From assembly GCA_013287965.1 (NCBI GenBank), contig JABDCU010000002.1, forward strand, positions 27,133-91,132: 64,000 bases of DNA. The letters are read 5' to 3'. Below the pieces are notes generated by a model that was given only the letters and a program-made list of their open reading frames with translations, was not told the origin of the DNA and made no database searches. Positions 1 to 64,000 of this stretch are shown here, piece after piece. A program made the position numbers and the translations under genes. Source of the stretch: Candidatus Omnitrophota bacterium (GTDB taxonomy: Bacteria; Omnitrophota; Gorgyraeia; Zapsychrales; Fredricksoniimonadaceae). The number at the start of each line of letters is the position of its first letter. The first letter of the stretch is position 1.

Positions 1-1461
1 CTGCCTTTAAGTAAAAATTTGAATTCTTTGACTTGCGCCATATTTGATCCCCTGGATTTTTTTGTTTTGGATAATTTAAAGATCCTGACGGGGTGTGACC
101 TGAATTTGATCATTGCCACCAAGACAGACCTTTCGCGCGCCATTGATGAGTTTTACGTGACCGGCAGGGAAGCGGGAGAAAGGGAGGGTGGTACTGTTTT
201 GGACCAGGCCCTCCAGAAAAGTTTTGTGGAGGGAGAGCGCACCAGCAAGGTGGAAGAAAAAGGGATCACTGCTGATTCAGAATTGAGCATTGACCGCTTG
301 ATCGCCAAGGCCGGAGAAGCCCCCATCGTGAAGCTTGTTGACCTGGTCATCCGTCAAGCCATTGATGAAAGGGCCAGTGATATCCATATCGAGCCTTTTA
401 AAGACAGGGTGGAGATCCGTTACCGCATTGACGGGGTCTTGTATCAAATACCTCCTCCGGCGGCGCATTTACACCTGCCCATTGTTTCACGCATCAAGAT
501 CCTGGCCAAAATGGACATCGCGGAAAAGCGCCTGCCCCAGGACGGGGCCATTTCCGCCAAGCTGGAAGACCGGGTGGTGGACCTGCGTGTTTCCACGATA
601 CCGACGGTGCATGGAGAAAAGGCTGTTTTGCGTCTTTTGGACAAGGGAGCTGTTAAGCTCGAACTTGTCAATTTGGGCTATGAGCCAAAACAACTGGAGG
701 CCATACGCAAGGCCTTAAAAAGTTCTTACGGCCTGTTCTTTGTTACGGGCCCGACGGGAAGCGGCAAATCAACGACCCTGTATTCCTGTTTAAATGAAGT
801 TTTTGATCCCAGCCTGAATATCATGACCTGCGAAGACCCCGTCGAATTCAAGCTTGACGGGATCAATCAGGTGGCGGTACGCACTGATATCGGGCTTACC
901 TTTGCCAGCGCCTTACGGGCTTTTTTGCGTCAGGACCCGGACATCATCATGGTGGGCGAAGTCCGTGACCTGGAAACCGCCCAGATCTGTTTGCGTGCCG
1001 CTTTGACAGGACATCTTGTCCTCTCTACCCTGCATACCAACGATGCTCCTTCCGCGATCGCCCGTTTGATAGATATCGGGGTGCCCCATTATTTGCTGAC
1101 ACCGTCCCTGGTGATGATAGTGGCCCAGCGCCTGGCCCGCAAGCTTTGCTCTAAATGCAAAGAACCCTACGAAGCTAATGGCTTGGTGGTGGGGGGCTAT
1201 AAGGTCAAAAGCGATTTGATCTACCGTGCCAAGGGCTGCGATGAATGCAGTCATACCGGCTATAAAGGACGTGTTGTTGTTTCGGAAGTGATGGCCCTTA
1301 ATGATGATATCCGCAATTTGATCTCGCGTTCTGCCAGTTATAATGAACTTAGGGACGCGGCCAGGCGTAATGAAATGGACACGCTTTTTGAGGCGGGTAT
1401 GAAAAAAGTGGAGAACGGCATCACCAGTGTGGACGAGGTTTTGGCCGTGACAACTGCTTAG
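1..1461 (+). CDS. Type II/IV secretion-family assembly ATPase (GspE/PilB), 5-prime end cut by window edge
   Basis: Frame of ORF 19..1461 stays open back to nt 1. T2SSE N-domain-like start, Walker A GPTGSGKST, MVGEVRD and TGHLVLSTLHTN boxes, CSKC...CDEC tetracysteine motif. Confidence 0.9.
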   Translation: MPLSKNLNSLTCAIFDPLDFFVLDNLKILTGCDLNLIIATKTDLSRAIDEFYVTGREAGEREGGTVLDQALQKSFVEGERTSKVEEKGITADSELSIDRLIAKAGEAPIVKLVDLVIRQAIDERASDIHIEPFKDRVEIRYRIDGVLYQIPPPAAHLHLPIVSRIKILAKMDIAEKRLPQDGAISAKLEDRVVDLRVSTIPTVHGEKAVLRLLDKGAVKLELVNLGYEPKQLEAIRKALKSSYGLFFVTGPTGSGKSTTLYSCLNEVFDPSLNIMTCEDPVEFKLDGINQVAVRTDIGLTFASALRAFLRQDPDIIMVGEVRDLETAQICLRAALTGHLVLSTLHTNDAPSAIARLIDIGVPHYLLTPSLVMIVAQRLARKLCSKCKEPYEANGLVVGGYKVKSDLIYRAKGCDECSHTGYKGRVVVSEVMALNDDIRNLISRSASYNELRDAARRNEMDTLFEAGMKKVENGITSVDEVLAVTTA

Positions 1462-1470
1462 GTATTTCTT

Positions 1471-2712
1471 ATGCCATTATACTTTTATACAGTAAAAGAC
1501 AGTACAGGCAATACAAAGACAGATACTTTTTCAGCCCTCAGCGAAGATGCCCTGGTTGAAAAATTGCAAAGTGAAGGCTATTTCATTGTTAATATCCGCC
1601 AGCTCGAGGAAAAGTCTGCCCGTAAGGCCGCCGATAAAAAAGAGACGGTCCAGAGATTTGATCATGACAAGTCTAAAATAGAGGACCTCCTGGTCCTGTC
1701 CCGTCAAATGGCGACCATGCTGGAAGCCGGGGTCACCATGCTGCGCAGTTTTGACGTTATTTTGTCCCAGATCCAGAGCAAAGAGCTGTTTATGGCGGCC
1801 ACCAAGATCCGTGGTGATATTGAACAAGGGGCTTCCTTAAGCGCCGCGTTGACCAAGCATCCTAAAATTTTCAGCCAGTTTTGGATCAGCCTGGCTGAGG
1901 TAGGAGAGGCGTCGGGTACAATGCCTTTGGTGCTCAACAAACTGGCCCATCACGTGGAGCAGGAATCCGCGTTCCAATCAGCTATTATTTCGGCCCTGGT
2001 CTATCCCGCGATCCTTTTTACGGTGTGTATCGGGGCTATCGTATTTTTTGCCCTGGTGGTGGGTCCTAGATTTCAAGACATTTTTAGCTCCATGCATGCC
2101 CAATTGCCGCTGATGACCGTATGCCTTCTGGCTACTTTTGCTTTTATAAAGCAGTATCTTTTATATATTATTGGAGGGGTGGTTGGTTTATTTTTTATTT
2201 TAAAAGCTTATTTTTCAACCCCTATGGGCGAGCTGCAATTTGAAAAAATACTCTTTAGCTTGCCGATAGTCGGTGATGTCACTAAATTGATCGTTACCGA
2301 ACGTTTCGCGGCCCAAATGGCGATCTTGATCGAAAGCGGGGTGCCGATCTTATACGCCCTGGAGATCACGGAAAAGATGGTCAATAATAAAACCTGTGGT
2401 TTGGTGGTGACCCAGGTGCGCGAAGGGGTGCGCGAAGGCAAGGGAATGGCTGACTCCCTGATGGAGTCGGGATTTTTTCCGATGATGGCGGTCCAGATGA
2501 TCAAGGTCGGGGAGGAGACCGGAGAACTTGGCAAAATGCTTAAACATGTGGCTGAGTTTTACCAGGGCAATGTCGAAGTTTTTATGAAACGGCTGGGGAC
2601 CCTTATTGAGCCTTTTATGCTCGTTTTTATGGCCACCATCATAGGCACTATCGTCATATCGATCTTTCTTCCATTATTCAAGCTTGGCCAGGGCGGCGCC
2701 CATGCGCAGTGA
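1471..2712 (+). CDS. Type IV pilus / T2SS inner-membrane platform protein (PilC/GspF family)
   Basis: 413 aa with two repeated T2SSF-like halves and hydrophobic segments. Lies 10 nt after the ATPase stop. Confidence 0.88.
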   Translation: MPLYFYTVKDSTGNTKTDTFSALSEDALVEKLQSEGYFIVNIRQLEEKSARKAADKKETVQRFDHDKSKIEDLLVLSRQMATMLEAGVTMLRSFDVILSQIQSKELFMAATKIRGDIEQGASLSAALTKHPKIFSQFWISLAEVGEASGTMPLVLNKLAHHVEQESAFQSAIISALVYPAILFTVCIGAIVFFALVVGPRFQDIFSSMHAQLPLMTVCLLATFAFIKQYLLYIIGGVVGLFFILKAYFSTPMGELQFEKILFSLPIVGDVTKLIVTERFAAQMAILIESGVPILYALEITEKMVNNKTCGLVVTQVREGVREGKGMADSLMESGFFPMMAVQMIKVGEETGELGKMLKHVAEFYQGNVEVFMKRLGTLIEPFMLVFMATIIGTIVISIFLPLFKLGQGGAHAQ

Positions 2713-2737
2713 CCCTTAAAAATTCTTACTCGAATGT

Positions 2738-2765
2738 TTGACACCCCGCTTGGGCATGGTATACT
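2738..2765 (+). promoter_or_regulatory. Sigma70-like promoter upstream of first pilin gene
   Basis: TTGACA (2738-2743), 16-nt spacer, TATACT (2760-2765), in the gap between the platform gene and the pilin gene. Confidence 0.5.
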
Positions 2766-2816
2766 TAATATGAAGGTTGCAGTTATATTATAAATATGTT
2801 TAACAAGGAGAATATC

Positions 2817-3242
2817 ATGAAAACCTTAAATAATAAAAGTGGTTTCACGCTCATAGAAATTATCGTCGTTTTGATCATCATCGGTGTTTTGGCAGCCATC
2901 GCTTTGCCGAACCTTTTCTCCAATATTCCAAGAAGTAAAGCCGCTGCTGCCTTAGCATCAGCAGACGCGTATAAAACTGTTTTGGAATCATGCTTGGGGC
3001 AAAACTCTACTACGGCCGCCAATACTGCTCCTTGTACCTTGGCTGGACAGAACCTTGCGGCTTCGATCCAGGGTATTACCTTTGGTTTCGCTAATGCTGC
3101 TGGAACGGCTGCTGGAGCCAATTTAACCTATCAGCTTACCGGTACAGATGGGGCTGGTAATACTGCTTTTACAATAACCAGGGCCACAACCGGTGCTTTT
3201 ACCTGTGCTCCTGGTGTTGGAGCATATGCAAACGTTTGCTAG
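2817..3242 (+). CDS. Prepilin-type N-terminal cleavage/methylation domain protein (probable major pilin/pseudopilin)
   Basis: MKTLNNKSG|FTLIEIIVVLIIIGVLAAIA class III signal with Glu+5. AAGGAG lies 6 nt upstream of ATG 2817. C-terminal Cys pair. A hairpin terminator follows. Confidence 0.85.
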   Translation: MKTLNNKSGFTLIEIIVVLIIIGVLAAIALPNLFSNIPRSKAAAALASADAYKTVLESCLGQNSTTAANTAPCTLAGQNLAASIQGITFGFANAAGTAAGANLTYQLTGTDGAGNTAFTITRATTGAFTCAPGVGAYANVC

Positions 3243-3261
3243 TGTTTAGCAATCAGCTTCT

Positions 3262-3296
3262 AAAAGCCCGCCATAGAATTGTGGCGGGCTTTTTTT
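3262..3296 (+). terminator. Rho-independent terminator/attenuator after first pilin gene
   Basis: GCCCGCCA (3266-3273) pairs with TGGCGGGC (3282-3289), followed by a T7 run. Confidence 0.8.
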
Positions 3297-3310
3297 ATCA
3301 GGAGGGCCAG

Positions 3311-3715
3311 ATGGCAGCCGGCAAAGGGTTTACCATCATAGAGATACTGATTGTTTTGATCATCCTGTCAGTCCTTATTGCCATTGCTATTCCCAATTAT
3401 TACAATTCAATACATAATTCCCGGGTGCGTGGTGTTGAAAATAATTTAAGGGCCATTGGTGCCGGAGAGCAAAAATATTCCGAAGACCACAGCGGCGCGT
3501 ATTACGCTTCGGCCGGCGGGGTGGTCAATGATTTCAGCCTTATTAATTCAAATTTGTCTTTGACGATGGCCTCTGTGAATGATGGTTTTAATTATACGTG
3601 TGCCGTTACAGGGGCCTGTTCGGCTAATAACCCAGCAGTAACTTCAGGTTTGGTGAATACAGTGACGGTGGATGCCAATGGCAATATATCGTGTTCCCCG
3701 GGCACTTGTCCGTAG
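3311..3715 (+). CDS. Prepilin-type N-terminal domain protein (minor pilin/pseudopilin)
   Basis: MAAGKG|FTIIEILIVLIILSVLIAIAIPNY. GGAGGG RBS at 3301. The ORF-track start at 3236 overlaps the terminator, so the internal ATG at 3311 is preferred. Confidence 0.8.
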   Translation: MAAGKGFTIIEILIVLIILSVLIAIAIPNYYNSIHNSRVRGVENNLRAIGAGEQKYSEDHSGAYYASAGGVVNDFSLINSNLSLTMASVNDGFNYTCAVTGACSANNPAVTSGLVNTVTVDANGNISCSPGTCP

Positions 3716-3728
3716 CAAGGAGTCATGT

Positions 3729-4172
3729 ATGGCGCTTCACAGGCAGGGGTTTACATTAATGGAGATCATTGTTGTTTTGGTCATCATAGGCGTTATTGTT
3801 GCATTTTTTCTCCCCAATTATAATACACCCATGCAACAGGCGCGGGCGGCAAATGCCCAGAATAATTTATTGGCTATTTATAGTGCGCAGAAAAATTATT
3901 ATAATAACAACGGTAATTATTGCTACAACACAGGTGCCAACACTTGCGCGGATACCCTGGCTGATATCAATACTAATTTATCTTTGAATATCCAGGATGA
4001 CGGCACTTATCTATATCAATGCCCGAACAATTCTTTTACCTGTACGGCAACGAGAAATATTGCTTCATCGCTTCCTTTAATAACGGTGACATTGAATGTC
4101 CCGATCAACTTAAACGGAGAAGTAAATCCAAGCTGCCAGGCACCGGCAGGTAATGCTAATTGGTGTCCATAA
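3729..4172 (+). CDS. Prepilin-type N-terminal domain protein (minor pilin/pseudopilin)
   Basis: MALHRQG|FTLMEIIVVLVIIGVIVAFFLPNY. AAGGAG at 3716-3721. Confidence 0.8.
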   Translation: MALHRQGFTLMEIIVVLVIIGVIVAFFLPNYNTPMQQARAANAQNNLLAIYSAQKNYYNNNGNYCYNTGANTCADTLADINTNLSLNIQDDGTYLYQCPNNSFTCTATRNIASSLPLITVTLNVPINLNGEVNPSCQAPAGNANWCP

Positions 4173-4177
4173 AGCTT

Positions 4178-4624
4178 ATGCGGACAACAAATTTAAATAA
4201 TACGGCTTTTTCATTATTGGAAATATTATTGGCATCCATCATTTTTATTATTACCATCGGAGGGCTTTTCGCCACTTTGAATGCCGTACGAAAGCCGGTG
4301 GCTGACAAGGAAAACGCGTTGACGGCAGCTATTTTTGGCAAGCAGGTGCTTGAGACCTTGCGTTCTTCAGTCAATGCGCAGTCAAGCGCAAATTTTTATG
4401 GCATTTGCAGCGGCAATTGTACGACTTTTGATTTACAATTAGGGACCCATCAGGTGTCCCAGGCCAATTTGCCGACGGTCCTAAGCTGGCCTTCATCATT
4501 GACTGCTGCCAACGGGGGTGCAAACCCGGTCTTGAACTACACGGTCTCTTGCGGGGATGGCAGCCCTAACAATTCCTGTGGCGCTGACATTGCCCGTAAG
4601 GTTGTTTTGAATATAAGCTGGTGA
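4178..4624 (+). CDS. Pilin-like protein with degenerate prepilin signal
   Basis: MRTTNLNNTA|FSLLEILLASIIFIITIGG: Glu+5 is retained and Ala sits at -1. Start position is uncertain (4160 or 4178). Confidence 0.65.
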   Translation: MRTTNLNNTAFSLLEILLASIIFIITIGGLFATLNAVRKPVADKENALTAAIFGKQVLETLRSSVNAQSSANFYGICSGNCTTFDLQLGTHQVSQANLPTVLSWPSSLTAANGGANPVLNYTVSCGDGSPNNSCGADIARKVVLNISW

Positions 4625-4631
4625 GTGCCCT

Positions 4632-5267
4632 ATGAATAAAGTCCTTTCTAAAACAGCTTATACCTTGCTCGAGTTGATCATTGCGTTAGTGCTTGTTACT
4701 GTCGTTGTATTGGGCATATTCGCTGTTAATTCCGTGCTTAGCAATAATAACCAGGATTATGGCCAGCGGTATTTAGTCAGATCAGATACGCAGACCACGT
4801 TAAATCACATCATTAATAATGCTTCTTTGGCTGTCGGCAGCGCAACTACCCTTACTCCTTCGGGGGGGCCGCCCGTTGCCGATCTGGGCATTCTCATCGG
4901 CGCCCAGATGGGGGCCGCGAATAACAATTCATTTTGCATACACCAGAATAATGGCGCTGATACCTGGTTATGTTATGTCTTTGATCCTGTTGGGTTTCAA
5001 ATCAAATATTGTAATAAGGCGTATAATCTTACTGATCCCAATGGTTATCGGGGAGCTGGTGGAAGCTGTTTAGCTGCGGCACAGTTTCTGGGAACGGCGT
5101 TTAGCATAGCTACGGTATTTACCAATAGTAACGGACAATTGTTATTTACTATTACCATCCAGAATTGTCTTAATGACTCTGCAACTTGTTTTTCAGCTCC
5201 AGATCCAGTCAATAACCCTAATGTGACCGTATCAGGAAGTGCTTTTCCGACACAAGTAAGCATGTAG
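4632..5267 (+). CDS. Pilin-like protein with degenerate prepilin signal
   Basis: MNKVLSKTA|YTLLELIIALVLVTVVVLGIF. Last gene of the five-gene pilin-like run. Confidence 0.65.
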   Translation: MNKVLSKTAYTLLELIIALVLVTVVVLGIFAVNSVLSNNNQDYGQRYLVRSDTQTTLNHIINNASLAVGSATTLTPSGGPPVADLGILIGAQMGAANNNSFCIHQNNGADTWLCYVFDPVGFQIKYCNKAYNLTDPNGYRGAGGSCLAAAQFLGTAFSIATVFTNSNGQLLFTITIQNCLNDSATCFSAPDPVNNPNVTVSGSAFPTQVSM

Positions 5268-5332
5268 TCGCCTGCCGCTCTCTGCGGCATGCAGGGTATC
5301 GAATTTGCAATAGAATAACCACAGGAGGCCCC

Positions 5333-6073
5333 ATGAAACATGTTCAATCTTATGGCTGGATCCCGGACAGGCCTGACCACAGGGATTACCTGTACAGTGC
5401 CATCGCCCCGAAAGTCAAATTACCTCTCAAAGTAGATCTAAGAAGTGAAGACTCACCCATAGAAAATCAGGGCCGCTTAGGCAGCTGTACGGCCAATGCC
5501 CTGGCCGGCCATTTGCAGTTTTTAGAAAAAGTCAGCGGTCAAACCTACAAGGACGTCAGCCGGCTTTTTATTTATTATAATGAACGCGCGCTCGAGGGGA
5601 CAATTGGTTTTGACTCCGGTGCCATGATCCGTGACGGCATCAAGGTGCTTGCTCAGTACGGTGTCTGCCCGGAATCAAGCTGGCCTTATGACATATCCCA
5701 ATTTACCCGTAAACCCACTGTTGCCTGTTATAAGGAAGGCCTCAAGCATTGCATAAGCAGTTACCATCGCCTTCAAACGCTCGACGAGATGCTCAATTGC
5801 CTGGCTGAAGGTTTTCCGTTCGTCTTTGGTTTTACCGTCTATGAAAGTTTTGAAAGTTTGAAGGTGGCCCAGACCGGTATTGCGCCTATGCCTAAAAAGT
5901 CTGAAAGGGCGCTGGGCGGGCACGCGGTCATGGCCGCGGGGTATGATCAAAAACAAAAACGTTTTATCGTGCGCAATTCCTGGGGGCCGCAGTGGGGGCA
6001 GGCGGGTTATTTCACGATGCCCTATGCCTACCTCGAAGGCTCGGCCGACGATTTCTGGACGATCCGGCAGTAG
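5333..6073 (+). CDS. Papain-family (C1) cysteine peptidase, no recognisable signal peptide or prodomain
   Basis: Catalytic signatures QGRLGSCTANA (Gln/Cys), GGHAVMAAGYD (His), NSWGPQWGQAGYF (Asn-Ser-Trp). GGAGG RBS. Confidence 0.85.
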   Translation: MKHVQSYGWIPDRPDHRDYLYSAIAPKVKLPLKVDLRSEDSPIENQGRLGSCTANALAGHLQFLEKVSGQTYKDVSRLFIYYNERALEGTIGFDSGAMIRDGIKVLAQYGVCPESSWPYDISQFTRKPTVACYKEGLKHCISSYHRLQTLDEMLNCLAEGFPFVFGFTVYESFESLKVAQTGIAPMPKKSERALGGHAVMAAGYDQKQKRFIVRNSWGPQWGQAGYFTMPYAYLEGSADDFWTIRQ

Positions 6074-6076
6074 GGC

Positions 6077-6105
6077 TTGTCAAAACTCCTGCCTTTTGAT
6101 AGTAT
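6077..6105 (+). promoter_or_regulatory. Sigma70-like promoter upstream of tRNA-Ala
   Basis: TTGTCA (6077-6082), 17-nt spacer, TAGTAT (6100-6105) preceded by TGA (extended -10-like). Confidence 0.45.
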
Positions 6106-6130
6106 AACCCCTTAAATATTGTGGCAACAA

Positions 6131-6207
6131 GGGTCGGTAGCTCAGTTTGGGAGAGCGCGTCGTTCGCAATGACGAGGCCAGCGGTTCGATCCCGCTCCGA
6201 TCCACCA
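6131..6207 (+). tRNA. tRNA-Ala (anticodon CGC), CCA encoded
   Basis: Hand-folded cloverleaf. Acceptor GGGTCGG/CCGATCC includes the G3:U70 Ala identity pair. Anticodon loop TTCGCAA, T-arm GGTTCGATCC, 3-prime ACCA. Confidence 0.9.
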
Positions 6208-6230
6208 ATTTTCCTTCAAAGGTCGAGAAT

Positions 6231-6965
6231 ATGTATCGTTTTTATTGCCAGGACGCTGATTTTTCCAGACCTTCCGTTGTCATTACCGATACCCATGAGA
6301 TCCATCATATCAAGGATGTTCTCCGTTTGAAAAAAGGCTCGCTTGTCCAGATTTTTAATGCCCGCTCCCAACAGGCAGACGTGGTTATTGAGCAAGTTAA
6401 TGAAGCAGCCATTCATGCGCGGGTCAAAACGGTCAGGCAAAATGAGGAGACACAGGCTAAGGTCATTTTAGCTTGCGCGCCCCCTAAAAAAGGGAAATTT
6501 GAGTTCATCATTGAAAAATGCACGGAATTAGGTGTTGATGTCATTATCCCTTTGAAAACCAAACGTACGGAAGTTGTCTTTAGTGATGATAAATGGCCGG
6601 GCAAATTCAAGCGTTTTGAGTCAGTGGCTGTCAATGCTGCCAAACAGTCCAAAAGATCCAGGGTCCCGCAGGTCCATCCCATGATGCCGTTACCCCAAGT
6701 TTTGCAAAACCTGGACCCTAATGGCTTGCATGTATTCCCTTCGCTTCATCATCACCCGAAGCATATTGCGCAAGTGCTTTTGAAGGCGGACAAGCAAAAA
6801 CCGGTGACCATCTTCATAGGCCCGGAAGGGGATTTTACCCCTGATGAAGTGGCTTTGGCCATTAAACACGGCTGTGTGCCGGTGTCTTTAGGGGAGACGG
6901 TCTTAAAGGTTGAGACCGCGGCCATTGCCAGCGTAGCACTAGTCAAATTTCTTTGCAGAAATTAG
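6231..6965 (+). CDS. rsmE: 16S rRNA (uracil1498-N3)-methyltransferase RsmE family
   Basis: MYRFY... N-terminal PUA-like part and C-terminal SPOUT-like GPEGDFTPDE motif. The ORF-track start at 6147 overlaps the tRNA, so ATG 6231 is preferred. Confidence 0.8.
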   Translation: MYRFYCQDADFSRPSVVITDTHEIHHIKDVLRLKKGSLVQIFNARSQQADVVIEQVNEAAIHARVKTVRQNEETQAKVILACAPPKKGKFEFIIEKCTELGVDVIIPLKTKRTEVVFSDDKWPGKFKRFESVAVNAAKQSKRSRVPQVHPMMPLPQVLQNLDPNGLHVFPSLHHHPKHIAQVLLKADKQKPVTIFIGPEGDFTPDEVALAIKHGCVPVSLGETVLKVETAAIASVALVKFLCRN

Positions 6966-7043
6966 TTTCCAGTGTATACTAAACAGCGCATAAAGCTTCC
7001 GACCCCCGGGAGTGTCCGATAAGAGGACTAATCCCAAACGGAA

Positions 7044-7073
7044 TTGACAATATAACCCCCGACAAGGTATAAT
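7044..7073 (+). promoter_or_regulatory. Consensus sigma70-like promoter upstream of recA
   Basis: TTGACA (7044-7049), 18-nt spacer, TATAAT (7068-7073). Confidence 0.6.
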
Positions 7074-7112
7074 TTTCAGCTTTATTAATGATTTAAATTA
7101 TTTGGAGGGATC

Positions 7113-8177
7113 ATGGCTCAAGACAAAACAGTAACAGAAAAGATCGAAAAAACAGCCGGTGACAAAGCAGCTGATGCTCACCGCGACAATCGTTTAAAAG
7201 CTTTGGATTTAGCTTTGGCACAGATCGAAAAGCAGTTTGGCAAGGGTTCGATCATGCGTATGGACAGCAATATTTCAGCGGATATCCCTGTGATCCCAAC
7301 GGGCTCTTTGACATTAGATCTGGCTTTAGGCGTCTGGGGCATTCCCCGCGGCCGTGTCATCGAGATTTATGGCCCAGAATCATCCGGGAAAACGACCTTG
7401 ACCTTAAGTATTATCAAGCAATTGCAGTTAGGTGGCGGGGTAGCAGCATTTATCGATGCTGAACATGCCTTTGATTCTAATTATGCCAAGACTTTAGGTG
7501 TCAAATTAGATGATCTTTTAGTGTCACAGCCGGACACCGGTGAGCAGGCGTTAGAGATCGCTGAAACCCTGGTGCGTTCCAACGCGGTTGACCTGGTTGT
7601 CATTGACTCGGTGGCAGCCTTGACTCCCCGCGCGGAGATCGAAGGCGAGATGGGGGATGCGCACATGGGTTTGCAGGCGCGTTTGATGAGCCAGGCTTTG
7701 CGTAAATTGACCGCGGCTATCAGCAAATCCCACTGCTGTGTGATCTTCATCAACCAGATCCGCATGAAGATCGGTGTCATGTTCGGCAATCCGGAAACCA
7801 CCACCGGCGGGCGCGCGTTGAAATTTTACGCGTCGGTGCGTATTGACCTGAGGAAAATTGAATCCATCAAGTCAGGTGAAGATATTATTGGCAATCGCGT
7901 TAAGGCCAAGGTGGTCAAAAATAAAGTCGCTTCACCTTTTAAAGAAGCGGAATTTGAGATCTATTTCCAAGAAGGTATTTCTGAAGCCGCGGATATTTTG
8001 GACCTGGCCGTGACCCATGAGGTCATCCAGAAAAGCGGTGCCTGGTTCTCGTTTGAAAATGAGAAGATCGGCCAGGGACGGGAAGCTACCCGTAAGCATC
8101 TTAAGGACAATTCTAAGGTCATGCATAAGATCAAAAAGCAGGTCATTGAGAAGATCAAGGCCAAGCCTAAAGTTTAA
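7113..8177 (+). CDS. recA: Recombinase RecA
   Basis: Canonical RecA sequence: [10 protein letters not shown] Walker [21 protein letters not shown]. Confidence 0.98.
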
Positions 8178-8626
8178 TGGCTAAAAGTGTTAAAGCCGCA
8201 GCCTTACGGTTTTTAAAGATCAGGCCGCGCAGTATTGAGGAATTAAAAGAAAAGCTTGGAATTAAAGGTTTTTCTGGAACGGACATAGAAACAACCGTGT
8301 ATGATTTAATAGCGTCGGGATCATTAGACGACCGGGCTTTTACGAAAAGTTGGATCAATTATCGTTTAGCCCGGCCGTTTGGTTTTAGAAGGATCGTTCA
8401 GGAGCTTAAAGACAAAGGTGTTGATAAGCAGATCATTGAGCAGGCCATAGCTGAAATTGAAGGTAGCTATAGCCCGGAGAAGGTGGTCCTGGAATTAGCC
8501 CAGCGGCGCTGGCAAAGATTGCCAGACATTGATCCGGATAAGAAGAAAAAAAGAGTTTTAGATTTCTTACTGCGGCGTGGTTTTGACGCTGATGTGTCAA
8601 TAAGGGTGCTTAAGAAATTGGGATAG
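8177..8626 (+). CDS. recX: Recombination regulator RecX
   Basis: 149-aa helical-repeat protein. Its start overlaps the recA stop (TAATG). RecX-like repeats and recA-recX synteny. Confidence 0.8.
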   Translation: MAKSVKAAALRFLKIRPRSIEELKEKLGIKGFSGTDIETTVYDLIASGSLDDRAFTKSWINYRLARPFGFRRIVQELKDKGVDKQIIEQAIAEIEGSYSPEKVVLELAQRRWQRLPDIDPDKKKKRVLDFLLRRGFDADVSIRVLKKLG

Positions 8627-8778
8627 ACTTTGTAAACAATTTTTGAAGACCACTGTTGTCCCGACAATCTTCAACACCGATTCAGAAATACAGCCCGAAG
8701 GGCGTTGTATTTCTGATAGATTAGAAAAGATTGTCGGAAAAAGACAACTCGTGGTCGAAAAAATTCGTTTACAAAGTC
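8626..8778. repeat. Long rod-like imperfect palindrome (element H1) in recX-alaS gap
   Basis: GACTTTGTAAAC/GTTTACAAAGTC (12/12), CCGACAATCTT/AAGATTGTCGG (11/11), CAGAAATACA/TGTATTTCTG (10/10), apical GCCC-GAA-GGGC. Internal AATTTTTGAAG motif. Confidence 0.85.
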
Positions 8779-8793
8779 TACATATGCAAGTTT

Positions 8794-11367
8794 ATGACAA
8801 CTAATGAGATTAGAACAAAATTCTTAGACTTCTTTAAATCCAAAGGCCATAGCATTATTGCCAGCGATTCGCTGGTGCCCAAGGATGACCCGACGGTGCT
8901 TTTTACGACCGCAGGCATGCAGCAGTTCAAGCCTCAATTTTTGGGGCATATTGACGGGTTTACCCGGGCCGCGACCTGCCAGAAATGCCTGCGCACGGAT
9001 GATCTTGACGTTGTCGGCAAAACCGATTTTCACCACACCTTCTTTGAAATGCTGGGGAATTTTTCTTTCGGGGATTATTTTAAGAAAGAAGCCATTGCCT
9101 GGGGCTGGGAGTTTTTGACGGGGGAATTAAAACTCCCCAAAGAAAAGCTGTGGGTCTCGGTTTATCAGGAGGACGCGGAAGCTTATGGCATCTGGGCCAA
9201 TGAAATTAAGATCCCGGCGGAGCGGATCGTTAAATTAGGGGACAAGAGCAATTTTTGGCCGTCCAATGCGCGGCTCAACGGTCCCAATGGCCCTTGCGGC
9301 CCCTGCTCGGAAATTTTTTATGATTACGGGGTCAATCCTAAATGTCCCAAGGGGAAAGATTGCGATCCTGATTGTTCCTGCGGCCGCTTTTCAGAAGTTT
9401 GGAACTTGGTCTTTACGCAATTTAACAGAAAAGACGGCGGCGTTTTAGAGCCCCTCCCTGCAAAAAATATTGACACAGGCATGGGCCTGGAGCGCCTGGC
9501 TGCCGTGGTGCAGGGGGTGAAGAGTAATTATCAGACAGATATTTTTGCGCCGATCCTTCAGGTGATCAAGTCAAAAATAGAGGACATTTCCGAAACGAAC
9601 GCGCGGATAATTGCTGACCATATGCGGGCTGTTGTTTTTGGCATTGCTGACGGTGTGGTGCCTTCCAACGAAGGCCGCGGGTATGTCATGCGTAAGCTGA
9701 TCGTGGATGTGACAAACATTACTTTTCAGGCGCATGTGGAGAGTCCTTTGGCCCATACCTTGGTGGAGACCGTCATTGATACAATGAAAGGGCCTTACCC
9801 TGAACTCGCGGCTGCACAGAAAGATATCACTGAAGCTGTTAAACGCGTGGAAGAATCTGTTTTTAATCTTATCAAAGAAAAGATACCGGAATTGATCTCA
9901 GAATTTTCTAAACATGAACAGGCGGTGGATTACGAAGCTGCAGCCCAAAATTTGGGAAAGCTGATGTTCTTTTATAAAGACACCCATGGCCTGCCTTCAG
10001 AGCTGATCCATAAAATGATCAAAGATAATCATTCGATCCTGCATAATATGTACGAAGAAGCGGTGAAAGTCGAAAAGCGTTTGATGGAAGAGCAAAAAAA
10101 CCGTTCCCGCGCCGGCAGTAAAATGACCGGTGATGTGTTTACTGATGCCGGTATTAAGCTTGATGTGCCTAAGACGGAATTTTGGGGCTATCAAGAAACC
10201 AAGGCTGAAGCTAAGGTGCTTCAAGTCATTGGCGAGAGTCAAAATATCAAGGTGATCTTGGACCGTACGCCGTTTTATGCTGAGGCCGGCGGACAGGTGG
10301 GGGATAGCGGGTATTTAGTGGCTGCCAACGGCAAGATGCGTGTGACCGGTACACATAAGGTCAATGATATTTATATCCATAGCGGTGCCATTGAGCAAGG
10401 GGGCATTAAGGTTGGGGATAAAGTGCAGGCAGTAATTGATGGGCCTCGCCGTTGGGCGATCATGCGCAATCATACCGCCACGCATTTATTACAGGCAGCG
10501 TTGCGCGAGACCTTAGGCACGCATATCAAACAGCAGGGTTCCCTGGTGGAAGAAGGCCGTTTGCGTTTTGATTTTACGCATCCGATGGGGATCAAGCCGG
10601 AAGAGATGAAAAAAATTGAGAATAGGCTTAATGAGTTTATCGGCAGGGCAGACGCAGTGACAACCGAGGTTTTAGCTCTTGAAGAAGCCAAGAAAAAAGG
10701 CGCCTTGGCATTTTTTGCGGAAAAGTATGGTCAGACGGTCCGGGTGGTTTCTATCGGCGATTATTCCCGGGAATTTTGCGGGGGCACGCATGTTTCCTCA
10801 ACAGGTGAAATTGAGGCCATGAAGATCGTCTCTGAAGGGTCAGTGGCCCAAGGGATACGCCGTGTCGAAGCGCTGACCGGTAATGCTGCTGTCGGGGAAT
10901 TTTTGAAGAAGAAGGCGCAAGAGGCATCAGCCGTTGAGCAAGCACAGCAGATGAAGCAGGAAGAAAAAAATAAACAAAATGTTTATTTTGAAAAACTTAA
11001 GAGTTCCGTGGATGATATGATCAAAGATGGCGAGGATATAAGAGGCGCTAATCTTATAATCCGTTCTTTAGAGAACATTGATATTACGCTTTTGCGTAAA
11101 CTTTCTGATCTATTAAGGCAGAAAGTAAAGTCCGGGGTTTTTATTTTGGCAGCTAAAGGGGTTGATAATGCTTCCATCGTCCTTTCGGTGACAGATGATC
11201 TGGTGGCGCGGGGCATCAAGGCCAATGAATTGATGGTACAAATAACACCTTTAATGGAAGGCAGTGGCGGTGGAAAGCCGCAGTTGGCCCAAGCCGGCAG
11301 TAAGCAGCCGCAAAAACTGGACGGGGCGCTGATCCAAGCCCGTGAGATTGTGAAAGCTAGACTATGA
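8794..11367 (+). CDS. alaS: Alanine--tRNA ligase
   Basis: MTTNEIRTKFLDFF..., FTTAGMQQFKP, class II core, editing-domain HTATHLL, C-terminal DHHA1-like GGGKPQLAQAG. ATG 8794 chosen because the 8731 start lies inside palindrome H1. Confidence 0.97.
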   Translation: MTTNEIRTKFLDFFKSKGHSIIASDSLVPKDDPTVLFTTAGMQQFKPQFLGHIDGFTRAATCQKCLRTDDLDVVGKTDFHHTFFEMLGNFSFGDYFKKEAIAWGWEFLTGELKLPKEKLWVSVYQEDAEAYGIWANEIKIPAERIVKLGDKSNFWPSNARLNGPNGPCGPCSEIFYDYGVNPKCPKGKDCDPDCSCGRFSEVWNLVFTQFNRKDGGVLEPLPAKNIDTGMGLERLAAVVQGVKSNYQTDIFAPILQVIKSKIEDISETNARIIADHMRAVVFGIADGVVPSNEGRGYVMRKLIVDVTNITFQAHVESPLAHTLVETVIDTMKGPYPELAAAQKDITEAVKRVEESVFNLIKEKIPELISEFSKHEQAVDYEAAAQNLGKLMFFYKDTHGLPSELIHKMIKDNHSILHNMYEEAVKVEKRLMEEQKNRSRAGSKMTGDVFTDAGIKLDVPKTEFWGYQETKAEAKVLQVIGESQNIKVILDRTPFYAEAGGQVGDSGYLVAANGKMRVTGTHKVNDIYIHSGAIEQGGIKVGDKVQAVIDGPRRWAIMRNHTATHLLQAALRETLGTHIKQQGSLVEEGRLRFDFTHPMGIKPEEMKKIENRLNEFIGRADAVTTEVLALEEAKKKGALAFFAEKYGQTVRVVSIGDYSREFCGGTHVSSTGEIEAMKIVSEGSVAQGIRRVEALTGNAAVGEFLKKKAQEASAVEQAQQMKQEEKNKQNVYFEKLKSSVDDMIKDGEDIRGANLIIRSLENIDITLLRKLSDLLRQKVKSGVFILAAKGVDNASIVLSVTDDLVARGIKANELMVQITPLMEGSGGGKPQLAQAGSKQPQKLDGALIQAREIVKARL

Positions 11368-12587
11368 AACTCATCAAACAAACAGGCATGAATATTGAGA
11401 AACTTTATAACCGCAGCAGGCTGGCGCGTAAAAAGTATATCGAGGAAAAAGTGCGCACCATCATTGATGATGTGCGTTTAAACGGTGATGATGCCGTGCT
11501 TAAATACACCCGGCGTTTCGACGGGGTCAAATTAACGGCCAGACAACTAAAAGTGGATGAGAGCGAGATTTCCAGCGCTTTTCAGAATATTACGCCTGAA
11601 TTTGTGGGGCATTTAAAAACCATTATCAATAATGTCTCAACCTATTATAAAAAACAGCTTCATAAGCCTTGCAAGATCAAGGCCCGCGATGGGGTTTTGC
11701 TTAAAGAAGAAATTCGGCCTCTGGATTCAGTAGGTATCTACATCCCAGCGGGTACAGCGCCGCTGGTTTCTTCGGTTTACATGACAGCAGTGCCGGCCAT
11801 CATTGCCGGTGTCAAACGTGTCGTCATTGTGACACCGCCTAATAAAGAAGGTAATGTTAACCCTTATATCCTGGCGGTGGCGAACCTTTTAAAGGTCAGT
11901 GAGATTTATAAAGTAGGCGGGGCGCAGGCCATTGCGGCCTTGGCCTTGGGCACTAAAACCATCCCTAAAGTGGACAAGATCGTAGGCCCGGGCAATATGT
12001 ACGTTACTGAAGCCAAGCGCCAATTATTCGGTTATGTGGACATTGATATGTTGGCCGGGCCCACGGAACTGGTGGTCATTGCCAACCGTTACAGCAATAC
12101 GGATTATGTGGTGGCGGATTTGGAAGCTCAAATGGAACATGTGGGCGGTTTGTCGATTCTTTTAAGCACTTCCAAGCAATTGATCAAGAACGTGCGCATG
12201 CGCGTGGCCAATGGTTATTGCATTTATTGCAAGAACATGGATGAAGCGGTGGAGATCGCCAACAGAATAGCACCTGAGCATTTGCAGATACTGACTAACA
12301 ACGCGGTCAGCATTGCCAAACAGATCAGGCATGCAGGAGCGATCTTTTTAGGACCATATAGTCCGACAGCGTTGGGTGATTATGCGGCAGGCCCGAGCCA
12401 CGTGCTGCCGACCATGGGCACGGCGCGTTTTTTCTCGGGGCTGTCGTTGTCGAGTTTTACCAAGACCAATCATGTGATTGCGTATAGCAAGAAAGCGCTG
12501 GAAAAGGTCCGCGAGCCGCTGGAGAAGGTGGCTAATTTGGAAGGCATGGCCAAGCACGCGGAATCGGTGAATATTAGATTCAAATAA
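11364..12587 (+). CDS. hisD: Histidinol dehydrogenase
   Basis: HisD-length ORF with PEHL and GDYxAGPSHVLPT motifs. ATGA overlap with the alaS stop. Confidence 0.93.
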   Translation: MKLIKQTGMNIEKLYNRSRLARKKYIEEKVRTIIDDVRLNGDDAVLKYTRRFDGVKLTARQLKVDESEISSAFQNITPEFVGHLKTIINNVSTYYKKQLHKPCKIKARDGVLLKEEIRPLDSVGIYIPAGTAPLVSSVYMTAVPAIIAGVKRVVIVTPPNKEGNVNPYILAVANLLKVSEIYKVGGAQAIAALALGTKTIPKVDKIVGPGNMYVTEAKRQLFGYVDIDMLAGPTELVVIANRYSNTDYVVADLEAQMEHVGGLSILLSTSKQLIKNVRMRVANGYCIYCKNMDEAVEIANRIAPEHLQILTNNAVSIAKQIRHAGAIFLGPYSPTALGDYAAGPSHVLPTMGTARFFSGLSLSSFTKTNHVIAYSKKALEKVREPLEKVANLEGMAKHAESVNIRFK

Positions 12588-12595
12588 GCATGGAC

Positions 12596-12777
12596 GGCTG
12601 GCTTGGCTATACTATTCCCGAAACGGGATATTTTTGCCGGTCTGCTCGGTTTACGTCAAAAATTTTCTAAAGATTCTCTTCATTTGGAAAATTTTTGACG
12701 TAACTCCTCGCAGACGTGGAAAAACCTCTCGGCAAAAAATCCCTGAATGTTTCGGGAATAGTATAGCCAAGCCAGCC
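12596..12777. repeat. Long rod-like imperfect palindrome (element H2) in hisD-hisB gap
   Basis: 29-bp perfect outer arms GGCTGGCTTGGCTATACTATTCCCGAAAC / GTTTCGGGAATAGTATAGCCAAGCCAGCC. Inner pairs GTCTGC/GCAGAC and ACGTCAAAAATTTTC/GAAAATTTTTGACGT (perfect over 15 bp). Confidence 0.9.
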
Positions 12778-12801
12778 TGCACAGATTTGAAAGGATAAAT
12801 T

Positions 12802-13470
12802 ATGCAACGTAAAGCTCCGATTCAACGTAAGTCAAAAGAAACACAAATTGAGGGTTCCATTAATGTTGATGGAGCTGGTATAACAAAGATCAAAACTCCA
12901 ATAGGTTTTTTGAATCATATGTTGGACTTATTTGCTTTTCATGGCTATTTTGATCTGGATTTGTCTGTCACAGGTGATACCCATATTGATATACATCATA
13001 CCAATGAAGATATTGGTATAGCTTTGGGCAATGCATTTAAAGAGGCTCTTGGCAAAGAAAAATCTGGCATCAAACGTTTTGGCTATGCCTATGCACCAAT
13101 GGAGTCTACTGTTGGCTTTTGTGTCATTGATATTTCTGGACGCGGATATTTTTCTATCAATACTTCTGGATTAAAAACTGCAGCAACAGAGGGTGCTGAT
13201 AAATTGTATCCTACTATGACACAGTCAATAGATCTTCTTAAAAAACAAACTCAAGAAGGATATACCTTCTCTTATTTCGAGCACTTTATGGAGAGTTTTG
13301 CTCATAAATTGGGCGCGACATTAAGTTTTACAATTCAAAATCCAAGTGATGATTTGCACACAAACCTGGAGACAATGTTCAAATCTTTAGGTTTAGCTTT
13401 AGATCAAGCAACTACTATTGATCCGCGTCGCGAAGGTCAAGTTCCTTCGACAAAAGGGATTATTGATTAA
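12802..13470 (+). CDS. hisB: Imidazoleglycerol-phosphate dehydratase (divergent, with internal insertion)
   Basis: RKSKETQIEGSINVDG, GFLNHMLD, DIHHTNEDIGIALG and PSTKG motifs. About 20 extra residues after DISGRG, and DLHT where DHH- is expected. Confidence 0.85.
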   Translation: MQRKAPIQRKSKETQIEGSINVDGAGITKIKTPIGFLNHMLDLFAFHGYFDLDLSVTGDTHIDIHHTNEDIGIALGNAFKEALGKEKSGIKRFGYAYAPMESTVGFCVIDISGRGYFSINTSGLKTAATEGADKLYPTMTQSIDLLKKQTQEGYTFSYFEHFMESFAHKLGATLSFTIQNPSDDLHTNLETMFKSLGLALDQATTIDPRREGQVPSTKGIID

Positions 13471-13476
13471 TTGTGG

Positions 13477-13621
13477 CAGCGGGTGGCTCGGAATTGATGT
13501 TAAGGAGCGGACGACAACTGCTCAAGTCATCTGTTAAAGGAAACCACCTTTCTGGCCGCTGATAGGGTCACAATTCGCCAAGAGGAGCACCTTAACATCA
13601 AGGCCGAGACAGGACCCGCTG
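13477..13621. repeat. Long imperfect palindrome (element H3) in hisB-hisH gap
   Basis: CAGCGGGT/ACCCGCTG (8/8), CTCGG/CCGAG, TTGATGTTAAGG/CCTTAACATCAA (12/12). Confidence 0.8.
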
Positions 13622-13629
13622 AAGGAAAT

Positions 13630-14232
13630 ATGATCGCTATTATTGATTACGGCATGGGGAATTTGAGGAGCGTGCACAAGGCCTTTGAAGCTGTCGGTGC
13701 CAAAGCACAGGTGACCCATATTATCAGCGACATTTTAAAAGCAGATAAGGTGGTCTTGCCCGGCGTCGGCGCCATGATCCCCGCCATGCAGAAACTGCAG
13801 GAATTGGCTTTGACCGGGCCCATCCGCAAGGTCATCCAGGACGGCAAACCTTTTTTAGGCATTTGCTTAGGGATGCAATTATTATTCGAAAGAAGCTCTG
13901 AAGGCGGTTTTTCTGAAGGGTTAAGGATTTTACAGGGCGCTGTGGAGCGTTTCACTGAGCTGAAAGTCCCGCACATGGGCTGGAACCAGATCAAAATCCA
14001 GCCGGCAGGCAATCAAATATTTCAAGGCCTTTCATCCGAAGAGAACATGTACTTTTGCCATTCTTATTTTGTAAAACCTAAGGACGCTTCCATCACCGCC
14101 GGCATCACTAATTACGGGATTGATTTTGTCTCCGCGGTTGTGCGTGACAATGTTTGGGGCGTGCAATTTCACCCGGAAAAAAGCCAAAAGGCGGGCCTGC
14201 AGATCTTAAAGAATTTTTCGGAGTTAAAATGA
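13630..14232 (+). CDS. hisH: Imidazole glycerol phosphate synthase, glutamine amidotransferase subunit
   Basis: IAIIDYGMGNLRSV, GICLGMQLL (catalytic Cys), FHPEKS. Confidence 0.95.
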   Translation: MIAIIDYGMGNLRSVHKAFEAVGAKAQVTHIISDILKADKVVLPGVGAMIPAMQKLQELALTGPIRKVIQDGKPFLGICLGMQLLFERSSEGGFSEGLRILQGAVERFTELKVPHMGWNQIKIQPAGNQIFQGLSSEENMYFCHSYFVKPKDASITAGITNYGIDFVSAVVRDNVWGVQFHPEKSQKAGLQILKNFSELK

Positions 14233-15014
14233 GTACGGATTTAATTATATTTCCAGCCATAGATATTATGGGCGGCAAAGTCGTCCGTTTAAAACAGGGC
14301 CAGTTTGACCAGAGAACGGATTATTCTGAAGACCCTTTGGCCGTGGCCATGCACTGGAAGTCTCAAGGCGCACAATGGCTTCATCTTGTTGACTTAGACG
14401 GCGCCAAAACAGGGGAGATGCAGAATATTGGCCTTATTAAAAGAATAGCAAAAGACGTAAACATTCCAGTTCAGGTTGGCGGCGGCGTGCGCAGCATAGA
14501 CCGGATAAAAGAACTTATTGATGCCGGGGTCAGGAGGGTGGTTTTAGGGACAAAAGCCATCAGCGAGCAGAATTTGATGAAAGAACCTTTTAAAAATTAT
14601 TTAGACCACATCGCTGTCAGTGTGGACTGTTCTCAAGGACTGGTCACGCAAAGAGGCTGGGTGGAAACCACTAAAATAAAGGGCACGGATTTTGCCAATG
14701 AAATGGAAGCGCAGGGCATCAAATGCCTTATCTATACGGATATTCATCGGGATGGAATGCTTCAAGGCCCTAATATCCCAAGCATCCGGGAGATATTAAA
14801 GACGGTCAATATTGATGTTATCGCCTCGGGCGGCATTTCAGGTACGCACGATATTATTGAGTTGTGCCTCTTGAAAGAACAGCATCCCAATTTGTTGGGA
14901 GCCATCACAGGCAAGGCCATTTATGAGCTTCAATATTTTGATGTCAAAGCAGCTTTAGAAACAGTGAAGAATTATAAGATCCTCAAAGACAAAGATATTA
15001 AGGATGCTCAATAA
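14229..15014 (+). CDS. hisA: ProFAR isomerase (1-(5-phosphoribosyl)-5-[(5-phosphoribosylamino)methylideneamino]imidazole-4-carboxamide isomerase)
   Basis: [32 protein letters not shown] overlap with the hisH stop; the ORF-track start at 14154 is rejected. Confidence 0.92.
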
Positions 15015-15756
15015 ACGTATCATCCCATGTTTGGACGTCAAGGACGGGCGGGTGGTCAAGGGGGTCAATTTTGTTGACCTTCAAGACGCCGGCGATCCGG
15101 TGGATTGTGCGCGTGCCTATGACCAGGCCGGTGCCGATGAATTGGTTTTTTTGGACATCACGGCCAGCCACGAAAAACGCAAGATCTTTTTGGATGTGGT
15201 GCAAAGATGCGCGGAATGCGTATTCATGCCGTTGACCGTCGGCGGTGGTATCAGTAATGTCAATGATATCCGCGATTTGCTTAATGCGGGCGCGGACAAG
15301 GTTTCCATGAACACGTCCGCGGTCAATGAGCCGGGGTTGGTCCGCCAGGCCGCCAACAGGTTTGGCTCCCAATGCATTGTCGTTGCCATTGATGCCAAAC
15401 GCGTCGGCGATCATTGGGAAGTTTTTACGCATGGCGGGCGCACGGCCACGGGCAAGGATGCGATTGGTTGGGCCAAGGAAGCCCAAGCTAAAGGGGCCGG
15501 AGAAATTCTATTGACCAGTATGGATGCGGACGGCACTAAAAACGGTTTTGATTTGGATCTGACAAAGGCCGTGACAGCGGCGGTCAGTATTCCGGTGATC
15601 GCCTCCGGCGGAGCAGGGACCCTGGAGCATTTTTATCAGGTTTTTGCCGAAGCCGGTGCGGACGCGGCATTGGCAGCGTCGGTGTTCCATTACGGTGAGA
15701 TCCCGGTCCCTGAAGTTAAGAAGTTTTTAAAACAAAAGAAAGTGAATGTGCGATGA
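15004..15756 (+). CDS. hisF: Imidazole glycerol phosphate synthase, cyclase subunit
   Basis: [30 protein letters not shown] motifs. Confidence 0.96.
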
Positions 15757-16112
15757 GTGCTAATCCCGAAGTAGAGACGATCCAGATAACCCGTGACAAT
15801 CTTGATAAGCTGAAATTCAATAGCGAAGGTCTGATCCCTGCCATTGCCCAAGACTATAAGAACAACGAGGTCTTGATGATGGCCTGGATGAATATTGATT
15901 CCCTGCGTGATACTTTAAAAAGCGGCAAGGCCTCTTATTGGTCGCGCTCACGCAAGGCTTATTGGGTCAAGGGCGAGACTTCAGGCCACTTTCAACACGT
16001 GAAAGAAATTTATTATGACTGTGACTGCGATGTGCTTTTGATGAAGGTGGACCAAATAGGTGCTGCCTGTCATACCAATCAGCGCAGCTGTTTTTACAGG
16101 AAGATTAAGTAA
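15753..16112 (+). CDS. hisI: Phosphoribosyl-AMP cyclohydrolase (HisI domain only)
   Basis: [19 protein letters not shown]...CH zinc motif. 119 aa, so no HisE part. ATGA overlap with hisF. Confidence 0.9.
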
Positions 16113-16113
16113 T

Positions 16114-16139
16114 GGATTCCCGCTTTCGCGGGAATGACA
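16114..16139. repeat. 27-bp-family palindromic repeat, intergenic copy (reverse orientation)
   Basis: GGATTCCCGCTTTCGCGGGAATGACA between hisI and trpE. Same unit as 24001, 24489 and 36868. Confidence 0.9.
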
Positions 16140-16143
16140 AAAT

Positions 16144-17628
16144 ATGCTTATTGAAGAATTTTTAAAATTGAGCGCTAAGGGCAATTTGGTCCCTGTTTAC
16201 AGAGAATTGTCCGGGGACATGGAAACGCCGGTGTCAGCGTATTACAAGTTAGCCGCCCGCCGCGCTTATTCTTTTTTATTAGAATCCGTCGAGGGCGAAG
16301 AAAAAATTGCCCGGTTCTCCTTTATTGCCCGTGACCCTGAGCTGGTTTTTACAAGTAAAGGCCATGAGGCCCGGGTCCTGCGTTTTGTGAAAGGTAAACA
16401 TAAACCAAAAAAGATCTCTTTCAGCGGCTCTCCTTTGTCCGTGGTGCGTGAATTGATGAAAGATTACCAAGCCGTGGAGGTCAAAGGTCTGCCGCGTTTT
16501 TATGGCGGCATGGTGGGGTATTTAAGTTATGATTGTGTGCGTTTTTTTGAACGTTTGCCTGATAAAACTACGGATGATCTGAAATTACCTGATGTTTGTT
16601 TGGCCCTGGCCAAGAATTTAGTGGTTTTTGACCATCGTCATCATACGATCAAGGTGGTCTCTTGTGTGCATATCGCCAAAAAAGACAGCAGGGACGCGAA
16701 AATTAAAAAATATAAGGCCGCCCAAAGGGCCATTGATGCCCTGGTCGCTGATCTGCAAAAGCCTTTACCAAAGCCTGTCTCTAAAAAGACTTCAAAAAAG
16801 ATATCAGTTGCTTCCAATTGCACCAAGGCCCAATTTGAGAAAATGGTCATCAAGGCCAAGGCGCATATTAAAGCCGGGGATATTTTTCAGGTCGTCCTGT
16901 CCCAGCGTTTTAAGGCGGATATCAGCGTCGATGCTTTTGAGATCTACCGTTCTTTGCGTGTACTCAATCCGTCACCGTACATGTTTTACCTGAATTTTGA
17001 CGGTTTGCAGCTGGTGGGCGCATCTCCGGAGCTTTTGGTGCGCTGTGAGAACGGTTTGGTTGAGACCCGGCCTATTGCCGGCACACGTGGGCGCGGGAAA
17101 AATGAAGCAGAGGATGCGGCACTGGTAAAAAGCCTTTTGGCTGACCCGAAAGAAAAGGCTGAGCATATCATGTTGGTGGATTTAGGCCGTAATGATCTTG
17201 GCCGCGTCTGTGTTAAAGGAACAGTACGGCTTTCAGAATTCATGGGAGTTGAAAAATATTCCCATGTGATGCATATTGTCAGTAATGTGCAAGGAAAACT
17301 CTCCCAAGACAGGGACCCTTTGGATGTTTTAGAAGCAGCGTTTCCCGCTGGAACGGTGTCAGGAGCTCCCAAGATCAGGGCCATGGAGATCATTGAAGGT
17401 CTGGAAGCCCAAAAACGGGGCCCTTACGCGGGGGCCGTCGGTTACTTTAGTTTTTCGAAAAACCTTGATACTTGCATAACTATACGTACAATAGTGGTTC
17501 ACAAAGCCAAGGCTTATGTCCAGGCTGGGGCAGGGATAGTAGCTGATTCCAATCCTGCCGCGGAGTACATAGAAACGATGAATAAAGCCAAAGCGCAAAT
17601 AAGGGCTATAGAATTAGCACATGCGTGA
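16144..17628 (+). CDS. trpE: Anthranilate synthase component I
   Basis: Chorismate-binding C-terminal domain (GTVSGAPK, PYAGAVGYF). N-terminal LLES-X10-S Trp-feedback motif (LLESVEGEEKIARFS) favours TrpE over PabB. Confidence 0.85.
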   Translation: MLIEEFLKLSAKGNLVPVYRELSGDMETPVSAYYKLAARRAYSFLLESVEGEEKIARFSFIARDPELVFTSKGHEARVLRFVKGKHKPKKISFSGSPLSVVRELMKDYQAVEVKGLPRFYGGMVGYLSYDCVRFFERLPDKTTDDLKLPDVCLALAKNLVVFDHRHHTIKVVSCVHIAKKDSRDAKIKKYKAAQRAIDALVADLQKPLPKPVSKKTSKKISVASNCTKAQFEKMVIKAKAHIKAGDIFQVVLSQRFKADISVDAFEIYRSLRVLNPSPYMFYLNFDGLQLVGASPELLVRCENGLVETRPIAGTRGRGKNEAEDAALVKSLLADPKEKAEHIMLVDLGRNDLGRVCVKGTVRLSEFMGVEKYSHVMHIVSNVQGKLSQDRDPLDVLEAAFPAGTVSGAPKIRAMEIIEGLEAQKRGPYAGAVGYFSFSKNLDTCITIRTIVVHKAKAYVQAGAGIVADSNPAAEYIETMNKAKAQIRAIELAHA

Positions 17629-17703
17629 AGTGACGTCCAACGAAATGTTGGACGTCATCCTGAGCCAACTGGCGAAGGATCTATAAACAAGAAAGGGAAA
17701 CTC

Positions 17704-17943
17704 ATGGAAGTTCGCATTAGGTTACAAAAAGCAGGTAAATCATCCAATAAGGCCTACAATTACCGCGTTGTTGCGATGAGCGGCAAAGAAGGCCGTGACG
17801 GCCGCACTTTGGATATCTTGGGTTATTATGATCCTGCCAAGAAATCCTACTTTTCGCTCAAAAAAGAAAAGATCACGGCATGGGTTGCCAAAGGTGCTCA
17901 GATGAGCGATACCGTCCGGTCTTTGATGAAAAAAGCAAAGTAA
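17704..17943 (+). CDS. rpsP: 30S ribosomal protein S16
   Basis: MEVRIRLQKAGKSSNKAYNYRVVA...GYYDP, typical bS16. Confidence 0.95.
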   Translation: MEVRIRLQKAGKSSNKAYNYRVVAMSGKEGRDGRTLDILGYYDPAKKSYFSLKKEKITAWVAKGAQMSDTVRSLMKKAK

Positions 17944-17955
17944 GAAAGGATATTC

Positions 17956-18252
17956 ATGCCTCAACAGTCAGGATTAACACAGATTCTGTTCATGTATCTT
18001 CCCATCATCGCGATCTTTTATTTTTTGATCATCCGTCCGCAACGCCAGCAGCAGAAGAAAACCAAGGAGATGCTGGATAAGCTTAAAAAGAATGATGAGG
18101 TCATCACCACTTCCGGTATCCACGGGACAGTGGCCATCGTCAAAGAAAAAACCGTGGTAGTGCGTGTGGATGAAGGGTGCCGCATTGAATTTGACCGCGA
18201 ATCCATTGCTTCAGTGACAAGCGGTGAAGTCAAACCTGAGGTCGTTAAATGA
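17956..18252 (+). CDS. yajC: Preprotein translocase subunit YajC
   Basis: One N-terminal TM segment, then RPQRQQQKK...GIHGTV, a YajC-type sequence. Directly upstream of secDF. Confidence 0.88.
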   Translation: MPQQSGLTQILFMYLPIIAIFYFLIIRPQRQQQKKTKEMLDKLKKNDEVITTSGIHGTVAIVKEKTVVVRVDEGCRIEFDRESIASVTSGEVKPEVVK

Positions 18253-28600: not shown

Positions 28601-30349
28601 ACTGCTCTATACGCCACGGGTGATGTTTTTTCGAGAAGAGCTGCTGAATTTGCTGAAAAAGTTGCCGAAGCCGCTGATGGTGGGACTATCAAGATCACCG
28701 CGGCAAAAATAGATGGAACCCTGTCTATATTGACGCCGGAACAGGCTAATGATGACAGCCTTAGTTATATTTGGATAGCCGAGAATTTTACATCCGGGGG
28801 ATTAGGGTTTTCCAAATGGCCAAAAACTAAAGCCCCTCTTTTCATTGATGCGACATCAATTGCTGGTGGAAAAATCTACTCCCCTGAAGATTACAAAAAC
28901 GTGGGTGGCATTATCTTCGGGGCTCAGAAATTTCTTGGTGCTTCTGGCGGACTAACGGTGGCCGTTATACGTAATGATCTGATCAAAGAAGGGATGGCTT
29001 TTAGAGGTACTGCACCGGTAGAAGATTTTAGTTTTTGGAAAAAATATCCAACCCTTGTAACGCCTAATGTCGGCGGTGAATTAGATATGTTGGATATTTT
29101 GAAATTTTATGAAAAATATGGGGGTATCCGTGTGCAAGAAGCTCGAGCGATTGAACGTTCAAGCATACTTTATACCGTGATCGATCGTTCAAATGGTTTT
29201 TATAAAGGATTTATCCAAGATCCAAATGAAAGATCAATCGCGAATGTTGTATTTCATATGAGGGATCCTCAATTGACAGCTGAGTTTAAGCGAGAAGGGC
29301 AGAAAAGAGGATTGCATTTTATGTCTGGTTTTTCATCAACAGCTGGAGGCCCCGCAGGAGAAAGCCTGCGTATCAGCATGTATAGCGGTATTTCGATAAA
29401 AGATACTCTCAGACTTGCTGAATTTATGCGTGACTTTCAAGCAGAACATGGTCCAGCGAAAGAAGACACGGCGATGGTGAGCCGAGGAGATTTTGTTCAA
29501 ACACTACAGCATGAATTAGGATTTGTCGATCGCGATATTCTTATACATGAGTCAACCGCCCTAGGTTCACCGGTTATCTCCATGAAGCTGTCAGTACTGA
29601 AAGAACGTTTTGAAGATGATTCTAACAGTACTGTGGAGCGGAGTATTTTTCCGCAGTATTTAAGTTTGAAGTTTCACATTTACGGCGAAGACAGACCCGT
29701 TAGAAGAGTTTATATTTCTATCGGCGAATTTTATTCACTTTTAGAACCATCCAACAAGGCAATGACTGGTAATAAGAATGAAATGATTGGGCTTAGACAG
29801 ATGATTCAAGAGATTAGTACAAATTTGCGTAGATCTGATGTTGCGATTGATCGTCGAGAATTGGCTGCTACCATGGTGATCAAAATAGCGGGAGCGCCTA
29901 TTTATCAAGTTTTTCTAAAGACGAACGATCGTGGATCATATATCGTATCTGCTGATGTTTGGAATTATAATGGTGCTATCCATTTGGCCGGCCCATTCGT
30001 TTTCTTGAATAAAGTTCCATTTCAGGCATCAGGTGAAGCGATCCTTTCTGAGTTGTTGGATTCAGCTGACGGGGCGATGGCTGGACGTAAAGTAAGAATC
30101 AGTCAACAGTCTTCTTCCAGGTCAGACAAAGCAGCATTGACCATTAATCCTACAGGCGGTATTGATTTAAGCCAGCAGGATGCGGCTTTGCAAGTCACGA
30201 AAGATGCTAACGGCGGGGTGAAGGTTTCTGTGGACCCTGCCTTGATCGCGCGTATCGAGCGTGAAGGCATGACAGAAGTCGACCCCGTGATCATTAACAT
30301 GCAGCCCGCGGATATAGAATCTTTGTTTGGTGTTAAAGCTGCGATTTAA
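25625..30349 (+). CDS. Giant (1574 aa) exported/membrane multidomain protein with embedded SerC-like class V aminotransferase domain
   Basis: N-terminal signal-like segment. Hydrophobic cluster around aa 430-620. aa 903-1276 (nt 28331-29452) aligns by eye along its whole length with phosphoserine aminotransferase (FSPGPAHIPQEVL, RDLLNVPKDFEIFLL, FGAQKFLGASGGLTVAVIRNDL, LRISMYSG). Confidence 0.75.
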   Translation: MFFRRLLCLWVIVSFVSTLIVPSQTLFAQTVLDLPAVGTMVSVSPSFEPTLIRGLTVHQDNPFLFDFIVDPGQSKLSKQDLKDESGRMIKYFFAALTIPDKDIWVNLSPYEKDRMVPASLGVTAMGRDLLAQDYMLKQLTASLIYPQKALGKTFWNKVYAKAKETYGTTQIPVNTFNKVWIVPQRVGVYEHGQTAFIVSGHLKVMLEEDYLSLAKHNAVNSAKAGIHSVGSQIIRQIILPEIEKEINEGKNFSTLRQIFYAQALAVWFKRNLKQALLNRVYANKGTVKGIDQNDNATNEAIYHQYLRAYKKGVFNYIKEDKIPYSFDPNTGDQRTIARKYFSGGYFGNEAMLSFIPASLPEVERVAARNGLYRETVVAETKEADAEVLARNAAVALEPANSEDDAMISDFLAFFNDYQNLKHIHELSVFGLGVGLGYGDWLDEKAKKAKTLKDKLKYYRRLHLSVAEYPIRSILPTAAIGFLTTGIAMTIKAGLTPFSMPWLMGMQLGGGFEFAEGISNYRPYVKQKYLAAKAGNAKELERLESLDDNPSRKRFLGWDWKGYLAIVFLGATEITFPSGMTQDIQTYFQHYGTVAQIVFQFLPLAVGIAAGLGAGYLASDKRNQKLLKKQNAAIGVSDAEKDGNNLVENLRQTAVPARAGSDMDILKVLMEIGDSKSPLRSTGIYKPILEILRGDKSIDDTLTEFTVESRAERRAFFIAAWLTVKRELSPQAIWPIYGYLNNRVQNLGGEFYARKHSIKILTESTRNSQIAEEIINEAVDMMDAAMRTSLDIVVPPEKVNELLINLYRIVNYKKVSFQLSNRRGKEIAFELGNTELNERNIENFKDFFSSHGGEFIGGAYDVKVSQLITKGTKGVISHWKEGRASIIALLKNYYTPDLESAPNVSFSPGPAHIPQEVLKERIKRAQEGLKFGFGLNSAAYVHPDFQKVHQEVKDRLRDLLNVPKDFEIFLLPSAMSMVFALIPRNFLHLKPRHTALYATGDVFSRRAAEFAEKVAEAADGGTIKITAAKIDGTLSILTPEQANDDSLSYIWIAENFTSGGLGFSKWPKTKAPLFIDATSIAGGKIYSPEDYKNVGGIIFGAQKFLGASGGLTVAVIRNDLIKEGMAFRGTAPVEDFSFWKKYPTLVTPNVGGELDMLDILKFYEKYGGIRVQEARAIERSSILYTVIDRSNGFYKGFIQDPNERSIANVVFHMRDPQLTAEFKREGQKRGLHFMSGFSSTAGGPAGESLRISMYSGISIKDTLRLAEFMRDFQAEHGPAKEDTAMVSRGDFVQTLQHELGFVDRDILIHESTALGSPVISMKLSVLKERFEDDSNSTVERSIFPQYLSLKFHIYGEDRPVRRVYISIGEFYSLLEPSNKAMTGNKNEMIGLRQMIQEISTNLRRSDVAIDRRELAATMVIKIAGAPIYQVFLKTNDRGSYIVSADVWNYNGAIHLAGPFVFLNKVPFQASGEAILSELLDSADGAMAGRKVRISQQSSSRSDKAALTINPTGGIDLSQQDAALQVTKDANGGVKVSVDPALIARIEREGMTEVDPVIINMQPADIESLFGVKAAI
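26286..26304. repeat. Half-copy of the 27-bp palindromic repeat inside the giant gene
   Basis: GCGCGAAAGCGGGAATCCA (translated AKAGIH). The left arm is not recognisable. Confidence 0.6.
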
Positions 30350-30410
30350 ACTCTTCGTACAAATCAACTAACCCTTGTTTTTACCCCCCTTTGATGATAG
30401 TATTTTGCCT

Positions 30411-30671
30411 ATGTCTATAAGCAAAGAAGATGTTAAATATATCGCTGCTTTAGCGCGCATCGACGTGCCTGAAGATAAGCTGGAAGGCTTTACCAAAAGC
30501 CTGGGGGGCATTGTCCAATACGTGGAACAATTGCAAAAACTCGACGTGAGTAATGTCAAACCCACCAGCCATGCCGTGCCTGTCGGGAATGTTCTGCGCT
30601 CTGACGTGGTAAAGCCATCATTAATAAGTAAAGAAGCCCTTGTCTTTAAAGTGCCTCTAATCATCGAATGA
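30411..30671 (+). CDS. gatC: Asp/Glu-tRNA(Asn/Gln) amidotransferase subunit C
   Basis: [17 protein letters not shown]... typical GatC. Internal ATG 30411 preferred over the ORF-track start at 30375. Confidence 0.88.
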
Positions 30672-32095
30672 ACCTGCACTCACTGACCGCTCACGCATTA
30701 TTGGATTTATTTAAGTCCGGCAAAGCTTCTTCTAAAGAAGCCTATGAGGCTGTTTTGGGCCGTATCAAGGCTGTTGACCCTAAAGTCAAAGCCTATGTGC
30801 ATATGGCCCACGCTCAGCCGGGTTATGCCGGGGATTTTCAAATACCGATTGCCATCAAAGATAATTTATGTACGAAAGGTGAGGAGATCACCTGTGCTTC
30901 GCGTATTCTAAAGGGCTTTCGCTCACCCTACGACGCCGGAGTGATAGAACGGATCAAGAAAAGCGGCGGGACGATTTTGGGGATCGTAAACATGGATGAA
31001 TTTGCCTTTGGTTCGTCCTGCGAAACATCCTGTTACGGTCCGACGTTCAATCCTTGGAATTTACAATGCGTGCCTGGCGGCTCCAGCGGCGGGTCTGCCG
31101 CGGCAGTGGCCGCGGATGAGGCCATGTGGGCCTTGGGTTCAGACACCGGCGGGTCTATCCGTCAGCCTGCGTCTTTTTGCGGTATCGTTGGTTTAAAACC
31201 GACGTATGGTCGTGTTTCGCGCTATGGCTTGATTGCCTTTGCCTCAAGTTTAGACCAGATCGGGCCGTTGACCAAGGATGTGCGTGACTGCGCCTTGCTC
31301 ATGAACATTATTGCAGGCTATGATGAACGTGATTCTACGTCAGTCAATGAGCCCGTGCCTGATTATACAAAAGCTTTAGTCAATGATGTGCGTGGCCTTA
31401 AGATCGGCATTCCTAAAGAAGCATTTGTCGAAGGGCTGGACCCTGAAGTGCGCCGCTCGGTGGAAGATGCGATTGATTTGCTTAAAAAGCAAGGCGCTAT
31501 AATCAAGGAAGTATCTTTGCCGCATACGCCTTACGCGGTGGCTACTTATTATATCGTCGCAACAGCCGAGGCCAGTTCTAATTTGGCTCGTTTTGATGGG
31601 GTACGCTATGGTTTGCGCGCCCAACCGGCAAAGGTCCGTAAAAACGCCTTGATTGATATGTATGAAGAGACCCGTTCGCTCGGGTTTGGGGATGAGGCCA
31701 AGCGCCGCATCATGCTCGGCACCTATGCCTTGTCTTCCGGTTATTATGATGCTTATTATTTACGCGGCCAAAAAGTGCGCACCTTGATCAAAAATGACCT
31801 GGATGAGGTTTTCAAGGATTGTGATGTGATCATGACCCCCACAAGCCCGACGGTGTCTTTTAAAGTAGGGGAGAAGGTGAGTGATCCTTTGAGCATGTAT
31901 TTATCGGATATTTACACGATCCCTGCTAATTTGGCAGGTATTCCGGCGATCTCTGTGCCTTGCGGGTTTTCCAAAAGCGGCTTGCCTATTGGTTTGCAAT
32001 TAATGGGCAAAGCGTTTGATGAAGAAATGTTGTTGCGTGTGTCTTATACGTATGAGCAGAATACAGAGTGGCATTTAAAGAAACCAAAATTATAG
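30668..32095 (+). CDS. gatA: Glutamyl-tRNA(Gln) amidotransferase subunit A
   Basis: Amidase signature [12 protein letters not shown] and [16 protein letters not shown] overlap with gatC. Confidence 0.96.
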
Positions 32096-32106
32096 TCTGC
32101 GTCAAA

Positions 32107-32218
32107 CAGACGTTGGAATAATTTTTGAAGCCAAAATGCGTGCTTTTGCTCCTAACTTATCCAGGAATCAGTAAGTAGCAATTAGCATTTTGGCGGAAAA
32201 AATTTATTCCAACGTCTG
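32107..32218. repeat. Long rod-like imperfect palindrome (element H4) in gatA-gatB gap
   Basis: CAGACGTTGGAATAA/TTATTCCAACGTCTG (15/15) and GCCAAAATGC/GCATTTTGGC (10/10). Internal AATTTTTGAAG motif as in H1. Confidence 0.85.
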
Positions 32219-32242
32219 TATGGCACGATTTGTGGGTACAAT

Positions 32243-33679
32243 ATGTCACAATTTGAAACCGTCATAGGACTTGAAGTCCATTTGCAATTAAGCACCAAGA
32301 GCAAGATCTTTTGTTCTTGCGCCAATCAATATGGCTGTGCGCCTAATACCAATGTCTGTCCGGTATGTTTGGGACTTCCGGGTACCTTGCCGGTATTGAA
32401 TCACCAAGCTCTTTTGTACGGCATCAAGGTTGGCCTGGCGCTTAACGCGGAAATTAATTCCTTTATCAAATTCGACCGTAAAAATTATTATTATCCGGAC
32501 CTGCCCAAGGGGTATCAAATTTCCCAATTTGATTTTCCCGTGGCCAAGAATGGCTATCTGAAAATTAAAAGCGGAAAAGAAGAAAAACGTATCGGCATCA
32601 CCCGCGCCCATCTCGAGGAGGATGCCGGTAAATTAGTGCATGATACTTCAAATTCCTGTTCTCTGGCTGATTTTAACCGTACCGGCACACCCTTGATTGA
32701 GATCGTGACTGAGCCGGACCTGCGCTCGCCCCAGGAGGCGTATGATTATCTCAACACCTTGAAATTGACCTTGCAGTATTTAGGGGTCTCCGATTGTGAC
32801 ATGGAAAAAGGTTCGTTGCGTTGTGATGCCAATGTTTCTATACGTCCGATCGGTCAAACGAGCTTGGGCACCAAGACAGAATTAAAGAACATGAACTCCT
32901 TCCGCGCGGTAAAGACCGCTTTGGAATATGAGGTGCGCCGCCACGAACAGGTGATCACCGCCGGCGGAAAAATCGTGCAGGAGACCTTGTTATGGGATGA
33001 TGAGAAAGCACAGACCCAAACCATGCGTTCCAAAGAGCAGGCCCATGATTACCGGTATTTTCCTGATCCTGACCTGGTACCTTTTACCATTGATTATAAG
33101 GTCATCGACGGCGTGCGTGCTGAATTGCCAGAGCTTCCGCAGGCGAAATTTTTACGTTTTTTAAGCCAGTATGGTCTTTCAGAATACGATGCCAATATCC
33201 TGGTAGCAGACCATGGCATGGCTGATTTTTTTGAGGCAGCGGTCAAAGAATATCCTCAGGGTAAGAAAATAGCCAATTGGCTGGCCGGCCCTGTCTTGAT
33301 GGAACTTAATAATCGCAAAGCAGCTATTAATGAGTTAAAATTAACACCGAAGGATTTAGTGACCTTGATCGCCAAGGTTGAAGATGGGGTGGTCAGTAAT
33401 TTAGTTGGAAAAGAAGTCCTGACCTTTATGCTGGATGAAGGTAAGGGGGCGGATGATATTATTAAAGAAAAAGGCCTGGCCCAAGTTTCAGACGATTCGG
33501 CGCTTCTTGTCATTATTGATGAAGTGATCGCCCAGAATCCGGCCGTGGTCGAACAGATCAAATCGGGCAAGTCCAATACAGTCGGATTTTTAGTGGGGCA
33601 GGCCATGAAAAGATCAGGCGGCCGCGCGAACCCTAAGAAATTAAACGAGCTCATAACCAGGAGAATCACAGGTGCCTAA
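32243..33679 (+). CDS. gatB: Asp/Glu-tRNA(Asn/Gln) amidotransferase subunit B
   Basis: ETVIGLEVHLQL, CPVCLGLPG, YFPDPDL, C-terminal GatB/YqeY domain. Confidence 0.96.
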   Translation: MSQFETVIGLEVHLQLSTKSKIFCSCANQYGCAPNTNVCPVCLGLPGTLPVLNHQALLYGIKVGLALNAEINSFIKFDRKNYYYPDLPKGYQISQFDFPVAKNGYLKIKSGKEEKRIGITRAHLEEDAGKLVHDTSNSCSLADFNRTGTPLIEIVTEPDLRSPQEAYDYLNTLKLTLQYLGVSDCDMEKGSLRCDANVSIRPIGQTSLGTKTELKNMNSFRAVKTALEYEVRRHEQVITAGGKIVQETLLWDDEKAQTQTMRSKEQAHDYRYFPDPDLVPFTIDYKVIDGVRAELPELPQAKFLRFLSQYGLSEYDANILVADHGMADFFEAAVKEYPQGKKIANWLAGPVLMELNNRKAAINELKLTPKDLVTLIAKVEDGVVSNLVGKEVLTFMLDEGKGADDIIKEKGLAQVSDDSALLVIIDEVIAQNPAVVEQIKSGKSNTVGFLVGQAMKRSGGRANPKKLNELITRRITGA

Positions 33680-34976
33680 AAAAACTTTTGTATGGGGATT
33701 TGTTTTATTGGCCCTGCTGGGGATCACGAGCCTCGGTGTTTCGCAGGTTACGGCTGTAACCAAGAAGGACTTATATTCCCAAGTCGAGCTTTTCAGTTAC
33801 GCGCTGACAACCGTCCAGTCGGACTATGTTGATCAAAAGAGTCCGCAGGAGCTGATCTATGGAGCGCTCAAAGGCATGCTTTCATCGCTTGATCCGCACA
33901 GCCAATTCATGGACCCTGACGAATACAAGGATTTAAAGACGGAGACAGAGGGAAAATTCGGCGGTCTTGGTATCGAAATTTCTATCAAAGATGATTTATT
34001 GACGGTCATTTCCCCCTTAGAAGACTCGCCGGCCTGGCGCGCGGGCATCAAAGCAGGAGACAAGATCGTTAAGATCGATCACGATGTCACCCGTGATATG
34101 AGCTTGGATGACGCGGTCAAGAAATTGCGGGGGAACCCGGGCACTAAGGTGATGGTTACCATCCTGCGCGAAAGTGATGATCTGGTCAAAGATTTTACCA
34201 TTACCCGGGAGATCATCCACGTGGATGATATCAAGGACCCGCATATCATCGGGGACCATATCGGCTATGTGCGCCTGACAGAATTCCGTGAGAATTCCTA
34301 CAATGAATTACACCAGGCCCTGGAAAAATTAAAGGCCCAGGGAGCGGACAGTCTGGTCCTGGACCTGCGTAATAATCCTGGCGGTTTATTGGATGTGGCC
34401 ATCAAGATCGCCGAAGATTTCCTGCCTTCAGGCAAGACGATCGTTTCAACCAGGGGCAGGCATTCTTCCGAAGATTATATGGCCAAGTCCCAGAACGACG
34501 GCGGTGAATTCCTGGATTGGCCGATGGTGGTGATGATCAATGAAGGTTCTGCTTCAGGAAGTGAAATTGTGGCCGGTGCCCTTCGGGACAATAAAAGGGC
34601 GGTCTTGGTCGGGGTCAAATCTTTCGGTAAAGGCTCAGTGCAGTCCGTGATCCCATTACCCGACGGGTCAGGTCTGCGCCTGACCACGGCCAAATATTTT
34701 ACTCCTTCGGGCATATGCATTAACGGTATCGGCATCACGCCGGATGTGGTGATTGAAGCGAATAATCCTAAAGAAGATGAAGACAGCGACGATGGCAAAG
34801 CCGGTAAAGAAAAGAAAAAAGACGTGGATACCATCTTTTCCGATCTCGAACATAAAGAGGACAAAGGCAAATCCGCTTTGTCTTTAAAGGACAAAAAGGA
34901 CCTTCAGCTGCAAAGTGCCATTAATGTTATCAAAGGCATCAAGATCTCGACGGTATGGCTAAAAGAAAAAAAATAG
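33672..34976 (+). CDS. ctpA: Carboxy-terminal processing protease (S41 family)
   Basis: Signal peptide, PDZ (GIEI...SPLEDSPAWRAGIKAGDKIVKID), LDLRNNPGG, GSASGSEI (Ser), FGKGSVQ (Lys). GTG start with AGGAGA RBS. Confidence 0.88.
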   Translation: MPKKTFVWGFVLLALLGITSLGVSQVTAVTKKDLYSQVELFSYALTTVQSDYVDQKSPQELIYGALKGMLSSLDPHSQFMDPDEYKDLKTETEGKFGGLGIEISIKDDLLTVISPLEDSPAWRAGIKAGDKIVKIDHDVTRDMSLDDAVKKLRGNPGTKVMVTILRESDDLVKDFTITREIIHVDDIKDPHIIGDHIGYVRLTEFRENSYNELHQALEKLKAQGADSLVLDLRNNPGGLLDVAIKIAEDFLPSGKTIVSTRGRHSSEDYMAKSQNDGGEFLDWPMVVMINEGSASGSEIVAGALRDNKRAVLVGVKSFGKGSVQSVIPLPDGSGLRLTTAKYFTPSGICINGIGITPDVVIEANNPKEDEDSDDGKAGKEKKKDVDTIFSDLEHKEDKGKSALSLKDKKDLQLQSAINVIKGIKISTVWLKEKK

Positions 34977-35872
34977 GCGCTCCTAAAGAGGATACGAAGG
35001 TCGTTGCCGTTGTGCTTGGGCTTTTTGCGGCGGCCATTATATTATTTTTTATTTTTTCAAAGCCTAAAGAATCCCGCAAAGAACAGCCGCCTTTGCCCGT
35101 CAGGGTTGTTGAAGCCACCGCTCCGGCTAAGTACAACAGGCCGCCTGAATCCTTGCCTTCTGAAACTGTTTCACCTGAGTCTTTCGAGGGGGTTCCAGGT
35201 TCAGGTGGTAAGATCGCGATCATTATTGATGATTGGGGTCAGACAACAGCTAATTGTAAATATTTAAGAGAGATACCTGAGCCTCTGGCAGTGTCTATAT
35301 TGCCGGGTCTGCGCCATACCAAGGATGTGGCTGATTGTGCAAGAGCTTCTCATAAATTGACCATGCTTCACTTGCCTTTGGAAGCTTTACATAATTATGA
35401 TTTTTATCCGCCGGATTATATCATCAAGACAACCATGAAGCCGGCCTTGGCCTCCAAGATCGTTGACGATGATTTAGACCAATTGCCTTCGATCCAAGGG
35501 GTCAATAATCACATGGGCTCAAAAGCCACAGAGAATAGGCCCTTGATGAAGCTCATATTTAAAAAGATAAAGAAAAAAGGGTTATTTTTTGTCGACAGCA
35601 TGACAGCTCCTCACACTGTTTGCGCGGCGCTGGCTGATGAGATGGGCCTGGCCTTTGGCAAGAGGGATGTTTTTTTGGATAATATCAATACCCGGGAAGC
35701 GATAACAAAGCAGTTCGTGGTCCTGGCCCAAAAAGCCCGCCACAAAGGCTATGCGGTGGCCATTGGCCATGACCGGCATTTGACCATGCAGGTGATCAAG
35801 GATGAGGTCCCGTGGCTGGAAAAACAAGGTTTTCAGATCGTCAGCATTAAAGAGTTACTTCAGAACAAATGA
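34955..35872 (+). CDS. Divergent polysaccharide deacetylase family protein (YibQ-like), membrane anchored
   Basis: N-terminal TM segment. IAIIIDDWG, GVNNHMGS and FFVDS motifs as in YibQ. Lies next to the ctp gene, as in the envC-yibQ context. Confidence 0.7.
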   Translation: MAKRKKIGAPKEDTKVVAVVLGLFAAAIILFFIFSKPKESRKEQPPLPVRVVEATAPAKYNRPPESLPSETVSPESFEGVPGSGGKIAIIIDDWGQTTANCKYLREIPEPLAVSILPGLRHTKDVADCARASHKLTMLHLPLEALHNYDFYPPDYIIKTTMKPALASKIVDDDLDQLPSIQGVNNHMGSKATENRPLMKLIFKKIKKKGLFFVDSMTAPHTVCAALADEMGLAFGKRDVFLDNINTREAITKQFVVLAQKARHKGYAVAIGHDRHLTMQVIKDEVPWLEKQGFQIVSIKELLQNK

Positions 35873-36834
35873 ATATATTAGGCATTGAAACTTCCTGTGA
35901 TGAGACTGCGGCCGCGGTAGTTCGCGACGGTGTCGCGGTGCTTTCCAATTGTATTGCCAGCAGCCTCAAAGACCATCAGCGTTTTGGCGGCATCATCCCG
36001 GAAATTGCTTCCCGCCGTCAGATAGAGTTCATCCACTGGGTGGTAGGCGAAAGTTTAGCCAAGGCTAAGATGACCCTTAAGGATATTGATGCCTTGGCCG
36101 TCACGCGTTCCCCCGGATTGATCGGCTCCTTGCTGGTGGGTCTTTGTTTTGCCCGCGCTTTAAGTCGTGCTACAGGCAAGCCCCTCATTGAAATCGACCA
36201 TATCAAGGCCCACTTGTATGCTAATTATCTACAGTTACCTAAAGAAAAACTTGCTTGCCCCCAAAACCGCCTGCCAGCAATAGGCCTGGTGGTCTCCGGC
36301 GGGCATTCCAGTCTTTTTTATGTTAAGAATTTTAACGATTTTAAATTGTTGGGCGTGACACGCGATGATGCGGCTGGCGAGGCTTTTGACAAGGTGGCGC
36401 GTATCCTGGAATTGGGTTATCCCGGCGGCCCTGTGATCGACCGTTTGGCGGCCAGCGGGACCAACGAAGAGATCAAATTCCCCCAAGCGCCGCTTTCAGG
36501 TACTTATGATTTTTCTTTTAGCGGGACCAAGACCGCGGTGCTTTATTACACCCAAAAGAATAAAAGTAAACCGGATTATTCTGTTGCCAAGGTGGCTTAT
36601 GCTTTCCAGGAAAGTGTCGTCGCTGTTTTGACGGAAAAATCCCTTAAAGCCTGCCGTAAGCTCAAAGTCAAAACACTTTTGATAGGTGGCGGGGTGGCTG
36701 CTAATTCCGCCTTGCGCCGCCGGCTTTATGCCCGGGCCCAAGAACAAGGGGTGGATGTGTTTTTTCCTCCGATGGCTCTTTGCCTGGATAACGCGGCCAT
36801 GATCGCGGGATTAGCGTACCACTCGATAGGTTGA
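35869..36834 (+). CDS. tsaD: tRNA N6-adenosine threonylcarbamoyltransferase
   Basis: ILGIETSCDETAAAV, VSGGHS, GEAFDKVAR, GGGVAAN. Confidence 0.95.
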   Translation: MNILGIETSCDETAAAVVRDGVAVLSNCIASSLKDHQRFGGIIPEIASRRQIEFIHWVVGESLAKAKMTLKDIDALAVTRSPGLIGSLLVGLCFARALSRATGKPLIEIDHIKAHLYANYLQLPKEKLACPQNRLPAIGLVVSGGHSSLFYVKNFNDFKLLGVTRDDAAGEAFDKVARILELGYPGGPVIDRLAASGTNEEIKFPQAPLSGTYDFSFSGTKTAVLYYTQKNKSKPDYSVAKVAYAFQESVVAVLTEKSLKACRKLKVKTLLIGGGVAANSALRRRLYARAQEQGVDVFFPPMALCLDNAAMIAGLAYHSIG

Positions 36835-36867
36835 CCTTGAAGCTTTATTTTGTTAACATTAATTAAT

Positions 36868-36894
36868 TGGATTCCCGCTTTCGCGGGAATGACA
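36868..36894. repeat. 27-bp-family palindromic repeat, intergenic copy (reverse orientation)
   Basis: TGGATTCCCGCTTTCGCGGGAATGACA between tsaD and the bactofilin gene. Confidence 0.9.
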
Positions 36895-36915
36895 TACTAT
36901 TAATAAGGAGGTCCT

Positions 36916-37431
36916 ATGGCCTTTAACCGCAAAGAACATAAAGAATTGCCTGATGAAAAGATCATTGAGATCAACGCCCAGATGGAAGGGACATTGACTT
37001 TTTCTGATCCGGTGAATCTAAAGATCCACGGCCGTTACACGGGCAAGCTTGATACCCGCGGCACCCTGACCATTGGGTCCAGCGCGCAGGTGGAAGCCAA
37101 TATCATTGGTGAGAATGTTATCGTCGCCGGAAAAGTCAAAGGCAATGTCATTGCCAAAAAAATGCTGGTCTTGATGCCGTCAGCCGTCCTGCACGGGGAC
37201 ATTTCAACGCCTAAATTAAACATTGTTGAAGGGGCCCTCTTTCAGGGCCGCTGCCACATGCTGGAAGATGTCCTGACCATCGATGACTTAGCGCAGTATT
37301 TGGAGATCGAAATTCCCGCTATTTTGGAATTGGCCACAACAGGCAAGATCCCTGCGACCAGAGAGGGAGACAACTGGAAATTTGAACGCGCCCAGATCGA
37401 ACAGTGGGCCGCCTCAGGCAAGGTCCGATGA
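36916..37431 (+). CDS. Bactofilin-domain protein fused to C-terminal excisionase-type (HTH_17/MerR-like) DNA-binding domain
   Basis: Beta-helical repeat region (GTLTIGSSAQVEANIIGENVIVAGKVKGNVIA...LHGDISTPKLNIVEGALFQG), then LTIDDLAQYLEIEIPAILELATTGKIPATREGDNWKFERAQIEQW. AGGAGG RBS. Confidence 0.7.
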   Translation: MAFNRKEHKELPDEKIIEINAQMEGTLTFSDPVNLKIHGRYTGKLDTRGTLTIGSSAQVEANIIGENVIVAGKVKGNVIAKKMLVLMPSAVLHGDISTPKLNIVEGALFQGRCHMLEDVLTIDDLAQYLEIEIPAILELATTGKIPATREGDNWKFERAQIEQWAASGKVR

Positions 37432-37730
37432 GCAGTCAATACATCACCGTCCGTGAAACAGCGCAGATCCTGGCCGTGTCCGAGAAAAAGGTCATGGACC
37501 TGATCGAAGGCGGTAATTTACAGGCCTACAGGATCGCGGACCAGTTCCTGCGCCTTAAACGCAATGAAGTCGTTAACATCCTTTCCACCGGCCAGGTCGT
37601 TTCCGAGAATGTTGCCCATGGGTACACTCCCGGGGAACGCGTGCGCGATTTTTTTTATTTTAACGATTTTTATTTGATATCCCTCGCCGTTATCGGTGTT
37701 TTGCTTTACATTATTTTCTTCACCTATTGA
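37428..37730 (+). CDS. Excisionase-type HTH protein with C-terminal transmembrane anchor
   Basis: YITVRETAQILAVSEKKVMDLIEGGNLQAYRI...FLRLKRNEV, then FYLISLAVIGVLLYIIFF. ATGA overlap with the upstream gene. Confidence 0.65.
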   Translation: MSSQYITVRETAQILAVSEKKVMDLIEGGNLQAYRIADQFLRLKRNEVVNILSTGQVVSENVAHGYTPGERVRDFFYFNDFYLISLAVIGVLLYIIFFTY

Positions 37731-38377
37731 TGGGTCAAATCCGTAAGATCAACGATGTTTATTATATTGAATTCTACGCCCGCGGGTTGCTTTACTCACA
37801 GCTTGCCGGCGATGATATAGAGGAAGCCCAAAAGCTTTTAGAGCGGGTGGAAAAAAAGATCGCCGGCGGTGAAGCGCTGACCATCGCCCGTCACATAGAC
37901 CTGCCGGATTTTTTTGAGCGCTTCCTGGCTGAAGCAAGAGGGCAGCATGGCCCCAAAAGTACCGCGCGATTTGACAGCACCATCAAACATTTCAGCACTT
38001 TTCTGGCTAAAGATTTTCCTCAAGTCCTTCAATTGGCCCAGCTGACGCCTGCCATCATTGAATCGTACAAAGCTTATTTAACCAAAACACAAAAAGCAAA
38101 GATCGTTAACCTGACCATCCTTTTGGTCAGGGATATTTTGGAATTCGGCATTAAATTGGGATTTATTAACGATAATCCCAGCTTGCATGTGCGTTTATTG
38201 CCCTGGCCCAAGGCAATGGCGAGAAAGCCAACAGCCCGTTATGAGATAGCCAGGCAATTATTACCTAAAGCTACCGGCTTGGGTAAGCTTGCCCAATTAT
38301 TAAAACTCCCGGACATCTCCCGTGCCATGTACTATGCCGATTTAATCCCTTTAAGCAGGCAAGAGGCGTATCAATGA
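37730..38377 (+). CDS. Stand-alone phage-integrase N-terminal (SAM-like core-binding) domain protein; no catalytic domain
   Basis: INDVYYIEFYARG..., FLERF..., TIKHFSTFL..., LTPAIIESYKAYL... resembles the integrase arm/core-binding half. 215 aa with no R..HxxR..Y catalytic region. Start overlaps the upstream stop (TGATG). Confidence 0.55.
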   Translation: MGQIRKINDVYYIEFYARGLLYSQLAGDDIEEAQKLLERVEKKIAGGEALTIARHIDLPDFFERFLAEARGQHGPKSTARFDSTIKHFSTFLAKDFPQVLQLAQLTPAIIESYKAYLTKTQKAKIVNLTILLVRDILEFGIKLGFINDNPSLHVRLLPWPKAMARKPTARYEIARQLLPKATGLGKLAQLLKLPDISRAMYYADLIPLSRQEAYQ

Positions 38378-40209
38378 ACACTCTGCGTTGGCTGGTCCTT
38401 ATCCTTTTAGGTTTGGCGATCTATGCCCAGACATTCGGGTTTGGTTTCGTTTTCGATGATAATTTTTATATACTTGATACTTCCTATATTAAAAGTTTTG
38501 ATGCGATCAGCCCAATATGGGCCATTCTTCCCAAGACCCGCCTGGTGGGTATCTATTCCTTCGCATGGAATTATAATATTGGCCAGTTAGACCCGCGCGG
38601 GTATCATATTTTTAATTTTTTGGTCCATCTTTTAGCGGCAGGGCTGGTGTGGGCTTTGGCCGCGTTGCTTTTTAAGATCGCGGGAGGGAAGTCAAATAAA
38701 CCGCTTCTTCAAGAGCTCCCTTTTTTTATCGCGCTGCTGTTCCTTGTCCATCCTTGCCAGACCCAGGCCGTGTCCTATATTTCCCAGCGTTTTGAATCCA
38801 TGGCCGCTGTATTTTATCTCGGTAGTATTTATTTTTATCTACGCGGACGGACAGCATCTTTAAGGGCAGATAAGGTTTTTTTATTCACCTGTTCCGTCGG
38901 ATTTTCTCTCCTTGGGATATTGACTAAAGAGACGGCGGTGACCATTCCTTTGATGATCTTGGCAGTCGAATTCATTCTCTTTAACAGGGTCCCTGTAAAA
39001 TCCAAAAAATCCTCGCCCCGGCAGCCGTACCTGCTGATAAGTATTTTAGGCGTCCTGTTTGTTCTTTTATTGATGAAAATGGTACGGACGGATTTTTTCA
39101 ATATCTATTTCCATTTTTCCGCTCCTTCAGAATCTCACCAGGGCGACATGATCACCGGCGGCAGGTATGTCCTGACCCAAATGCGCGTCTTTTTGACTTT
39201 TTTACGGCTATTAATATTTCCTATCAATCAGAACGTAGACTACGATTACCCATTATCAACAGGGATTCTTGCCCCGCCGCTGACCTTAGTGGGGCTTTGC
39301 CTGATTGGTTTTATTATTTTTTTGATCTTTAGATTACGCAAAGAATGGCCATTGATCGCCTTTGGCCTGGCGTGGATCCTGATCACCTTTTCCATCAACA
39401 CCGCTCCTCGTGTTAATGTGATCTTCGAACATAAATTATACCTGATCTCATTCGGATTTTTCCTGGCAGCAGTGTGTGCCCTATCAACGGTCATTAAAGA
39501 CCGTAAGATTTTATTTGGGATTTTGATCACGCTTATTGCTGTCTTGTCTTTAGCCAGTTATAATCGCAATCAAGTATGGAAGAGTGAGCTGACTCTCTGG
39601 AGTGATGCCGCCCGGAAATCGCCCCATAAAGCAAGGCCCTACAGCAGCCTTGGTGTTGCCTATGGCATGCAAGGTGATTTTGTCCAAGCGTTGCAAAATA
39701 TCAATAAAGCCATTACTATCAATCCTAATTATGCACAAGCCTATAATAATCGCGGTAATACCTATTCTAAATTAGGCAATTATACCCAAGCTATTCTGGA
39801 CTTAAACAAGGCCATTGCCATAAAGCCTGATTATACGCAAGCGTATACTAATTTAAGCGAGGTCTACGATAAACGTGCTACTGTTTCTGCCCAGCAAGGT
39901 AATTTCACCCAGGCCATGCCGGATTTTAATAAAGCCATAGAAATAAACCCCGGGCATGCAGAATTTTATGTAAATCGCGGCACTTGTTATGCCCAACAAG
40001 GGGACCTTGCTCAGGCTTTATCGGATTACGGTAAAGTCATTGCCATCAATCCTGATTATGCAGAGGTGTATTACAATCGGGCGGTCACCTATTATCAATT
40101 AAAAAAATACGATAGGGCTTGGAAAGATGTTCATCGAGCAGAAGAATTAGGGGCTGCTGTTAACCTTAAATTTATTAGTGTGCTAAGAAGAGTATCTGGT
40201 ATAGAATGA
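38374..40209 (+). CDS. Polytopic membrane protein with C-terminal TPR repeats (TMTC-like / GT-C-type glycosyltransferase candidate)
   Basis: About 10 hydrophobic segments with an early FVFDDNFYI motif, then at least six TPR units (AYNNRGNTYSKLGNY..., etc). ATGA overlap. Confidence 0.6.
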   Translation: MNTLRWLVLILLGLAIYAQTFGFGFVFDDNFYILDTSYIKSFDAISPIWAILPKTRLVGIYSFAWNYNIGQLDPRGYHIFNFLVHLLAAGLVWALAALLFKIAGGKSNKPLLQELPFFIALLFLVHPCQTQAVSYISQRFESMAAVFYLGSIYFYLRGRTASLRADKVFLFTCSVGFSLLGILTKETAVTIPLMILAVEFILFNRVPVKSKKSSPRQPYLLISILGVLFVLLLMKMVRTDFFNIYFHFSAPSESHQGDMITGGRYVLTQMRVFLTFLRLLIFPINQNVDYDYPLSTGILAPPLTLVGLCLIGFIIFLIFRLRKEWPLIAFGLAWILITFSINTAPRVNVIFEHKLYLISFGFFLAAVCALSTVIKDRKILFGILITLIAVLSLASYNRNQVWKSELTLWSDAARKSPHKARPYSSLGVAYGMQGDFVQALQNINKAITINPNYAQAYNNRGNTYSKLGNYTQAILDLNKAIAIKPDYTQAYTNLSEVYDKRATVSAQQGNFTQAMPDFNKAIEINPGHAEFYVNRGTCYAQQGDLAQALSDYGKVIAINPDYAEVYYNRAVTYYQLKKYDRAWKDVHRAEELGAAVNLKFISVLRRVSGIE

Positions 40210-41534
40210 CCCATTTAGAGATGAAAACCATGCGATTGCCACGAGCCATTTTAGCAGTTTTTGGGATATCATTTGTTTATTGGGTTTATCTGGCTTTGAG
40301 GTGGAGCTTTTGTTCTGACGTTATTGGATATAAGGAATTAGGCGGCATATTCTACCGCCATGGGTTGATTGGTTATGCAAGTACAGGCCTGCATCGTGAA
40401 CCGCTTTATCCTTTCTTGTGTTCTTTAGCAATGAGTATACAAAGTTTGAGCGGTATTACGTTCACGCATGTCATGGCAGGCTTCAGCGTCCTGATACTGG
40501 TGATAACGCAAATTCTTATGTATATCATTTTGCGGGAATTAAATATCCGCACCTGGGTTTGTTCTTTGACCCTTCTTTATTGGGCTTTATCCACAGCGAT
40601 CACCAGCTCGGCTTTCAACATGTTGTTATTTTGTGAAATTATTACATATCCATTCATCACAGCGGCAGTCATTGCCGGTTACTATGGATGGAAGGCAGTA
40701 AAGGAAAATAACAAAAAGACGGCATGTTGTTGGGGGGCAGTCACTGGTGTTATGTTTATGGCCTTGACTTTTGTCAAAGCTGTTTTTGAATGTATTTGTC
40801 CGCTGTACCTTTTATTTTTTATGGTACTGTGTCTATTTAAGAATAAAATATCTACTTCTCTTGTTTGCTTCCTGGCTGCCGCAGGGATATTATTTTACGT
40901 CCCTGTTATTGGTTATAAATCTTTGAATAAAATTTATAACGGAAATTATGCCATTGCTGACCGTGGTCCAAACACTCTTTATGGCGTTGCGGCCCACAGA
41001 ACATTCCCGTTTAATTTTAGAAGCTATCTGGCCAAACTCACTTCCGTGGCAGGGGATGATGTCTGTATCAAATATTTTAGAGAAGAAGAATGCTCTTACT
41101 GGAGCTGGCATCTAACGGATGCGCTGGGTGCCGATAAAATGAATGAATTGAAGAGGGCCGGCTTACCTCCTCAGATCGTTACAGAGGATCTTTTAGGGCT
41201 TTCTATAGAAAAAGTGATAGGTAATTTGCCCAAATATACTTTATTAACAGCAACAGAAAGTTTGAAAGCGTATTTTTGGGAAGGAACAAATGGCCTTATT
41301 CCATTGCATTTTATTATGGCAATACTAACATTTTTTTCTATGTTTTATTGCTTTTTATTGTTTAAAAGTCTTCCTGATTTGATGAAACACGTGCTGGCCA
41401 TCATTTTATTTTTTATTTTCTTTAATTCTCTTTTTGAAGTTTCACAACGTCATTTTCTTCCGGTCGTTCCGTTGTATCTGCTCGTTATAGGCTACGCTTT
41501 TAATTCATTTTTTAGAACAGTCAGGAATTTTTGA
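40206..41534 (+). CDS. Polytopic integral membrane protein, function unknown (possible GT-C-like)
   Basis: 442 aa, many hydrophobic segments. ATGA overlap with the upstream TPR gene. No motif recognised. Confidence 0.5.
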   Translation: MTHLEMKTMRLPRAILAVFGISFVYWVYLALRWSFCSDVIGYKELGGIFYRHGLIGYASTGLHREPLYPFLCSLAMSIQSLSGITFTHVMAGFSVLILVITQILMYIILRELNIRTWVCSLTLLYWALSTAITSSAFNMLLFCEIITYPFITAAVIAGYYGWKAVKENNKKTACCWGAVTGVMFMALTFVKAVFECICPLYLLFFMVLCLFKNKISTSLVCFLAAAGILFYVPVIGYKSLNKIYNGNYAIADRGPNTLYGVAAHRTFPFNFRSYLAKLTSVAGDDVCIKYFREEECSYWSWHLTDALGADKMNELKRAGLPPQIVTEDLLGLSIEKVIGNLPKYTLLTATESLKAYFWEGTNGLIPLHFIMAILTFFSMFYCFLLFKSLPDLMKHVLAIILFFIFFNSLFEVSQRHFLPVVPLYLLVIGYAFNSFFRTVRNF

Positions 41535-41591
41535 TTTTAAAAATAAAATATGGATTTTATAAGTATATTAAATTAAAGTAGTTGCGATCCT

Positions 41592-41679
41592 GGAGAGGTG
41601 GCAGAGTGGCCGAATGCGGCGGTCTTGAAAACCGTTGCCTCGCAAGGGGCCGTGAGTTCGAATCTCACCCTCTCCGCCA
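41592..41679 (+). tRNA. tRNA-Ser (anticodon UGA), CCA encoded
   Basis: Acceptor GGAGAGG/CCTCTCC, anticodon loop CTTGAAA, long variable arm, T-arm GAGTTCGAATCTC, 3-prime GCCA. Confidence 0.9.
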
Positions 41680-41792
41680 TTAAAAATAACGTGTCGTAAG
41701 TGCTTGACTTGACACGTGATAATAAATATGTTAGTCTTTAGATAGGCGTTTGTGACTGTCTTGTGACATTACAAAGCCGAAAGGAGATTAAC

Positions 41793-42824
41793 ATGGCTGT
41801 TTATAAGCGCGGTAAAATATATTATGTGGACATTCTTCTTCCCGACGGTAAACGCCATAGGAGGAAGGCTGGGCCTTCAAAAGAAGTAGCGGAAAACATC
41901 CAGAAGGATATGGAGGTCCAGAAGGCCAAAGGGGAATTCGGCTTTCTTCCTAAGGACAGTGATTTACCTCCGTTGTTTGAGGGATACATTGAGAAAACCA
42001 CGAACGACAACTCCCCGAGTACAGTAACGCGATATAAGGGTATTATAGAGAATTTTAAGACCTTCCTGTCTAAGAGATACCCGCACGTTTCAAAACACTC
42101 CCACCTTAAACCAGAAATATTTGAAAAGTATAAAACCTATCGCATAGGGCAAGACGCCAAACCAAAGACAATCAATATTGAGCTTCAGACCCTTAAGTCT
42201 CTGATGATCTGGGCCGTTGGTCAAGGCCATGCAAAGTCCAACCCCGCCCAAAACGTAGAGACGATAAAGATCAAAAAAAGGCTTGAGGGTGGCCGCTGGT
42301 TGACTTCGGAAGAGGTTGATAAGCTCTTGAAGCTTAGTAATGAATGGCTTTATCCCATTTTTTACACCTTTATCTACTCTGGGATGCGTAAGAGTGAATT
42401 AGAAAATCTTACATGGGATGATATAGATTTTGCACGCCGTATTATTAAAATCCGTATAAAGGATGACTGGACCCCAAAGACTGACGAGAGGGACATACCG
42501 ATAAGTGATGATTTATTAAAGTTACTTCAAAAGCAAAAGAAGAAAGCCATAGGCTCTTTAGTCTTCCACGATGGTGAGGGCAATAAGATTGATGAGAATA
42601 GGCTGCGTCGAAATCTTATGAGTGTCACCAAGCTGGCAGGCTTCCCTGATGTAACCAAAATCCACTCACTCCGTCATACCTATGGAAGTCACTTAGCGCA
42701 GCAGGGTGTTCCTTTGCCTGCAATTCAGAAATTCATGGGCCACGCGAATATTCAGACCACAATGGTGTATGCTCATTTGGCTCCTGGTTACAGGCCAGAT
42801 GTAGTCAAGAATTTAAAATTTTAA
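41793..42824 (+). CDS. Tyrosine-type site-specific recombinase/integrase
   Basis: N-terminal AVYKRGKIYYVD arm-binding-type start, SAM-like middle, catalytic R (GMRKSEL), HSLRHTYGS, and GHANIQTTMVYAH containing Tyr. AAGGAG RBS. Confidence 0.92.
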   Translation: MAVYKRGKIYYVDILLPDGKRHRRKAGPSKEVAENIQKDMEVQKAKGEFGFLPKDSDLPPLFEGYIEKTTNDNSPSTVTRYKGIIENFKTFLSKRYPHVSKHSHLKPEIFEKYKTYRIGQDAKPKTINIELQTLKSLMIWAVGQGHAKSNPAQNVETIKIKKRLEGGRWLTSEEVDKLLKLSNEWLYPIFYTFIYSGMRKSELENLTWDDIDFARRIIKIRIKDDWTPKTDERDIPISDDLLKLLQKQKKKAIGSLVFHDGEGNKIDENRLRRNLMSVTKLAGFPDVTKIHSLRHTYGSHLAQQGVPLPAIQKFMGHANIQTTMVYAHLAPGYRPDVVKNLKF

Positions 42825-42847
42825 AGAGTTTGAGTTGGTGGAAGAAG

Positions 42848-42880
42848 TACGCGATTAGTGCGCGATTAATGCGTGATTAT
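42848..42880. repeat. Three tandem 11-bp repeats downstream of integrase
   Basis: TACGCGATTAG / TGCGCGATTAA / TGCGTGATTAT, head to tail. Confidence 0.8.
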
Positions 42881-42984
42881 GAAAAAAGGTACGCAGTATA
42901 CACGTCTGTCAGGGATTAGTAGAAAATCAAAAGAAGGTGTTTGAATTTTGTGATATATTATTGAATCTCTTAAAGGAATTTTAA

Positions 42985-44367
42985 ATGACTTACCGTGAAT
43001 CCGAAATAGTCGAATTTAAGAAATCCACTGCTGAATTGAAAGAAGCAGTTTTTTCTATTTCCGCCATCTTGAATAAGCACGGTCAGGGCGAAGTGTATTT
43101 TGGTATTAGAGATGACGGTACGGTTGTCGGTCAGATGGTGGGTAAGGGCACCATTAAGGACGTGACCCAGACTATCACAGACAACCTTGACCCCAAGATT
43201 TTTCCTAAAATTGAGCAAAGAAAAATAGAAGGCAAGGATTGTATCGTCGTTGAATTTCACGGCGTCCATCAGCCCTATTTTGCCTATGGACGGGCGTATA
43301 TGCGGGTCGGGGAATCCGATAAACATTTGACCGCACGGGAGATTGAACATTTTATCCGAAAACAGAAACGATGGTTATGGGAAAATGAAGTCTCCAACAA
43401 GAAATTAACCGATGTTAATGCCGCAACGGTTAAGGAGTACATGCGAAAAGCCAATGCGGCCAAGCGCATTAATTTTAAATACACCGACGTAAAGACTACT
43501 TTAGGAAAGTTGGGATTATTGGTAGGTGGAAAATTGACCAAGGCCGCCGAGGTTTTGTTTTGCAAGAATACTCCTATTGAAGTCCAGGCCGCTGTCTTTG
43601 CAGGGACAGATAAAAACACCTTTTTAGACATAAGTAAGTTTGAGGGAAATATTTTTAAACTGCGTGAAAGGGCCGAGCTATATCTTAAAGAGCATATCAA
43701 ATGGCGTGTTGAAATCGAAAGCGGCCCCAGGAAGGAGATTCCTGAAATCCCCGTTGACGCCATTCGTGAGGCCATCGGTAATTCATTATGCCATAGAGAT
43801 TATACCGACCCCAAAGGTGTTGAGGTTGCCATTTTTAAAGACAGAGTTGATATTTACAACCCAGGAACATTCCCCGAGGAGTTGTCTCCCGAAGACTTTA
43901 TTAAAGGCGGCGGTTATTCCATTTTACGAAATCCTTTAATCGCAGAGACAATGTATAAGTCCGAGGACATCGAGAAATGGGCCAGCGGATTAAAAAGAAT
44001 TTATGATGAATGTAAGTTGGTTGGCGTCAAAGTCGAATTTAAGCAAGTCAAGACAGGTTTTGTTGTGTCATTTAGGCGACCCAAATGGGAAGAAGGAAAA
44101 GGTTTGGAGGTAGGTGGTCAGAAAAAGCAGTCAGAAAAGGTGGCTGGAAAAGGTTCGGAGGAAGTGCGGAGTAAATACGGAGAAAGTGCGGAGAAAGTCT
44201 ATTTATCCATTCAAGCCAATCATTTTATTAAGACCCATGAAATAGCAAAGCAAACCCAATTATCGCAAAGAACAGTTGAGAATGTTATTTTAAGGCTAAA
44301 AAGAGGCCGATTCCTAAAACGTATTGGCCCTGATAAAGGCGGCCATTGGGAAACTATAAGCACATAG
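42985..44367 (+). CDS. AlbA_2 (Schlafen-like) DNA-binding domain + HATPase_c_4-like + C-terminal wHTH protein
   Basis: ESEIVEFKKS...GEVYFGIRDDGTVVG (AlbA_2), AIREAIGNSLCHRDY (ATPase-like), C-terminal LSQRTVENVILRLKRGRFLKRIG. Architecture often annotated as a RecG-like or transcriptional regulator protein. Confidence 0.75.
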   Translation: MTYRESEIVEFKKSTAELKEAVFSISAILNKHGQGEVYFGIRDDGTVVGQMVGKGTIKDVTQTITDNLDPKIFPKIEQRKIEGKDCIVVEFHGVHQPYFAYGRAYMRVGESDKHLTAREIEHFIRKQKRWLWENEVSNKKLTDVNAATVKEYMRKANAAKRINFKYTDVKTTLGKLGLLVGGKLTKAAEVLFCKNTPIEVQAAVFAGTDKNTFLDISKFEGNIFKLRERAELYLKEHIKWRVEIESGPRKEIPEIPVDAIREAIGNSLCHRDYTDPKGVEVAIFKDRVDIYNPGTFPEELSPEDFIKGGGYSILRNPLIAETMYKSEDIEKWASGLKRIYDECKLVGVKVEFKQVKTGFVVSFRRPKWEEGKGLEVGGQKKQSEKVAGKGSEEVRSKYGESAEKVYLSIQANHFIKTHEIAKQTQLSQRTVENVILRLKRGRFLKRIGPDKGGHWETIST

Positions 44368-44372
44368 GGAAT

Positions 44373-44807
44373 ATGACTCGATGGGATTTATTAAATAATT
44401 TAATGATGTCAGGTGAAGATCGACAAGCCATCGGTAAGGCGTGGCCTTTGTTTTTCTTCTTGGTTTTTTATAGTGGCAGATCCAATAAATATGTGACTAA
44501 CTATGCAGAGCTAAAAGAAAAGTTGAAAGAGAGTTCAAATACAATTAAAGCATGGCGGGATCATTTGGTGAAGAATAAAGTGGTACAAGTTTTTAGGGGA
44601 AGCGCATCCATGAGTTTCGTTTTTCTTCCACCGTATGCTTCTTTAGTGACTTGTGAGCAGGATGATATTACGCAGGTTAAAATGGTCGGTGATCCGGCCA
44701 CCAAACGTTTACTTGAGAAGCTTTCTTTGTATAATAACATGTCTTTACTTCCTATCGTTGCGGAACTTAGCCAGAAAATTACTAATATTGAAAAAAAGAT
44801 TGGATAA
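44373..44807 (+). CDS. Hypothetical protein (possible wHTH)
   Basis: 144-aa ORF starting 5 nt after the AlbA_2 gene stop. No recognisable motif. Followed by a terminator. Confidence 0.5.
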   Translation: MTRWDLLNNLMMSGEDRQAIGKAWPLFFFLVFYSGRSNKYVTNYAELKEKLKESSNTIKAWRDHLVKNKVVQVFRGSASMSFVFLPPYASLVTCEQDDITQVKMVGDPATKRLLEKLSLYNNMSLLPIVAELSQKITNIEKKIG

Positions 44808-44832
44808 ATAGAAGAGACATTATACCAACACA

Positions 44833-44869
44833 AAAGGGCTCTCTGATACACAGAGGGCCCTTTCTTTTT
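44833..44869 (+). terminator. Rho-independent terminator
   Basis: AGGGCTCTCTG-ATACA-CAGAGGGCCCT stem with one mismatch, followed by TTCTTTTT. Confidence 0.75.
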
Positions 44870-44920
44870 ATATGAAGGAGCGGTAGAATACTACAACTTT
44901 CTAAACAGAGAAGATTAAAA

Positions 44921-45721
44921 ATGGTGAACAAATTTATTAATTTAAATGAAACGGAACTAGATCTTCCTATTTATCGATATTTGACCATCCCAAAATTATT
45001 TTCTATGTTGTCTTTTGGGGCTTTATGGTTTCCTAAATTAAGAATTTTACAAGATCAATTTGAAGGAGGGCTAACTGTTCCTACAGAAGTTTTAATGAGG
45101 CAAAAAAATGAGGAAATTAAGGGTTTTTTTAATACACCTGATGCCCATCAGCAGATAGATAACTGGCCTAATAAAAATGTTGAAGACGGACGGGAATTGA
45201 CTCTTGTTAATTGTTGGTTTTTGGGGCCCGACGAATCTTTGGCTATGTGGGATGAGTATGTTGGATCTAAAACAGAGGGAGTTGCCGTTAAATCCACGAT
45301 AGGAAGATTGATACAAAATGTGGCAACCATGAAAGAGGTGTCTGAAATTGGGAAGATTAAATATGTGGATTTCTCGAAACACGAAATGGGTTTATATGAA
45401 GCTCATCAAGCTTGCGAAAGAGCTTTTATAAAAGATTTAAAGTACAGCCATGAACGAGAGGTAAGAATTTCTACCATGAGCTTTAAACATCCCTATTGTG
45501 TCGATATGAAAGGACGCCAGTTTACACCGGAAGAGTGCTCAGGCAAGAATATGAATAATTTTGATCAAGATGGACTTTATATTTTGATAAATCTTTCTGG
45601 ATTGGCTTCATCCATCATAATGTCACCCTACTCTTCAGATTGGTGTAAAAACACCGTTTCTCGAGTACTTGAGTTATCTAAATTAAATATACCTATAGAA
45701 AGATCAAAATTAACGTTATGA
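44921..45721 (+). CDS. DUF2971-like protein, upstream partner of the TIR gene
   Basis: LPIYRYLTIPKLFSMLSFGALWFPKLRILQDQFEG, LVNCWFLGPDESLAMWDEYVGSKTEGVAVKS and HEREVRI match my recollection of the DUF2971 pattern. ATGA overlap with the next gene. Confidence 0.6.
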   Translation: MVNKFINLNETELDLPIYRYLTIPKLFSMLSFGALWFPKLRILQDQFEGGLTVPTEVLMRQKNEEIKGFFNTPDAHQQIDNWPNKNVEDGRELTLVNCWFLGPDESLAMWDEYVGSKTEGVAVKSTIGRLIQNVATMKEVSEIGKIKYVDFSKHEMGLYEAHQACERAFIKDLKYSHEREVRISTMSFKHPYCVDMKGRQFTPEECSGKNMNNFDQDGLYILINLSGLASSIIMSPYSSDWCKNTVSRVLELSKLNIPIERSKLTL

Positions 45722-48700
45722 AATATCCTAAGGTATTCATTAGTTATCGTAAGAGTCAGCAATCCCGCCTAGATGAAGCTCGTGAAATAAGAAATTTATT
45801 ACAAACCCAATTTAACTTTGAAACGTGGTTAGATGAAGATCTAAAGGGTGGAGACATTTGGAGAAAAGAGATAGATGAAAAATTGGATTGGGCAGATAGT
45901 TTTTTACTTATAGTGCATTCTGATTTGCATACGGGGAAGGTGGTTTTAGATGAAGTACATTATGCTTTAGAAGCAGTTCAAAGTGGCAAATATAAGAATT
46001 TGGTCTGCCTTATCGTCGAAGAAAGTTTAAATGGCCAATACATAGAAACAATTGATAACACTTTAAAAACGAAGTTCCCTCGAAAAAGTTTTCCTGAATT
46101 ATATCCAAGACAATACATTTCAAAATTTACTCCTTCCTGGAAAGACGATTTAGGGGTTTCTTTTAATCCTATTCTTAAGGAACAGCAAGGGAAAGCCGTA
46201 AATGAAGCAGTAGTAGATGGGGCAAATAAACAAAAGAGAGCTCTTTTGGTTTATGAAGGTCTAGTTTATCTTCTACGACCCTTTAGTTTTAAAGATAAAG
46301 AAGTCAGGCTAATGTTAAAGGGAGTGAGAAGGAAGCTAAATATTATAATTGCCGATGAGCGTAATATTATCTCCAATCTGAAAAGGAATAAAATCATCCT
46401 AGAAACAGGAGATTACATTCTTGTTCATGATGATGATTTTGGTAGAAAGCGAATAGTCCAAGCGTTTTTCGGAACTCCGGCACTTTTAAACTTGGATATT
46501 TTCAAGAATAGTTCTTTAGGGAAAATTAAAACGATACTTTCTTCTTTAGCACAGATAGATAACGTCGCTGTGGAAAATAAGCTAAGAGAGTATCTGGTTG
46601 CTATTAAGGCTATGATTATTAAACAAGATAATGACCAGAGATTAGAGAGTTTGAATTTATTAGAAAAGTTTGCCTATCGCATCCCGAGAGAAACCGTAGA
46701 CATAATAAATTTGCTCGTTGATCCTCGTAATGAGAAAAGAGCTAAGAAATATTTGAAGCCGTTCCCTCGGTATGGATGGGAGCACAAATACATTTTGAAT
46801 AAGTGTTTAGATGTATTAAATCAATACAATGTCCGGTATGGGGCCTTTCATGAATGTTTTGGCATTCTCATAAAACTTTATACATATAAGTTTGAAGAGA
46901 AAGAGTACGCTGATGTAAGGAAGCGGGCTAGCGACACGATGCGAGAAATAGCAAATTATAATCTAAAGTTAATAAGGCCCAAGAATTTGGGCTTTAGAGG
47001 TTACGGAGCCCAGGCACTTGTTTTTGAAGAAATCAAACGACTTCTTAGAAGTAAAGATGAAAGGCTTTTTGATTTAGCTATTTTATTGATAAATAAATTA
47101 TTTGAGACAGAGGCAGAGGCAACTTATTGGGGTTACAAAACCATGACCCATGAGCGAGGTCCGCTCCCTTTATCTAAAGGATTAGTTAAATTAAGAAAAC
47201 AATTAATTGACGAAGTAGTAATACATATCGGTATAAACAAAAAAAATATTAGGAGGCTAAAATGCATAACTGCATTAAAGGGTGCAACTACCTATCCTAT
47301 GAATGTGTATTCAGCTCTTGAACTAGCCATAATGAGCAATACAAGGTTTGTACTTCAATTTTATTCTACTCTAAAAACAGAAAACGAAAACGCAACCGTG
47401 TTACAGGAAATTGATCAACAGTTATCATGGGTAAGAATGCGTTTGGGTCCTTACAAAGGAGAAAATCGAACATCTGCAACGAGTCTTTATAAACAGGCCG
47501 ATCAGCTACAAAGAAAGATACGAGGAGATACATTTTATAGTATTTATAGAACCTTGGTCGGAAGCCACGATTTTGATGAGTTGGGTGGATGGCGGGCTGT
47601 GCAGGATAAACGTGAAAAGGAGATACAGGATTTTATATCTGCTTTGAATGAAAAAAGTCTCATACGCTGGATAAAGATATTAAAACGAATTATATCTACA
47701 TACATCATTAAGAATGACTATGCTTTCGGGAATTTTCGTCGATTTTTAGTGAAGCTAGGTCAGGAAAAACCTGAAATTTCCCTCAAGATTCTCAAAGTGT
47801 TGATTAAAGATATTAAGCCTGTGGATTTCTTAACCTATCTTTTAATGGGGATTAGAAGCTCAGGTAAGCCTCAATTCACCAATGTTGTAGCACGGGATTG
47901 GATAAGATCTAAGGATTTTGAACTGATTAAGCAAATTCCATATTTTTATTCTTATGTTAGTGGTCAAGGAATGGGAACAGTCGATTTCAAAATTTTTGAT
48001 CAACTAATGAAATTGAGGCTTCCCATGATCCAGCGGGCAGAGCTAGATAAAAGAGTATGCTCAGTGATTTCGGCTTTATACAAGGATAGAAAAAAAGAAT
48101 TATATAAGTTTTTTGAAATTTCGATTAAAAGGGCATCAATCCAAAATGTTTCAGAGTTTTGTCATCTTTTAGGTACGGCGGAGTTTGCTGGACATCTTAA
48201 AATTGTCCACCTGCCAATGAAGTTATTTCGATTATTAGTTAATAAGCTAGTACAAAAGAATGTACTGGATGATTATGACACAAGAATCTTAGCTGCTTAT
48301 GGAGAGATCAATATTTTTAAGTTAATCGATTTCTTTAAGATTAGAATCCTTCGTAGGCCAAAATTGAAATTGATTAAATTAACTGACTACCGTTATGATT
48401 CAATTCCGTACCATTTGGGTGAAATTGGAAAGCTTATTGGAGGGCATAAAGATTACGGTAAGATTTTAGAAAAGATTATCGATGAATGGATTCCCGAAAC
48501 AAAAGATAGCATGCTTTCATACGAAGGGAGAGAATTTATACATAATGTTTCCCCAGACCTAGATTCTAAGTTGAAGGAAATTCTTATGAATAAAATAAAA
48601 GTCAGCAAGAGTAAAGCAAAAGATGTTTTACTTTTGTTGTCTGAGTTTGATGGGAATCAATCGATTGATGATTTATGTATTGAGGCAATTAAACGTTACG

Positions 48701-48960
48701 ATGATGAAGATATAAGGAGTATGGTTTCTAGTGCAATATATGCAACGGGAGGCGTGACAGGAGAATACGGATTTTATAATGCCCATAAAGAAAGAAGAGA
48801 TCGGGTTCTTAAGTGGAAGCATGGCAATAATAAATGTTTGAAGCAATTTATAATTGATTTTTCTAAGTCCTTGTCTAAAGATATGCAAAAAGAAAAAGAG
48901 CGAGTTGAGGTCAGAGAAGAGCTAATTAAAAGGGGAGTAGATGTTTTCTCACTAAATTGA
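45718..48960 (+). CDS. TIR-domain protein with roughly 940-aa C-terminal helical-repeat region
   Basis: N-terminus KVFISYRKS...DIWRKEIDEKLDWADSFLLIVHSDLHTGKVVLDEVHYAL has the TIR (TIR_2-like) layout with a candidate catalytic Glu. The remainder is Leu/Lys/Ile-rich and helix-prone, with no P-loop seen. Confidence 0.75.
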   Translation: MKYPKVFISYRKSQQSRLDEAREIRNLLQTQFNFETWLDEDLKGGDIWRKEIDEKLDWADSFLLIVHSDLHTGKVVLDEVHYALEAVQSGKYKNLVCLIVEESLNGQYIETIDNTLKTKFPRKSFPELYPRQYISKFTPSWKDDLGVSFNPILKEQQGKAVNEAVVDGANKQKRALLVYEGLVYLLRPFSFKDKEVRLMLKGVRRKLNIIIADERNIISNLKRNKIILETGDYILVHDDDFGRKRIVQAFFGTPALLNLDIFKNSSLGKIKTILSSLAQIDNVAVENKLREYLVAIKAMIIKQDNDQRLESLNLLEKFAYRIPRETVDIINLLVDPRNEKRAKKYLKPFPRYGWEHKYILNKCLDVLNQYNVRYGAFHECFGILIKLYTYKFEEKEYADVRKRASDTMREIANYNLKLIRPKNLGFRGYGAQALVFEEIKRLLRSKDERLFDLAILLINKLFETEAEATYWGYKTMTHERGPLPLSKGLVKLRKQLIDEVVIHIGINKKNIRRLKCITALKGATTYPMNVYSALELAIMSNTRFVLQFYSTLKTENENATVLQEIDQQLSWVRMRLGPYKGENRTSATSLYKQADQLQRKIRGDTFYSIYRTLVGSHDFDELGGWRAVQDKREKEIQDFISALNEKSLIRWIKILKRIISTYIIKNDYAFGNFRRFLVKLGQEKPEISLKILKVLIKDIKPVDFLTYLLMGIRSSGKPQFTNVVARDWIRSKDFELIKQIPYFYSYVSGQGMGTVDFKIFDQLMKLRLPMIQRAELDKRVCSVISALYKDRKKELYKFFEISIKRASIQNVSEFCHLLGTAEFAGHLKIVHLPMKLFRLLVNKLVQKNVLDDYDTRILAAYGEINIFKLIDFFKIRILRRPKLKLIKLTDYRYDSIPYHLGEIGKLIGGHKDYGKILEKIIDEWIPETKDSMLSYEGREFIHNVSPDLDSKLKEILMNKIKVSKSKAKDVLLLLSEFDGNQSIDDLCIEAIKRYDDEDIRSMVSSAIYATGGVTGEYGFYNAHKERRDRVLKWKHGNNKCLKQFIIDFSKSLSKDMQKEKERVEVREELIKRGVDVFSLN

Positions 48961-49040
48961 AGTTGATTTTTAGTGATTTTTTGATTACAAGTAGTTTGGC
49001 AAAAGAAAGTTTCTATTCACCGAGTAATTTAGAATTTGCC

Positions 49041-49454
49041 ATGAAACCACAAATTAGTCTTGTTACTCTTGGTGTTGATAACTTGGAAGAATCAACTAAA
49101 TTTTATGAAAAAGGTTTAGGACTGCCTCGGTTATCTTTTGAATCAAATGATGTAGCTTTTTTTAATCTCAATGGTACATGGTTGGCTTTATATCCCTGGG
49201 AAAAGTTGGCTGTAGATGCACAGGTTTCAGCTAAAGGTACAGGCTTTCGTGGAATTACTTTGGCGCATAATGTGAGTAGTAAGGCGGAAGTAGATGAGGT
49301 TATATCTCAAGCGAAAAAGGCAGGAGCAAAGATTCAGAAACCAGCACAGGATGTATCTTGGGGAGGGTATTCTGGGTACTTTGTTGACTTAGACGGGCAT
49401 CTTTGGGAAGTAGCCTGGAATCCTCATTTTTGGCCTGGTCCAAAGGACGAATAA
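49041..49454 (+). CDS. VOC (glyoxalase/bleomycin-resistance/dioxygenase) family protein
   Basis: MKPQISLVTLGVDNLEESTKFYEKGLG...GYSGYFVDLDGHLWEVAWNP. The ORF-track start at 48957 overlaps the TIR gene end, so the internal ATG is preferred. Confidence 0.8.
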   Translation: MKPQISLVTLGVDNLEESTKFYEKGLGLPRLSFESNDVAFFNLNGTWLALYPWEKLAVDAQVSAKGTGFRGITLAHNVSSKAEVDEVISQAKKAGAKIQKPAQDVSWGGYSGYFVDLDGHLWEVAWNPHFWPGPKDE

Positions 49455-49493
49455 ATGTGGAAAGTCATTTGTGTATAAGAGTTCGGGAAATCT

Positions 49494-49712
49494 ATGAAAT
49501 TAATAACAATTTTTGGTTTAACATCAGTTTCAGCAATGTTGATATTTTATGCCCTAGAACATCACAGTCATTGGTTTATCTTGGCTTTTGCTGTATCGTG
49601 TGCATTAGCTTCAATCTATGGTTTTCTTCAGGGTGCTTGGCCGTTTGGACTTGTTGAAGTAATCTGGTCAATGGTTGCCCTCCAACGGTGGAGGTCTAGT
49701 AAAAAGAATTAG
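49494..49712 (+). CDS. Small two-TM membrane protein
   Basis: 72 aa with two hydrophobic helices and a basic C-terminal tail. No function inferred. Confidence 0.5.
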   Translation: MKLITIFGLTSVSAMLIFYALEHHSHWFILAFAVSCALASIYGFLQGAWPFGLVEVIWSMVALQRWRSSKKN

Positions 49713-49954
49713 TCTTTTAAATGCAAGTAAATCGTTCCTGCCAATGACCTGCAATTGAGTATCGATCATGTTTTTGTAAGTAATTTCCTTCGTTAATACC
49801 CACCATTTATTGCTAAATTCATTTTTAATGTTTTTTTAATGCTTTTAGGCATTATTTTAATTAGCTAAATTTGGCCATCAAGGTAAACTTATTCTCATAG
49901 GGTAATTTTGCATTCAGAGAGGGAAATTGTTTTTTTATTAAGGAGGGTATTCAT

Positions 49955-50074
49955 ATGAGAATTGCCCCGACACAATCTATGAAACAAGCAGAACGTATGA
50001 CGTTTCTGTTCGCAATGGCCCAAATGCTTTTAGCTTTGGGTTTATTTTGGGCCTTTAAAGCACATATTGTATAA
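49955..50074 (+). CDS. Small hydrophobic peptide (39 aa) upstream of kdp operon
   Basis: MRIAPTQSMKQAERMTFLFAMAQMLLALGLFWAFKAHIV, preceded by TTAAGGAGGGTATTC. Not in the ORF track because it is under 60 aa. Confidence 0.45.
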   Translation: MRIAPTQSMKQAERMTFLFAMAQMLLALGLFWAFKAHIV

Positions 50075-50095
50075 CCGTTTAAGGAGGGCATTCTT

Positions 50096-50179
50096 ATGAT
50101 GGATTTTGTTTTTGTTGCTTTAACAGTTTTTTTCGGAATCATTTCTTGGGCTTTTATTGTTTTGTGTTCAAAAGTATAA
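50096..50179 (+). CDS. Small hydrophobic peptide (27 aa) upstream of kdpF
   Basis: MMDFVFVALTVFFGIISWAFIVLCSKV, preceded by TTAAGGAGGGCATTC. Confidence 0.45.
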   Translation: MMDFVFVALTVFFGIISWAFIVLCSKV

Positions 50180-50191
50180 GGAGGGGTATTT

Positions 50192-50281
50192 ATGTTGGCA
50201 ATTTATTGGATCGGCGGTATTACTTCATTTGTGTTGTTCGTTTACCTTTTAATAGCTTTGCTTAAACCGGAGATATTCTAA
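50192..50281 (+). CDS. kdpF: Potassium-transporting ATPase subunit F
   Basis: MLAIYWIGGITSFVLFVYLLIALLKPEIF: the VYLLxALLxPExF ending is typical of KdpF. AAGGAGGGG RBS. The stop overlaps the kdpA ATG by 1 nt. Confidence 0.8.
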   Translation: MLAIYWIGGITSFVLFVYLLIALLKPEIF

Positions 50282-52026
50282 TGAGCGCCAATGACTTTAT
50301 TCAAGCAGCTTTTTTTCTTGTGATCGTGCTTTTAACGGTCAAACCGTTTGGTACTTACATGGCCCGTATATATGAAGGAAGTCCTACGGGTATAAACGTG
50401 TGGTTTGCACCTGTAGAAAGATGGTTTTACCGTCTTTGTGGTGTCAAACCGGAAGAAGGCATGTCCTGGAAAACCTATGCCTTTGCCATGATCTTGTTTA
50501 ATATTTTGGGTGTATTGGTAGTTTATGCTTTCCAGCGCCTTCAAGCCAGCCTTCCGTTAAATCCAATGGCCATGCCAGCAGTATCGCCTGATTCTTCCTT
50601 TAATACTGCGATTAGTTTTGCATCTAACACAAACTGGCAAGGTTATGGCGGGGAAAGCACCATGAGTTATTTGACTCAGATGTCGGCTTTGGTGGTCCAG
50701 AATTTCGTTTCTGCGGCAACTGGTATGGTTATCCTGATAGCAATCATTAGAGGATTTATTCAGAAGCAGATGAACACCATCGGAAACTTTTGGGTTGATT
50801 TGACAAGGACAGTTCTTTATATATTGCTACCTTTGTCTATTATCTTTGCTGTTGCTTTTGTTTCTCAAGGGATACCGCAGACCTTTAGTAAAAGCGCCGC
50901 GGCAACATATCTACAAACCGAAAAAGATAGTAATGGAAAGCCGGTCACAGAACAGGACATTGCTTTAGGACCTGTGGCTTCTCAGATATCTATTAAGCAA
51001 TTAGGAAGCAACGGCGGCGGGTTTTATAATGTAAACTCTGCCCATCCGTTTGAAAATCCAACACCGTTATCTAATTTTTTAGAATTGTTGGCCATCATGT
51101 TGATCCCTGTGGCCTTGTGCTATACCTTTGGTTACATGGTCAAAGACCGTCGGCAAGGATGGGCTATATTAGCAGCCATGTTTATTATTTTTCTTCCCTG
51201 CCTGTGGTTTGGCATACAGATTGAGCAGCAAGGCAATCCTTTGTTGACTAAATTAGGGGTGGATCAAAGTGCAACAGCCTTGCAACCCGGAGGTAATATG
51301 GAGGGTAAAGAGGCTCGTTTTGGTATTGCCAACTCAGGTCTTTGGGCTATAAGTACAACAGCGGTTGCCAATGGGTCGGTAAATTGTATGCATGATTCTT
51401 TTATGCCATTGTCCGGCATGATACCTATGTGGCTCATTCAAATAGGTGAAGTGGACTTTGGCGGTGTTGGCTGCGGGTTGTATGGCATGATTGGATTTAT
51501 CATTGTGGCTGTTTTTATATCTGGCCTTATGATCGGCCGTACGCCGGAATATTTAGGCAAAAAGATTGAGGCCTTTGAAATGAAAATGGCTTCCTTGGTT
51601 GCTGTCATTCCTCATATGTTTATATTGTTACCAGTAGCCATTGCCGTGCTTACAGCAGCGGGGAAAGCAGGAATTGCCAATCCCGGACCGCATGGTTTTA
51701 GTGAGGTTCTTTACGCATTTTCATCTGCGGCAGGCAATAACGGAAGTGCTTTTGGCGGTATTAGCGCGAATACGGTTTTTTATAATACCGCGTTAGGCAT
51801 TTCAATGTTTTTTGGCCGTTATTGGCTGGCGATCCCGATGTTAGCTATTGCCGGATCATTGTCAGCTAAGAAGATTGTACCTACAACCCAAGGCACATTA
51901 CCGACACATACGCCGTTGTTTATTGTCTTTTTAGTGATGGTGGTTTTGGTCATCGGGGCATTGGTATTTTTCCCGGCCTTGGCTTTAGGGCCTATTGTCG
52001 AACATTTAATGTTGGTTTCTAACTAA
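50281..52026 (+). CDS. kdpA: Potassium-transporting ATPase subunit A
   Basis: 581-aa polytopic protein. [10 protein letters not shown] and GSNGGGF selectivity-filter-type motifs. Confidence 0.95.
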
Positions 52027-52034
52027 GGATTAAT

Positions 52035-54113
52035 ATGAAAAAAACACATAATAAAGTAATATCGCTATTTGAGCCGACAATATTATGGCCGGCTGTTATT
52101 GAATCATTTAAGAAATTAGATCCCCGGCACCAGATCAAAAATCCGGTGATGTTTGTTGTTCTGGTTGGCAGCCTATTGACTACAGGGTTATGGCTTCAAG
52201 CATTAGGGGGCCACGGAGAAGCAAGTGCTAGTTTCATTTTAGCCATCTCATTATGGTTGTGGTTTACGATAGTATTTGCTAATTTTGCGGAAAGCATGGC
52301 AGAAGGCCGGGGCAAAGCCCAGGCTGAAAGCTTACGCAAAGCCCGTAAAGATACACCGGCTAAAAAAATGTCCAAGCCTGCGCATGGGGCTAGTTATAGT
52401 ACCGTTTCAGCAACGATCTTGCGTAAAGGTGACGTTGTTCTGGTTGAACGTGGTGATTATGTCCCTATGGATGGCGAGGTCATTGAGGGTATAGCATCCG
52501 TTGATGAAAGTGCTATTACCGGGGAAAGCGCTCCGGTCATCCGTGAAAGCGGTGGAGACCGTTCAGCTGTCACCGGTGGGACACGAGTTATTTCCGATTG
52601 GATTGTGGTGCGTATCACCGCCAATCCGGGAGAAACCTTCCTGGATCATATGATCGCCATGGTTGAAGGGGCTCGCCGTCAAAAAACACCTAATGAAATC
52701 GCCTTGAGCATTTTATTGGTGGTTTTTACTATCATCTTTCTTTTAGTGTGCGTGACTCTTTTACCGTATTCTATTTTTAGCGTTGCCACCGCTGGAAAAG
52801 GTGTAGTCATCACCGTAACAGTTTTAGTTGCCTTGCTGGTCTGTCTTATTCCAACCACCATCGGTGGGTTATTGCCAGCCATTGGTATCGCTGGTATGGA
52901 TCGCATGATTCAGGCTAATGTCATCGCCACTTCAGGACGCGCTGTTGAAGCGGCCGGTGATGTGGATGTATTATTACTGGATAAAACAGGGACTATTACC
53001 CTTGGGAATAGGCAGGCAGTGGCTTTTATTCCGACTAAAGGGGTAAAAGAGGAATATTTGGCCGATGCCGCCCAATTATCTTCCTTGTCCGATGAAACGC
53101 CTGAAGGCCGCAGTATTGTCGTTTTAGCCAAGGAAAAATATGGTATTAGAGAGAGGCAAACCCAGGAACTTGAAGCAAGGTTCATTCCTTTTACTGCTCA
53201 AACTCGGATGAGTGGGGTGGATTTGGGTGCCAATCGCCAAATCAGAAAGGGTTCTGTTGATGCTATTGAAGATTACGTCAAGAAAGTTGGCGGAAGTTTT
53301 CCCCTTGATTTGAAATCGTCAATCGAGAACATTTCTAAAAGTGGGGGTACTCCATTAGTCGTAGCAGAAAATAAGAATGTCCTTGGAGTTATTCAATTAA
53401 AGGACATTGTCAAAGGGGGCATTAAAGAACGTTTCGCGGAGTTACGCAGCATGGGCATTAAGACTATCATGATCACCGGAGACAATCCTTTAACAGCGGC
53501 TGCTATTTCCGCAGAAGCTGGTATGGATGATTTTCTGGCCCAGGCAACACCTGAAACCAAATTAAAATTGATCCGTGATATGCAAACTGGTGGTCGTCTG
53601 GTGGCCATGACCGGAGACGGGACCAATGACGCCCCTGCTTTAGCTCAAGCGGATGTGGCGGTCGCTATGAACACGGGAACACAGGCTGCTAAAGAGGCAG
53701 GAAACATGGTGGATTTGGATTCAAATCCCACTAAATTAATTGAGGTCGTGAAAATCGGCAAGCAGCTTTTAATCACCCGTGGTTCTTTGACCACGTTTAG
53801 TATTGCCAATGACGTTTCCAAATATTTTGCGATTATCCCGGCAGCATTTGTGGGGACGTATCCGGCGCTTGGGGCGTTGAATATTATGCATTTAACAACA
53901 CCACAAAGTGCTATTTTATCGGCAGTTATTTTTAATGCACTGATCATTATAGCTCTTATTCCTTTATCATTGTTCGGTGTGCCTTACAGGCCAATGGCCG
54001 CAAGCCGTCTTTTACGGGATAACTTACTTATTTACGGGGTTGGAGGCATCATTGCTCCGTTTGCCGGGATTAAGTTAATCGACATGATTTTGGCAGCTTG
54101 TCATTTAGTGTAA
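52035..54113 (+). CDS. kdpB: Potassium-transporting ATPase subunit B (P-type ATPase)
   Basis: DKTGTIT phosphorylation site, [21 protein letters not shown]. Confidence 0.97.
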
Positions 54114-54134
54114 AACTTTAAATAGGAGATTCAA

Positions 54135-54713
54135 ATGTTACTCGCACAAATTAGACCAGCAATCGTTTCATTTATTTTATTCACAGTGCTCACAGGACTT
54201 CTTTACCCGCTTTTAGTGACAGGGATTGCCCAAACGGTATTCCATAAACAGGCCGAGGGCAGTTTGATTACTTCAAGCGATGGTAAAATATTAGGATCAT
54301 CCTTGATAGGCCAAAACTTCGATGATCCGAAATATTTCTGGGGCAGGATATCAGCGACAAGTCCTGCTTATAATGCTTCTTCGTCTTCCGGTTCCAATTT
54401 AGGACCTTCAAATTCAGCCCTTTTAGATGAGGTAAAGGGAAGAATTACCGCTTTAAAAGCAGCTGATCCGAGTAACAATGATCCTCTCCCTGTGGATTTA
54501 GTGACCTCCTCAGGTAGTGGATTAGATCCTCATATTAGTCTAGCAGCTGCGCACTATCAGTTGGCGCGTGTGGCTCGCGTGCGGGGATTATCACAAGCAG
54601 ATGTTCAACAAATTGTTGATCAAAATACTCAGGGCCGTTTTTTAGGATTATTGGGGGAGCCGGTGGTCAATGTTTTGCAGGTTAACTTGGCGTTAGATGA
54701 TTACAAGAAATAA
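54135..54713 (+). CDS. kdpC: Potassium-transporting ATPase subunit C
   Basis: N-terminal TM segment, [17 protein letters not shown]. Confidence 0.93.
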
Positions 54714-54743
54714 ATATCATACAAACAACAGTGAAAGAATAAG

Positions 54744-55160
54744 ATGTCCAAGGGGATTGTTCTTGTCATTGAAGATGAGCCGCAAATCCAAAAGATGTTG
54801 GGAATTATCCTCATTCATGAAGGGTATGAAGTAGTCTATGCCTCTAGCGGTGAAAAAGGACTAGCAGCGCTCGTTAACAAAAAACCACAAGCCGTGCTAT
54901 TGGATATGGGGCTGCCAGACATGGAAGGCTCTGACGTGCTATTGCGCATCAGGGAGATTAGCGATGTGGCAGTCATTATGGTCTCTGTCCTGTCACAAGT
55001 AGATATAAAAATCAAATGTTTAAAAAGCGGTGCGGATGACTATATAACTAAACCATTTTCCGCTGTTGAATTAACTGCTAGACTTAATGCAGTATTAAGA
55101 CGAAAAACGTCAAATAGATTTGTGGATGGGGTCTTGATCAGAGACGTGCATGTAAAATAA
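54744..55160 (+). CDS. Receiver-domain-only response regulator (truncated paralog of the downstream KdpE-like gene)
   Basis: 138 aa. DE...D (LLDMGLPDMEG)...KPF receiver motifs. Collinear with, and very similar to, the first ~120 aa of the next gene. No winged-helix domain. Confidence 0.8.
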   Translation: MSKGIVLVIEDEPQIQKMLGIILIHEGYEVVYASSGEKGLAALVNKKPQAVLLDMGLPDMEGSDVLLRIREISDVAVIMVSVLSQVDIKIKCLKSGADDYITKPFSAVELTARLNAVLRRKTSNRFVDGVLIRDVHVK

Positions 55161-55244
55161 TAGGTCTGGTGGTTCGCTGCAATATTTTGTTCTCAACGAT
55201 TTCTGCACGCCAGCCTACCATACTAATCGTAGAAAAGTCACAAG

Positions 55245-55934
55245 ATGTCTAAAGGGCTAATACTCACTATTGAAGATGATCCTCAAATCCAGAAGATGCT
55301 GGGCATTATTCTACGCCAAACTGGATATGAGGTTACAACTGCCGCCAATGGTGAAAAAGGTTTGGCTGAAGTTATTTTTAAGAAACCACAGGCAGTGCTT
55401 TTAGATATGAAATTGCCTGATATGGAAGGTTTTAATGTTCTCTTGAAGATTAGGGAAATTAGTGATCTTCCGGTGATCATGGTATCAGTTCGCGGGCAGG
55501 AAGAAATTAAAGTGAAATGTTTAGAAAACGGAGCAGATGATTATGTTACCAAACCATTTTCTGCGATTGAATTAACGGCAAGACTTTCGGCTGTTTTGAG
55601 GCGAAAGTTGACATCCGGGATCGTGAATGAAGTCTTTGAGAATGCGGGATTACGGATAGATTTTAATGCTCGTCAAGTGACATTAGATAGACAGTTGATT
55701 AAGTTGAACCCGCTTGAGTACAACTTATTATTGTCACTGGTTAAGAACGCAGGTCGGGTATTAACTATGTCTCATATTTTAAGGGACATATGGGGAACAG
55801 ATAATAAAGAGAAAGTAAATTCAGTAAGAGTATACCTAAATCACCTTCGTCAAAAAATTGAAGAAAATCCTGCCCAGCCAAAACGCATTGTTAACGAACC
55901 CGGCATTGGCTACCGGTTTAATCTTATAAATTAA
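55245..55934 (+). CDS. kdpE: OmpR-family response regulator, KdpE-like
   Basis: Receiver domain plus C-terminal winged-helix (LTPLEYNLLLSLVKNAG...VRVYLNHLRQKIE...GIGYRF). Positioned after kdpFABC. Confidence 0.75.
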   Translation: MSKGLILTIEDDPQIQKMLGIILRQTGYEVTTAANGEKGLAEVIFKKPQAVLLDMKLPDMEGFNVLLKIREISDLPVIMVSVRGQEEIKVKCLENGADDYVTKPFSAIELTARLSAVLRRKLTSGIVNEVFENAGLRIDFNARQVTLDRQLIKLNPLEYNLLLSLVKNAGRVLTMSHILRDIWGTDNKEKVNSVRVYLNHLRQKIEENPAQPKRIVNEPGIGYRFNLIN

Positions 55935-56015
55935 AACCCAAGTTTTATGGTAGAACCAAGACTTGGGAGTCATTGACGCTACTCCTTGGTATCTACTTTG
56001 CTAACGGGGGGTCAT

Positions 56016-56291
56016 ATGATAAGCAAAAAAGTGATCTTACTACCAATGGATAAGCAGGAATGGAAAGAATTAGGTTTTCCGCGTCAAGGGGCATCGTTAC
56101 TTACTATGATTAGTTTGGCTGAGGGAGAAATCCTAAATTTCATGGAAAAAAAAGAAGAAGTTGCGTTGACTGATATCGTGGATCAACTTGGGTTTCCAGA
56201 ACCTATTATTATGATGAGCATCGGTGGGTTAATTAGGGATGGGCTGGTAGTTACCAAGCGGCGAAATCAATTCATATTATTAATAGTCTAG
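56016..56291 (+). CDS. Hypothetical small protein (possible winged-helix)
   Basis: 91-aa ORF starting at internal ATG 56016. LTDIVDQLGFPEPIIMMSIGGLIRDGLV looks wHTH-like. Weak call. Confidence 0.4.
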   Translation: MISKKVILLPMDKQEWKELGFPRQGASLLTMISLAEGEILNFMEKKEEVALTDIVDQLGFPEPIIMMSIGGLIRDGLVVTKRRNQFILLIV

Positions 56292-56437
56292 CTGCATGAC
56301 AAGTTATGAGAACTCGTAACTTTTTTTATGTCTTACTTTTTCAAGGTGGCTTGCTCGCAATGAACCACTGAAAGATTTTGTACAAAAGGTTAAACGAATT
56401 CTTAGAAAGACTAAAGGTTGATGCGAGAATTCATTCG

Positions 56438-57337
56438 TTACAGCATTGTCCAGAGCGGACTTTTCCAGCTCTTCAATGCTTCAAGAAATACAAGTAGCCT
56501 TGAAGGCAGAAATTTTCTTGTTGGGTAGATGGCATGAACGTCAAATTGCTCAGAAGTCCAGTCGGGAAGCAATCTGAGAAGTTCGCCTTTTTCGATTTTG
56601 TTGTCGCAATAGGTTGAAGGCAGAAACCCGATGCCGTGCCCCCGATAAACAAACGTGCTGACTGATTGAAAATCTCGACTCGAGAGGGGGCCTGAAACTT
56701 GAATTTTAGTGCGCTTACGCCCATTTAGTAATTCCCACTCTGATTCATTATTTTTTCCATTAAACAAGACACACTGATGTTGTTTAAGGTCTTCGGGTTT
56801 AATCGGGAGCTTTCGGCCTTTCAGATATTCGGGCGAAGCAACAATATAACGGACCTGGCTGCCAAGTTTCTTGGCAATTAATGTTGAGTCTTTTAATTCA
56901 CCAAAACGAATGCAGACATCGTAATTTTCTGCGATCAAATCCTGAAACAGATTGGTGATGAAAATATCGATCTTGATTTGAGGATAGCTTTTGAGAAAGT
57001 CAGAAATAAATTTCAAAAATGGGTCTTGCCCTAAAATCATGGGTACGGAGATTTTAAGTGATCCTTCCGGCTGCTTTTGTCTTTGGGTCAATATCAGTTG
57101 GGCGTCAACCAAGGTGTTAAGCGGTCCGCTGCATTGGTTGAAATAATCTCGCCCTTGGGAGGTCAGGGTCAATTTACGTGTTGTTCTTTGTAGGAGAGTT
57201 ACACCAAGTTCCGCTTCGAGCTCGGATACTTTTCGGCTGACCGTGGACACAGGCATCTTCATAGCATGTGCCGCACGGGTAAAGCTCTCGAACTGAGCGA
57301 CTTTCACAAAGACAGCAATGTTATTCAAATCGGCCAT
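56438..57337 (-). CDS. LysR-family transcriptional regulator
   Basis: N-terminal HTH (FVKVAQFESFTRAAHAMKMPVSTVSRKVSELE) and a LysR substrate-binding domain. Divergent from ohr. Confidence 0.92.
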   Translation of the reverse strand: MADLNNIAVFVKVAQFESFTRAAHAMKMPVSTVSRKVSELEAELGVTLLQRTTRKLTLTSQGRDYFNQCSGPLNTLVDAQLILTQRQKQPEGSLKISVPMILGQDPFLKFISDFLKSYPQIKIDIFITNLFQDLIAENYDVCIRFGELKDSTLIAKKLGSQVRYIVASPEYLKGRKLPIKPEDLKQHQCVLFNGKNNESEWELLNGRKRTKIQVSGPLSSRDFQSVSTFVYRGHGIGFLPSTYCDNKIEKGELLRLLPDWTSEQFDVHAIYPTRKFLPSRLLVFLEALKSWKSPLWTML

Positions 57338-57347
57338 GCAGCTATTA

Positions 57348-57361
57348 TTCCATAAATGGAA
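57348..57361. promoter_or_regulatory. Perfect 14-bp palindrome, candidate LysR-type operator
   Basis: TTCCATAAATGGAA sits 11 nt upstream of the LysR start codon, within the lysR-ohr divergent region. Has T-N11-A-like dyad symmetry. Confidence 0.45.
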
Positions 57362-57575
57362 AACTATTTCTACATATTTCTATCTAGTCAAATAACCCTG
57401 TTTGAATTAGAGTATGTTTTTGTGCCATCAAGAAAGGCATGAAGGCTGCATAGGAGAGATATGGGTTTGTTCCTAAATATGATAGCAACTTTGGAGATAT
57501 TGTCAATCAACCGCAGGTGGCAGATGCTGCTTCTGGTCTGTTTACCATTAAACTTCACGCAAAGGAGATTAACAT

Positions 57576-58004
57576 ATGAATTCAAATCAACTCGAAAAGA
57601 AAGTAGTGTACACTGGCAAAGCCCATACAACGGGCGGTCGGGACGGTGGCTCATCCCGCAGCTCTGACGGTCGCTTAGATGTTAAGTTCACGTTTCCGGG
57701 TAATCCTGGCACCGGCACTAATCCGGAGCAACTGTTGGCTTCCGGTTGGTCGGCTTGTTTCCTTACGAATATTTTGATTGCGGGCGGCAAGAAGAAGGTC
57801 AGTGTGCCTCCTGAGACAGCCGTTGATGCCGAAGTGGACCTGTGCTCCACTGATGATGGCTTCGTACTCCAAGCACGCCTTAATGTGAGCCTGCCTGGTT
57901 TGGACCGTAAAGTTGCTCAGTCTCTAGTGGATACCGCTCACCAGAACTGCCCGTATTCCAGAGCCACGCGTGGAAACATCGATGTTACTATTAACGTAGT
58001 CTAA
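57576..58004 (+). CDS. ohr: Organic hydroperoxide resistance protein (OsmC/Ohr family)
   Basis: 142 aa. GGRDG, TNPEQLLASGWSACF (Cys1), CPYSRATRGNI (Cys2). Confidence 0.9.
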   Translation: MNSNQLEKKVVYTGKAHTTGGRDGGSSRSSDGRLDVKFTFPGNPGTGTNPEQLLASGWSACFLTNILIAGGKKKVSVPPETAVDAEVDLCSTDDGFVLQARLNVSLPGLDRKVAQSLVDTAHQNCPYSRATRGNIDVTINVV

Positions 58005-58060
58005 GCCAAGAGAAAACCCTTAAGCCACTAACAGTTGATTCTGCCAAAGGAGAATAACAT

Positions 58061-58927
58061 ATGAGTTCAAATGTAAAATCTGAAAAAGTCAACAATTCCT
58101 CAGCTCGAAAAGAAAGCAATGAGAATAAAATGAAAATAAAAGGAAAAGTCTTGGTACTAGTATCGAGCGGTCACGGCTTGCCCTTGCAAGATGGCAAGGT
58201 TTATTCCGGCGCTGGCTACTACCTTAACGAATTGACGGTTCCGGTTCGCGCCCTGATGAAGAATGGCTATGAAATCACTTTTGCCAACCCGAAAGGCAAC
58301 ACGCCGCAAATGGATGTCAATTCAGCTACGGCAGGGTTCTTCGGTGGGGATGAGGCTAAGCTTAAGGACTATCTAAGCTTCCGCGACAGCCTGACTGGGC
58401 TCAAAAAACCAGCTCTAATCTCGGATGTCATTGCGTCGGGTCTGGATCAATATGACGCTGTTTTCGTCCCCGGCGGTCATGGCCCGATGATTGATCTTCT
58501 CGAAGATCCCGACACTGGCACCGTGCTGAGACACTTTCATAAAGCGTCCAAGCCTACGGCAGTGCTCTGCCATGGCCCGATTTCACTTCTCGCGGCTCTT
58601 CCGAATGCGTCGGAAGTGGTCGGTGCGCTGAAGGCGGGCGATGCGGCTGGAGCGCGGGCAAAGGCTAAAGGTTGGATATATTCTGGATATAAGATGACCA
58701 TCTTTTCGACAGCGGAAGAGCAGCAGCGAGAGCCGAAAGAGATTGGCGGTAAGGTGTTCTTCTACCCGGACTACGCCTTGCGTACGGCGGGTGGCAACGT
58801 AAGTGTGGTCGCTCCATGGAAGAGCTACGTCCTTCAAGATCGCGAGCTGATCTCAGGTCAGAATCCGTTCTCAGATGAAGCGCTTCTGAAACTTCTTCTA
58901 CCGGCACTCAACGGGAAGAAGAAGTAA
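58061..58927 (+). CDS. DJ-1/PfpI (type 1 glutamine amidotransferase-like) family protein
   Basis: VFVPGGHGPM, AVLCHGP nucleophile elbow. The true start may be ATG 58127 (MKIKGKVLVLV). Confidence 0.8.
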   Translation: MSSNVKSEKVNNSSARKESNENKMKIKGKVLVLVSSGHGLPLQDGKVYSGAGYYLNELTVPVRALMKNGYEITFANPKGNTPQMDVNSATAGFFGGDEAKLKDYLSFRDSLTGLKKPALISDVIASGLDQYDAVFVPGGHGPMIDLLEDPDTGTVLRHFHKASKPTAVLCHGPISLLAALPNASEVVGALKAGDAAGARAKAKGWIYSGYKMTIFSTAEEQQREPKEIGGKVFFYPDYALRTAGGNVSVVAPWKSYVLQDRELISGQNPFSDEALLKLLLPALNGKKK

Positions 58928-59004
58928 GTCGGTAAAAGCGATCAAACCAAAATCAGGTAGTGCTGGATCTTTAGCAGACGCTTGACGCAACGAAGGAGGA
59001 CAGC

Positions 59005-59856
59005 ATGACAGTTTTACAAAAGCCGCGTGACGAAAAGGCCTCATCTCAGATACGTCTGGTCAAGCGCTCGCCCGAGTATTGGCGAGTCACGATTGACCGC
59101 CCACCGCTCAACATCTTCGGGCCGGAGATGCTTCCGCAAGTGGGAGAGATCATCACGGCAATCGAAACCGATAAGAAGGTTAAGGTGGTGGTTTTTGATA
59201 GTGCCGTAGAAGGTTTTTTCATGATTCATTTGGACTTTCTCGCAAATCTTGAAGATATGGCGCATCTCCCTCCTGGCCCCACAGGTTTGCATCCATGGCC
59301 GGAGATGTTGGTCCGGCTGAGCCGTGCGCCTGTCGTATCGATAGCGTTAATTCGTGGACGGGCGACTGGTATGGGAAGTGAGCTTGCCCTTGCCTGCGAC
59401 ATGCGGTTCGCAAGTCGCGAGAAAGCCATCTTGTCGCAGTTTGAAGTCGGCGCCGGTCTGGTGCCTGGTGGCGCCGTTATGGCGCGAATGTCGCGCCTCA
59501 TGGGAAGAGGACGCACCCTTGAAGTCATACTAAGTGCGGACGACGTCTCGGGTGACCTTGCCGAGCGCTATGGCTATGTAAACCGGTCGTTACCGGATGC
59601 CGACCTTGATGGATTTGTCGATGCTCTTGCCACCCGCATCGCTTCCTTCGACAAACAGGTAATCATGGGTACCAAGCGCCTTGTCGATGTCGCCAGTTTG
59701 CCACCTGATATCGAAATACAATCCGGTTGGGATGCCTGTGTAGCTTCGATGGGGCAACCAGCCACGCAGCAGAGAATCAAAACACTGATAGAGCGAGGCT
59801 TCTGCAAACCCGGCGATGCAGAGAATCGCTTGGGAGATTTCGTGGGACAGCTTTGA
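59005..59856 (+). CDS. Enoyl-CoA hydratase/isomerase (crotonase) family protein
   Basis: Crotonase-fold pattern: VVVFDSAVEGFF, IALIRGRATGMGSELALACDMRFAS. GGAGGA RBS. Confidence 0.8.
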   Translation: MTVLQKPRDEKASSQIRLVKRSPEYWRVTIDRPPLNIFGPEMLPQVGEIITAIETDKKVKVVVFDSAVEGFFMIHLDFLANLEDMAHLPPGPTGLHPWPEMLVRLSRAPVVSIALIRGRATGMGSELALACDMRFASREKAILSQFEVGAGLVPGGAVMARMSRLMGRGRTLEVILSADDVSGDLAERYGYVNRSLPDADLDGFVDALATRIASFDKQVIMGTKRLVDVASLPPDIEIQSGWDACVASMGQPATQQRIKTLIERGFCKPGDAENRLGDFVGQL

Positions 59857-59857
59857 T

Positions 59858-59893
59858 GTGGAAACATCGACATTACTATTAATTTAGTCTAAG
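59858..59893 (+). pseudogene. Remnant 3-prime end of a second ohr-like gene
   Basis: GTGGAAACATCGACATTACTATTAATTTAGTCTAAG versus the ohr end at 57970-58005, GTGGAAACATCGATGTTACTATTAACGTAGTCTAAG (32/36 identical). Would encode ...GNIDITINLV*. Confidence 0.75.
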
Positions 59894-59912
59894 TCAAACA
59901 GGAGTGAACACT

Positions 59913-60650
59913 ATGAATGCAAACACCAACAAGAATCAAGTAGCCATTGTCACTGGTGCGTCAAGCGGTATGGGATTGGGAATGACCCAGGCGCTTCTCG
60001 AAGGTGGCTATCGTGTTGTCGCAACTGCGCGTACGATCAGCGATTCAAAGGATTTAAAACCCTCCGCGAATCTCGTCCTGGTGGATGGGGACATTGGCAA
60101 AAAAGAGACAGCCATAAAAGTGGCTGATGCGGCTATCAAACATTTTGACCGTATCGATCTTCTTGTCAATAACGCAGGCATCTATATGCCAAAACCTTTC
60201 ATGGAATACACGCCTGAGGATTTTGAAAAGATGATTCAGACGAATGTCGGTGGATATTTCTTTGTGACGCAGCAGGTGGTTGCACAAATGCGCAAACAAA
60301 AGTCCGGGCACGTTGTGGGTATTGCAACGGTGTTAGTCGATCAGCCGTTGGCTGGAGCGCCTATCTCTTTACCCGTCATTACTAAGTCTACTGTTCCAGC
60401 CTTCAGCCGCGCCTTGGCAATGGAATTCGTGGCAGATGGGATACGGTTCAACAGTATTTCACCTGGCATTGTTGACACGCCGATGCACGCCAACGATGAT
60501 CATGAATTCTTAAAAAAACTTTCGCCGGCAGGACGTTTGGTTAAAATTTCTGAAATCGTGGATGCTTTGTTGTATTTGCAAGCGTCACCCATGGTAAATG
60601 GCGAAAATATTAGAGTTGATGGAGGTGCACATGCCGGCGCCAAATGGTAA
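59913..60650 (+). CDS. Short-chain dehydrogenase/reductase (SDR) family oxidoreductase
   Basis: VAIVTGASSGMG (TGxxxGxG) and NNAG motifs. ATG 59913 has AGGAG 8 nt upstream. Confidence 0.88.
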   Translation: MNANTNKNQVAIVTGASSGMGLGMTQALLEGGYRVVATARTISDSKDLKPSANLVLVDGDIGKKETAIKVADAAIKHFDRIDLLVNNAGIYMPKPFMEYTPEDFEKMIQTNVGGYFFVTQQVVAQMRKQKSGHVVGIATVLVDQPLAGAPISLPVITKSTVPAFSRALAMEFVADGIRFNSISPGIVDTPMHANDDHEFLKKLSPAGRLVKISEIVDALLYLQASPMVNGENIRVDGGAHAGAKW

Positions 60651-61173
60651 GCAGAAAGTTGTAAACGGTCCTAGTTCACGTCTTAAGGAGCTCGGAATCG
60701 TGCTCCCCACGCCTCCGATGCCTTTGGGGGCTTACGTCGAAACTTCTGACACCGGAAATTTGCTTTTTTTGAGCGGTATACTCCCGGTAGTGAACGGCAA
60801 GCTCCCTATTACTGGCCGCCTGGGTGAAAACCTATCGGTAAAGGAGGGTCAGGAGGCTGCCCGCATCGCTTCACTCAACGCTCTAGCAGCCGCGAAGCAA
60901 CATCTCGGGAGCTTGGATCGTCTTAAGAAACTCGTCAAGGTGACAGTATTGATTGCAACCACTGAACAGTTTGTCGAACACGCGGCCGTTGCAAACGGGG
61001 CGTCTGATTTGTTCGTTCAGATTTTTGGGCCACAACTTGGTCACGTTCGATTGGCCTATGGGGTGCAAAGTATGCCAATTGGCACGCCCGTCATAGTTGA
61101 CGTCTTATTTGAAATCAAACCGCCTGTCAATCGACCGAGTTATAAGAAAACTTCTAAAATCAAACGAAAATGA
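60631..61173 (+). CDS. RidA/YjgF-family protein
   Basis: LGIVLPTPPMPLGAYVE...LFLSGILP...VEGQEAARIA... RidA-like layout. GGAGG RBS. 20-nt overlap with the SDR end. Confidence 0.7.
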   Translation: MPAPNGKQKVVNGPSSRLKELGIVLPTPPMPLGAYVETSDTGNLLFLSGILPVVNGKLPITGRLGENLSVKEGQEAARIASLNALAAAKQHLGSLDRLKKLVKVTVLIATTEQFVEHAAVANGASDLFVQIFGPQLGHVRLAYGVQSMPIGTPVIVDVLFEIKPPVNRPSYKKTSKIKRK

Positions 61174-61187
61174 AGGTGAGAAAACAT

Positions 61188-61883
61188 ATGAAACCCTCTA
61201 TCGTATTGGTACATGGTGCATTTTCCGACGGATCTAGCTGGAATGCAGTTATTCCCATTTTAGAGAAAGATGGGTTTACCGTGACCGCAGTGCAAAATCC
61301 GCTTAGATCATTGGCAGAAGATGTTGCAACCACAAAACGCGTTATTGAAGCACAAAAAGGCGATGTTGTATTGGTCGGACATTCTTATGCTGGCGCTGTC
61401 ATTACTGATGCAGCCGCTGGGAGTAGCAAGGTCAAGGCCTTGGTGTATGTCGCGGCATTTGCACCGGACGTAGGTGAATCGGTTGGTGGGTTGATTGAAA
61501 AATTTCCACCCACTGATTTGAGCTCAGCGCTTGCGCCGGATTCGGCTGGTTTCCTGTATATTAATCGGACTAAATTTCGCGAAGTTTTCGCCCATGATGT
61601 TTCTGAAGACCAGACATCCATCATGGCGGCGACTCAAAAGCCGATAGCTGCAACAGCATTTGGCGAACCCGTCACGACTGCCACTTGGAAGAATATTCCT
61701 TCCTGGTACATCGTATGTACTCAAGACCGTGCAGCCAATCCTGAGTTGGAGCGGTTCATGGCTAAGAGGATAAAGGCGCAAACCACAGAAATCAAAGCCA
61801 GCCACGTACCATTCATTTCTCAGCCGGAAGCAGTAGCTGGAGTTATTAAAGCAGCAGCTGTTGCGGTGCAGAGCAAAGCGTAG
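61188..61883 (+). CDS. Alpha/beta hydrolase
   Basis: IVLVHGAFSDGSSW, and GHSYAG nucleophile elbow. Confidence 0.85.
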   Translation: MKPSIVLVHGAFSDGSSWNAVIPILEKDGFTVTAVQNPLRSLAEDVATTKRVIEAQKGDVVLVGHSYAGAVITDAAAGSSKVKALVYVAAFAPDVGESVGGLIEKFPPTDLSSALAPDSAGFLYINRTKFREVFAHDVSEDQTSIMAATQKPIAATAFGEPVTTATWKNIPSWYIVCTQDRAANPELERFMAKRIKAQTTEIKASHVPFISQPEAVAGVIKAAAVAVQSKA

Positions 61884-61915
61884 CTCTGGTGGGGTGAATT
61901 GTTGGAGATAAGAGT

Positions 61916-63082
61916 TTGAAACTACAAATTGCTCTCACAGGAATGGCATGTTTGATTGTGGCGATGGGTTTTGGTCGGTTTGCTTTAACTCCTCAATTGC
62001 CACATATGATTTCTGAAGGGCAGATCACTTTGACACAAGCATCAATACTCGCAGCTGTAAATTTTTTGGGTTATCTGCTTGGGGCTATAGAAACAATTCA
62101 AGCCAAACGTCATTTGATTCTTCGTTTGAAATGTGGATTATTGGGAAGTGCAGTTATTTTATTTTTAACCACATTTATACCATCTGGCATTACTGGTTTT
62201 TATGTGAATTTATTATTACGATTTACAGCTGGCGTAGCTAGTGCGTGGACATTGGTTTTAATTTCAACATGGATTCAAAAAGAATTAAGAGACGAACACA
62301 CGTTACGAACATATGCTTTTGCAGGACCAGCAGTAGGTATATTTATGACGGGAATAATCGCTATAGGGGTAGACTATTGGCATACGTCAGCTGCATTTAA
62401 TTGGTTTGTCTATGGACTAGTCGCTCTTACTGTTTCATTCATCATTTATAAATCCCTTCCCAGTTCTTTGCCCGAAATACTTACAGATAGACATTTGCAT
62501 TTGGACAGTAGGTTGTATCGTTTGGGCATTAGTTATTTCTTGTATGGTCTTGGTTACATTTTACCAGCGACTTTTTTGTCTAAATTAGCAAAAGACCAAT
62601 TTCCCGGCTCATTATTAGCAGATACATTCTGGCCATTATTTGGATTAGCTGCAATAGCTGGAATGTTAATTTTATCTGCACAAAAGAATGTAAAGAATTC
62701 TCAACGATTGCTAGCTGGAATTTTTTGTGTTCAAGGTGTAGGTGTTTTGGCTTGTGCAATGCTTCCAGGAGTAGCAGGTCTTTTGATAGGAGCATTATTT
62801 GTGGGTGGTTCATTTATGGTCGTTATACAATTAACATTTCGTTTGGGTTCTGAATTATCTCCGCATCATCTTCAGGCTATGTCGGGCCTATTAACAACAG
62901 GATTTGCTATTGGTCAATTAGTTGGACTTTTGCTCTCAGGTTTAAGCACTTTTCTTTGGCCATCAATGGTGCCTGCATTATTAATAGCAGCTGTTGGCTC
63001 ATTCTTAGCTGCATTGCTGGTATATCCAATAATTGTACCCCCAATTGCAGATGTCTTGCAAAGAGAAAATCAGTATACGTGA
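61916..63082 (+). CDS. MFS-type transporter (YbfB/YjiJ-like)
   Basis: 388 aa with about 12 hydrophobic segments. TTG start, with GGAGA 7 nt upstream. Very AT-rich relative to neighbours (a spot line gave 27% GC). Confidence 0.65.
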   Translation: MKLQIALTGMACLIVAMGFGRFALTPQLPHMISEGQITLTQASILAAVNFLGYLLGAIETIQAKRHLILRLKCGLLGSAVILFLTTFIPSGITGFYVNLLLRFTAGVASAWTLVLISTWIQKELRDEHTLRTYAFAGPAVGIFMTGIIAIGVDYWHTSAAFNWFVYGLVALTVSFIIYKSLPSSLPEILTDRHLHLDSRLYRLGISYFLYGLGYILPATFLSKLAKDQFPGSLLADTFWPLFGLAAIAGMLILSAQKNVKNSQRLLAGIFCVQGVGVLACAMLPGVAGLLIGALFVGGSFMVVIQLTFRLGSELSPHHLQAMSGLLTTGFAIGQLVGLLLSGLSTFLWPSMVPALLIAAVGSFLAALLVYPIIVPPIADVLQRENQYT

Positions 63083-63134
63083 GGCCTTTGTGCTTGATAA
63101 GACTGCAAAGAAACGCATCATAAGGAGAATAAGT

Positions 63135-64000
63135 ATGTGTAAGTTTTTATTAAGTATTCTCATTACAATCACCTTCATAACAACAGCTATAGCGCAAGTT
63201 CCGCCTTTTCCGTCTGATTTCCATACTCAGGATATTAAGATTGCTGATGGCGTAACAATACATGTTCGTGTTGGAGGTCATGGTCCAGCCGTCGTATTAA
63301 TTCACGGCTTCGCAGACACCGGTGATATGTGGGCACCTTTGGCTACTGATCTCTCAAGAGATCATACGGTCGTTGTGCCTGATCTGCGCGGAATGGGGCT
63401 GTCCTCACATCCCACAGGTGGCTATGATAAGAAAACTCAAGCAGGCGATATACGGGCTGTTCTTACTCAACTTGATATCGATCACGCGGTTGTAGTTGGG
63501 CATGACATTGGCACGATGGTTGCCTACGCGTACGCTGCTCAGTATCCGGACAAGACCGATAAGCTGGTGGTCATGGATGGGCCGGTTCCTGGTATCCCAC
63601 CATGGAATGATATCGTCCGCAGTCCTGCTCTTTGGCATTTTTCTTTTGGAGGTCCGGATGTCGAACGGCTGGTTGCTGGCCGCGAGCGCATTTATCTTGA
63701 CCGCTTCTGGGACGAGTTCGCAGGCGATCCATCAAAGATCGATGAAGCGACCAGAGTCCATTACTCTAAATTTTATGCGCTACCCGGAGCCATGCATTCT
63801 GCATTTGCTCAATTCCTATCGATCCCACAAGATGTACAGGACAACCAGAAGTCGTTAGCGACAAAATTGTCCATGCCGGTGCTTGCTATCGGAGGCGCTA
63901 AGATGTTTGGGGCAGAAGAGGCGGTCCAGATGCGTAACGCTGCCGTTAATGTGACCGAAGTTGTAATTCCAAATTCAGGGCATTGGTTGATGGATGAGCA
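63135..64000 (+). CDS. Secreted alpha/beta hydrolase (epoxide hydrolase / haloacetate-dehalogenase-like), 3-prime end cut by window edge
   Basis: Self-translated, because it is absent from the ORF track (no stop in the window): MCKFLLSILITITFITTAIAQ..., VLIHGFADTGDMW, VVGHDIGTMVA (Asp nucleophile), ...PNSGHWLMDE. AAGGAG RBS at 63122. Confidence 0.8.
   Translation, partial: MCKFLLSILITITFITTAIAQVPPFPSDFHTQDIKIADGVTIHVRVGGHGPAVVLIHGFADTGDMWAPLATDLSRDHTVVVPDLRGMGLSSHPTGGYDKKTQAGDIRAVLTQLDIDHAVVVGHDIGTMVAYAYAAQYPDKTDKLVVMDGPVPGIPPWNDIVRSPALWHFSFGGPDVERLVAGRERIYLDRFWDEFAGDPSKIDEATRVHYSKFYALPGAMHSAFAQFLSIPQDVQDNQKSLATKLSMPVLAIGGAKMFGAEEAVQMRNAAVNVTEVVIPNSGHWLMDE

Follow-up and report, generated by a model that had tools for sequence, protein, structure and literature searches.

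A bactofilin-HTH gene pair, a non-catalytic tyrosine recombinase derivative and variable membrane-protein genes abut in a Candidatus Omnitrophota genome

Five consecutive genes of a Candidatus Omnitrophota genome, here termed g1 to g5, overlap at all four of their junctions and were read in the initial annotation as one translationally coupled operon. Do they form a single functional unit? The window, i.e. the whole 64,000-nucleotide stretch that was analysed, is part of a gene-dense Candidatus Omnitrophota chromosome, and the genes are arranged as follows.

36916-37431, + strand: g1, 171 aa
37428-37730, + strand: g2, 100 aa
37730-38377, + strand: g3, 215 aa
38374-40209, + strand: g4, 611 aa
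40206-41534, + strand: g5, 442 aa

The five open reading frames and the four stop/start overlaps (ATGA at 37428-37431, TGATG at 37728-37732, ATGA at 38374-38377 and at 40206-40209) were confirmed with exact junction strings, as were the main domains, and the public contig Logan SRR8431262_56 carries identical gene calls for g1-g5. Among the five genes, a strong Shine-Dalgarno sequence (AAGGAGG) is present at g1 only. In the window 24 of the 52 same-strand neighbour pairs overlap or abut, among them the unrelated genes gatB, ctpA, deacetylase and tsaD directly upstream of g1. Overlapping junctions are the norm in this genome and nothing special to g1-g5, and translational coupling therefore does not mark these genes as a unit.

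Related loci were taken from a genome scan (29 loci, in MAGs titled Candidatus Omnitrophota or, for 13 of the 29, 'uncultured Planctomycetales') and from a metagenome scan (80 loci); the linkage counts cover the locus flanks. The first two genes proved constant. Downstream of g1, g2 follows within 100 nt in 71 of 71 metagenome loci, and tsaD lies upstream of g1 in 57 of 57. The proposed bactofilin-HTH fusion in g1 was verified: a bactofilin beta-helix (aa 16-113; PF04519, 4.8e-24) is followed by an excisionase-type winged HTH (aa 119-168; HTH_17 PF12728, 2.5e-8; TIGR01764, 5.6e-8). The N-terminus MAFNRKE is invariant, and the best 120 homologues are all about 172 aa long with both domains present. 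The description of g2 as an HTH protein with a C-terminal membrane helix also held, with an HTH_17-like winged HTH at the N-terminus (aa 5-49; PF12728, 7.1e-6, 26.6 bits, just below the 27-bit cut-off) and one TM helix at aa 81-99; g2 is a tail-anchored membrane protein carrying an HTH of g1's kind on the cytoplasmic side. The two HTHs share only about 20% identity. Values of dN/dS of 0.065 (g1) and 0.067 (g2), next to 0.091 for tsaD, indicate purifying selection. Together g1 and g2 constitute an ancient, vertically inherited two-gene module downstream of tsaD with its own predicted promoter. Two features lie upstream of g1.

36831-36859, + strand: predicted sigma-70-like promoter of the g1 unit (TTGACC-17 nt-TAACAT with TG upstream; consensus scan)
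36871-36890, + strand: 8-bp GC-rich hairpin/palindrome between the promoter and the g1 Shine-Dalgarno sequence (MFE -13.3 kcal/mol, z -4.2)

Read by eye, a TTGAC.../extended -10 arrangement recurs upstream of g1 in most of 10 relatives (e.g. L006, L008, L009, L012, L013, L035 and L037), and 36831-36859 probably drives the g1 unit. Hairpins of differing sequence occupy the equivalent place in L006, L008 and L009; the element at 36871-36890 is a candidate 5'-UTR stem-loop or operator.

The initial annotation had also considered that the HTH domains might serve as protein-interaction modules. This gained some support for g1, whose HTH is acidic in 13 of 13 homologues (net charge -4 to -6, pI 4.4), although acidity is not proof of lost DNA binding. 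The closest parallel to a helix-turn-helix protein genetically coupled to bactofilins is found in Bacillus subtilis, where BacE and BacF recruit BacR (YhbD) to the membrane and lower its DNA binding, and where BacR moves to the nucleoid upon vancomycin treatment (PMC13649987). By analogy, the HTHs of g1 and/or g2 could be transcription factors that are kept on the membrane or the bactofilin polymer until envelope stress frees them to bind DNA, which we consider unlikely; autoregulation of the operon via the palindrome upstream of g1 is rated equally unlikely. The joint encoding of BacR with BacE and BacF, the fusion of the HTH to a bactofilin or a TM anchor and the hairpins of the window and its three relatives speak for such a switch. 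However, a fused or TM-anchored HTH needs proteolysis to relocalise, the palindrome sequence is not conserved and the palindrome is absent from many relatives, the g1 HTH is acidic, and HTH_17 is not BacR's family. The HTH of BacR (DUF4004) is separate, soluble and relocalising, whereas here one HTH_17 domain is covalently fused to the bactofilin and another is held by a TM anchor; moreover, B. subtilis belongs to another phylum, and a regulatory role of the HTHs is hypothetical here.

The third gene has a different history. Its Pfam match is Phage_int_SAM_5 (PF13102, 2.1e-6), and PF00589 was absent in the Pfam search. The protein comprises an arm-type beta-sheet (aa 1-48), a core-binding domain (aa 58-150) and a C-terminal catalytic remnant (aa 167-215). 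The initial annotation had seen only the N-terminal arm/core-binding half of a tyrosine recombinase; a working catalytic domain is indeed missing, but the very C-terminal end of such a domain survives in the final ~48 residues, with R170 as Arg II by alignment register. A g3 profile matched 123 cluster representatives below 1e-30, mostly of 310-350 aa and in two stretches; in 96 full-length representatives the g3 tail (HMM positions 167-214) aligned at the very C-terminal end, the gap having a median length of 117 aa. The catalytic core of about 117 aa, including Arg I, the beta-hairpin Lys and His II, has thus been lost from g3 by internal deletion, the arm-binding domain, the core-binding domain and the final catalytic-domain helices are retained, and the nucleophile position has drifted to Y, F or W. 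As judged from their alignment, the full-length relatives are mostly degenerate at catalytic residues as well: the R-K-H-R-H-Y signature is complete in just 10 of 102, with Arg I being R in 54, His II being H in 13 and His/Trp III being H in 11. The AF2 model of g3 (pLDDT 86.7) gave as top Foldseek matches full-length lambda Int (1z1b, 1.7e-4), with the arm domain covered, and core-binding domains.

Two further features adjoin the gene run.

41592-41679, + strand: tRNA-Ser(UGA) (ARAGORN; Rfam RF00005, 59 bits)
41793-42824, + strand: intact tyrosine integrase of a genomic island (PF00589, 3e-32, plus PF13102)

In 13 related loci a tRNA-Ser gene begins 12-149 bp past g3 or its full-length relative, and 5 further fetched loci have one at a distance of 1.4-5.7 kb. 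The tRNA-Ser(UGA) gene is a conserved landmark downstream of g3 and the attachment point of the island; the ancestral site of g3 is beside tRNA-Ser genes, and only in the window's clade is g3 the third cistron after g2. Low-GC defence-type genes follow the integrase at 41793-42824, forming an integrase-borne defence island on the same tRNA-Ser(UGA) that bounds the slot of g4 and g5. This integrase was rejected as the missing half of g3, to which it shows only 26% identity over 156 aa.

Could g3 be a decaying, functionless pseudogene of an island integrase? The loss of the catalytic core, the tRNA-Ser/island setting with an intact integrase adjoining and the intermediate forms of 244-271 aa among g3 relatives, which suggest stepwise erosion, would fit. 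This reading is nevertheless extremely improbable: about 190 homologues (53-100% identity) are undisrupted and uniform in length (211-219 aa), 39 columns are invariant in 16 sequences with identity down to 53%, dN/dS is 0.125, similar to that of tsaD, and the syntenic position is kept across the sampled Omnitrophota loci. The same length constancy and dN/dS bear out that g3 is not a frameshifted integrase fragment. It derives from a lambda-Int-type tyrosine recombinase and, though catalytically dead, is conserved under purifying selection. Comparable cases are TnsF of Tn6022 (PMC10293859), which likewise arose from catalytically active relatives, lacks the active site and is kept as a site-specific DNA-binding module, in its case a target selector, and the ALOG domains and domesticated Cryptons (PMC3537659, PMC3212892), in which hosts exapted recombinase DNA-binding domains after catalysis was lost. 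TnsF differs from g3 in that it belongs to a Tn7-like mobile element and targets comM, and in its N-terminal zinc fingers and its core-binding domains in tandem. By contrast, g3 is a vertically inherited chromosomal gene with a lambda-type arm domain, an internally deleted core and retained C-terminal helices. The ALOG and Crypton examples are eukaryotic, derive from retroposon or Crypton recombinases and are unrelated to g3 in sequence.

The attachment of g3 to g1-g2 is limited to one clade. The order gatB-ctpA-deacetylase-tsaD-g1-g2-g3 is kept in L006-L009 and L011-L014, and the short L010 has g1-g2-g3. Among metagenome loci g3 adjoins g2 in 32 of 37 with g1 identity of at least 80% (the window's clade) and in 0 of 23 below. 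More distant g1-g2 pairs are followed by other genes, e.g. for radical SAM, LMWPc or PMT_2 proteins, then by SNase, tilS and ftsH. In most loci of the window's clade g2 and g3 overlap by 1 nt, and the attachment persists over a g3 identity range of 61-79%; both observations would fit a real functional link, read here as secondary.

Such a link could take the form of a domesticated intasome, g3 (arm plus core DNA binding) and the excisionase-type HTHs of g1 and g2 building a lambda Int/Xis-like complex without recombination, which is quite improbable. No likelier is the outcome in which a specific chromosomal site, possibly the tRNA-Ser region, would be pinned to a membrane-bound bactofilin polymer as an anchoring or segregation device. 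An HTH_17 protein encoded next to an integrase is the classic xis-int combination, mimicked here by the gene order; g1, g2 and g3 are overlapping and cotranscribed in the window's clade; g3 keeps both lambda-type DNA-binding domains and is ancestral at a tRNA-Ser, a typical att site; and the Myxococcus xanthus BacNOP scaffolds organise ParB-parS via the adaptor PadC (BacNOP-PadC-ParB/ParA, PMC5703909), a bactofilin polymer serving as platform for positioning DNA-binding proteins and chromosome loci. Against this, 23 of 23 distant-clade loci with downstream room have g1-g2 without adjacent g3, and at least 15 genomes carry g3 with no g1-g2 beside it, so that the linkage is a derived state and not the ancestral one. 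In addition, the acidic g1 HTH is poorly suited to DNA binding, the HTHs of g1 and g2 are not close paralogues, and no arm/core repeat sites were identified. In contrast to the heterobivalent integrase and excisionase of lambda (PDB 1z1b, 5j0n), g3 lacks a catalytic domain and therefore does not recombine, no mobile element surrounds it, and the winged HTHs sit on a cytoskeletal polymer and a membrane anchor. The Myxococcus system differs in its ParB and PadC, of which there is no counterpart here; the putative DNA-binding module is on the bactofilin itself and is acidic.

The last two genes are the least constant. For g4, the suggested resemblance to TMTC proteins stood as a GT-C fold plus TPR architecture: a polytopic GT-C-fold membrane domain (aa 1-415; ~9 hydrophobic segments by hydropathy scan, more TM helices in the model) precedes a C-terminal TPR domain (aa ~420-611; Pfam TPR_1, 2.4e-41; five TPR_1/TPR_2 stretches). 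In the motif FVFDDNFYI (residues 25-33), located in the first loop, D28 and D29 are invariant in 32 homologues. The AF2 model (pLDDT 85.2, pTM 0.87) matched ArnT (5f15; E 3.9e-3, TMq 0.52), AglB, PglB, ALG12, Pmt1/2, Pmt4 and EmbB best in Foldseek, and the predicted structure supports a glycosyltransferase identity at the fold level. This is the architecture of eukaryotic TMTC1-4, with ArnT, PMT and PglB as structural relatives, and JGI names some g4 homologues 'protein O-mannosyl-transferase'; yet the TM part matched no Pfam family, be it PMT, PMT_2 or DUF1736, and no structural match scored better than E 3.9e-3. The classification of g5 as a glycosyltransferase found no support: it is polytopic with ~9 TM segments, without a match in Pfam, NCBIfam or PDB sequences, and hhalign found no relation to g4 or PMT_2 proteins.

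That all five genes make up one system, linking three DNA-binding modules with a pair of envelope glycosyltransferases, is very improbable, despite four overlapping junctions in a row behind one promoter and GT-C-type genes recurring downstream of g2/g3 in several lineages. The full five-gene order was found on the window's own contig only. In metagenome loci g4 follows g3 in 4 of 22 and g5 in 0 of 22; in L006-L014 both are absent, inverted or displaced. The fetched loci contain a single g5 homologue (54% identity), which lies inverted in a genome (L002/L003/L011) that lacks g4 there. Elsewhere the slot between g3 and tRNA-Ser is filled by unrelated genes, e.g. for a tail-fibre-like protein, a methyltransferase or other membrane proteins. 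With g4/g5 absent, replaced, inverted or displaced in nearly all related loci and g3 apart from g1-g2 outside one clade, the proposed unit dissolved on comparison; g4 and g5 are variable cargo, filling the hypervariable interval that separates g3 from tRNA-Ser(UGA). Matches to the g4 family occurred in 11 fetched g1-bearing loci and nowhere else in ~1 Mb of fetched sequence, and PMT_2 genes follow in 4 further loci; because of the recurrence of GT-C-type genes, a loose association between bactofilin and envelope enzymes is conceivable.

The region is thus probably best explained as three evolutionary layers, g1-g2, g3 and the g4/g5 cargo, that abut, because g1-g2 is constant, g3 clade-limited, g4 and g5 rarely follow and overlaps are the norm. 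For the functions of g1-g4 we infer the following. As an envelope glycosyltransferase, g4 would select substrates by its TPR domain and act independently of g1-g3. A non-catalytic, site-specific, two-site DNA-binding protein, g3 would in the window's clade merely be co-expressed with the scaffold. That membrane-associated scaffold would be polymerised g1, its acidic HTH acting as an adaptor and not as a general DNA binder, with g2 as membrane-anchored partner or docking site; the g1-g2 pair is an Omnitrophota-wide cytoskeleton-plus-membrane module.

The five overlapping genes g1 to g5 and the landmarks downstream of them occupy the following positions in the window.

Features of the g1-g5 locus and its downstream flank
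36916-37431: g1, bactofilin-HTH protein
37428-37730: g2, HTH protein with a C-terminal transmembrane helix
37730-38377: g3, predicted non-catalytic integrase derivative
38374-40209: g4, membrane protein with C-terminal TPR domain
40206-41534: g5, membrane protein
41592-41679, + strand: tRNA-Ser(UGA)
41763-49454: tRNA-Ser-borne genomic island, ending before kdpABC at 50281
41793-42824, + strand: intact integrase of the island

The initial annotation read g1-g5 as one translationally coupled operon that combines DNA-binding-type modules with putative envelope glycosyltransferases. ORF calls on the window contain all five genes, identical calls were obtained on Logan SRR8431262_56, a publicly available assembly of this organism, and the junction strings agree with the four stop/start overlaps described: ATGA (g1/g2, 37428-37431), TGATG (g2/g3, 37728-37732), ATGA (g3/g4, 38374-38377) and ATGA (g4/g5, 40206-40209). 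A strong Shine-Dalgarno sequence (AAGGAGG) precedes g1 alone among the five genes. When longest-ORF starts are taken, 24 of the 52 same-strand neighbor pairs in the window overlap or abut, among them the three pairs just ahead of g1, gatB/ctpA, ctpA/deacetylase and deacetylase/tsaD. The overlaps of g1-g5 do not exceed the genome-wide norm, and in compact genomes a series of ATGA overlaps is no evidence of a functional operon. The window is gene-dense, with about 57 of 59 long ORFs on the + strand and a cumulative GC skew that climbs almost monotonically; the genome is extremely compact, and judging from the strand bias and the skew the window seems to belong to a single replichore whose genes are strongly biased to one strand. 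The domain assignments first proposed were mostly confirmed with Pfam and NCBIfam, namely for g1, g3 and the TPR part of g4; HTH_17 in g2 is borderline, and g5 matched no family.

A g3 profile scan of the GTDB species representatives yielded 29 loci, all in MAGs whose titles read Candidatus Omnitrophota or, in 13 cases, 'uncultured Planctomycetales'. Homologs of g1 and g3 that bear a source name come from Candidatus Omnitrophica/Omnitrophota, with a stray 'Hanamia sp.' label on one g3 match. When all window proteins were compared with the 29 loci by tblastn, the order gatB-ctpA-deacetylase-tsaD-g1-g2-g3 was found to be kept in the nearest clade (L006-L009 and L011-L014), with identities of 61-77% for g3, 84-92% for g1 and 80-91% for g2; the short locus L010 carries g1-g2-g3. 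Both g4 and g5 are missing from five loci of this clade (L006, L007, L008, L013 and L014), L009 has g4 only, L002 and L011 have only an inverted g5, and L012 has a g4 paralog 4 kb off. Outside the nearest clade g3 occurs alone, without g1-g2, and g1 homologs at 72-73% identity keep gatCAB-ctpA-deacetylase-tsaD-g1-g2 without g3. A metagenome scan with the g1 profile delivered 80 loci, on which the following counts are based.

Gene adjacency in metagenome loci
g2 after g1, at most 100 nt apart: 71 of 71
tsaD upstream of g1: 57 of 57
g3 adjacent, g1 identity at least 80%: 32 of 37
g3 adjacent, g1 identity below 80%: 0 of 23
g4 after g3: 4 of 22
g5 present: 0 of 22

A conserved five-gene order was not found in the related genomes, where g3 is adjacent in one clade only, g4 seldom follows and g5 does not. 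Unlinked homologous loci are what the initial annotation itself had named as refuting it, and the proposed single five-gene pathway is therefore not confirmed. What remains is a smaller and very robust unit, g1-g2.

The bactofilin domain of g1 (PF04519, the Bactofilin/DUF583 beta-helical core) covers aa 16-113 and profile positions 2-97 of 98 (84.9 bits against a cut-off of 27.9 bits, E 4.8e-24). The HTH of g1 is recognized by PF12728 (HTH_17; 34.5 bits, cut-off 27, E 2.5e-8) and by TIGR01764 (33.0 bits, cut-off 28.8); g2, which carries a C-terminal transmembrane helix, scores just under both cut-offs (26.6 and 26.9 bits), so its membership in the excisionase-HTH group is borderline. NCBIfam matches to MamR, MamA and MADS1 lie far under their cut-offs and reflect generic HTH_17 and TPR similarity. 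Both domains, in proteins of about 172 aa, are present in all of the 120 best g1 homologs; the N-terminus MAFNRKE is invariant in 13 homologs, as is much of the beta-helix and the HTH. Bactofilins polymerize independently of nucleotides and associate with the membrane through an N-terminal targeting sequence, and we take MAFNRKE to be compatible with such a putative targeting peptide. Pairwise dN/dS values, which are rough as synonymous sites are near saturation, amount to about 0.065 for g1 and 0.067 for g2, below the 0.091 of tsaD. The HTH of g1 is acidic in 13 of 13 homologs (net charge -4 to -6, pI 4.4), that of g2 about neutral. With only about 20% identity (E 0.015) the two HTHs are not recent duplicates. 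A functional excisionase or recombination directionality factor was not recognized in g1-g2, because the adjoining g3 is without a catalytic core and the module is vertically inherited after tsaD at all 57 loci.

The transcription unit starts at g1, where a consensus scan placed a putative promoter TTGACC-17-TAACAT with extended -10 TG at 36831-36859; reading by eye, a similar arrangement was seen upstream of g1 in most relatives read. Between this promoter and the Shine-Dalgarno sequence lies a GC-rich hairpin or palindrome (36871-36890; -13.3 kcal/mol, z -4.2), and hairpins of other sequence occupy the same position in L006, L008 and L009 (z -1.9 to -3.2), all folded as single sequences. The hairpin in the 5'-UTR of g1 could be an mRNA 5' stabilizer or an operator. 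A terminator scan gave nothing above background, and Rfam over 36000-43000 returned tRNA only.

Recruiting other proteins to a scaffold is a known role of bactofilins. Judged from its architecture and from known bactofilins, g1 would form a membrane-associated bactofilin scaffold, its HTH would serve as adaptor module and g2 would be its membrane-anchored partner. The known bactofilin systems considered are BacNOP-PadC-ParB (PMC5703909) and BacR-BacEF, where an HTH protein is recruited to the membrane by bactofilins, with its DNA binding reduced (PMC13649987). The bactofilin-HTH / HTH-TM pair is conserved across the Omnitrophota loci sampled, and a full-text literature search found no description of a bactofilin-HTH fusion or of Omnitrophota bactofilins.

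The third gene, g3, matched PF13102 (Phage_int_SAM_5) with 28.5 bits (cut-off 22.3 bits); PF00589 gave no match, and the catalytic R-K-H-R-H/W-Y residues of tyrosine recombinases were not found as a set. About 190 homologs share a near-constant length of 211-219 aa, with few longer calls, 39 columns are invariant in an alignment of 16 sequences reaching down to 53% identity, and dN/dS is about 0.125. An exhaustive profile search retrieved 941 relatives, 123 of them at <1e-30, which are mostly 310-350 aa long and are matched in two stretches. Local hmmsearch fits positions ~167-214 of the g3 HMM to the extreme C-terminus of 96 full-length representatives (i-Evalues down to 6e-12; the match stops a median of 6.5 residues short of the protein end), and a median of 117 aa separates the N-terminal from the tail match in full-length representatives. 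That the tail might be an independent HTH, or else the start of a catalytic domain, was ruled out by the MAFFT and HMM alignments, in which it coincides with the very C-terminus and spans Arg II to the Tyr helix. The initial annotation would have yielded if g3 were a frameshifted piece of a nearby integrase; the island integrase at 41793-42824 is complete, island-borne and only 26% identical to g3, which is not a fragment of it.

In the alignment the invariant R170 of g3 registers on Arg II of the H-x-x-R box, and the nucleophile position 202 is occupied by Y (7 of the 16 sequences), F (7) or W (2). An internal deletion of about 117 aa has removed Arg I, the beta-hairpin Lys and His II, and only Arg II is kept. 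Tyrosine recombinases without Arg I, Lys and His II are not known to perform strand exchange, and by its sequence g3 is predicted to be incapable of this reaction. The set R-K-H-R-H-Y is intact in only 10 of 102 full-length relatives. Arg I has kept its R in 54, and a His stands at His II in 13 and at His/Trp III in 11; Arg II persists in 93 and Tyr in 83. This widespread degeneration suggests that the loss of activity probably preceded the deletion in the g3 lineage. The full-length relatives (L029-L034 and the 102 representatives) constitute a large tyrosine-recombinase-like family adjoining tRNA-Ser, with canonical His II and His/Trp III mostly lost and Arg I lost in about half, and could as a family consist of non-catalytic or atypical recombinases. 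Forms of 244-271 aa, including P0244, P0256, P0267, P0269, P0272, P0274, P0279 and P0280, have only ~40-60 aa between the N-terminal and the tail match, which suggests that the catalytic core was eroded in steps or that deletions arose several times independently.

The AF2 model of g3 (pLDDT 86.7) consists of a three-stranded sheet plus helix (3-45; beta-sheet 3-27), a four-helix core-binding domain (58-143) and a helical tail (169-214). The best Foldseek match is full-length lambda Int (1z1b, E 1.7e-4), and the core-binding domains 3nrw and 2oxo were matched with TMt 0.85 and 0.82. Model and matches point to a heterobivalent (arm and core) DNA-binding apparatus, in that g3 keeps the predicted arm-binding and SAM-like core-binding domains of a lambda-type integrase. 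Comparable in principle are TnsF, a non-catalytic tyrosine-recombinase derivative (PMC10293859), and the eukaryotic ALOG/Crypton domestications (PMC3537659, PMC3212892), to both of which g3 would be a bacterial chromosomal counterpart.

In 13 loci a tRNA-Ser (CGA or UGA) begins 12-149 bp past the stop of g3 or its full-length relative; five further fetched loci and the window have a same-strand tRNA-Ser after 1.4-5.7 kb. L016, L018 and L023 carry a second tRNA-Ser ending 10-82 bp ahead of the start of the gene. It is likely that g3 descends from the integrase of a tRNA-Ser-targeting element that was fixed, inactivated and exapted. Just past g3 in L023, an ORF artefact (10663-10818) translates to 'GEVAEWSNAAVLK'; it resembles the 5' half of a tRNA-Ser, has no ARAGORN call and may represent an att-type remnant left behind by integration. 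In L032 the full-length relative is directly followed (10985-11218) by a short DNA array translating to tandem 'KSQSHKVT' repeats in two frames.

In the window's clade the g3-tRNA-Ser block stands directly behind g1-g2, and the interval from g3 to tRNA-Ser(UGA) is hypervariable, its content in the window being g4 and g5. Other large membrane proteins fill it in L007, L009 and L012, a methyltransferase-like ORF and small ORFs in L013, and almost nothing in L014. In L006 it holds a 459-aa protein (10697-12076) with a Peptidase_S74 domain (endosialidase/tail-fiber chaperone, 4.4e-19), which hints at phage-derived cargo. Pfam found no glycosyltransferase family in nine membrane or secreted slot proteins of the relatives, the only match being this Peptidase_S74. 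Cargo can be exchanged freely in a slot bounded by a conserved gene and a tRNA, and g4 and g5 are exchangeable membrane-protein cargo.

The transmembrane domain of g4 (aa 1-420) has no Pfam match even at E <= 10 and no NCBIfam or PDB sequence match, and membership in PMT, PMT_2 or DUF1736 was not detected in the sequence. Its C-terminal TPR domain is clear (TPR_1 138 bits in 5 stretches, TPR_2 in 5 stretches), and g4 is one of a large family of Omnitrophota proteins that end in TPRs; JGI names some members protein O-mannosyl-transferase. An AF2 model built from 32 homologs (pLDDT 85.2, pTM 0.87) has ArnT, AglB, PglB, ALG12, Pmt1/2, Pmt4 and EmbB as best Foldseek neighbors (probability 0.95-1.0; best TMq 0.52, best E only 3.9e-3), all top matches at or above 0.95 being GT-C enzymes. 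Both aspartates of the FVFDDNFYI motif (D28 and D29), which lies in the first extracytoplasmic loop, are invariant. The structural matches, the DD motif and the TPRs support, at fold level, the TMTC-like architecture (GT-C plus TPR) first proposed for g4. For g5 no Pfam, NCBIfam or PDB match was found, and hhalign of its profile with the g4 family and with PMT_2 proteins, the profiles being thin, gave probabilities below 1%.

In about 1 Mb of fetched loci g4-family matches, sometimes in tandem arrays, all lie downstream of g2 or g3 (11 loci), with none elsewhere. Across different lineages, tandem arrays of g4-family (GT-C plus TPR) paralogs or PMT_2 genes are met downstream of g3 (L078, L012, L071, L009 and L080) or of g2 (L037, L088, L090 and L097). 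PMT_2 genes stand after g2 in four more distant loci. The sampled flanks are an unfair baseline, so these genes are noted as a possible loose association of envelope glycosylation with the g1-g2(-g3) neighborhood, not as a system.

The block behind tRNA-Ser(UGA) is an ordinary tRNA-borne defense island, which accounts for the integrase-like flavor of the neighborhood. Its integrase is intact (PF00589, 3e-32), and it further encodes a Schlafen AlbA_2/HATPase_c_4 protein, a PDC-S31-like protein, a 1080-aa TIR protein (TIR_2) and a glyoxalase; its GC content is 0.34-0.40, that of the flanks 0.45-0.50. The AlbA_2/HATPase_c_4 protein has weak PADLOC matches to pAgo/Aga-associated models. A search of the window for an attR copy of the 3' end of tRNA-Ser, allowing up to 3 mismatches, found none.

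The mechanisms proposed here are inferred. That g1-g2-g3 form a domesticated, recombination-dead Int/Xis-type complex, which tethers a defined chromosomal site close to the tRNA-Ser cluster to a bactofilin filament at the membrane, is an improbable reading; if true, it would represent a novel type of device for chromosome anchoring or segregation, derived from an exapted mobile-element integration module. The case of g3 illustrates how, over a long time and by steps, a tRNA-targeting integrase became a conserved, apparently non-catalytic DNA-binding protein, with active-site decay probably as the first step and internal deletion as the second. Omnitrophota are a phylum of ultra-small, partly host-dependent bacteria, and g1-g2 provide a concrete handle on cell organization in this uncultivated phylum.

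Follow-up and report, generated by a model that had tools for sequence, protein, structure and literature searches.

Tyrosine integrases insert P4-type, pathogenicity and defence islands at tRNA genes. Among the defence proteins, DSR2 (defence-associated sirtuin 2) combines a SIR2 NADase with a helical/HEAT-repeat sensor and is activated by the phage tail tube protein (PMC11263360). The locus described here comes from an uncultured bacterium of the candidate phylum Omnitrophota, and every sequence compared with it is a metagenome assembly. Within the window (the whole 64,000-nucleotide stretch that was analyzed), an intact tyrosine integrase gene closely follows the 3' end of a complete tRNA-Ser(UGA) gene, in the same orientation. 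This arrangement, the atypical base composition, the presence or absence of the element among relatives, and the accessory/defence cargo, with a conserved head (the integrase) and a variable tail, are all shared with tRNA-gene islands. The locus differs from them in that a search of 31 kb yielded no direct repeat of the 3' part of the tRNA at its flank, there is no excisionase, and its right flank is unlike that of its relatives. We judge, with a probability of about 75%, that positions 41680 to ~49750 constitute an integrative genomic island beside tRNA-Ser(UGA), with a head, exchangeable cargo and the steps proposed below. The core of the original prediction (an integrase island adjacent to tRNA-Ser, with defence-like cargo and an open right end) is supported, and comparisons of relatives and of compositional signatures agree with it. 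The genes and elements from the tRNA to the last gene of the island, and the adjoining kdp segment, all lie on the plus strand.

The tRNA-Ser(UGA) site and the integrase head

The tRNA-Ser(UGA) gene (41592–41679; ARAGORN, 59 bits with the Rfam tRNA model) is the integration target, on the attL side. The 52 nt preceding it (41540–41591) match the native upstream of a tRNA fragment in L047, a relative that carries a sister island. In 33 metagenome contigs, the 3' 59 nt of the tRNA are identical and identity ends exactly at its CCA, beyond which ~20 or more different sequences follow; these include a relaxase/TraD element, HipAB, Fic and PIN genes, and other integrases. On this comparison, the site is evidently a hypervariable hotspot. 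Near-empty sites occur in L007 and L034, where an SDF transporter gene lies 0.27–0.3 kb past the tRNA; elsewhere among the relatives, the tRNA and the SDF gene are 1.15–5.4 kb apart, and tRNA-Met is always next. The integrase is present in some relatives and missing in others. MNT/HepT inserts without an integrase are found in L047 and L033; a 40-nt repeat of the 5' half of the tRNA, ending in the anticodon loop, marks their boundaries. No relative has the gene order of the window without the integrase; instead, they have near-empty sites, other elements, or this integrase with other cargo.

The predicted complete tyrosine recombinase proved to be a full-length protein of 343 aa (41793–42824) with its catalytic motifs present, a nearly complete match to the Pfam Phage_integrase model (E = 3e-32, model positions 1–169 of 172) and a SAM_5 domain. 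Its ATG (41793) is preceded by the ribosome-binding site AAAGGAG and lies exactly 114 nt past the tRNA 3' end, as predicted. The intervening spacer (41680–41792) is kept throughout the integrase family. It holds TTGACA (41709–41714) and a TAnnnT element (41732–41737) at 17-nt spacing, a promoter-like match (41704–41732) and two direct TTGTGAC repeats (at 41750 and 41761); the TTG[TG]GAC pair occurs once in 73 kb. These motifs are conserved across seven aligned loci, including those of integrases only 50% identical that adjoin tRNA-Ser(GGA), and we infer that they serve as the promoter/operator of int or as arm-type sites. L005 and L015/L047 have orthologues with 87–88% identity at this site, and homologues with 50–53% identity, whose spacers keep these motifs, lie ~110 nt 3' of tRNA-Ser(GGA). 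The best explanation is an integrase family specialized for serine tRNA genes.

The second gene (42985–44367; Pfam) encodes a 460-aa protein with AlbA_2 (Schlafen-like), HATPase_c_4 and C-terminal wHTH domains, whose only PDB relative is the uncharacterized protein 3LMM. Upstream of it are three tandem 11-nt repeats (TRCGYGATTAN, 42847–42881), a possible operator; they are kept in L047 and missing in L005, which diverges directly past the int stop, and GCGYGATTA has no copy elsewhere in the window. L047 has the same upstream synteny as the window (gatCAB-ctpB-tsaD-HTH_17-216aa, then tRNA-Ser), followed by the integrase (87% aa identity) and AlbA_2 (84%). The AlbA_2 protein is 84–95% identical to those of L047/L015, and its gene, common to the sister island, is part of the backbone. 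Nucleotide identity between the window and L047 is 90.7% over 41583–44106 and resumes at 44319–44352, as against 71–77% in the upstream core. The fraction of identical codons at conserved residues is 0.79 for int and 0.83 for AlbA_2 vs 0.31–0.53 for seven core genes. Because synonymous codons are so much more conserved than in the flanking core genes, the int/AlbA_2 module must have moved horizontally; on this codon comparison, the head has been exchanged between genomes.

Past the head, the sister islands part company. The swap point relative to L047 lies at ~44352–44367, and L005, with an 88% identical integrase, diverges immediately past the stop codon of that gene. In L047 the cargo comprises MTase_II, PRTase, ORC/CDC6-like, CARF6 (1e-96) and UvrD/GajB-like helicase genes, so judged by gene content the cargo clearly differs between sister islands. 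The sister island is carried on Ga0206849_1012.

Low-GC cargo and the TIR-solenoid protein

The original prediction placed a sharp drop in GC content at the tRNA, which did not hold: values of 0.36–0.44 are reached from 38.4 kb, upstream of the tRNA, in a stretch (38.4–41.5 kb) whose TPR and 442-aa genes are missing from L036 and L047. The integrase and AlbA_2 genes have a GC content of 0.42–0.44, and the real step, to 0.35, comes at ~44.4 kb. The predicted low GC content of the TIR gene was correct (0.348); the contrasting value of 58% for recA was not (48.2%, 7092–8177). The cargo block as a whole has a GC content of 0.351 and a tetranucleotide correlation with the core of 0.50, vs a minimum of 0.84 among 200 core chunks of the same size. 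GC3 is 0.275–0.315 in the 266-aa, TIR, VOC and 72-aa genes (VOC, 0.275, like the TIR block; 72-aa ORF, 0.315) and 0.52–0.575 in core genes. Tetranucleotide and codon signatures are thus not uniform across the tRNA.

The first window-specific gene past the swap point is a 153-aa ORF (44346–44807; ORF list), which is not present in L047 and has no match in Pfam, NCBIfam or PADLOC. A terminator scan located a strong intrinsic-terminator-like hairpin (44833–44873; 13-bp stem and T run) that divides the int/AlbA_2/153-aa unit from a defence operon. The operon opens with a 266-aa protein (44921–45721), residues 1–186 of which match PADLOC model PDLC04993 (PDC-S31) with E = 3.5e-13, a partial match covering 176 of 245 model positions. 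The predicted cargo list was confirmed gene by gene from coordinates and Pfam, except that its DUF2971-like label for this protein is sub-threshold (E = 0.059; 15 bits vs a cutoff of 22); the likeness to DUF2971 is weak, and PDC-S31 is the better match. The literature searched contains no mention of PDC-S31, a single-gene defence candidate. An AF2 single-sequence model of the protein has a pLDDT of 32, and no such partner was found beside the TIR homologues of L044 and L045. The stop codon overlaps the start of the TIR gene (ATGA), suggesting that the two genes are translationally coupled. Downstream of the TIR gene, and overlapping its stop, is a VOC/glyoxalase-fold ORF (48957–49454, alternative ATG 49041; Pfam, 5e-14); its product is Fos-like (NCBIfam FosB, 5e-10, far under cutoff) and falls under every family cutoff. 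The final gene of the low-GC3 block is a 72-aa hydrophobic (membrane) ORF (49494–49712; ORF list) with no family match in Pfam or NCBIfam.

The 1,080-aa TIR-solenoid protein (45718–48960; Pfam) carries an N-terminal TIR_2 domain (residues 6–112, E = 1.9e-11), followed by an all-alpha HEAT-like solenoid of ~800 aa. Glu79 is invariant and stands at what we take to be the position of the catalytic Glu of TIR NADases (the alignments end before it). Among 5.8 billion proteins, only two are full-length homologues (42% identity), and both sit in tRNA-linked defence islands, one with Old/GajA-like, GmrSD and HsdM genes and the other with Dcm/REase/Vsr and an integrase. The C-terminal solenoid family has 630 representatives in which the N-terminal effectors are swapped: DUF4365 (11/50), RelA_SpoT (4), TIR (3) and NB-ARC (3). 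It also occurs standalone, in a split version with a separate DUF4365 gene upstream. The solenoid defines a family with interchangeable effectors (TIR, DUF4365, RelA/SpoT and NB-ARC). The solenoid has no match among solved structures or PADLOC models; an AF2 model of the protein (pLDDT 61, moderate confidence) gave Foldseek matches to karyopherin/SF3B1/CAND1-type repeats. The cargo looks like anti-phage defence, a predicted function, as PDC-S31 is a candidate only and the TIR match is at the domain level. The TIR-solenoid protein is a predicted abortive-infection sensor and effector: the solenoid might bind a phage component and so release TIR NADase activity, by analogy with DSR2 and its SIR2 domain.

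The right edge and competing explanations

The best-supported right junction of the integrase-linked block lies at 49713–49787, between the end of the low-GC3 block at 49.7 kb and ~49788 (TTCGTTAATACCC...), from where the sequence is homologous to the native kdp promoters found in three relatives. As predicted, there is no direct-repeat copy of the tRNA 3' end: neither exact-match nor local-alignment searches, which included 9 kb past the window, revealed a tRNA-derived direct repeat within 31 kb downstream or in the junction itself. Exact matches near plausible boundaries were all shorter than 10 nt, and the best local alignment of the tRNA query scored 20 in 41.8–64 kb, vs a mean of 22.2 for shuffled queries, and 19 in the 9 kb past the window. 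No second cluster of int spacer motifs and, within the island, no excisionase-like gene was found. Extension through kdp and the detoxification cluster and decay are both possible reasons for the missing attR.

The neighbor, outside the island proper, is a displaced kdp segment (49788–55934) with core-like synonymous divergence. It contains the kdp promoter with its TTTTTAAT(G/A)C repeats, small ORFs (49936 and 50097), kdpF (50193), kdpABC, a 138-aa fragment of the kdpE receiver domain (54744–55160) and a second, divergent kdpE (55245–55934). It is without kdpD, and on neither side does it have the conserved neighbors seen in relatives, where cation-ATPase/Wzy_C genes flank kdp. SDF and tRNA-Met, which form the right flank in relatives, are absent from positions 1–73082; DNA past the edge is non-syntenic for at least 23 kb more, and 56–73 kb has nothing in common with any relative fetched. 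Because kdp is out of context without kdpD and that flank is absent, the island borders a larger region that is rearranged or composite. To the right of 49787 the flank known from relatives does not follow, so 49713–49787 may be an internal seam of this region rather than the island end.

These observations could mean that the integrase heads a composite island of at least 31 kb, built by serial insertions, with attR past the available sequence (>73 kb in window-equivalent coordinates). Such an element would span VOC, the kdp segment, the LysR/OsmC/DJ-1/ECH/SDR/RidA/hydrolase/MFS "detox" cluster, AhpC/DsbA/ferritin genes and a resolvase module. The displaced, kdpD-less kdp and the missing flank throughout 41.7–73 kb are as expected, as are the HTH_3 gene and serine recombinase at L046 17084–20065, and all segments past the tRNA depart from the core tetranucleotide signature (r = 0.65–0.82 vs at least 0.84–0.89 for core chunks). 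However, the synonymous divergence of kdp from the sister genome is core-like (0.45–0.58) and its promoter native, which fits relocation of native DNA better than import; GC3 of OsmC, DJ-1 and ECH is also core-like (0.52–0.56), the sharp compositional block stops at 49.7 kb, and the segments are not linked by a repeat or by a second integrase. We therefore hold the larger element to be doubtful, if worth keeping in view.

We consider it very improbable that, instead of being a classical excisable island, the locus works as a platform for capturing cassettes, loosely comparable to an integron, with the integrase recruiting and exchanging them at the anticodon loop of the tRNA and directly downstream of itself. 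Swap points right past the int stop (L005) or AlbA_2 (L047), the integrase-less MNT/HepT inserts with their tRNA repeat, the retention of the int spacer even in distant homologues and the lack of an attR in the window (31 kb), L047 and L050 (10 kb past int in each) would suit such a platform. Yet the integrase itself comes and goes among relatives with signatures of horizontal transfer, attC-like repeats between genes are absent, the integron-integrase model scores 66 bits vs a cutoff of 265, the cargo runs in the same direction as int and has a terminator and promoter structure of its own, and L033 has no integrase in the 5.5 kb downstream of its MNT/HepT insert. The slimmest chance goes to there being no mobile element, with the integrase a stranded relic in vertical DNA and the composition a matter of gene content, or the junctions assembly chimeras. 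The lack of attR and excisionase, the low GC left of the tRNA and the metagenomic origin of all data are compatible with this, but it is largely refuted by the intact integrase, by int and AlbA_2 copies much closer to those of the sister genome than core genes are, by the near-empty or otherwise occupied sites in relatives and by a separately assembled Logan contig that reproduces the joins from 25.7 to 73 kb.

In the preferred reading, of an integrative island ending near 49750, a tyrosine integrase would have inserted the element beside tRNA-Ser(UGA). Its conserved head would comprise the integrase and, in this sub-lineage, the AlbA_2/HATPase_c_4/wHTH gene; its exchangeable tail would here be the low-GC block of the 153-aa ORF and the operon of PDC-S31-like, TIR-solenoid, VOC and small membrane ORFs. 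Precise excision would no longer be possible because the far attachment site has been lost, is below detectable length or was split off by later rearrangement. Such a rearrangement would have put the kdpD-less kdp operon and the detoxification cluster where relatives have the SDF gene and tRNA-Met. The island, about 8 kb and horizontally exchanged, has a far end without a recognizable repeat; since its fusion of a TIR enzyme with a large helical domain resembling a sensor suggests anti-phage defence, it appears to be genuine, though of a fairly ordinary kind among genomic islands.

Comparison with known defence systems

The TIR_2 fold and conserved Glu are shared with Thoeris ThsB and with other TIR defence proteins of bacteria (AbTir-type NADases), and the TIR domain gives weak profile matches to ThsB (E = 7e-4) and to bacterial TIR structures, that of AbTir among them (E = 0.003–0.04). 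Unlike Thoeris, the locus has no ThsA-like partner, and the protein has a 950-aa extension that ThsB is without. The partners of short pAgo proteins (SPARTA TIR-APAZ and SPARDA DUF4365-APAZ) likewise place interchangeable TIR or DUF4365 nuclease effectors on a common sensor scaffold; here, however, the scaffold is an alpha-solenoid, with no APAZ domain and no nearby Argonaute gene, and the PADLOC "Aga_TIR" and "Aga_REase" matches are confined to the effector domains. PDC-S31 is a single-gene candidate, whereas here the gene is coupled to a TIR gene. The TIR-solenoid protein has no sequence similarity to DSR2 or any solved chain and no PADLOC DSR match, no DSR2 chain is among the best 50 Foldseek matches of its model, and its effector is TIR where that of DSR2 is SIR2. 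By analogy and in its modeled fold, the architecture nevertheless resembles DSR2: each is a single polypeptide of ~1,000 aa with an N-terminal domain of the NAD-consuming type, a long helical/HEAT-like region and a C-terminal domain, and both are found in defence islands.

An integrase island at a variable tRNA-Ser site

The window carries a tRNA-linked tyrosine-integrase island with defence-type cargo, an element of a known kind. ARAGORN places the tRNA-Ser(UGA) gene at 41592–41679 (plus strand), and Rfam agrees. A tyrosine recombinase gene (int, 343 amino acids) begins with an ATG at 41793, exactly 114 nt past the end of the tRNA and in the same orientation, preceded by AAAGGAG. The product has a SAM-like N-terminal domain and a Phage_integrase match (E = 3e-32) spanning model positions 1–169 of 172, which indicates an intact gene, as the original prediction had claimed. 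Downstream on the same strand lie genes for an AlbA_2 and HATPase_c_4 protein with a C-terminal wHTH (AlbA_2 gene, 42985–44367, from domain matches), a 153-residue ORF that matches no family (44346–44807), an ORF of 266 residues (44921–45721), a 1080-residue ORF with an N-terminal TIR_2 domain (45718–48960, E = 1.9e-11) that overlaps its predecessor by 4 nt, a VOC/glyoxalase gene identified by domain match (start at 48957 or 49041, end at 49454) and a hydrophobic ORF of 72 residues (49494–49712). A strong terminator-like hairpin was found by terminator scan at 44833–44873 (plus strand). ORF, Pfam, PADLOC and NCBIfam checks bore out the predicted gene inventory. The label "DUF2971-like" for the 266-residue protein fared less well; that match is weak (E = 0.059), and the PADLOC candidate family PDC-S31 fits better (3.5e-13). 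Family searches of 41.7–49.8 kb returned no Xis/HTH_17 gene, and an Rfam scan of 36–58 kb returned no riboswitch or other element apart from the tRNA. The gap between int and the AlbA_2 gene contains an 11-nt motif (TRCGYGATTAN) repeated three times in tandem (42847–42881). The repeats occur nowhere else in the window and could serve the wHTH protein as an operator.

These repeats are kept in a sister island on metagenome contig Ga0206849_1012 (L047), whose integrase (P0125) is 87% identical to int. The genes upstream of the tRNA are those of the window (gatCAB, ctpB, polysaccharide deacetylase, tsaD, bactofilin-HTH_17, HTH_17 and a 216-residue ORF). They are followed by tRNA-Ser, int and the AlbA_2 gene, and then by different cargo, comprising a type II MTase, a PRTase, an ORC/CDC6-like protein, CARF6 (1e-96) and a UvrD/GajB-like helicase. 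At the nucleotide level the two loci are 71–77% identical in the upstream core and 90.7% over 41583–44106, from 9 nt before the tRNA into the AlbA_2 gene; homology returns at 44319–44352 and ends there. Where the amino acid is conserved, the codon is also identical in a fraction of 0.31–0.53 of cases in seven core genes, 0.79 in int and 0.83 in the AlbA_2 gene (kdpABC, compared with the same MAG, gives 0.45–0.58). The head of the island therefore separated far later than the genomes did, which argues for horizontal transfer. On another contig (L005), whose integrase is 88% identical, homology stops directly at the end of int and an XRE-like protein is encoded there instead, so that the tRNA and int are, judging from these alignments, the only universal part, with cargo swap points after int or after the AlbA_2 gene. 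Comparison of these loci gives clean evidence that the island head has been exchanged horizontally and that defence cargo has been swapped.

More distant integrases, 50–53% identical to int, lie approximately 110 nt 3′ of tRNA-Ser(GGA) genes. Their spacers share a common architecture, in which TTGACA is followed by 17 nt, TAnnnT and then two TTG[TG]GAC repeats. By position and spacer, int is a member of a serine-tRNA-specific integrase family. Searches of IMG/VR gave no relatives beyond integrases at 23–28% identity, scans of viral contigs with the integrase, the TIR protein and the 266-residue protein were uninformative, and exact-protein look-ups of the flanking genes matched entries from the same sample only. 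KdpA and integrase homologues come from Omnitrophica/Omnitrophota wherever the source names the organism.

Among species-representative genomes, a single Candidatus Omnitrophota MAG (JABDGZ01, L003) has the exact tRNA sequence, and there a different element follows the tRNA. When metagenomes were searched with the tRNA's 3′ 59 nt, 33 contigs were retrieved. Identity to the window ends exactly at CCA in all 33, and the sequences beyond fall into roughly twenty unrelated classes. One class is that of the MAG (L003), which has TraD-like, relaxase/DUF3363, PIN, Fic-HTH_17 and HipAB genes at 400–8000; variants of this element were seen in L006, L010, L011, L019 and L030. Integrases related to int are encoded on five contigs (87–88% identity in L005 and L015, 58% in L014 and L023, 46% in L032). 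The same integrase with other cargo is found in L047 and L005, and other inserts at the same tRNA-Ser in L016, L018, L025 and L031. Seven contigs have a common right flank, consisting of a minus-strand gene for a sodium:dicarboxylate symporter (SDF; 79–92% amino acid identity among the seven), tRNA-Met(CAT) and then a PMT_2 gene. The distance from tRNA-Ser to SDF varies among relatives (0.27, 0.3, 1.15, 2.3, 4.0 or 5.4 kb), which identifies the interval from tRNA-Ser to SDF/tRNA-Met as a hotspot with near-empty states. The original prediction had held that relatives with the same gene order but without an integrase would speak against an island; the opposite was found, a presence/absence polymorphism with near-empty sites in L007 and L034. 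A tRNA-Ser-specific integrase family and a hypervariable tRNA-Ser hotspot are thereby documented in Omnitrophota, a poorly studied and uncultured phylum.

The left side of the tRNA is also variable. Genes for a 611-residue TPR-repeat protein (38374–40209) and a 442-residue polytopic membrane protein (40206–41534), which together have a GC content of 0.41, are missing in L036, where approximately 19 nt separate the 216-residue ORF from the tRNA, and L047 has other genes in their place. In L025, a homologue of the 442-residue protein (27% identity) is encoded on the downstream side of the tRNA. The preceding segment (36900–38377) is conserved in relatives and encodes a bactofilin-HTH_17 fusion, a 100-residue HTH_17 protein and the 216-residue ORF (37727–38377), which corresponds to the N-terminal SAM-like domain of an integrase alone, the catalytic domain being absent. 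Farther upstream, 25434–30410 is missing in L036, L047 and L022; its GC content is 0.425 and its k-mer signature is also deviant. The segment holds a single ORF of 1574 residues (25625–30349) with no Pfam domain, distantly similar to ORFs of 977 and 1427 residues that flank kdp in the relative L037. An integrase-less insert of about 1.5–2 kb with an MNT/HepT toxin–antitoxin pair was seen in L047 (8324–9838) and L033 (6459–8460); the MNT proteins are 90% identical. It sits between a 5′ fragment of tRNA-Ser (nt 1–39, breaking off in the anticodon loop and still preceded by its native upstream region) and a complete tRNA-Ser, and the 40-nt repeat is exact in L047. The insert thus brings its own tRNA 5′ half and upstream region, reversing the usual geometry in which the 3′ part is restored.

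The right edge and the displaced kdp operon

Composition and codon usage of the island are unlike those of the core. GC3 is 0.52–0.575 in core genes, 0.47 in int, 0.43 in the AlbA_2 gene, 0.38 in the 153-residue ORF and 0.275–0.315 in the 266-residue, TIR, VOC and 72-residue genes; it is 0.35–0.42 in kdpABC. The cargo has a GC content of 0.351. Tetranucleotide usage over 44368–48960 correlates with the core at r = 0.50, compared with a minimum of 0.84 among 200 core chunks of equal size, and the VOC gene and 72-residue ORF are similarly deviant. The compositional details of the original prediction had to be revised. The GC content of recA (7092–8177) measured 48.2%, not 58%, and there is no sharp drop at the tRNA, as GC content is already 0.36–0.44 from 38.4 kb; it is 0.42–0.44 in int and the AlbA_2 gene and steps to about 0.35 at about 44.4 kb. 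In alignments with the native kdp loci of three relatives, homology starts at window position ~49788, with a conserved kdp promoter region (49788–49880) that contains two TTTTTAAT(G/A)C repeats, and extends over a conserved 27-residue ORF and kdpF. Judged from the end of the GC3 block and the start of kdp homology, the integrase-linked block most probably ends on the right at 49713–49787.

Every testable defining feature of such an island was found except the flanking direct repeat (attR). The whole tRNA with 80 nt downstream was compared on both strands with 41.8–64 kb and a 9-kb extension. An exact k-mer search (at least 10 nt) gave no match near any plausible boundary, although a core shorter than about 10 nt would escape it. 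The best Smith-Waterman score in 41.8–64 kb was 20, below that of shuffled queries (22.2 ± 2.1). In the extension to window-equivalent 73,082, provided by a Logan contig identical to the window (L046), there is no tRNA gene and the best score was 19. The original prediction had noted a missing repeat of the tRNA 3′ end, and these searches leave it missing through 73,082. The junction at 49713–49787 contains no repeat. Second copies of the spacer motifs GTGTCGTAAGT and CTTGACTTGACACGTG and of the TTG[TG]GAC pairs, sought as candidate arm sites at the distal end, were not found, nor was GCGYGATTA as a possible distal arm site. In the available DNA of relatives (L003–L036, L047 and L050), the search for attR gave only repeats of the tRNA 5′ half. 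A 12-nt hit in L031 falls within a coding sequence and was rejected as a chance occurrence.

Beyond the edge, three small ORFs, each with a ribosome-binding site, precede kdpA (49936–50282). One of 39 residues is specific to the window (49936–50055), one of 27 residues is conserved in relatives (50097–50180), and the third is kdpF; kdpABC follows. In relatives whose KdpA is 88–92% identical, the order is PPK2 ... Wzy_C, cation ATPase, kdpFABC, kdpD, kdpE, a 334-residue gene and an ATP-synt_ab gene. Both flanks of the kdp locus in the window (49788–55934) are unlike this context, and kdpD is absent. A 138-residue receiver domain (54744–55160), 30 nt after kdpC, has 79% nucleotide identity to the 5′ half of the relatives' kdpE, and a second, complete kdpE (55245–55934) is more divergent (69–71%). 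The region from 56 to 73 kb has nothing in common with any relative compared; its genes encode LysR, OsmC, DJ-1, ECH, SDR, RidA, hydrolases, MFS, AhpC, DsbA-like, ferritin, HTH_3 and resolvase proteins. SDF and tRNA-Met are absent from 1–73,082, and no remnant of the relatives' post-tRNA spacer or SDF gene was found in the window. With kdp in a foreign context and SDF and tRNA-Met missing, synteny is lost over at least 31 kb, and the 8-kb island forms the left margin of this non-syntenic region.

This region could be a composite island or the product of a rearrangement with a breakpoint at the end of the island. We put the probability that the narrow island (41680 to about 49750) describes the integrase-linked unit at roughly three in four, a reading that partly overlaps that of a composite island of at least 31 kb. 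The deviant k-mer signatures of the region and the resolvase leave room for the larger element. However, synonymous divergence of kdp is core-like and the operon has kept its own promoter, and GC3 of the OsmC, DJ-1 and ECH genes is also core-like; all of these favour relocation of native DNA, and the composite island is the less likely reading. The locus shows how a core kdp operon minus its sensor kinase can land inside a variable region beside such an island. At the far end of the extension, L046 17084–21167 (window-equivalent about 69.0–73.1 kb) carries an HTH_3 gene, unannotated ORFs of 296 and 264 residues and a serine recombinase (the resolvase, 19409–20065) in a low-GC stretch (0.36–0.43), and may be another mobile module.

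The TIR protein and its solenoid family

The defence character of the cargo is indicated by the PDC-S31 and TIR_2 matches, by homologues found among defence genes, and by the CARF6, PRTase, MTase and GajB-like genes of the sister island. A word-indexed search of 5.8 billion proteins returned only two full-length relatives of the 1080-residue TIR protein, both 42% identical and both in tRNA-linked islands (L044 and L045). One adjoins tRNA-His, with Old/GajA-like ATPase, GmrSD and HsdM genes nearby; for the other, an integrase next to tRNA-Leu is 0.8 kb away, and the neighbours include a Dcm/REase_II/Vsr system and RadC. The 266-residue gene, which is translationally coupled to the TIR gene in the window, is missing beside both homologues, so an obligatory partner role was rejected. 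A single-sequence AF2 model of its product was unusable (pLDDT 32), and we found no publications on PDC-S31.

An AlphaFold model of the TIR protein (three-sequence alignment) predicts a TIR domain of flavodoxin-like fold and, after it, a solenoid made up of helices only, with a pLDDT of 61 overall and 70–85 over much of the C-terminal half. Foldseek retrieved HEAT-repeat proteins (karyopherin, importin-beta, SF3B1 and CAND1) at low TM-scores of 0.15–0.25, and even a 50-sequence profile of the solenoid matched no solved chain in sequence. AbTir and other bacterial TIR NADases are weakly similar to the TIR domain (E = 0.003–0.04), in alignments that end before helix C. Glu79, which we take to be at the position expected for the catalytic Glu of TIR NADases, is invariant in the three TIR homologues.

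An exhaustive HMMER search with residues 131–1080 identified 630 representatives at E ≤ 1e-3 (counted at 50% clustering), 84 of them at E ≤ 1e-30. Most members are ~800 residues long and cover residues ~271–1078, and others (960–1300 residues) have additional N-termini. Among 50 members, the N-terminal domains were DUF4365 (11), RelA_SpoT (4), TIR_2 (3) and NB-ARC/STAND (3). The closest 816-residue member (47%) has a separate, overlapping DUF4365 gene upstream. PADLOC recognised only the effector domains of these 50 proteins, plus partial OloA similarity in three. This large family, in which a HEAT-like solenoid pairs with TIR, DUF4365, RelA/SpoT and NB-ARC domains, has no Pfam entry, is all but missing from PADLOC 2.0 and appears to be undescribed in both; it is the more interesting element of the locus.

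Relation to known systems

Defence-carrying integrase islands beside tRNA genes are textbook biology, and the island itself is therefore unsurprising. An integron was rejected, as the integron integrase model scored 66.5 bits against a cutoff of 265 and no recurring inter-cassette repeats were seen. The seven island genes include no structural, replication or conjugation genes, so the island is not a prophage, satellite or ICE; the L003 element at the same tRNA, in contrast, has the relaxase and TraD that the island lacks. Thoeris was rejected because the ThsB match is weak and domain-level (E = 6.7e-4) and no ThsA-like (SIR2/TM-SLOG) gene is present in the island. The 1080-residue protein has no NTPase domain and is not a STAND/Avs-type NTPase, although 3 of the 50 solenoid-family members carry NB-ARC.

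In DSR2, binding of the phage tail tube protein by a helical region activates a SIR2 NADase (PMC11263360). The TIR protein resembles DSR2 in architecture alone, an effector of NAD-consuming type joined to a long helical/HEAT sensor, and differs in having TIR_2 at the N-terminus where DSR2 has SIR2. Identity with DSR2 was rejected, as there was no PADLOC DSR match and no PDB sequence match with the 50-sequence profile. The swappable TIR/DUF4365 effectors recall SPARTA/SPARDA. From the DSR2-like architecture and this SPARTA/SPARDA-like effector swapping, we infer by analogy that the TIR protein acts as an abortive-infection sensor-effector. More tentatively, it may represent a widespread but undescribed family of anti-phage sensors that work like DSR2, in which an alpha-solenoid of ~800 residues is combined with interchangeable toxic effectors. 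The effectors, fused or encoded by an adjacent overlapping gene, would be a TIR NADase, a DUF4365 nuclease, a RelA/SpoT-like nucleotide pyrophosphokinase or an NB-ARC NTPase, and binding of a phage protein by the solenoid would unleash them, as in DSR2. If this is true, the tRNA-Ser island would be one vehicle carrying solenoid modules between Omnitrophota genomes. The solenoid family is a concrete candidate for experiment, as a possible new defence family of single proteins comparable to DSR2.
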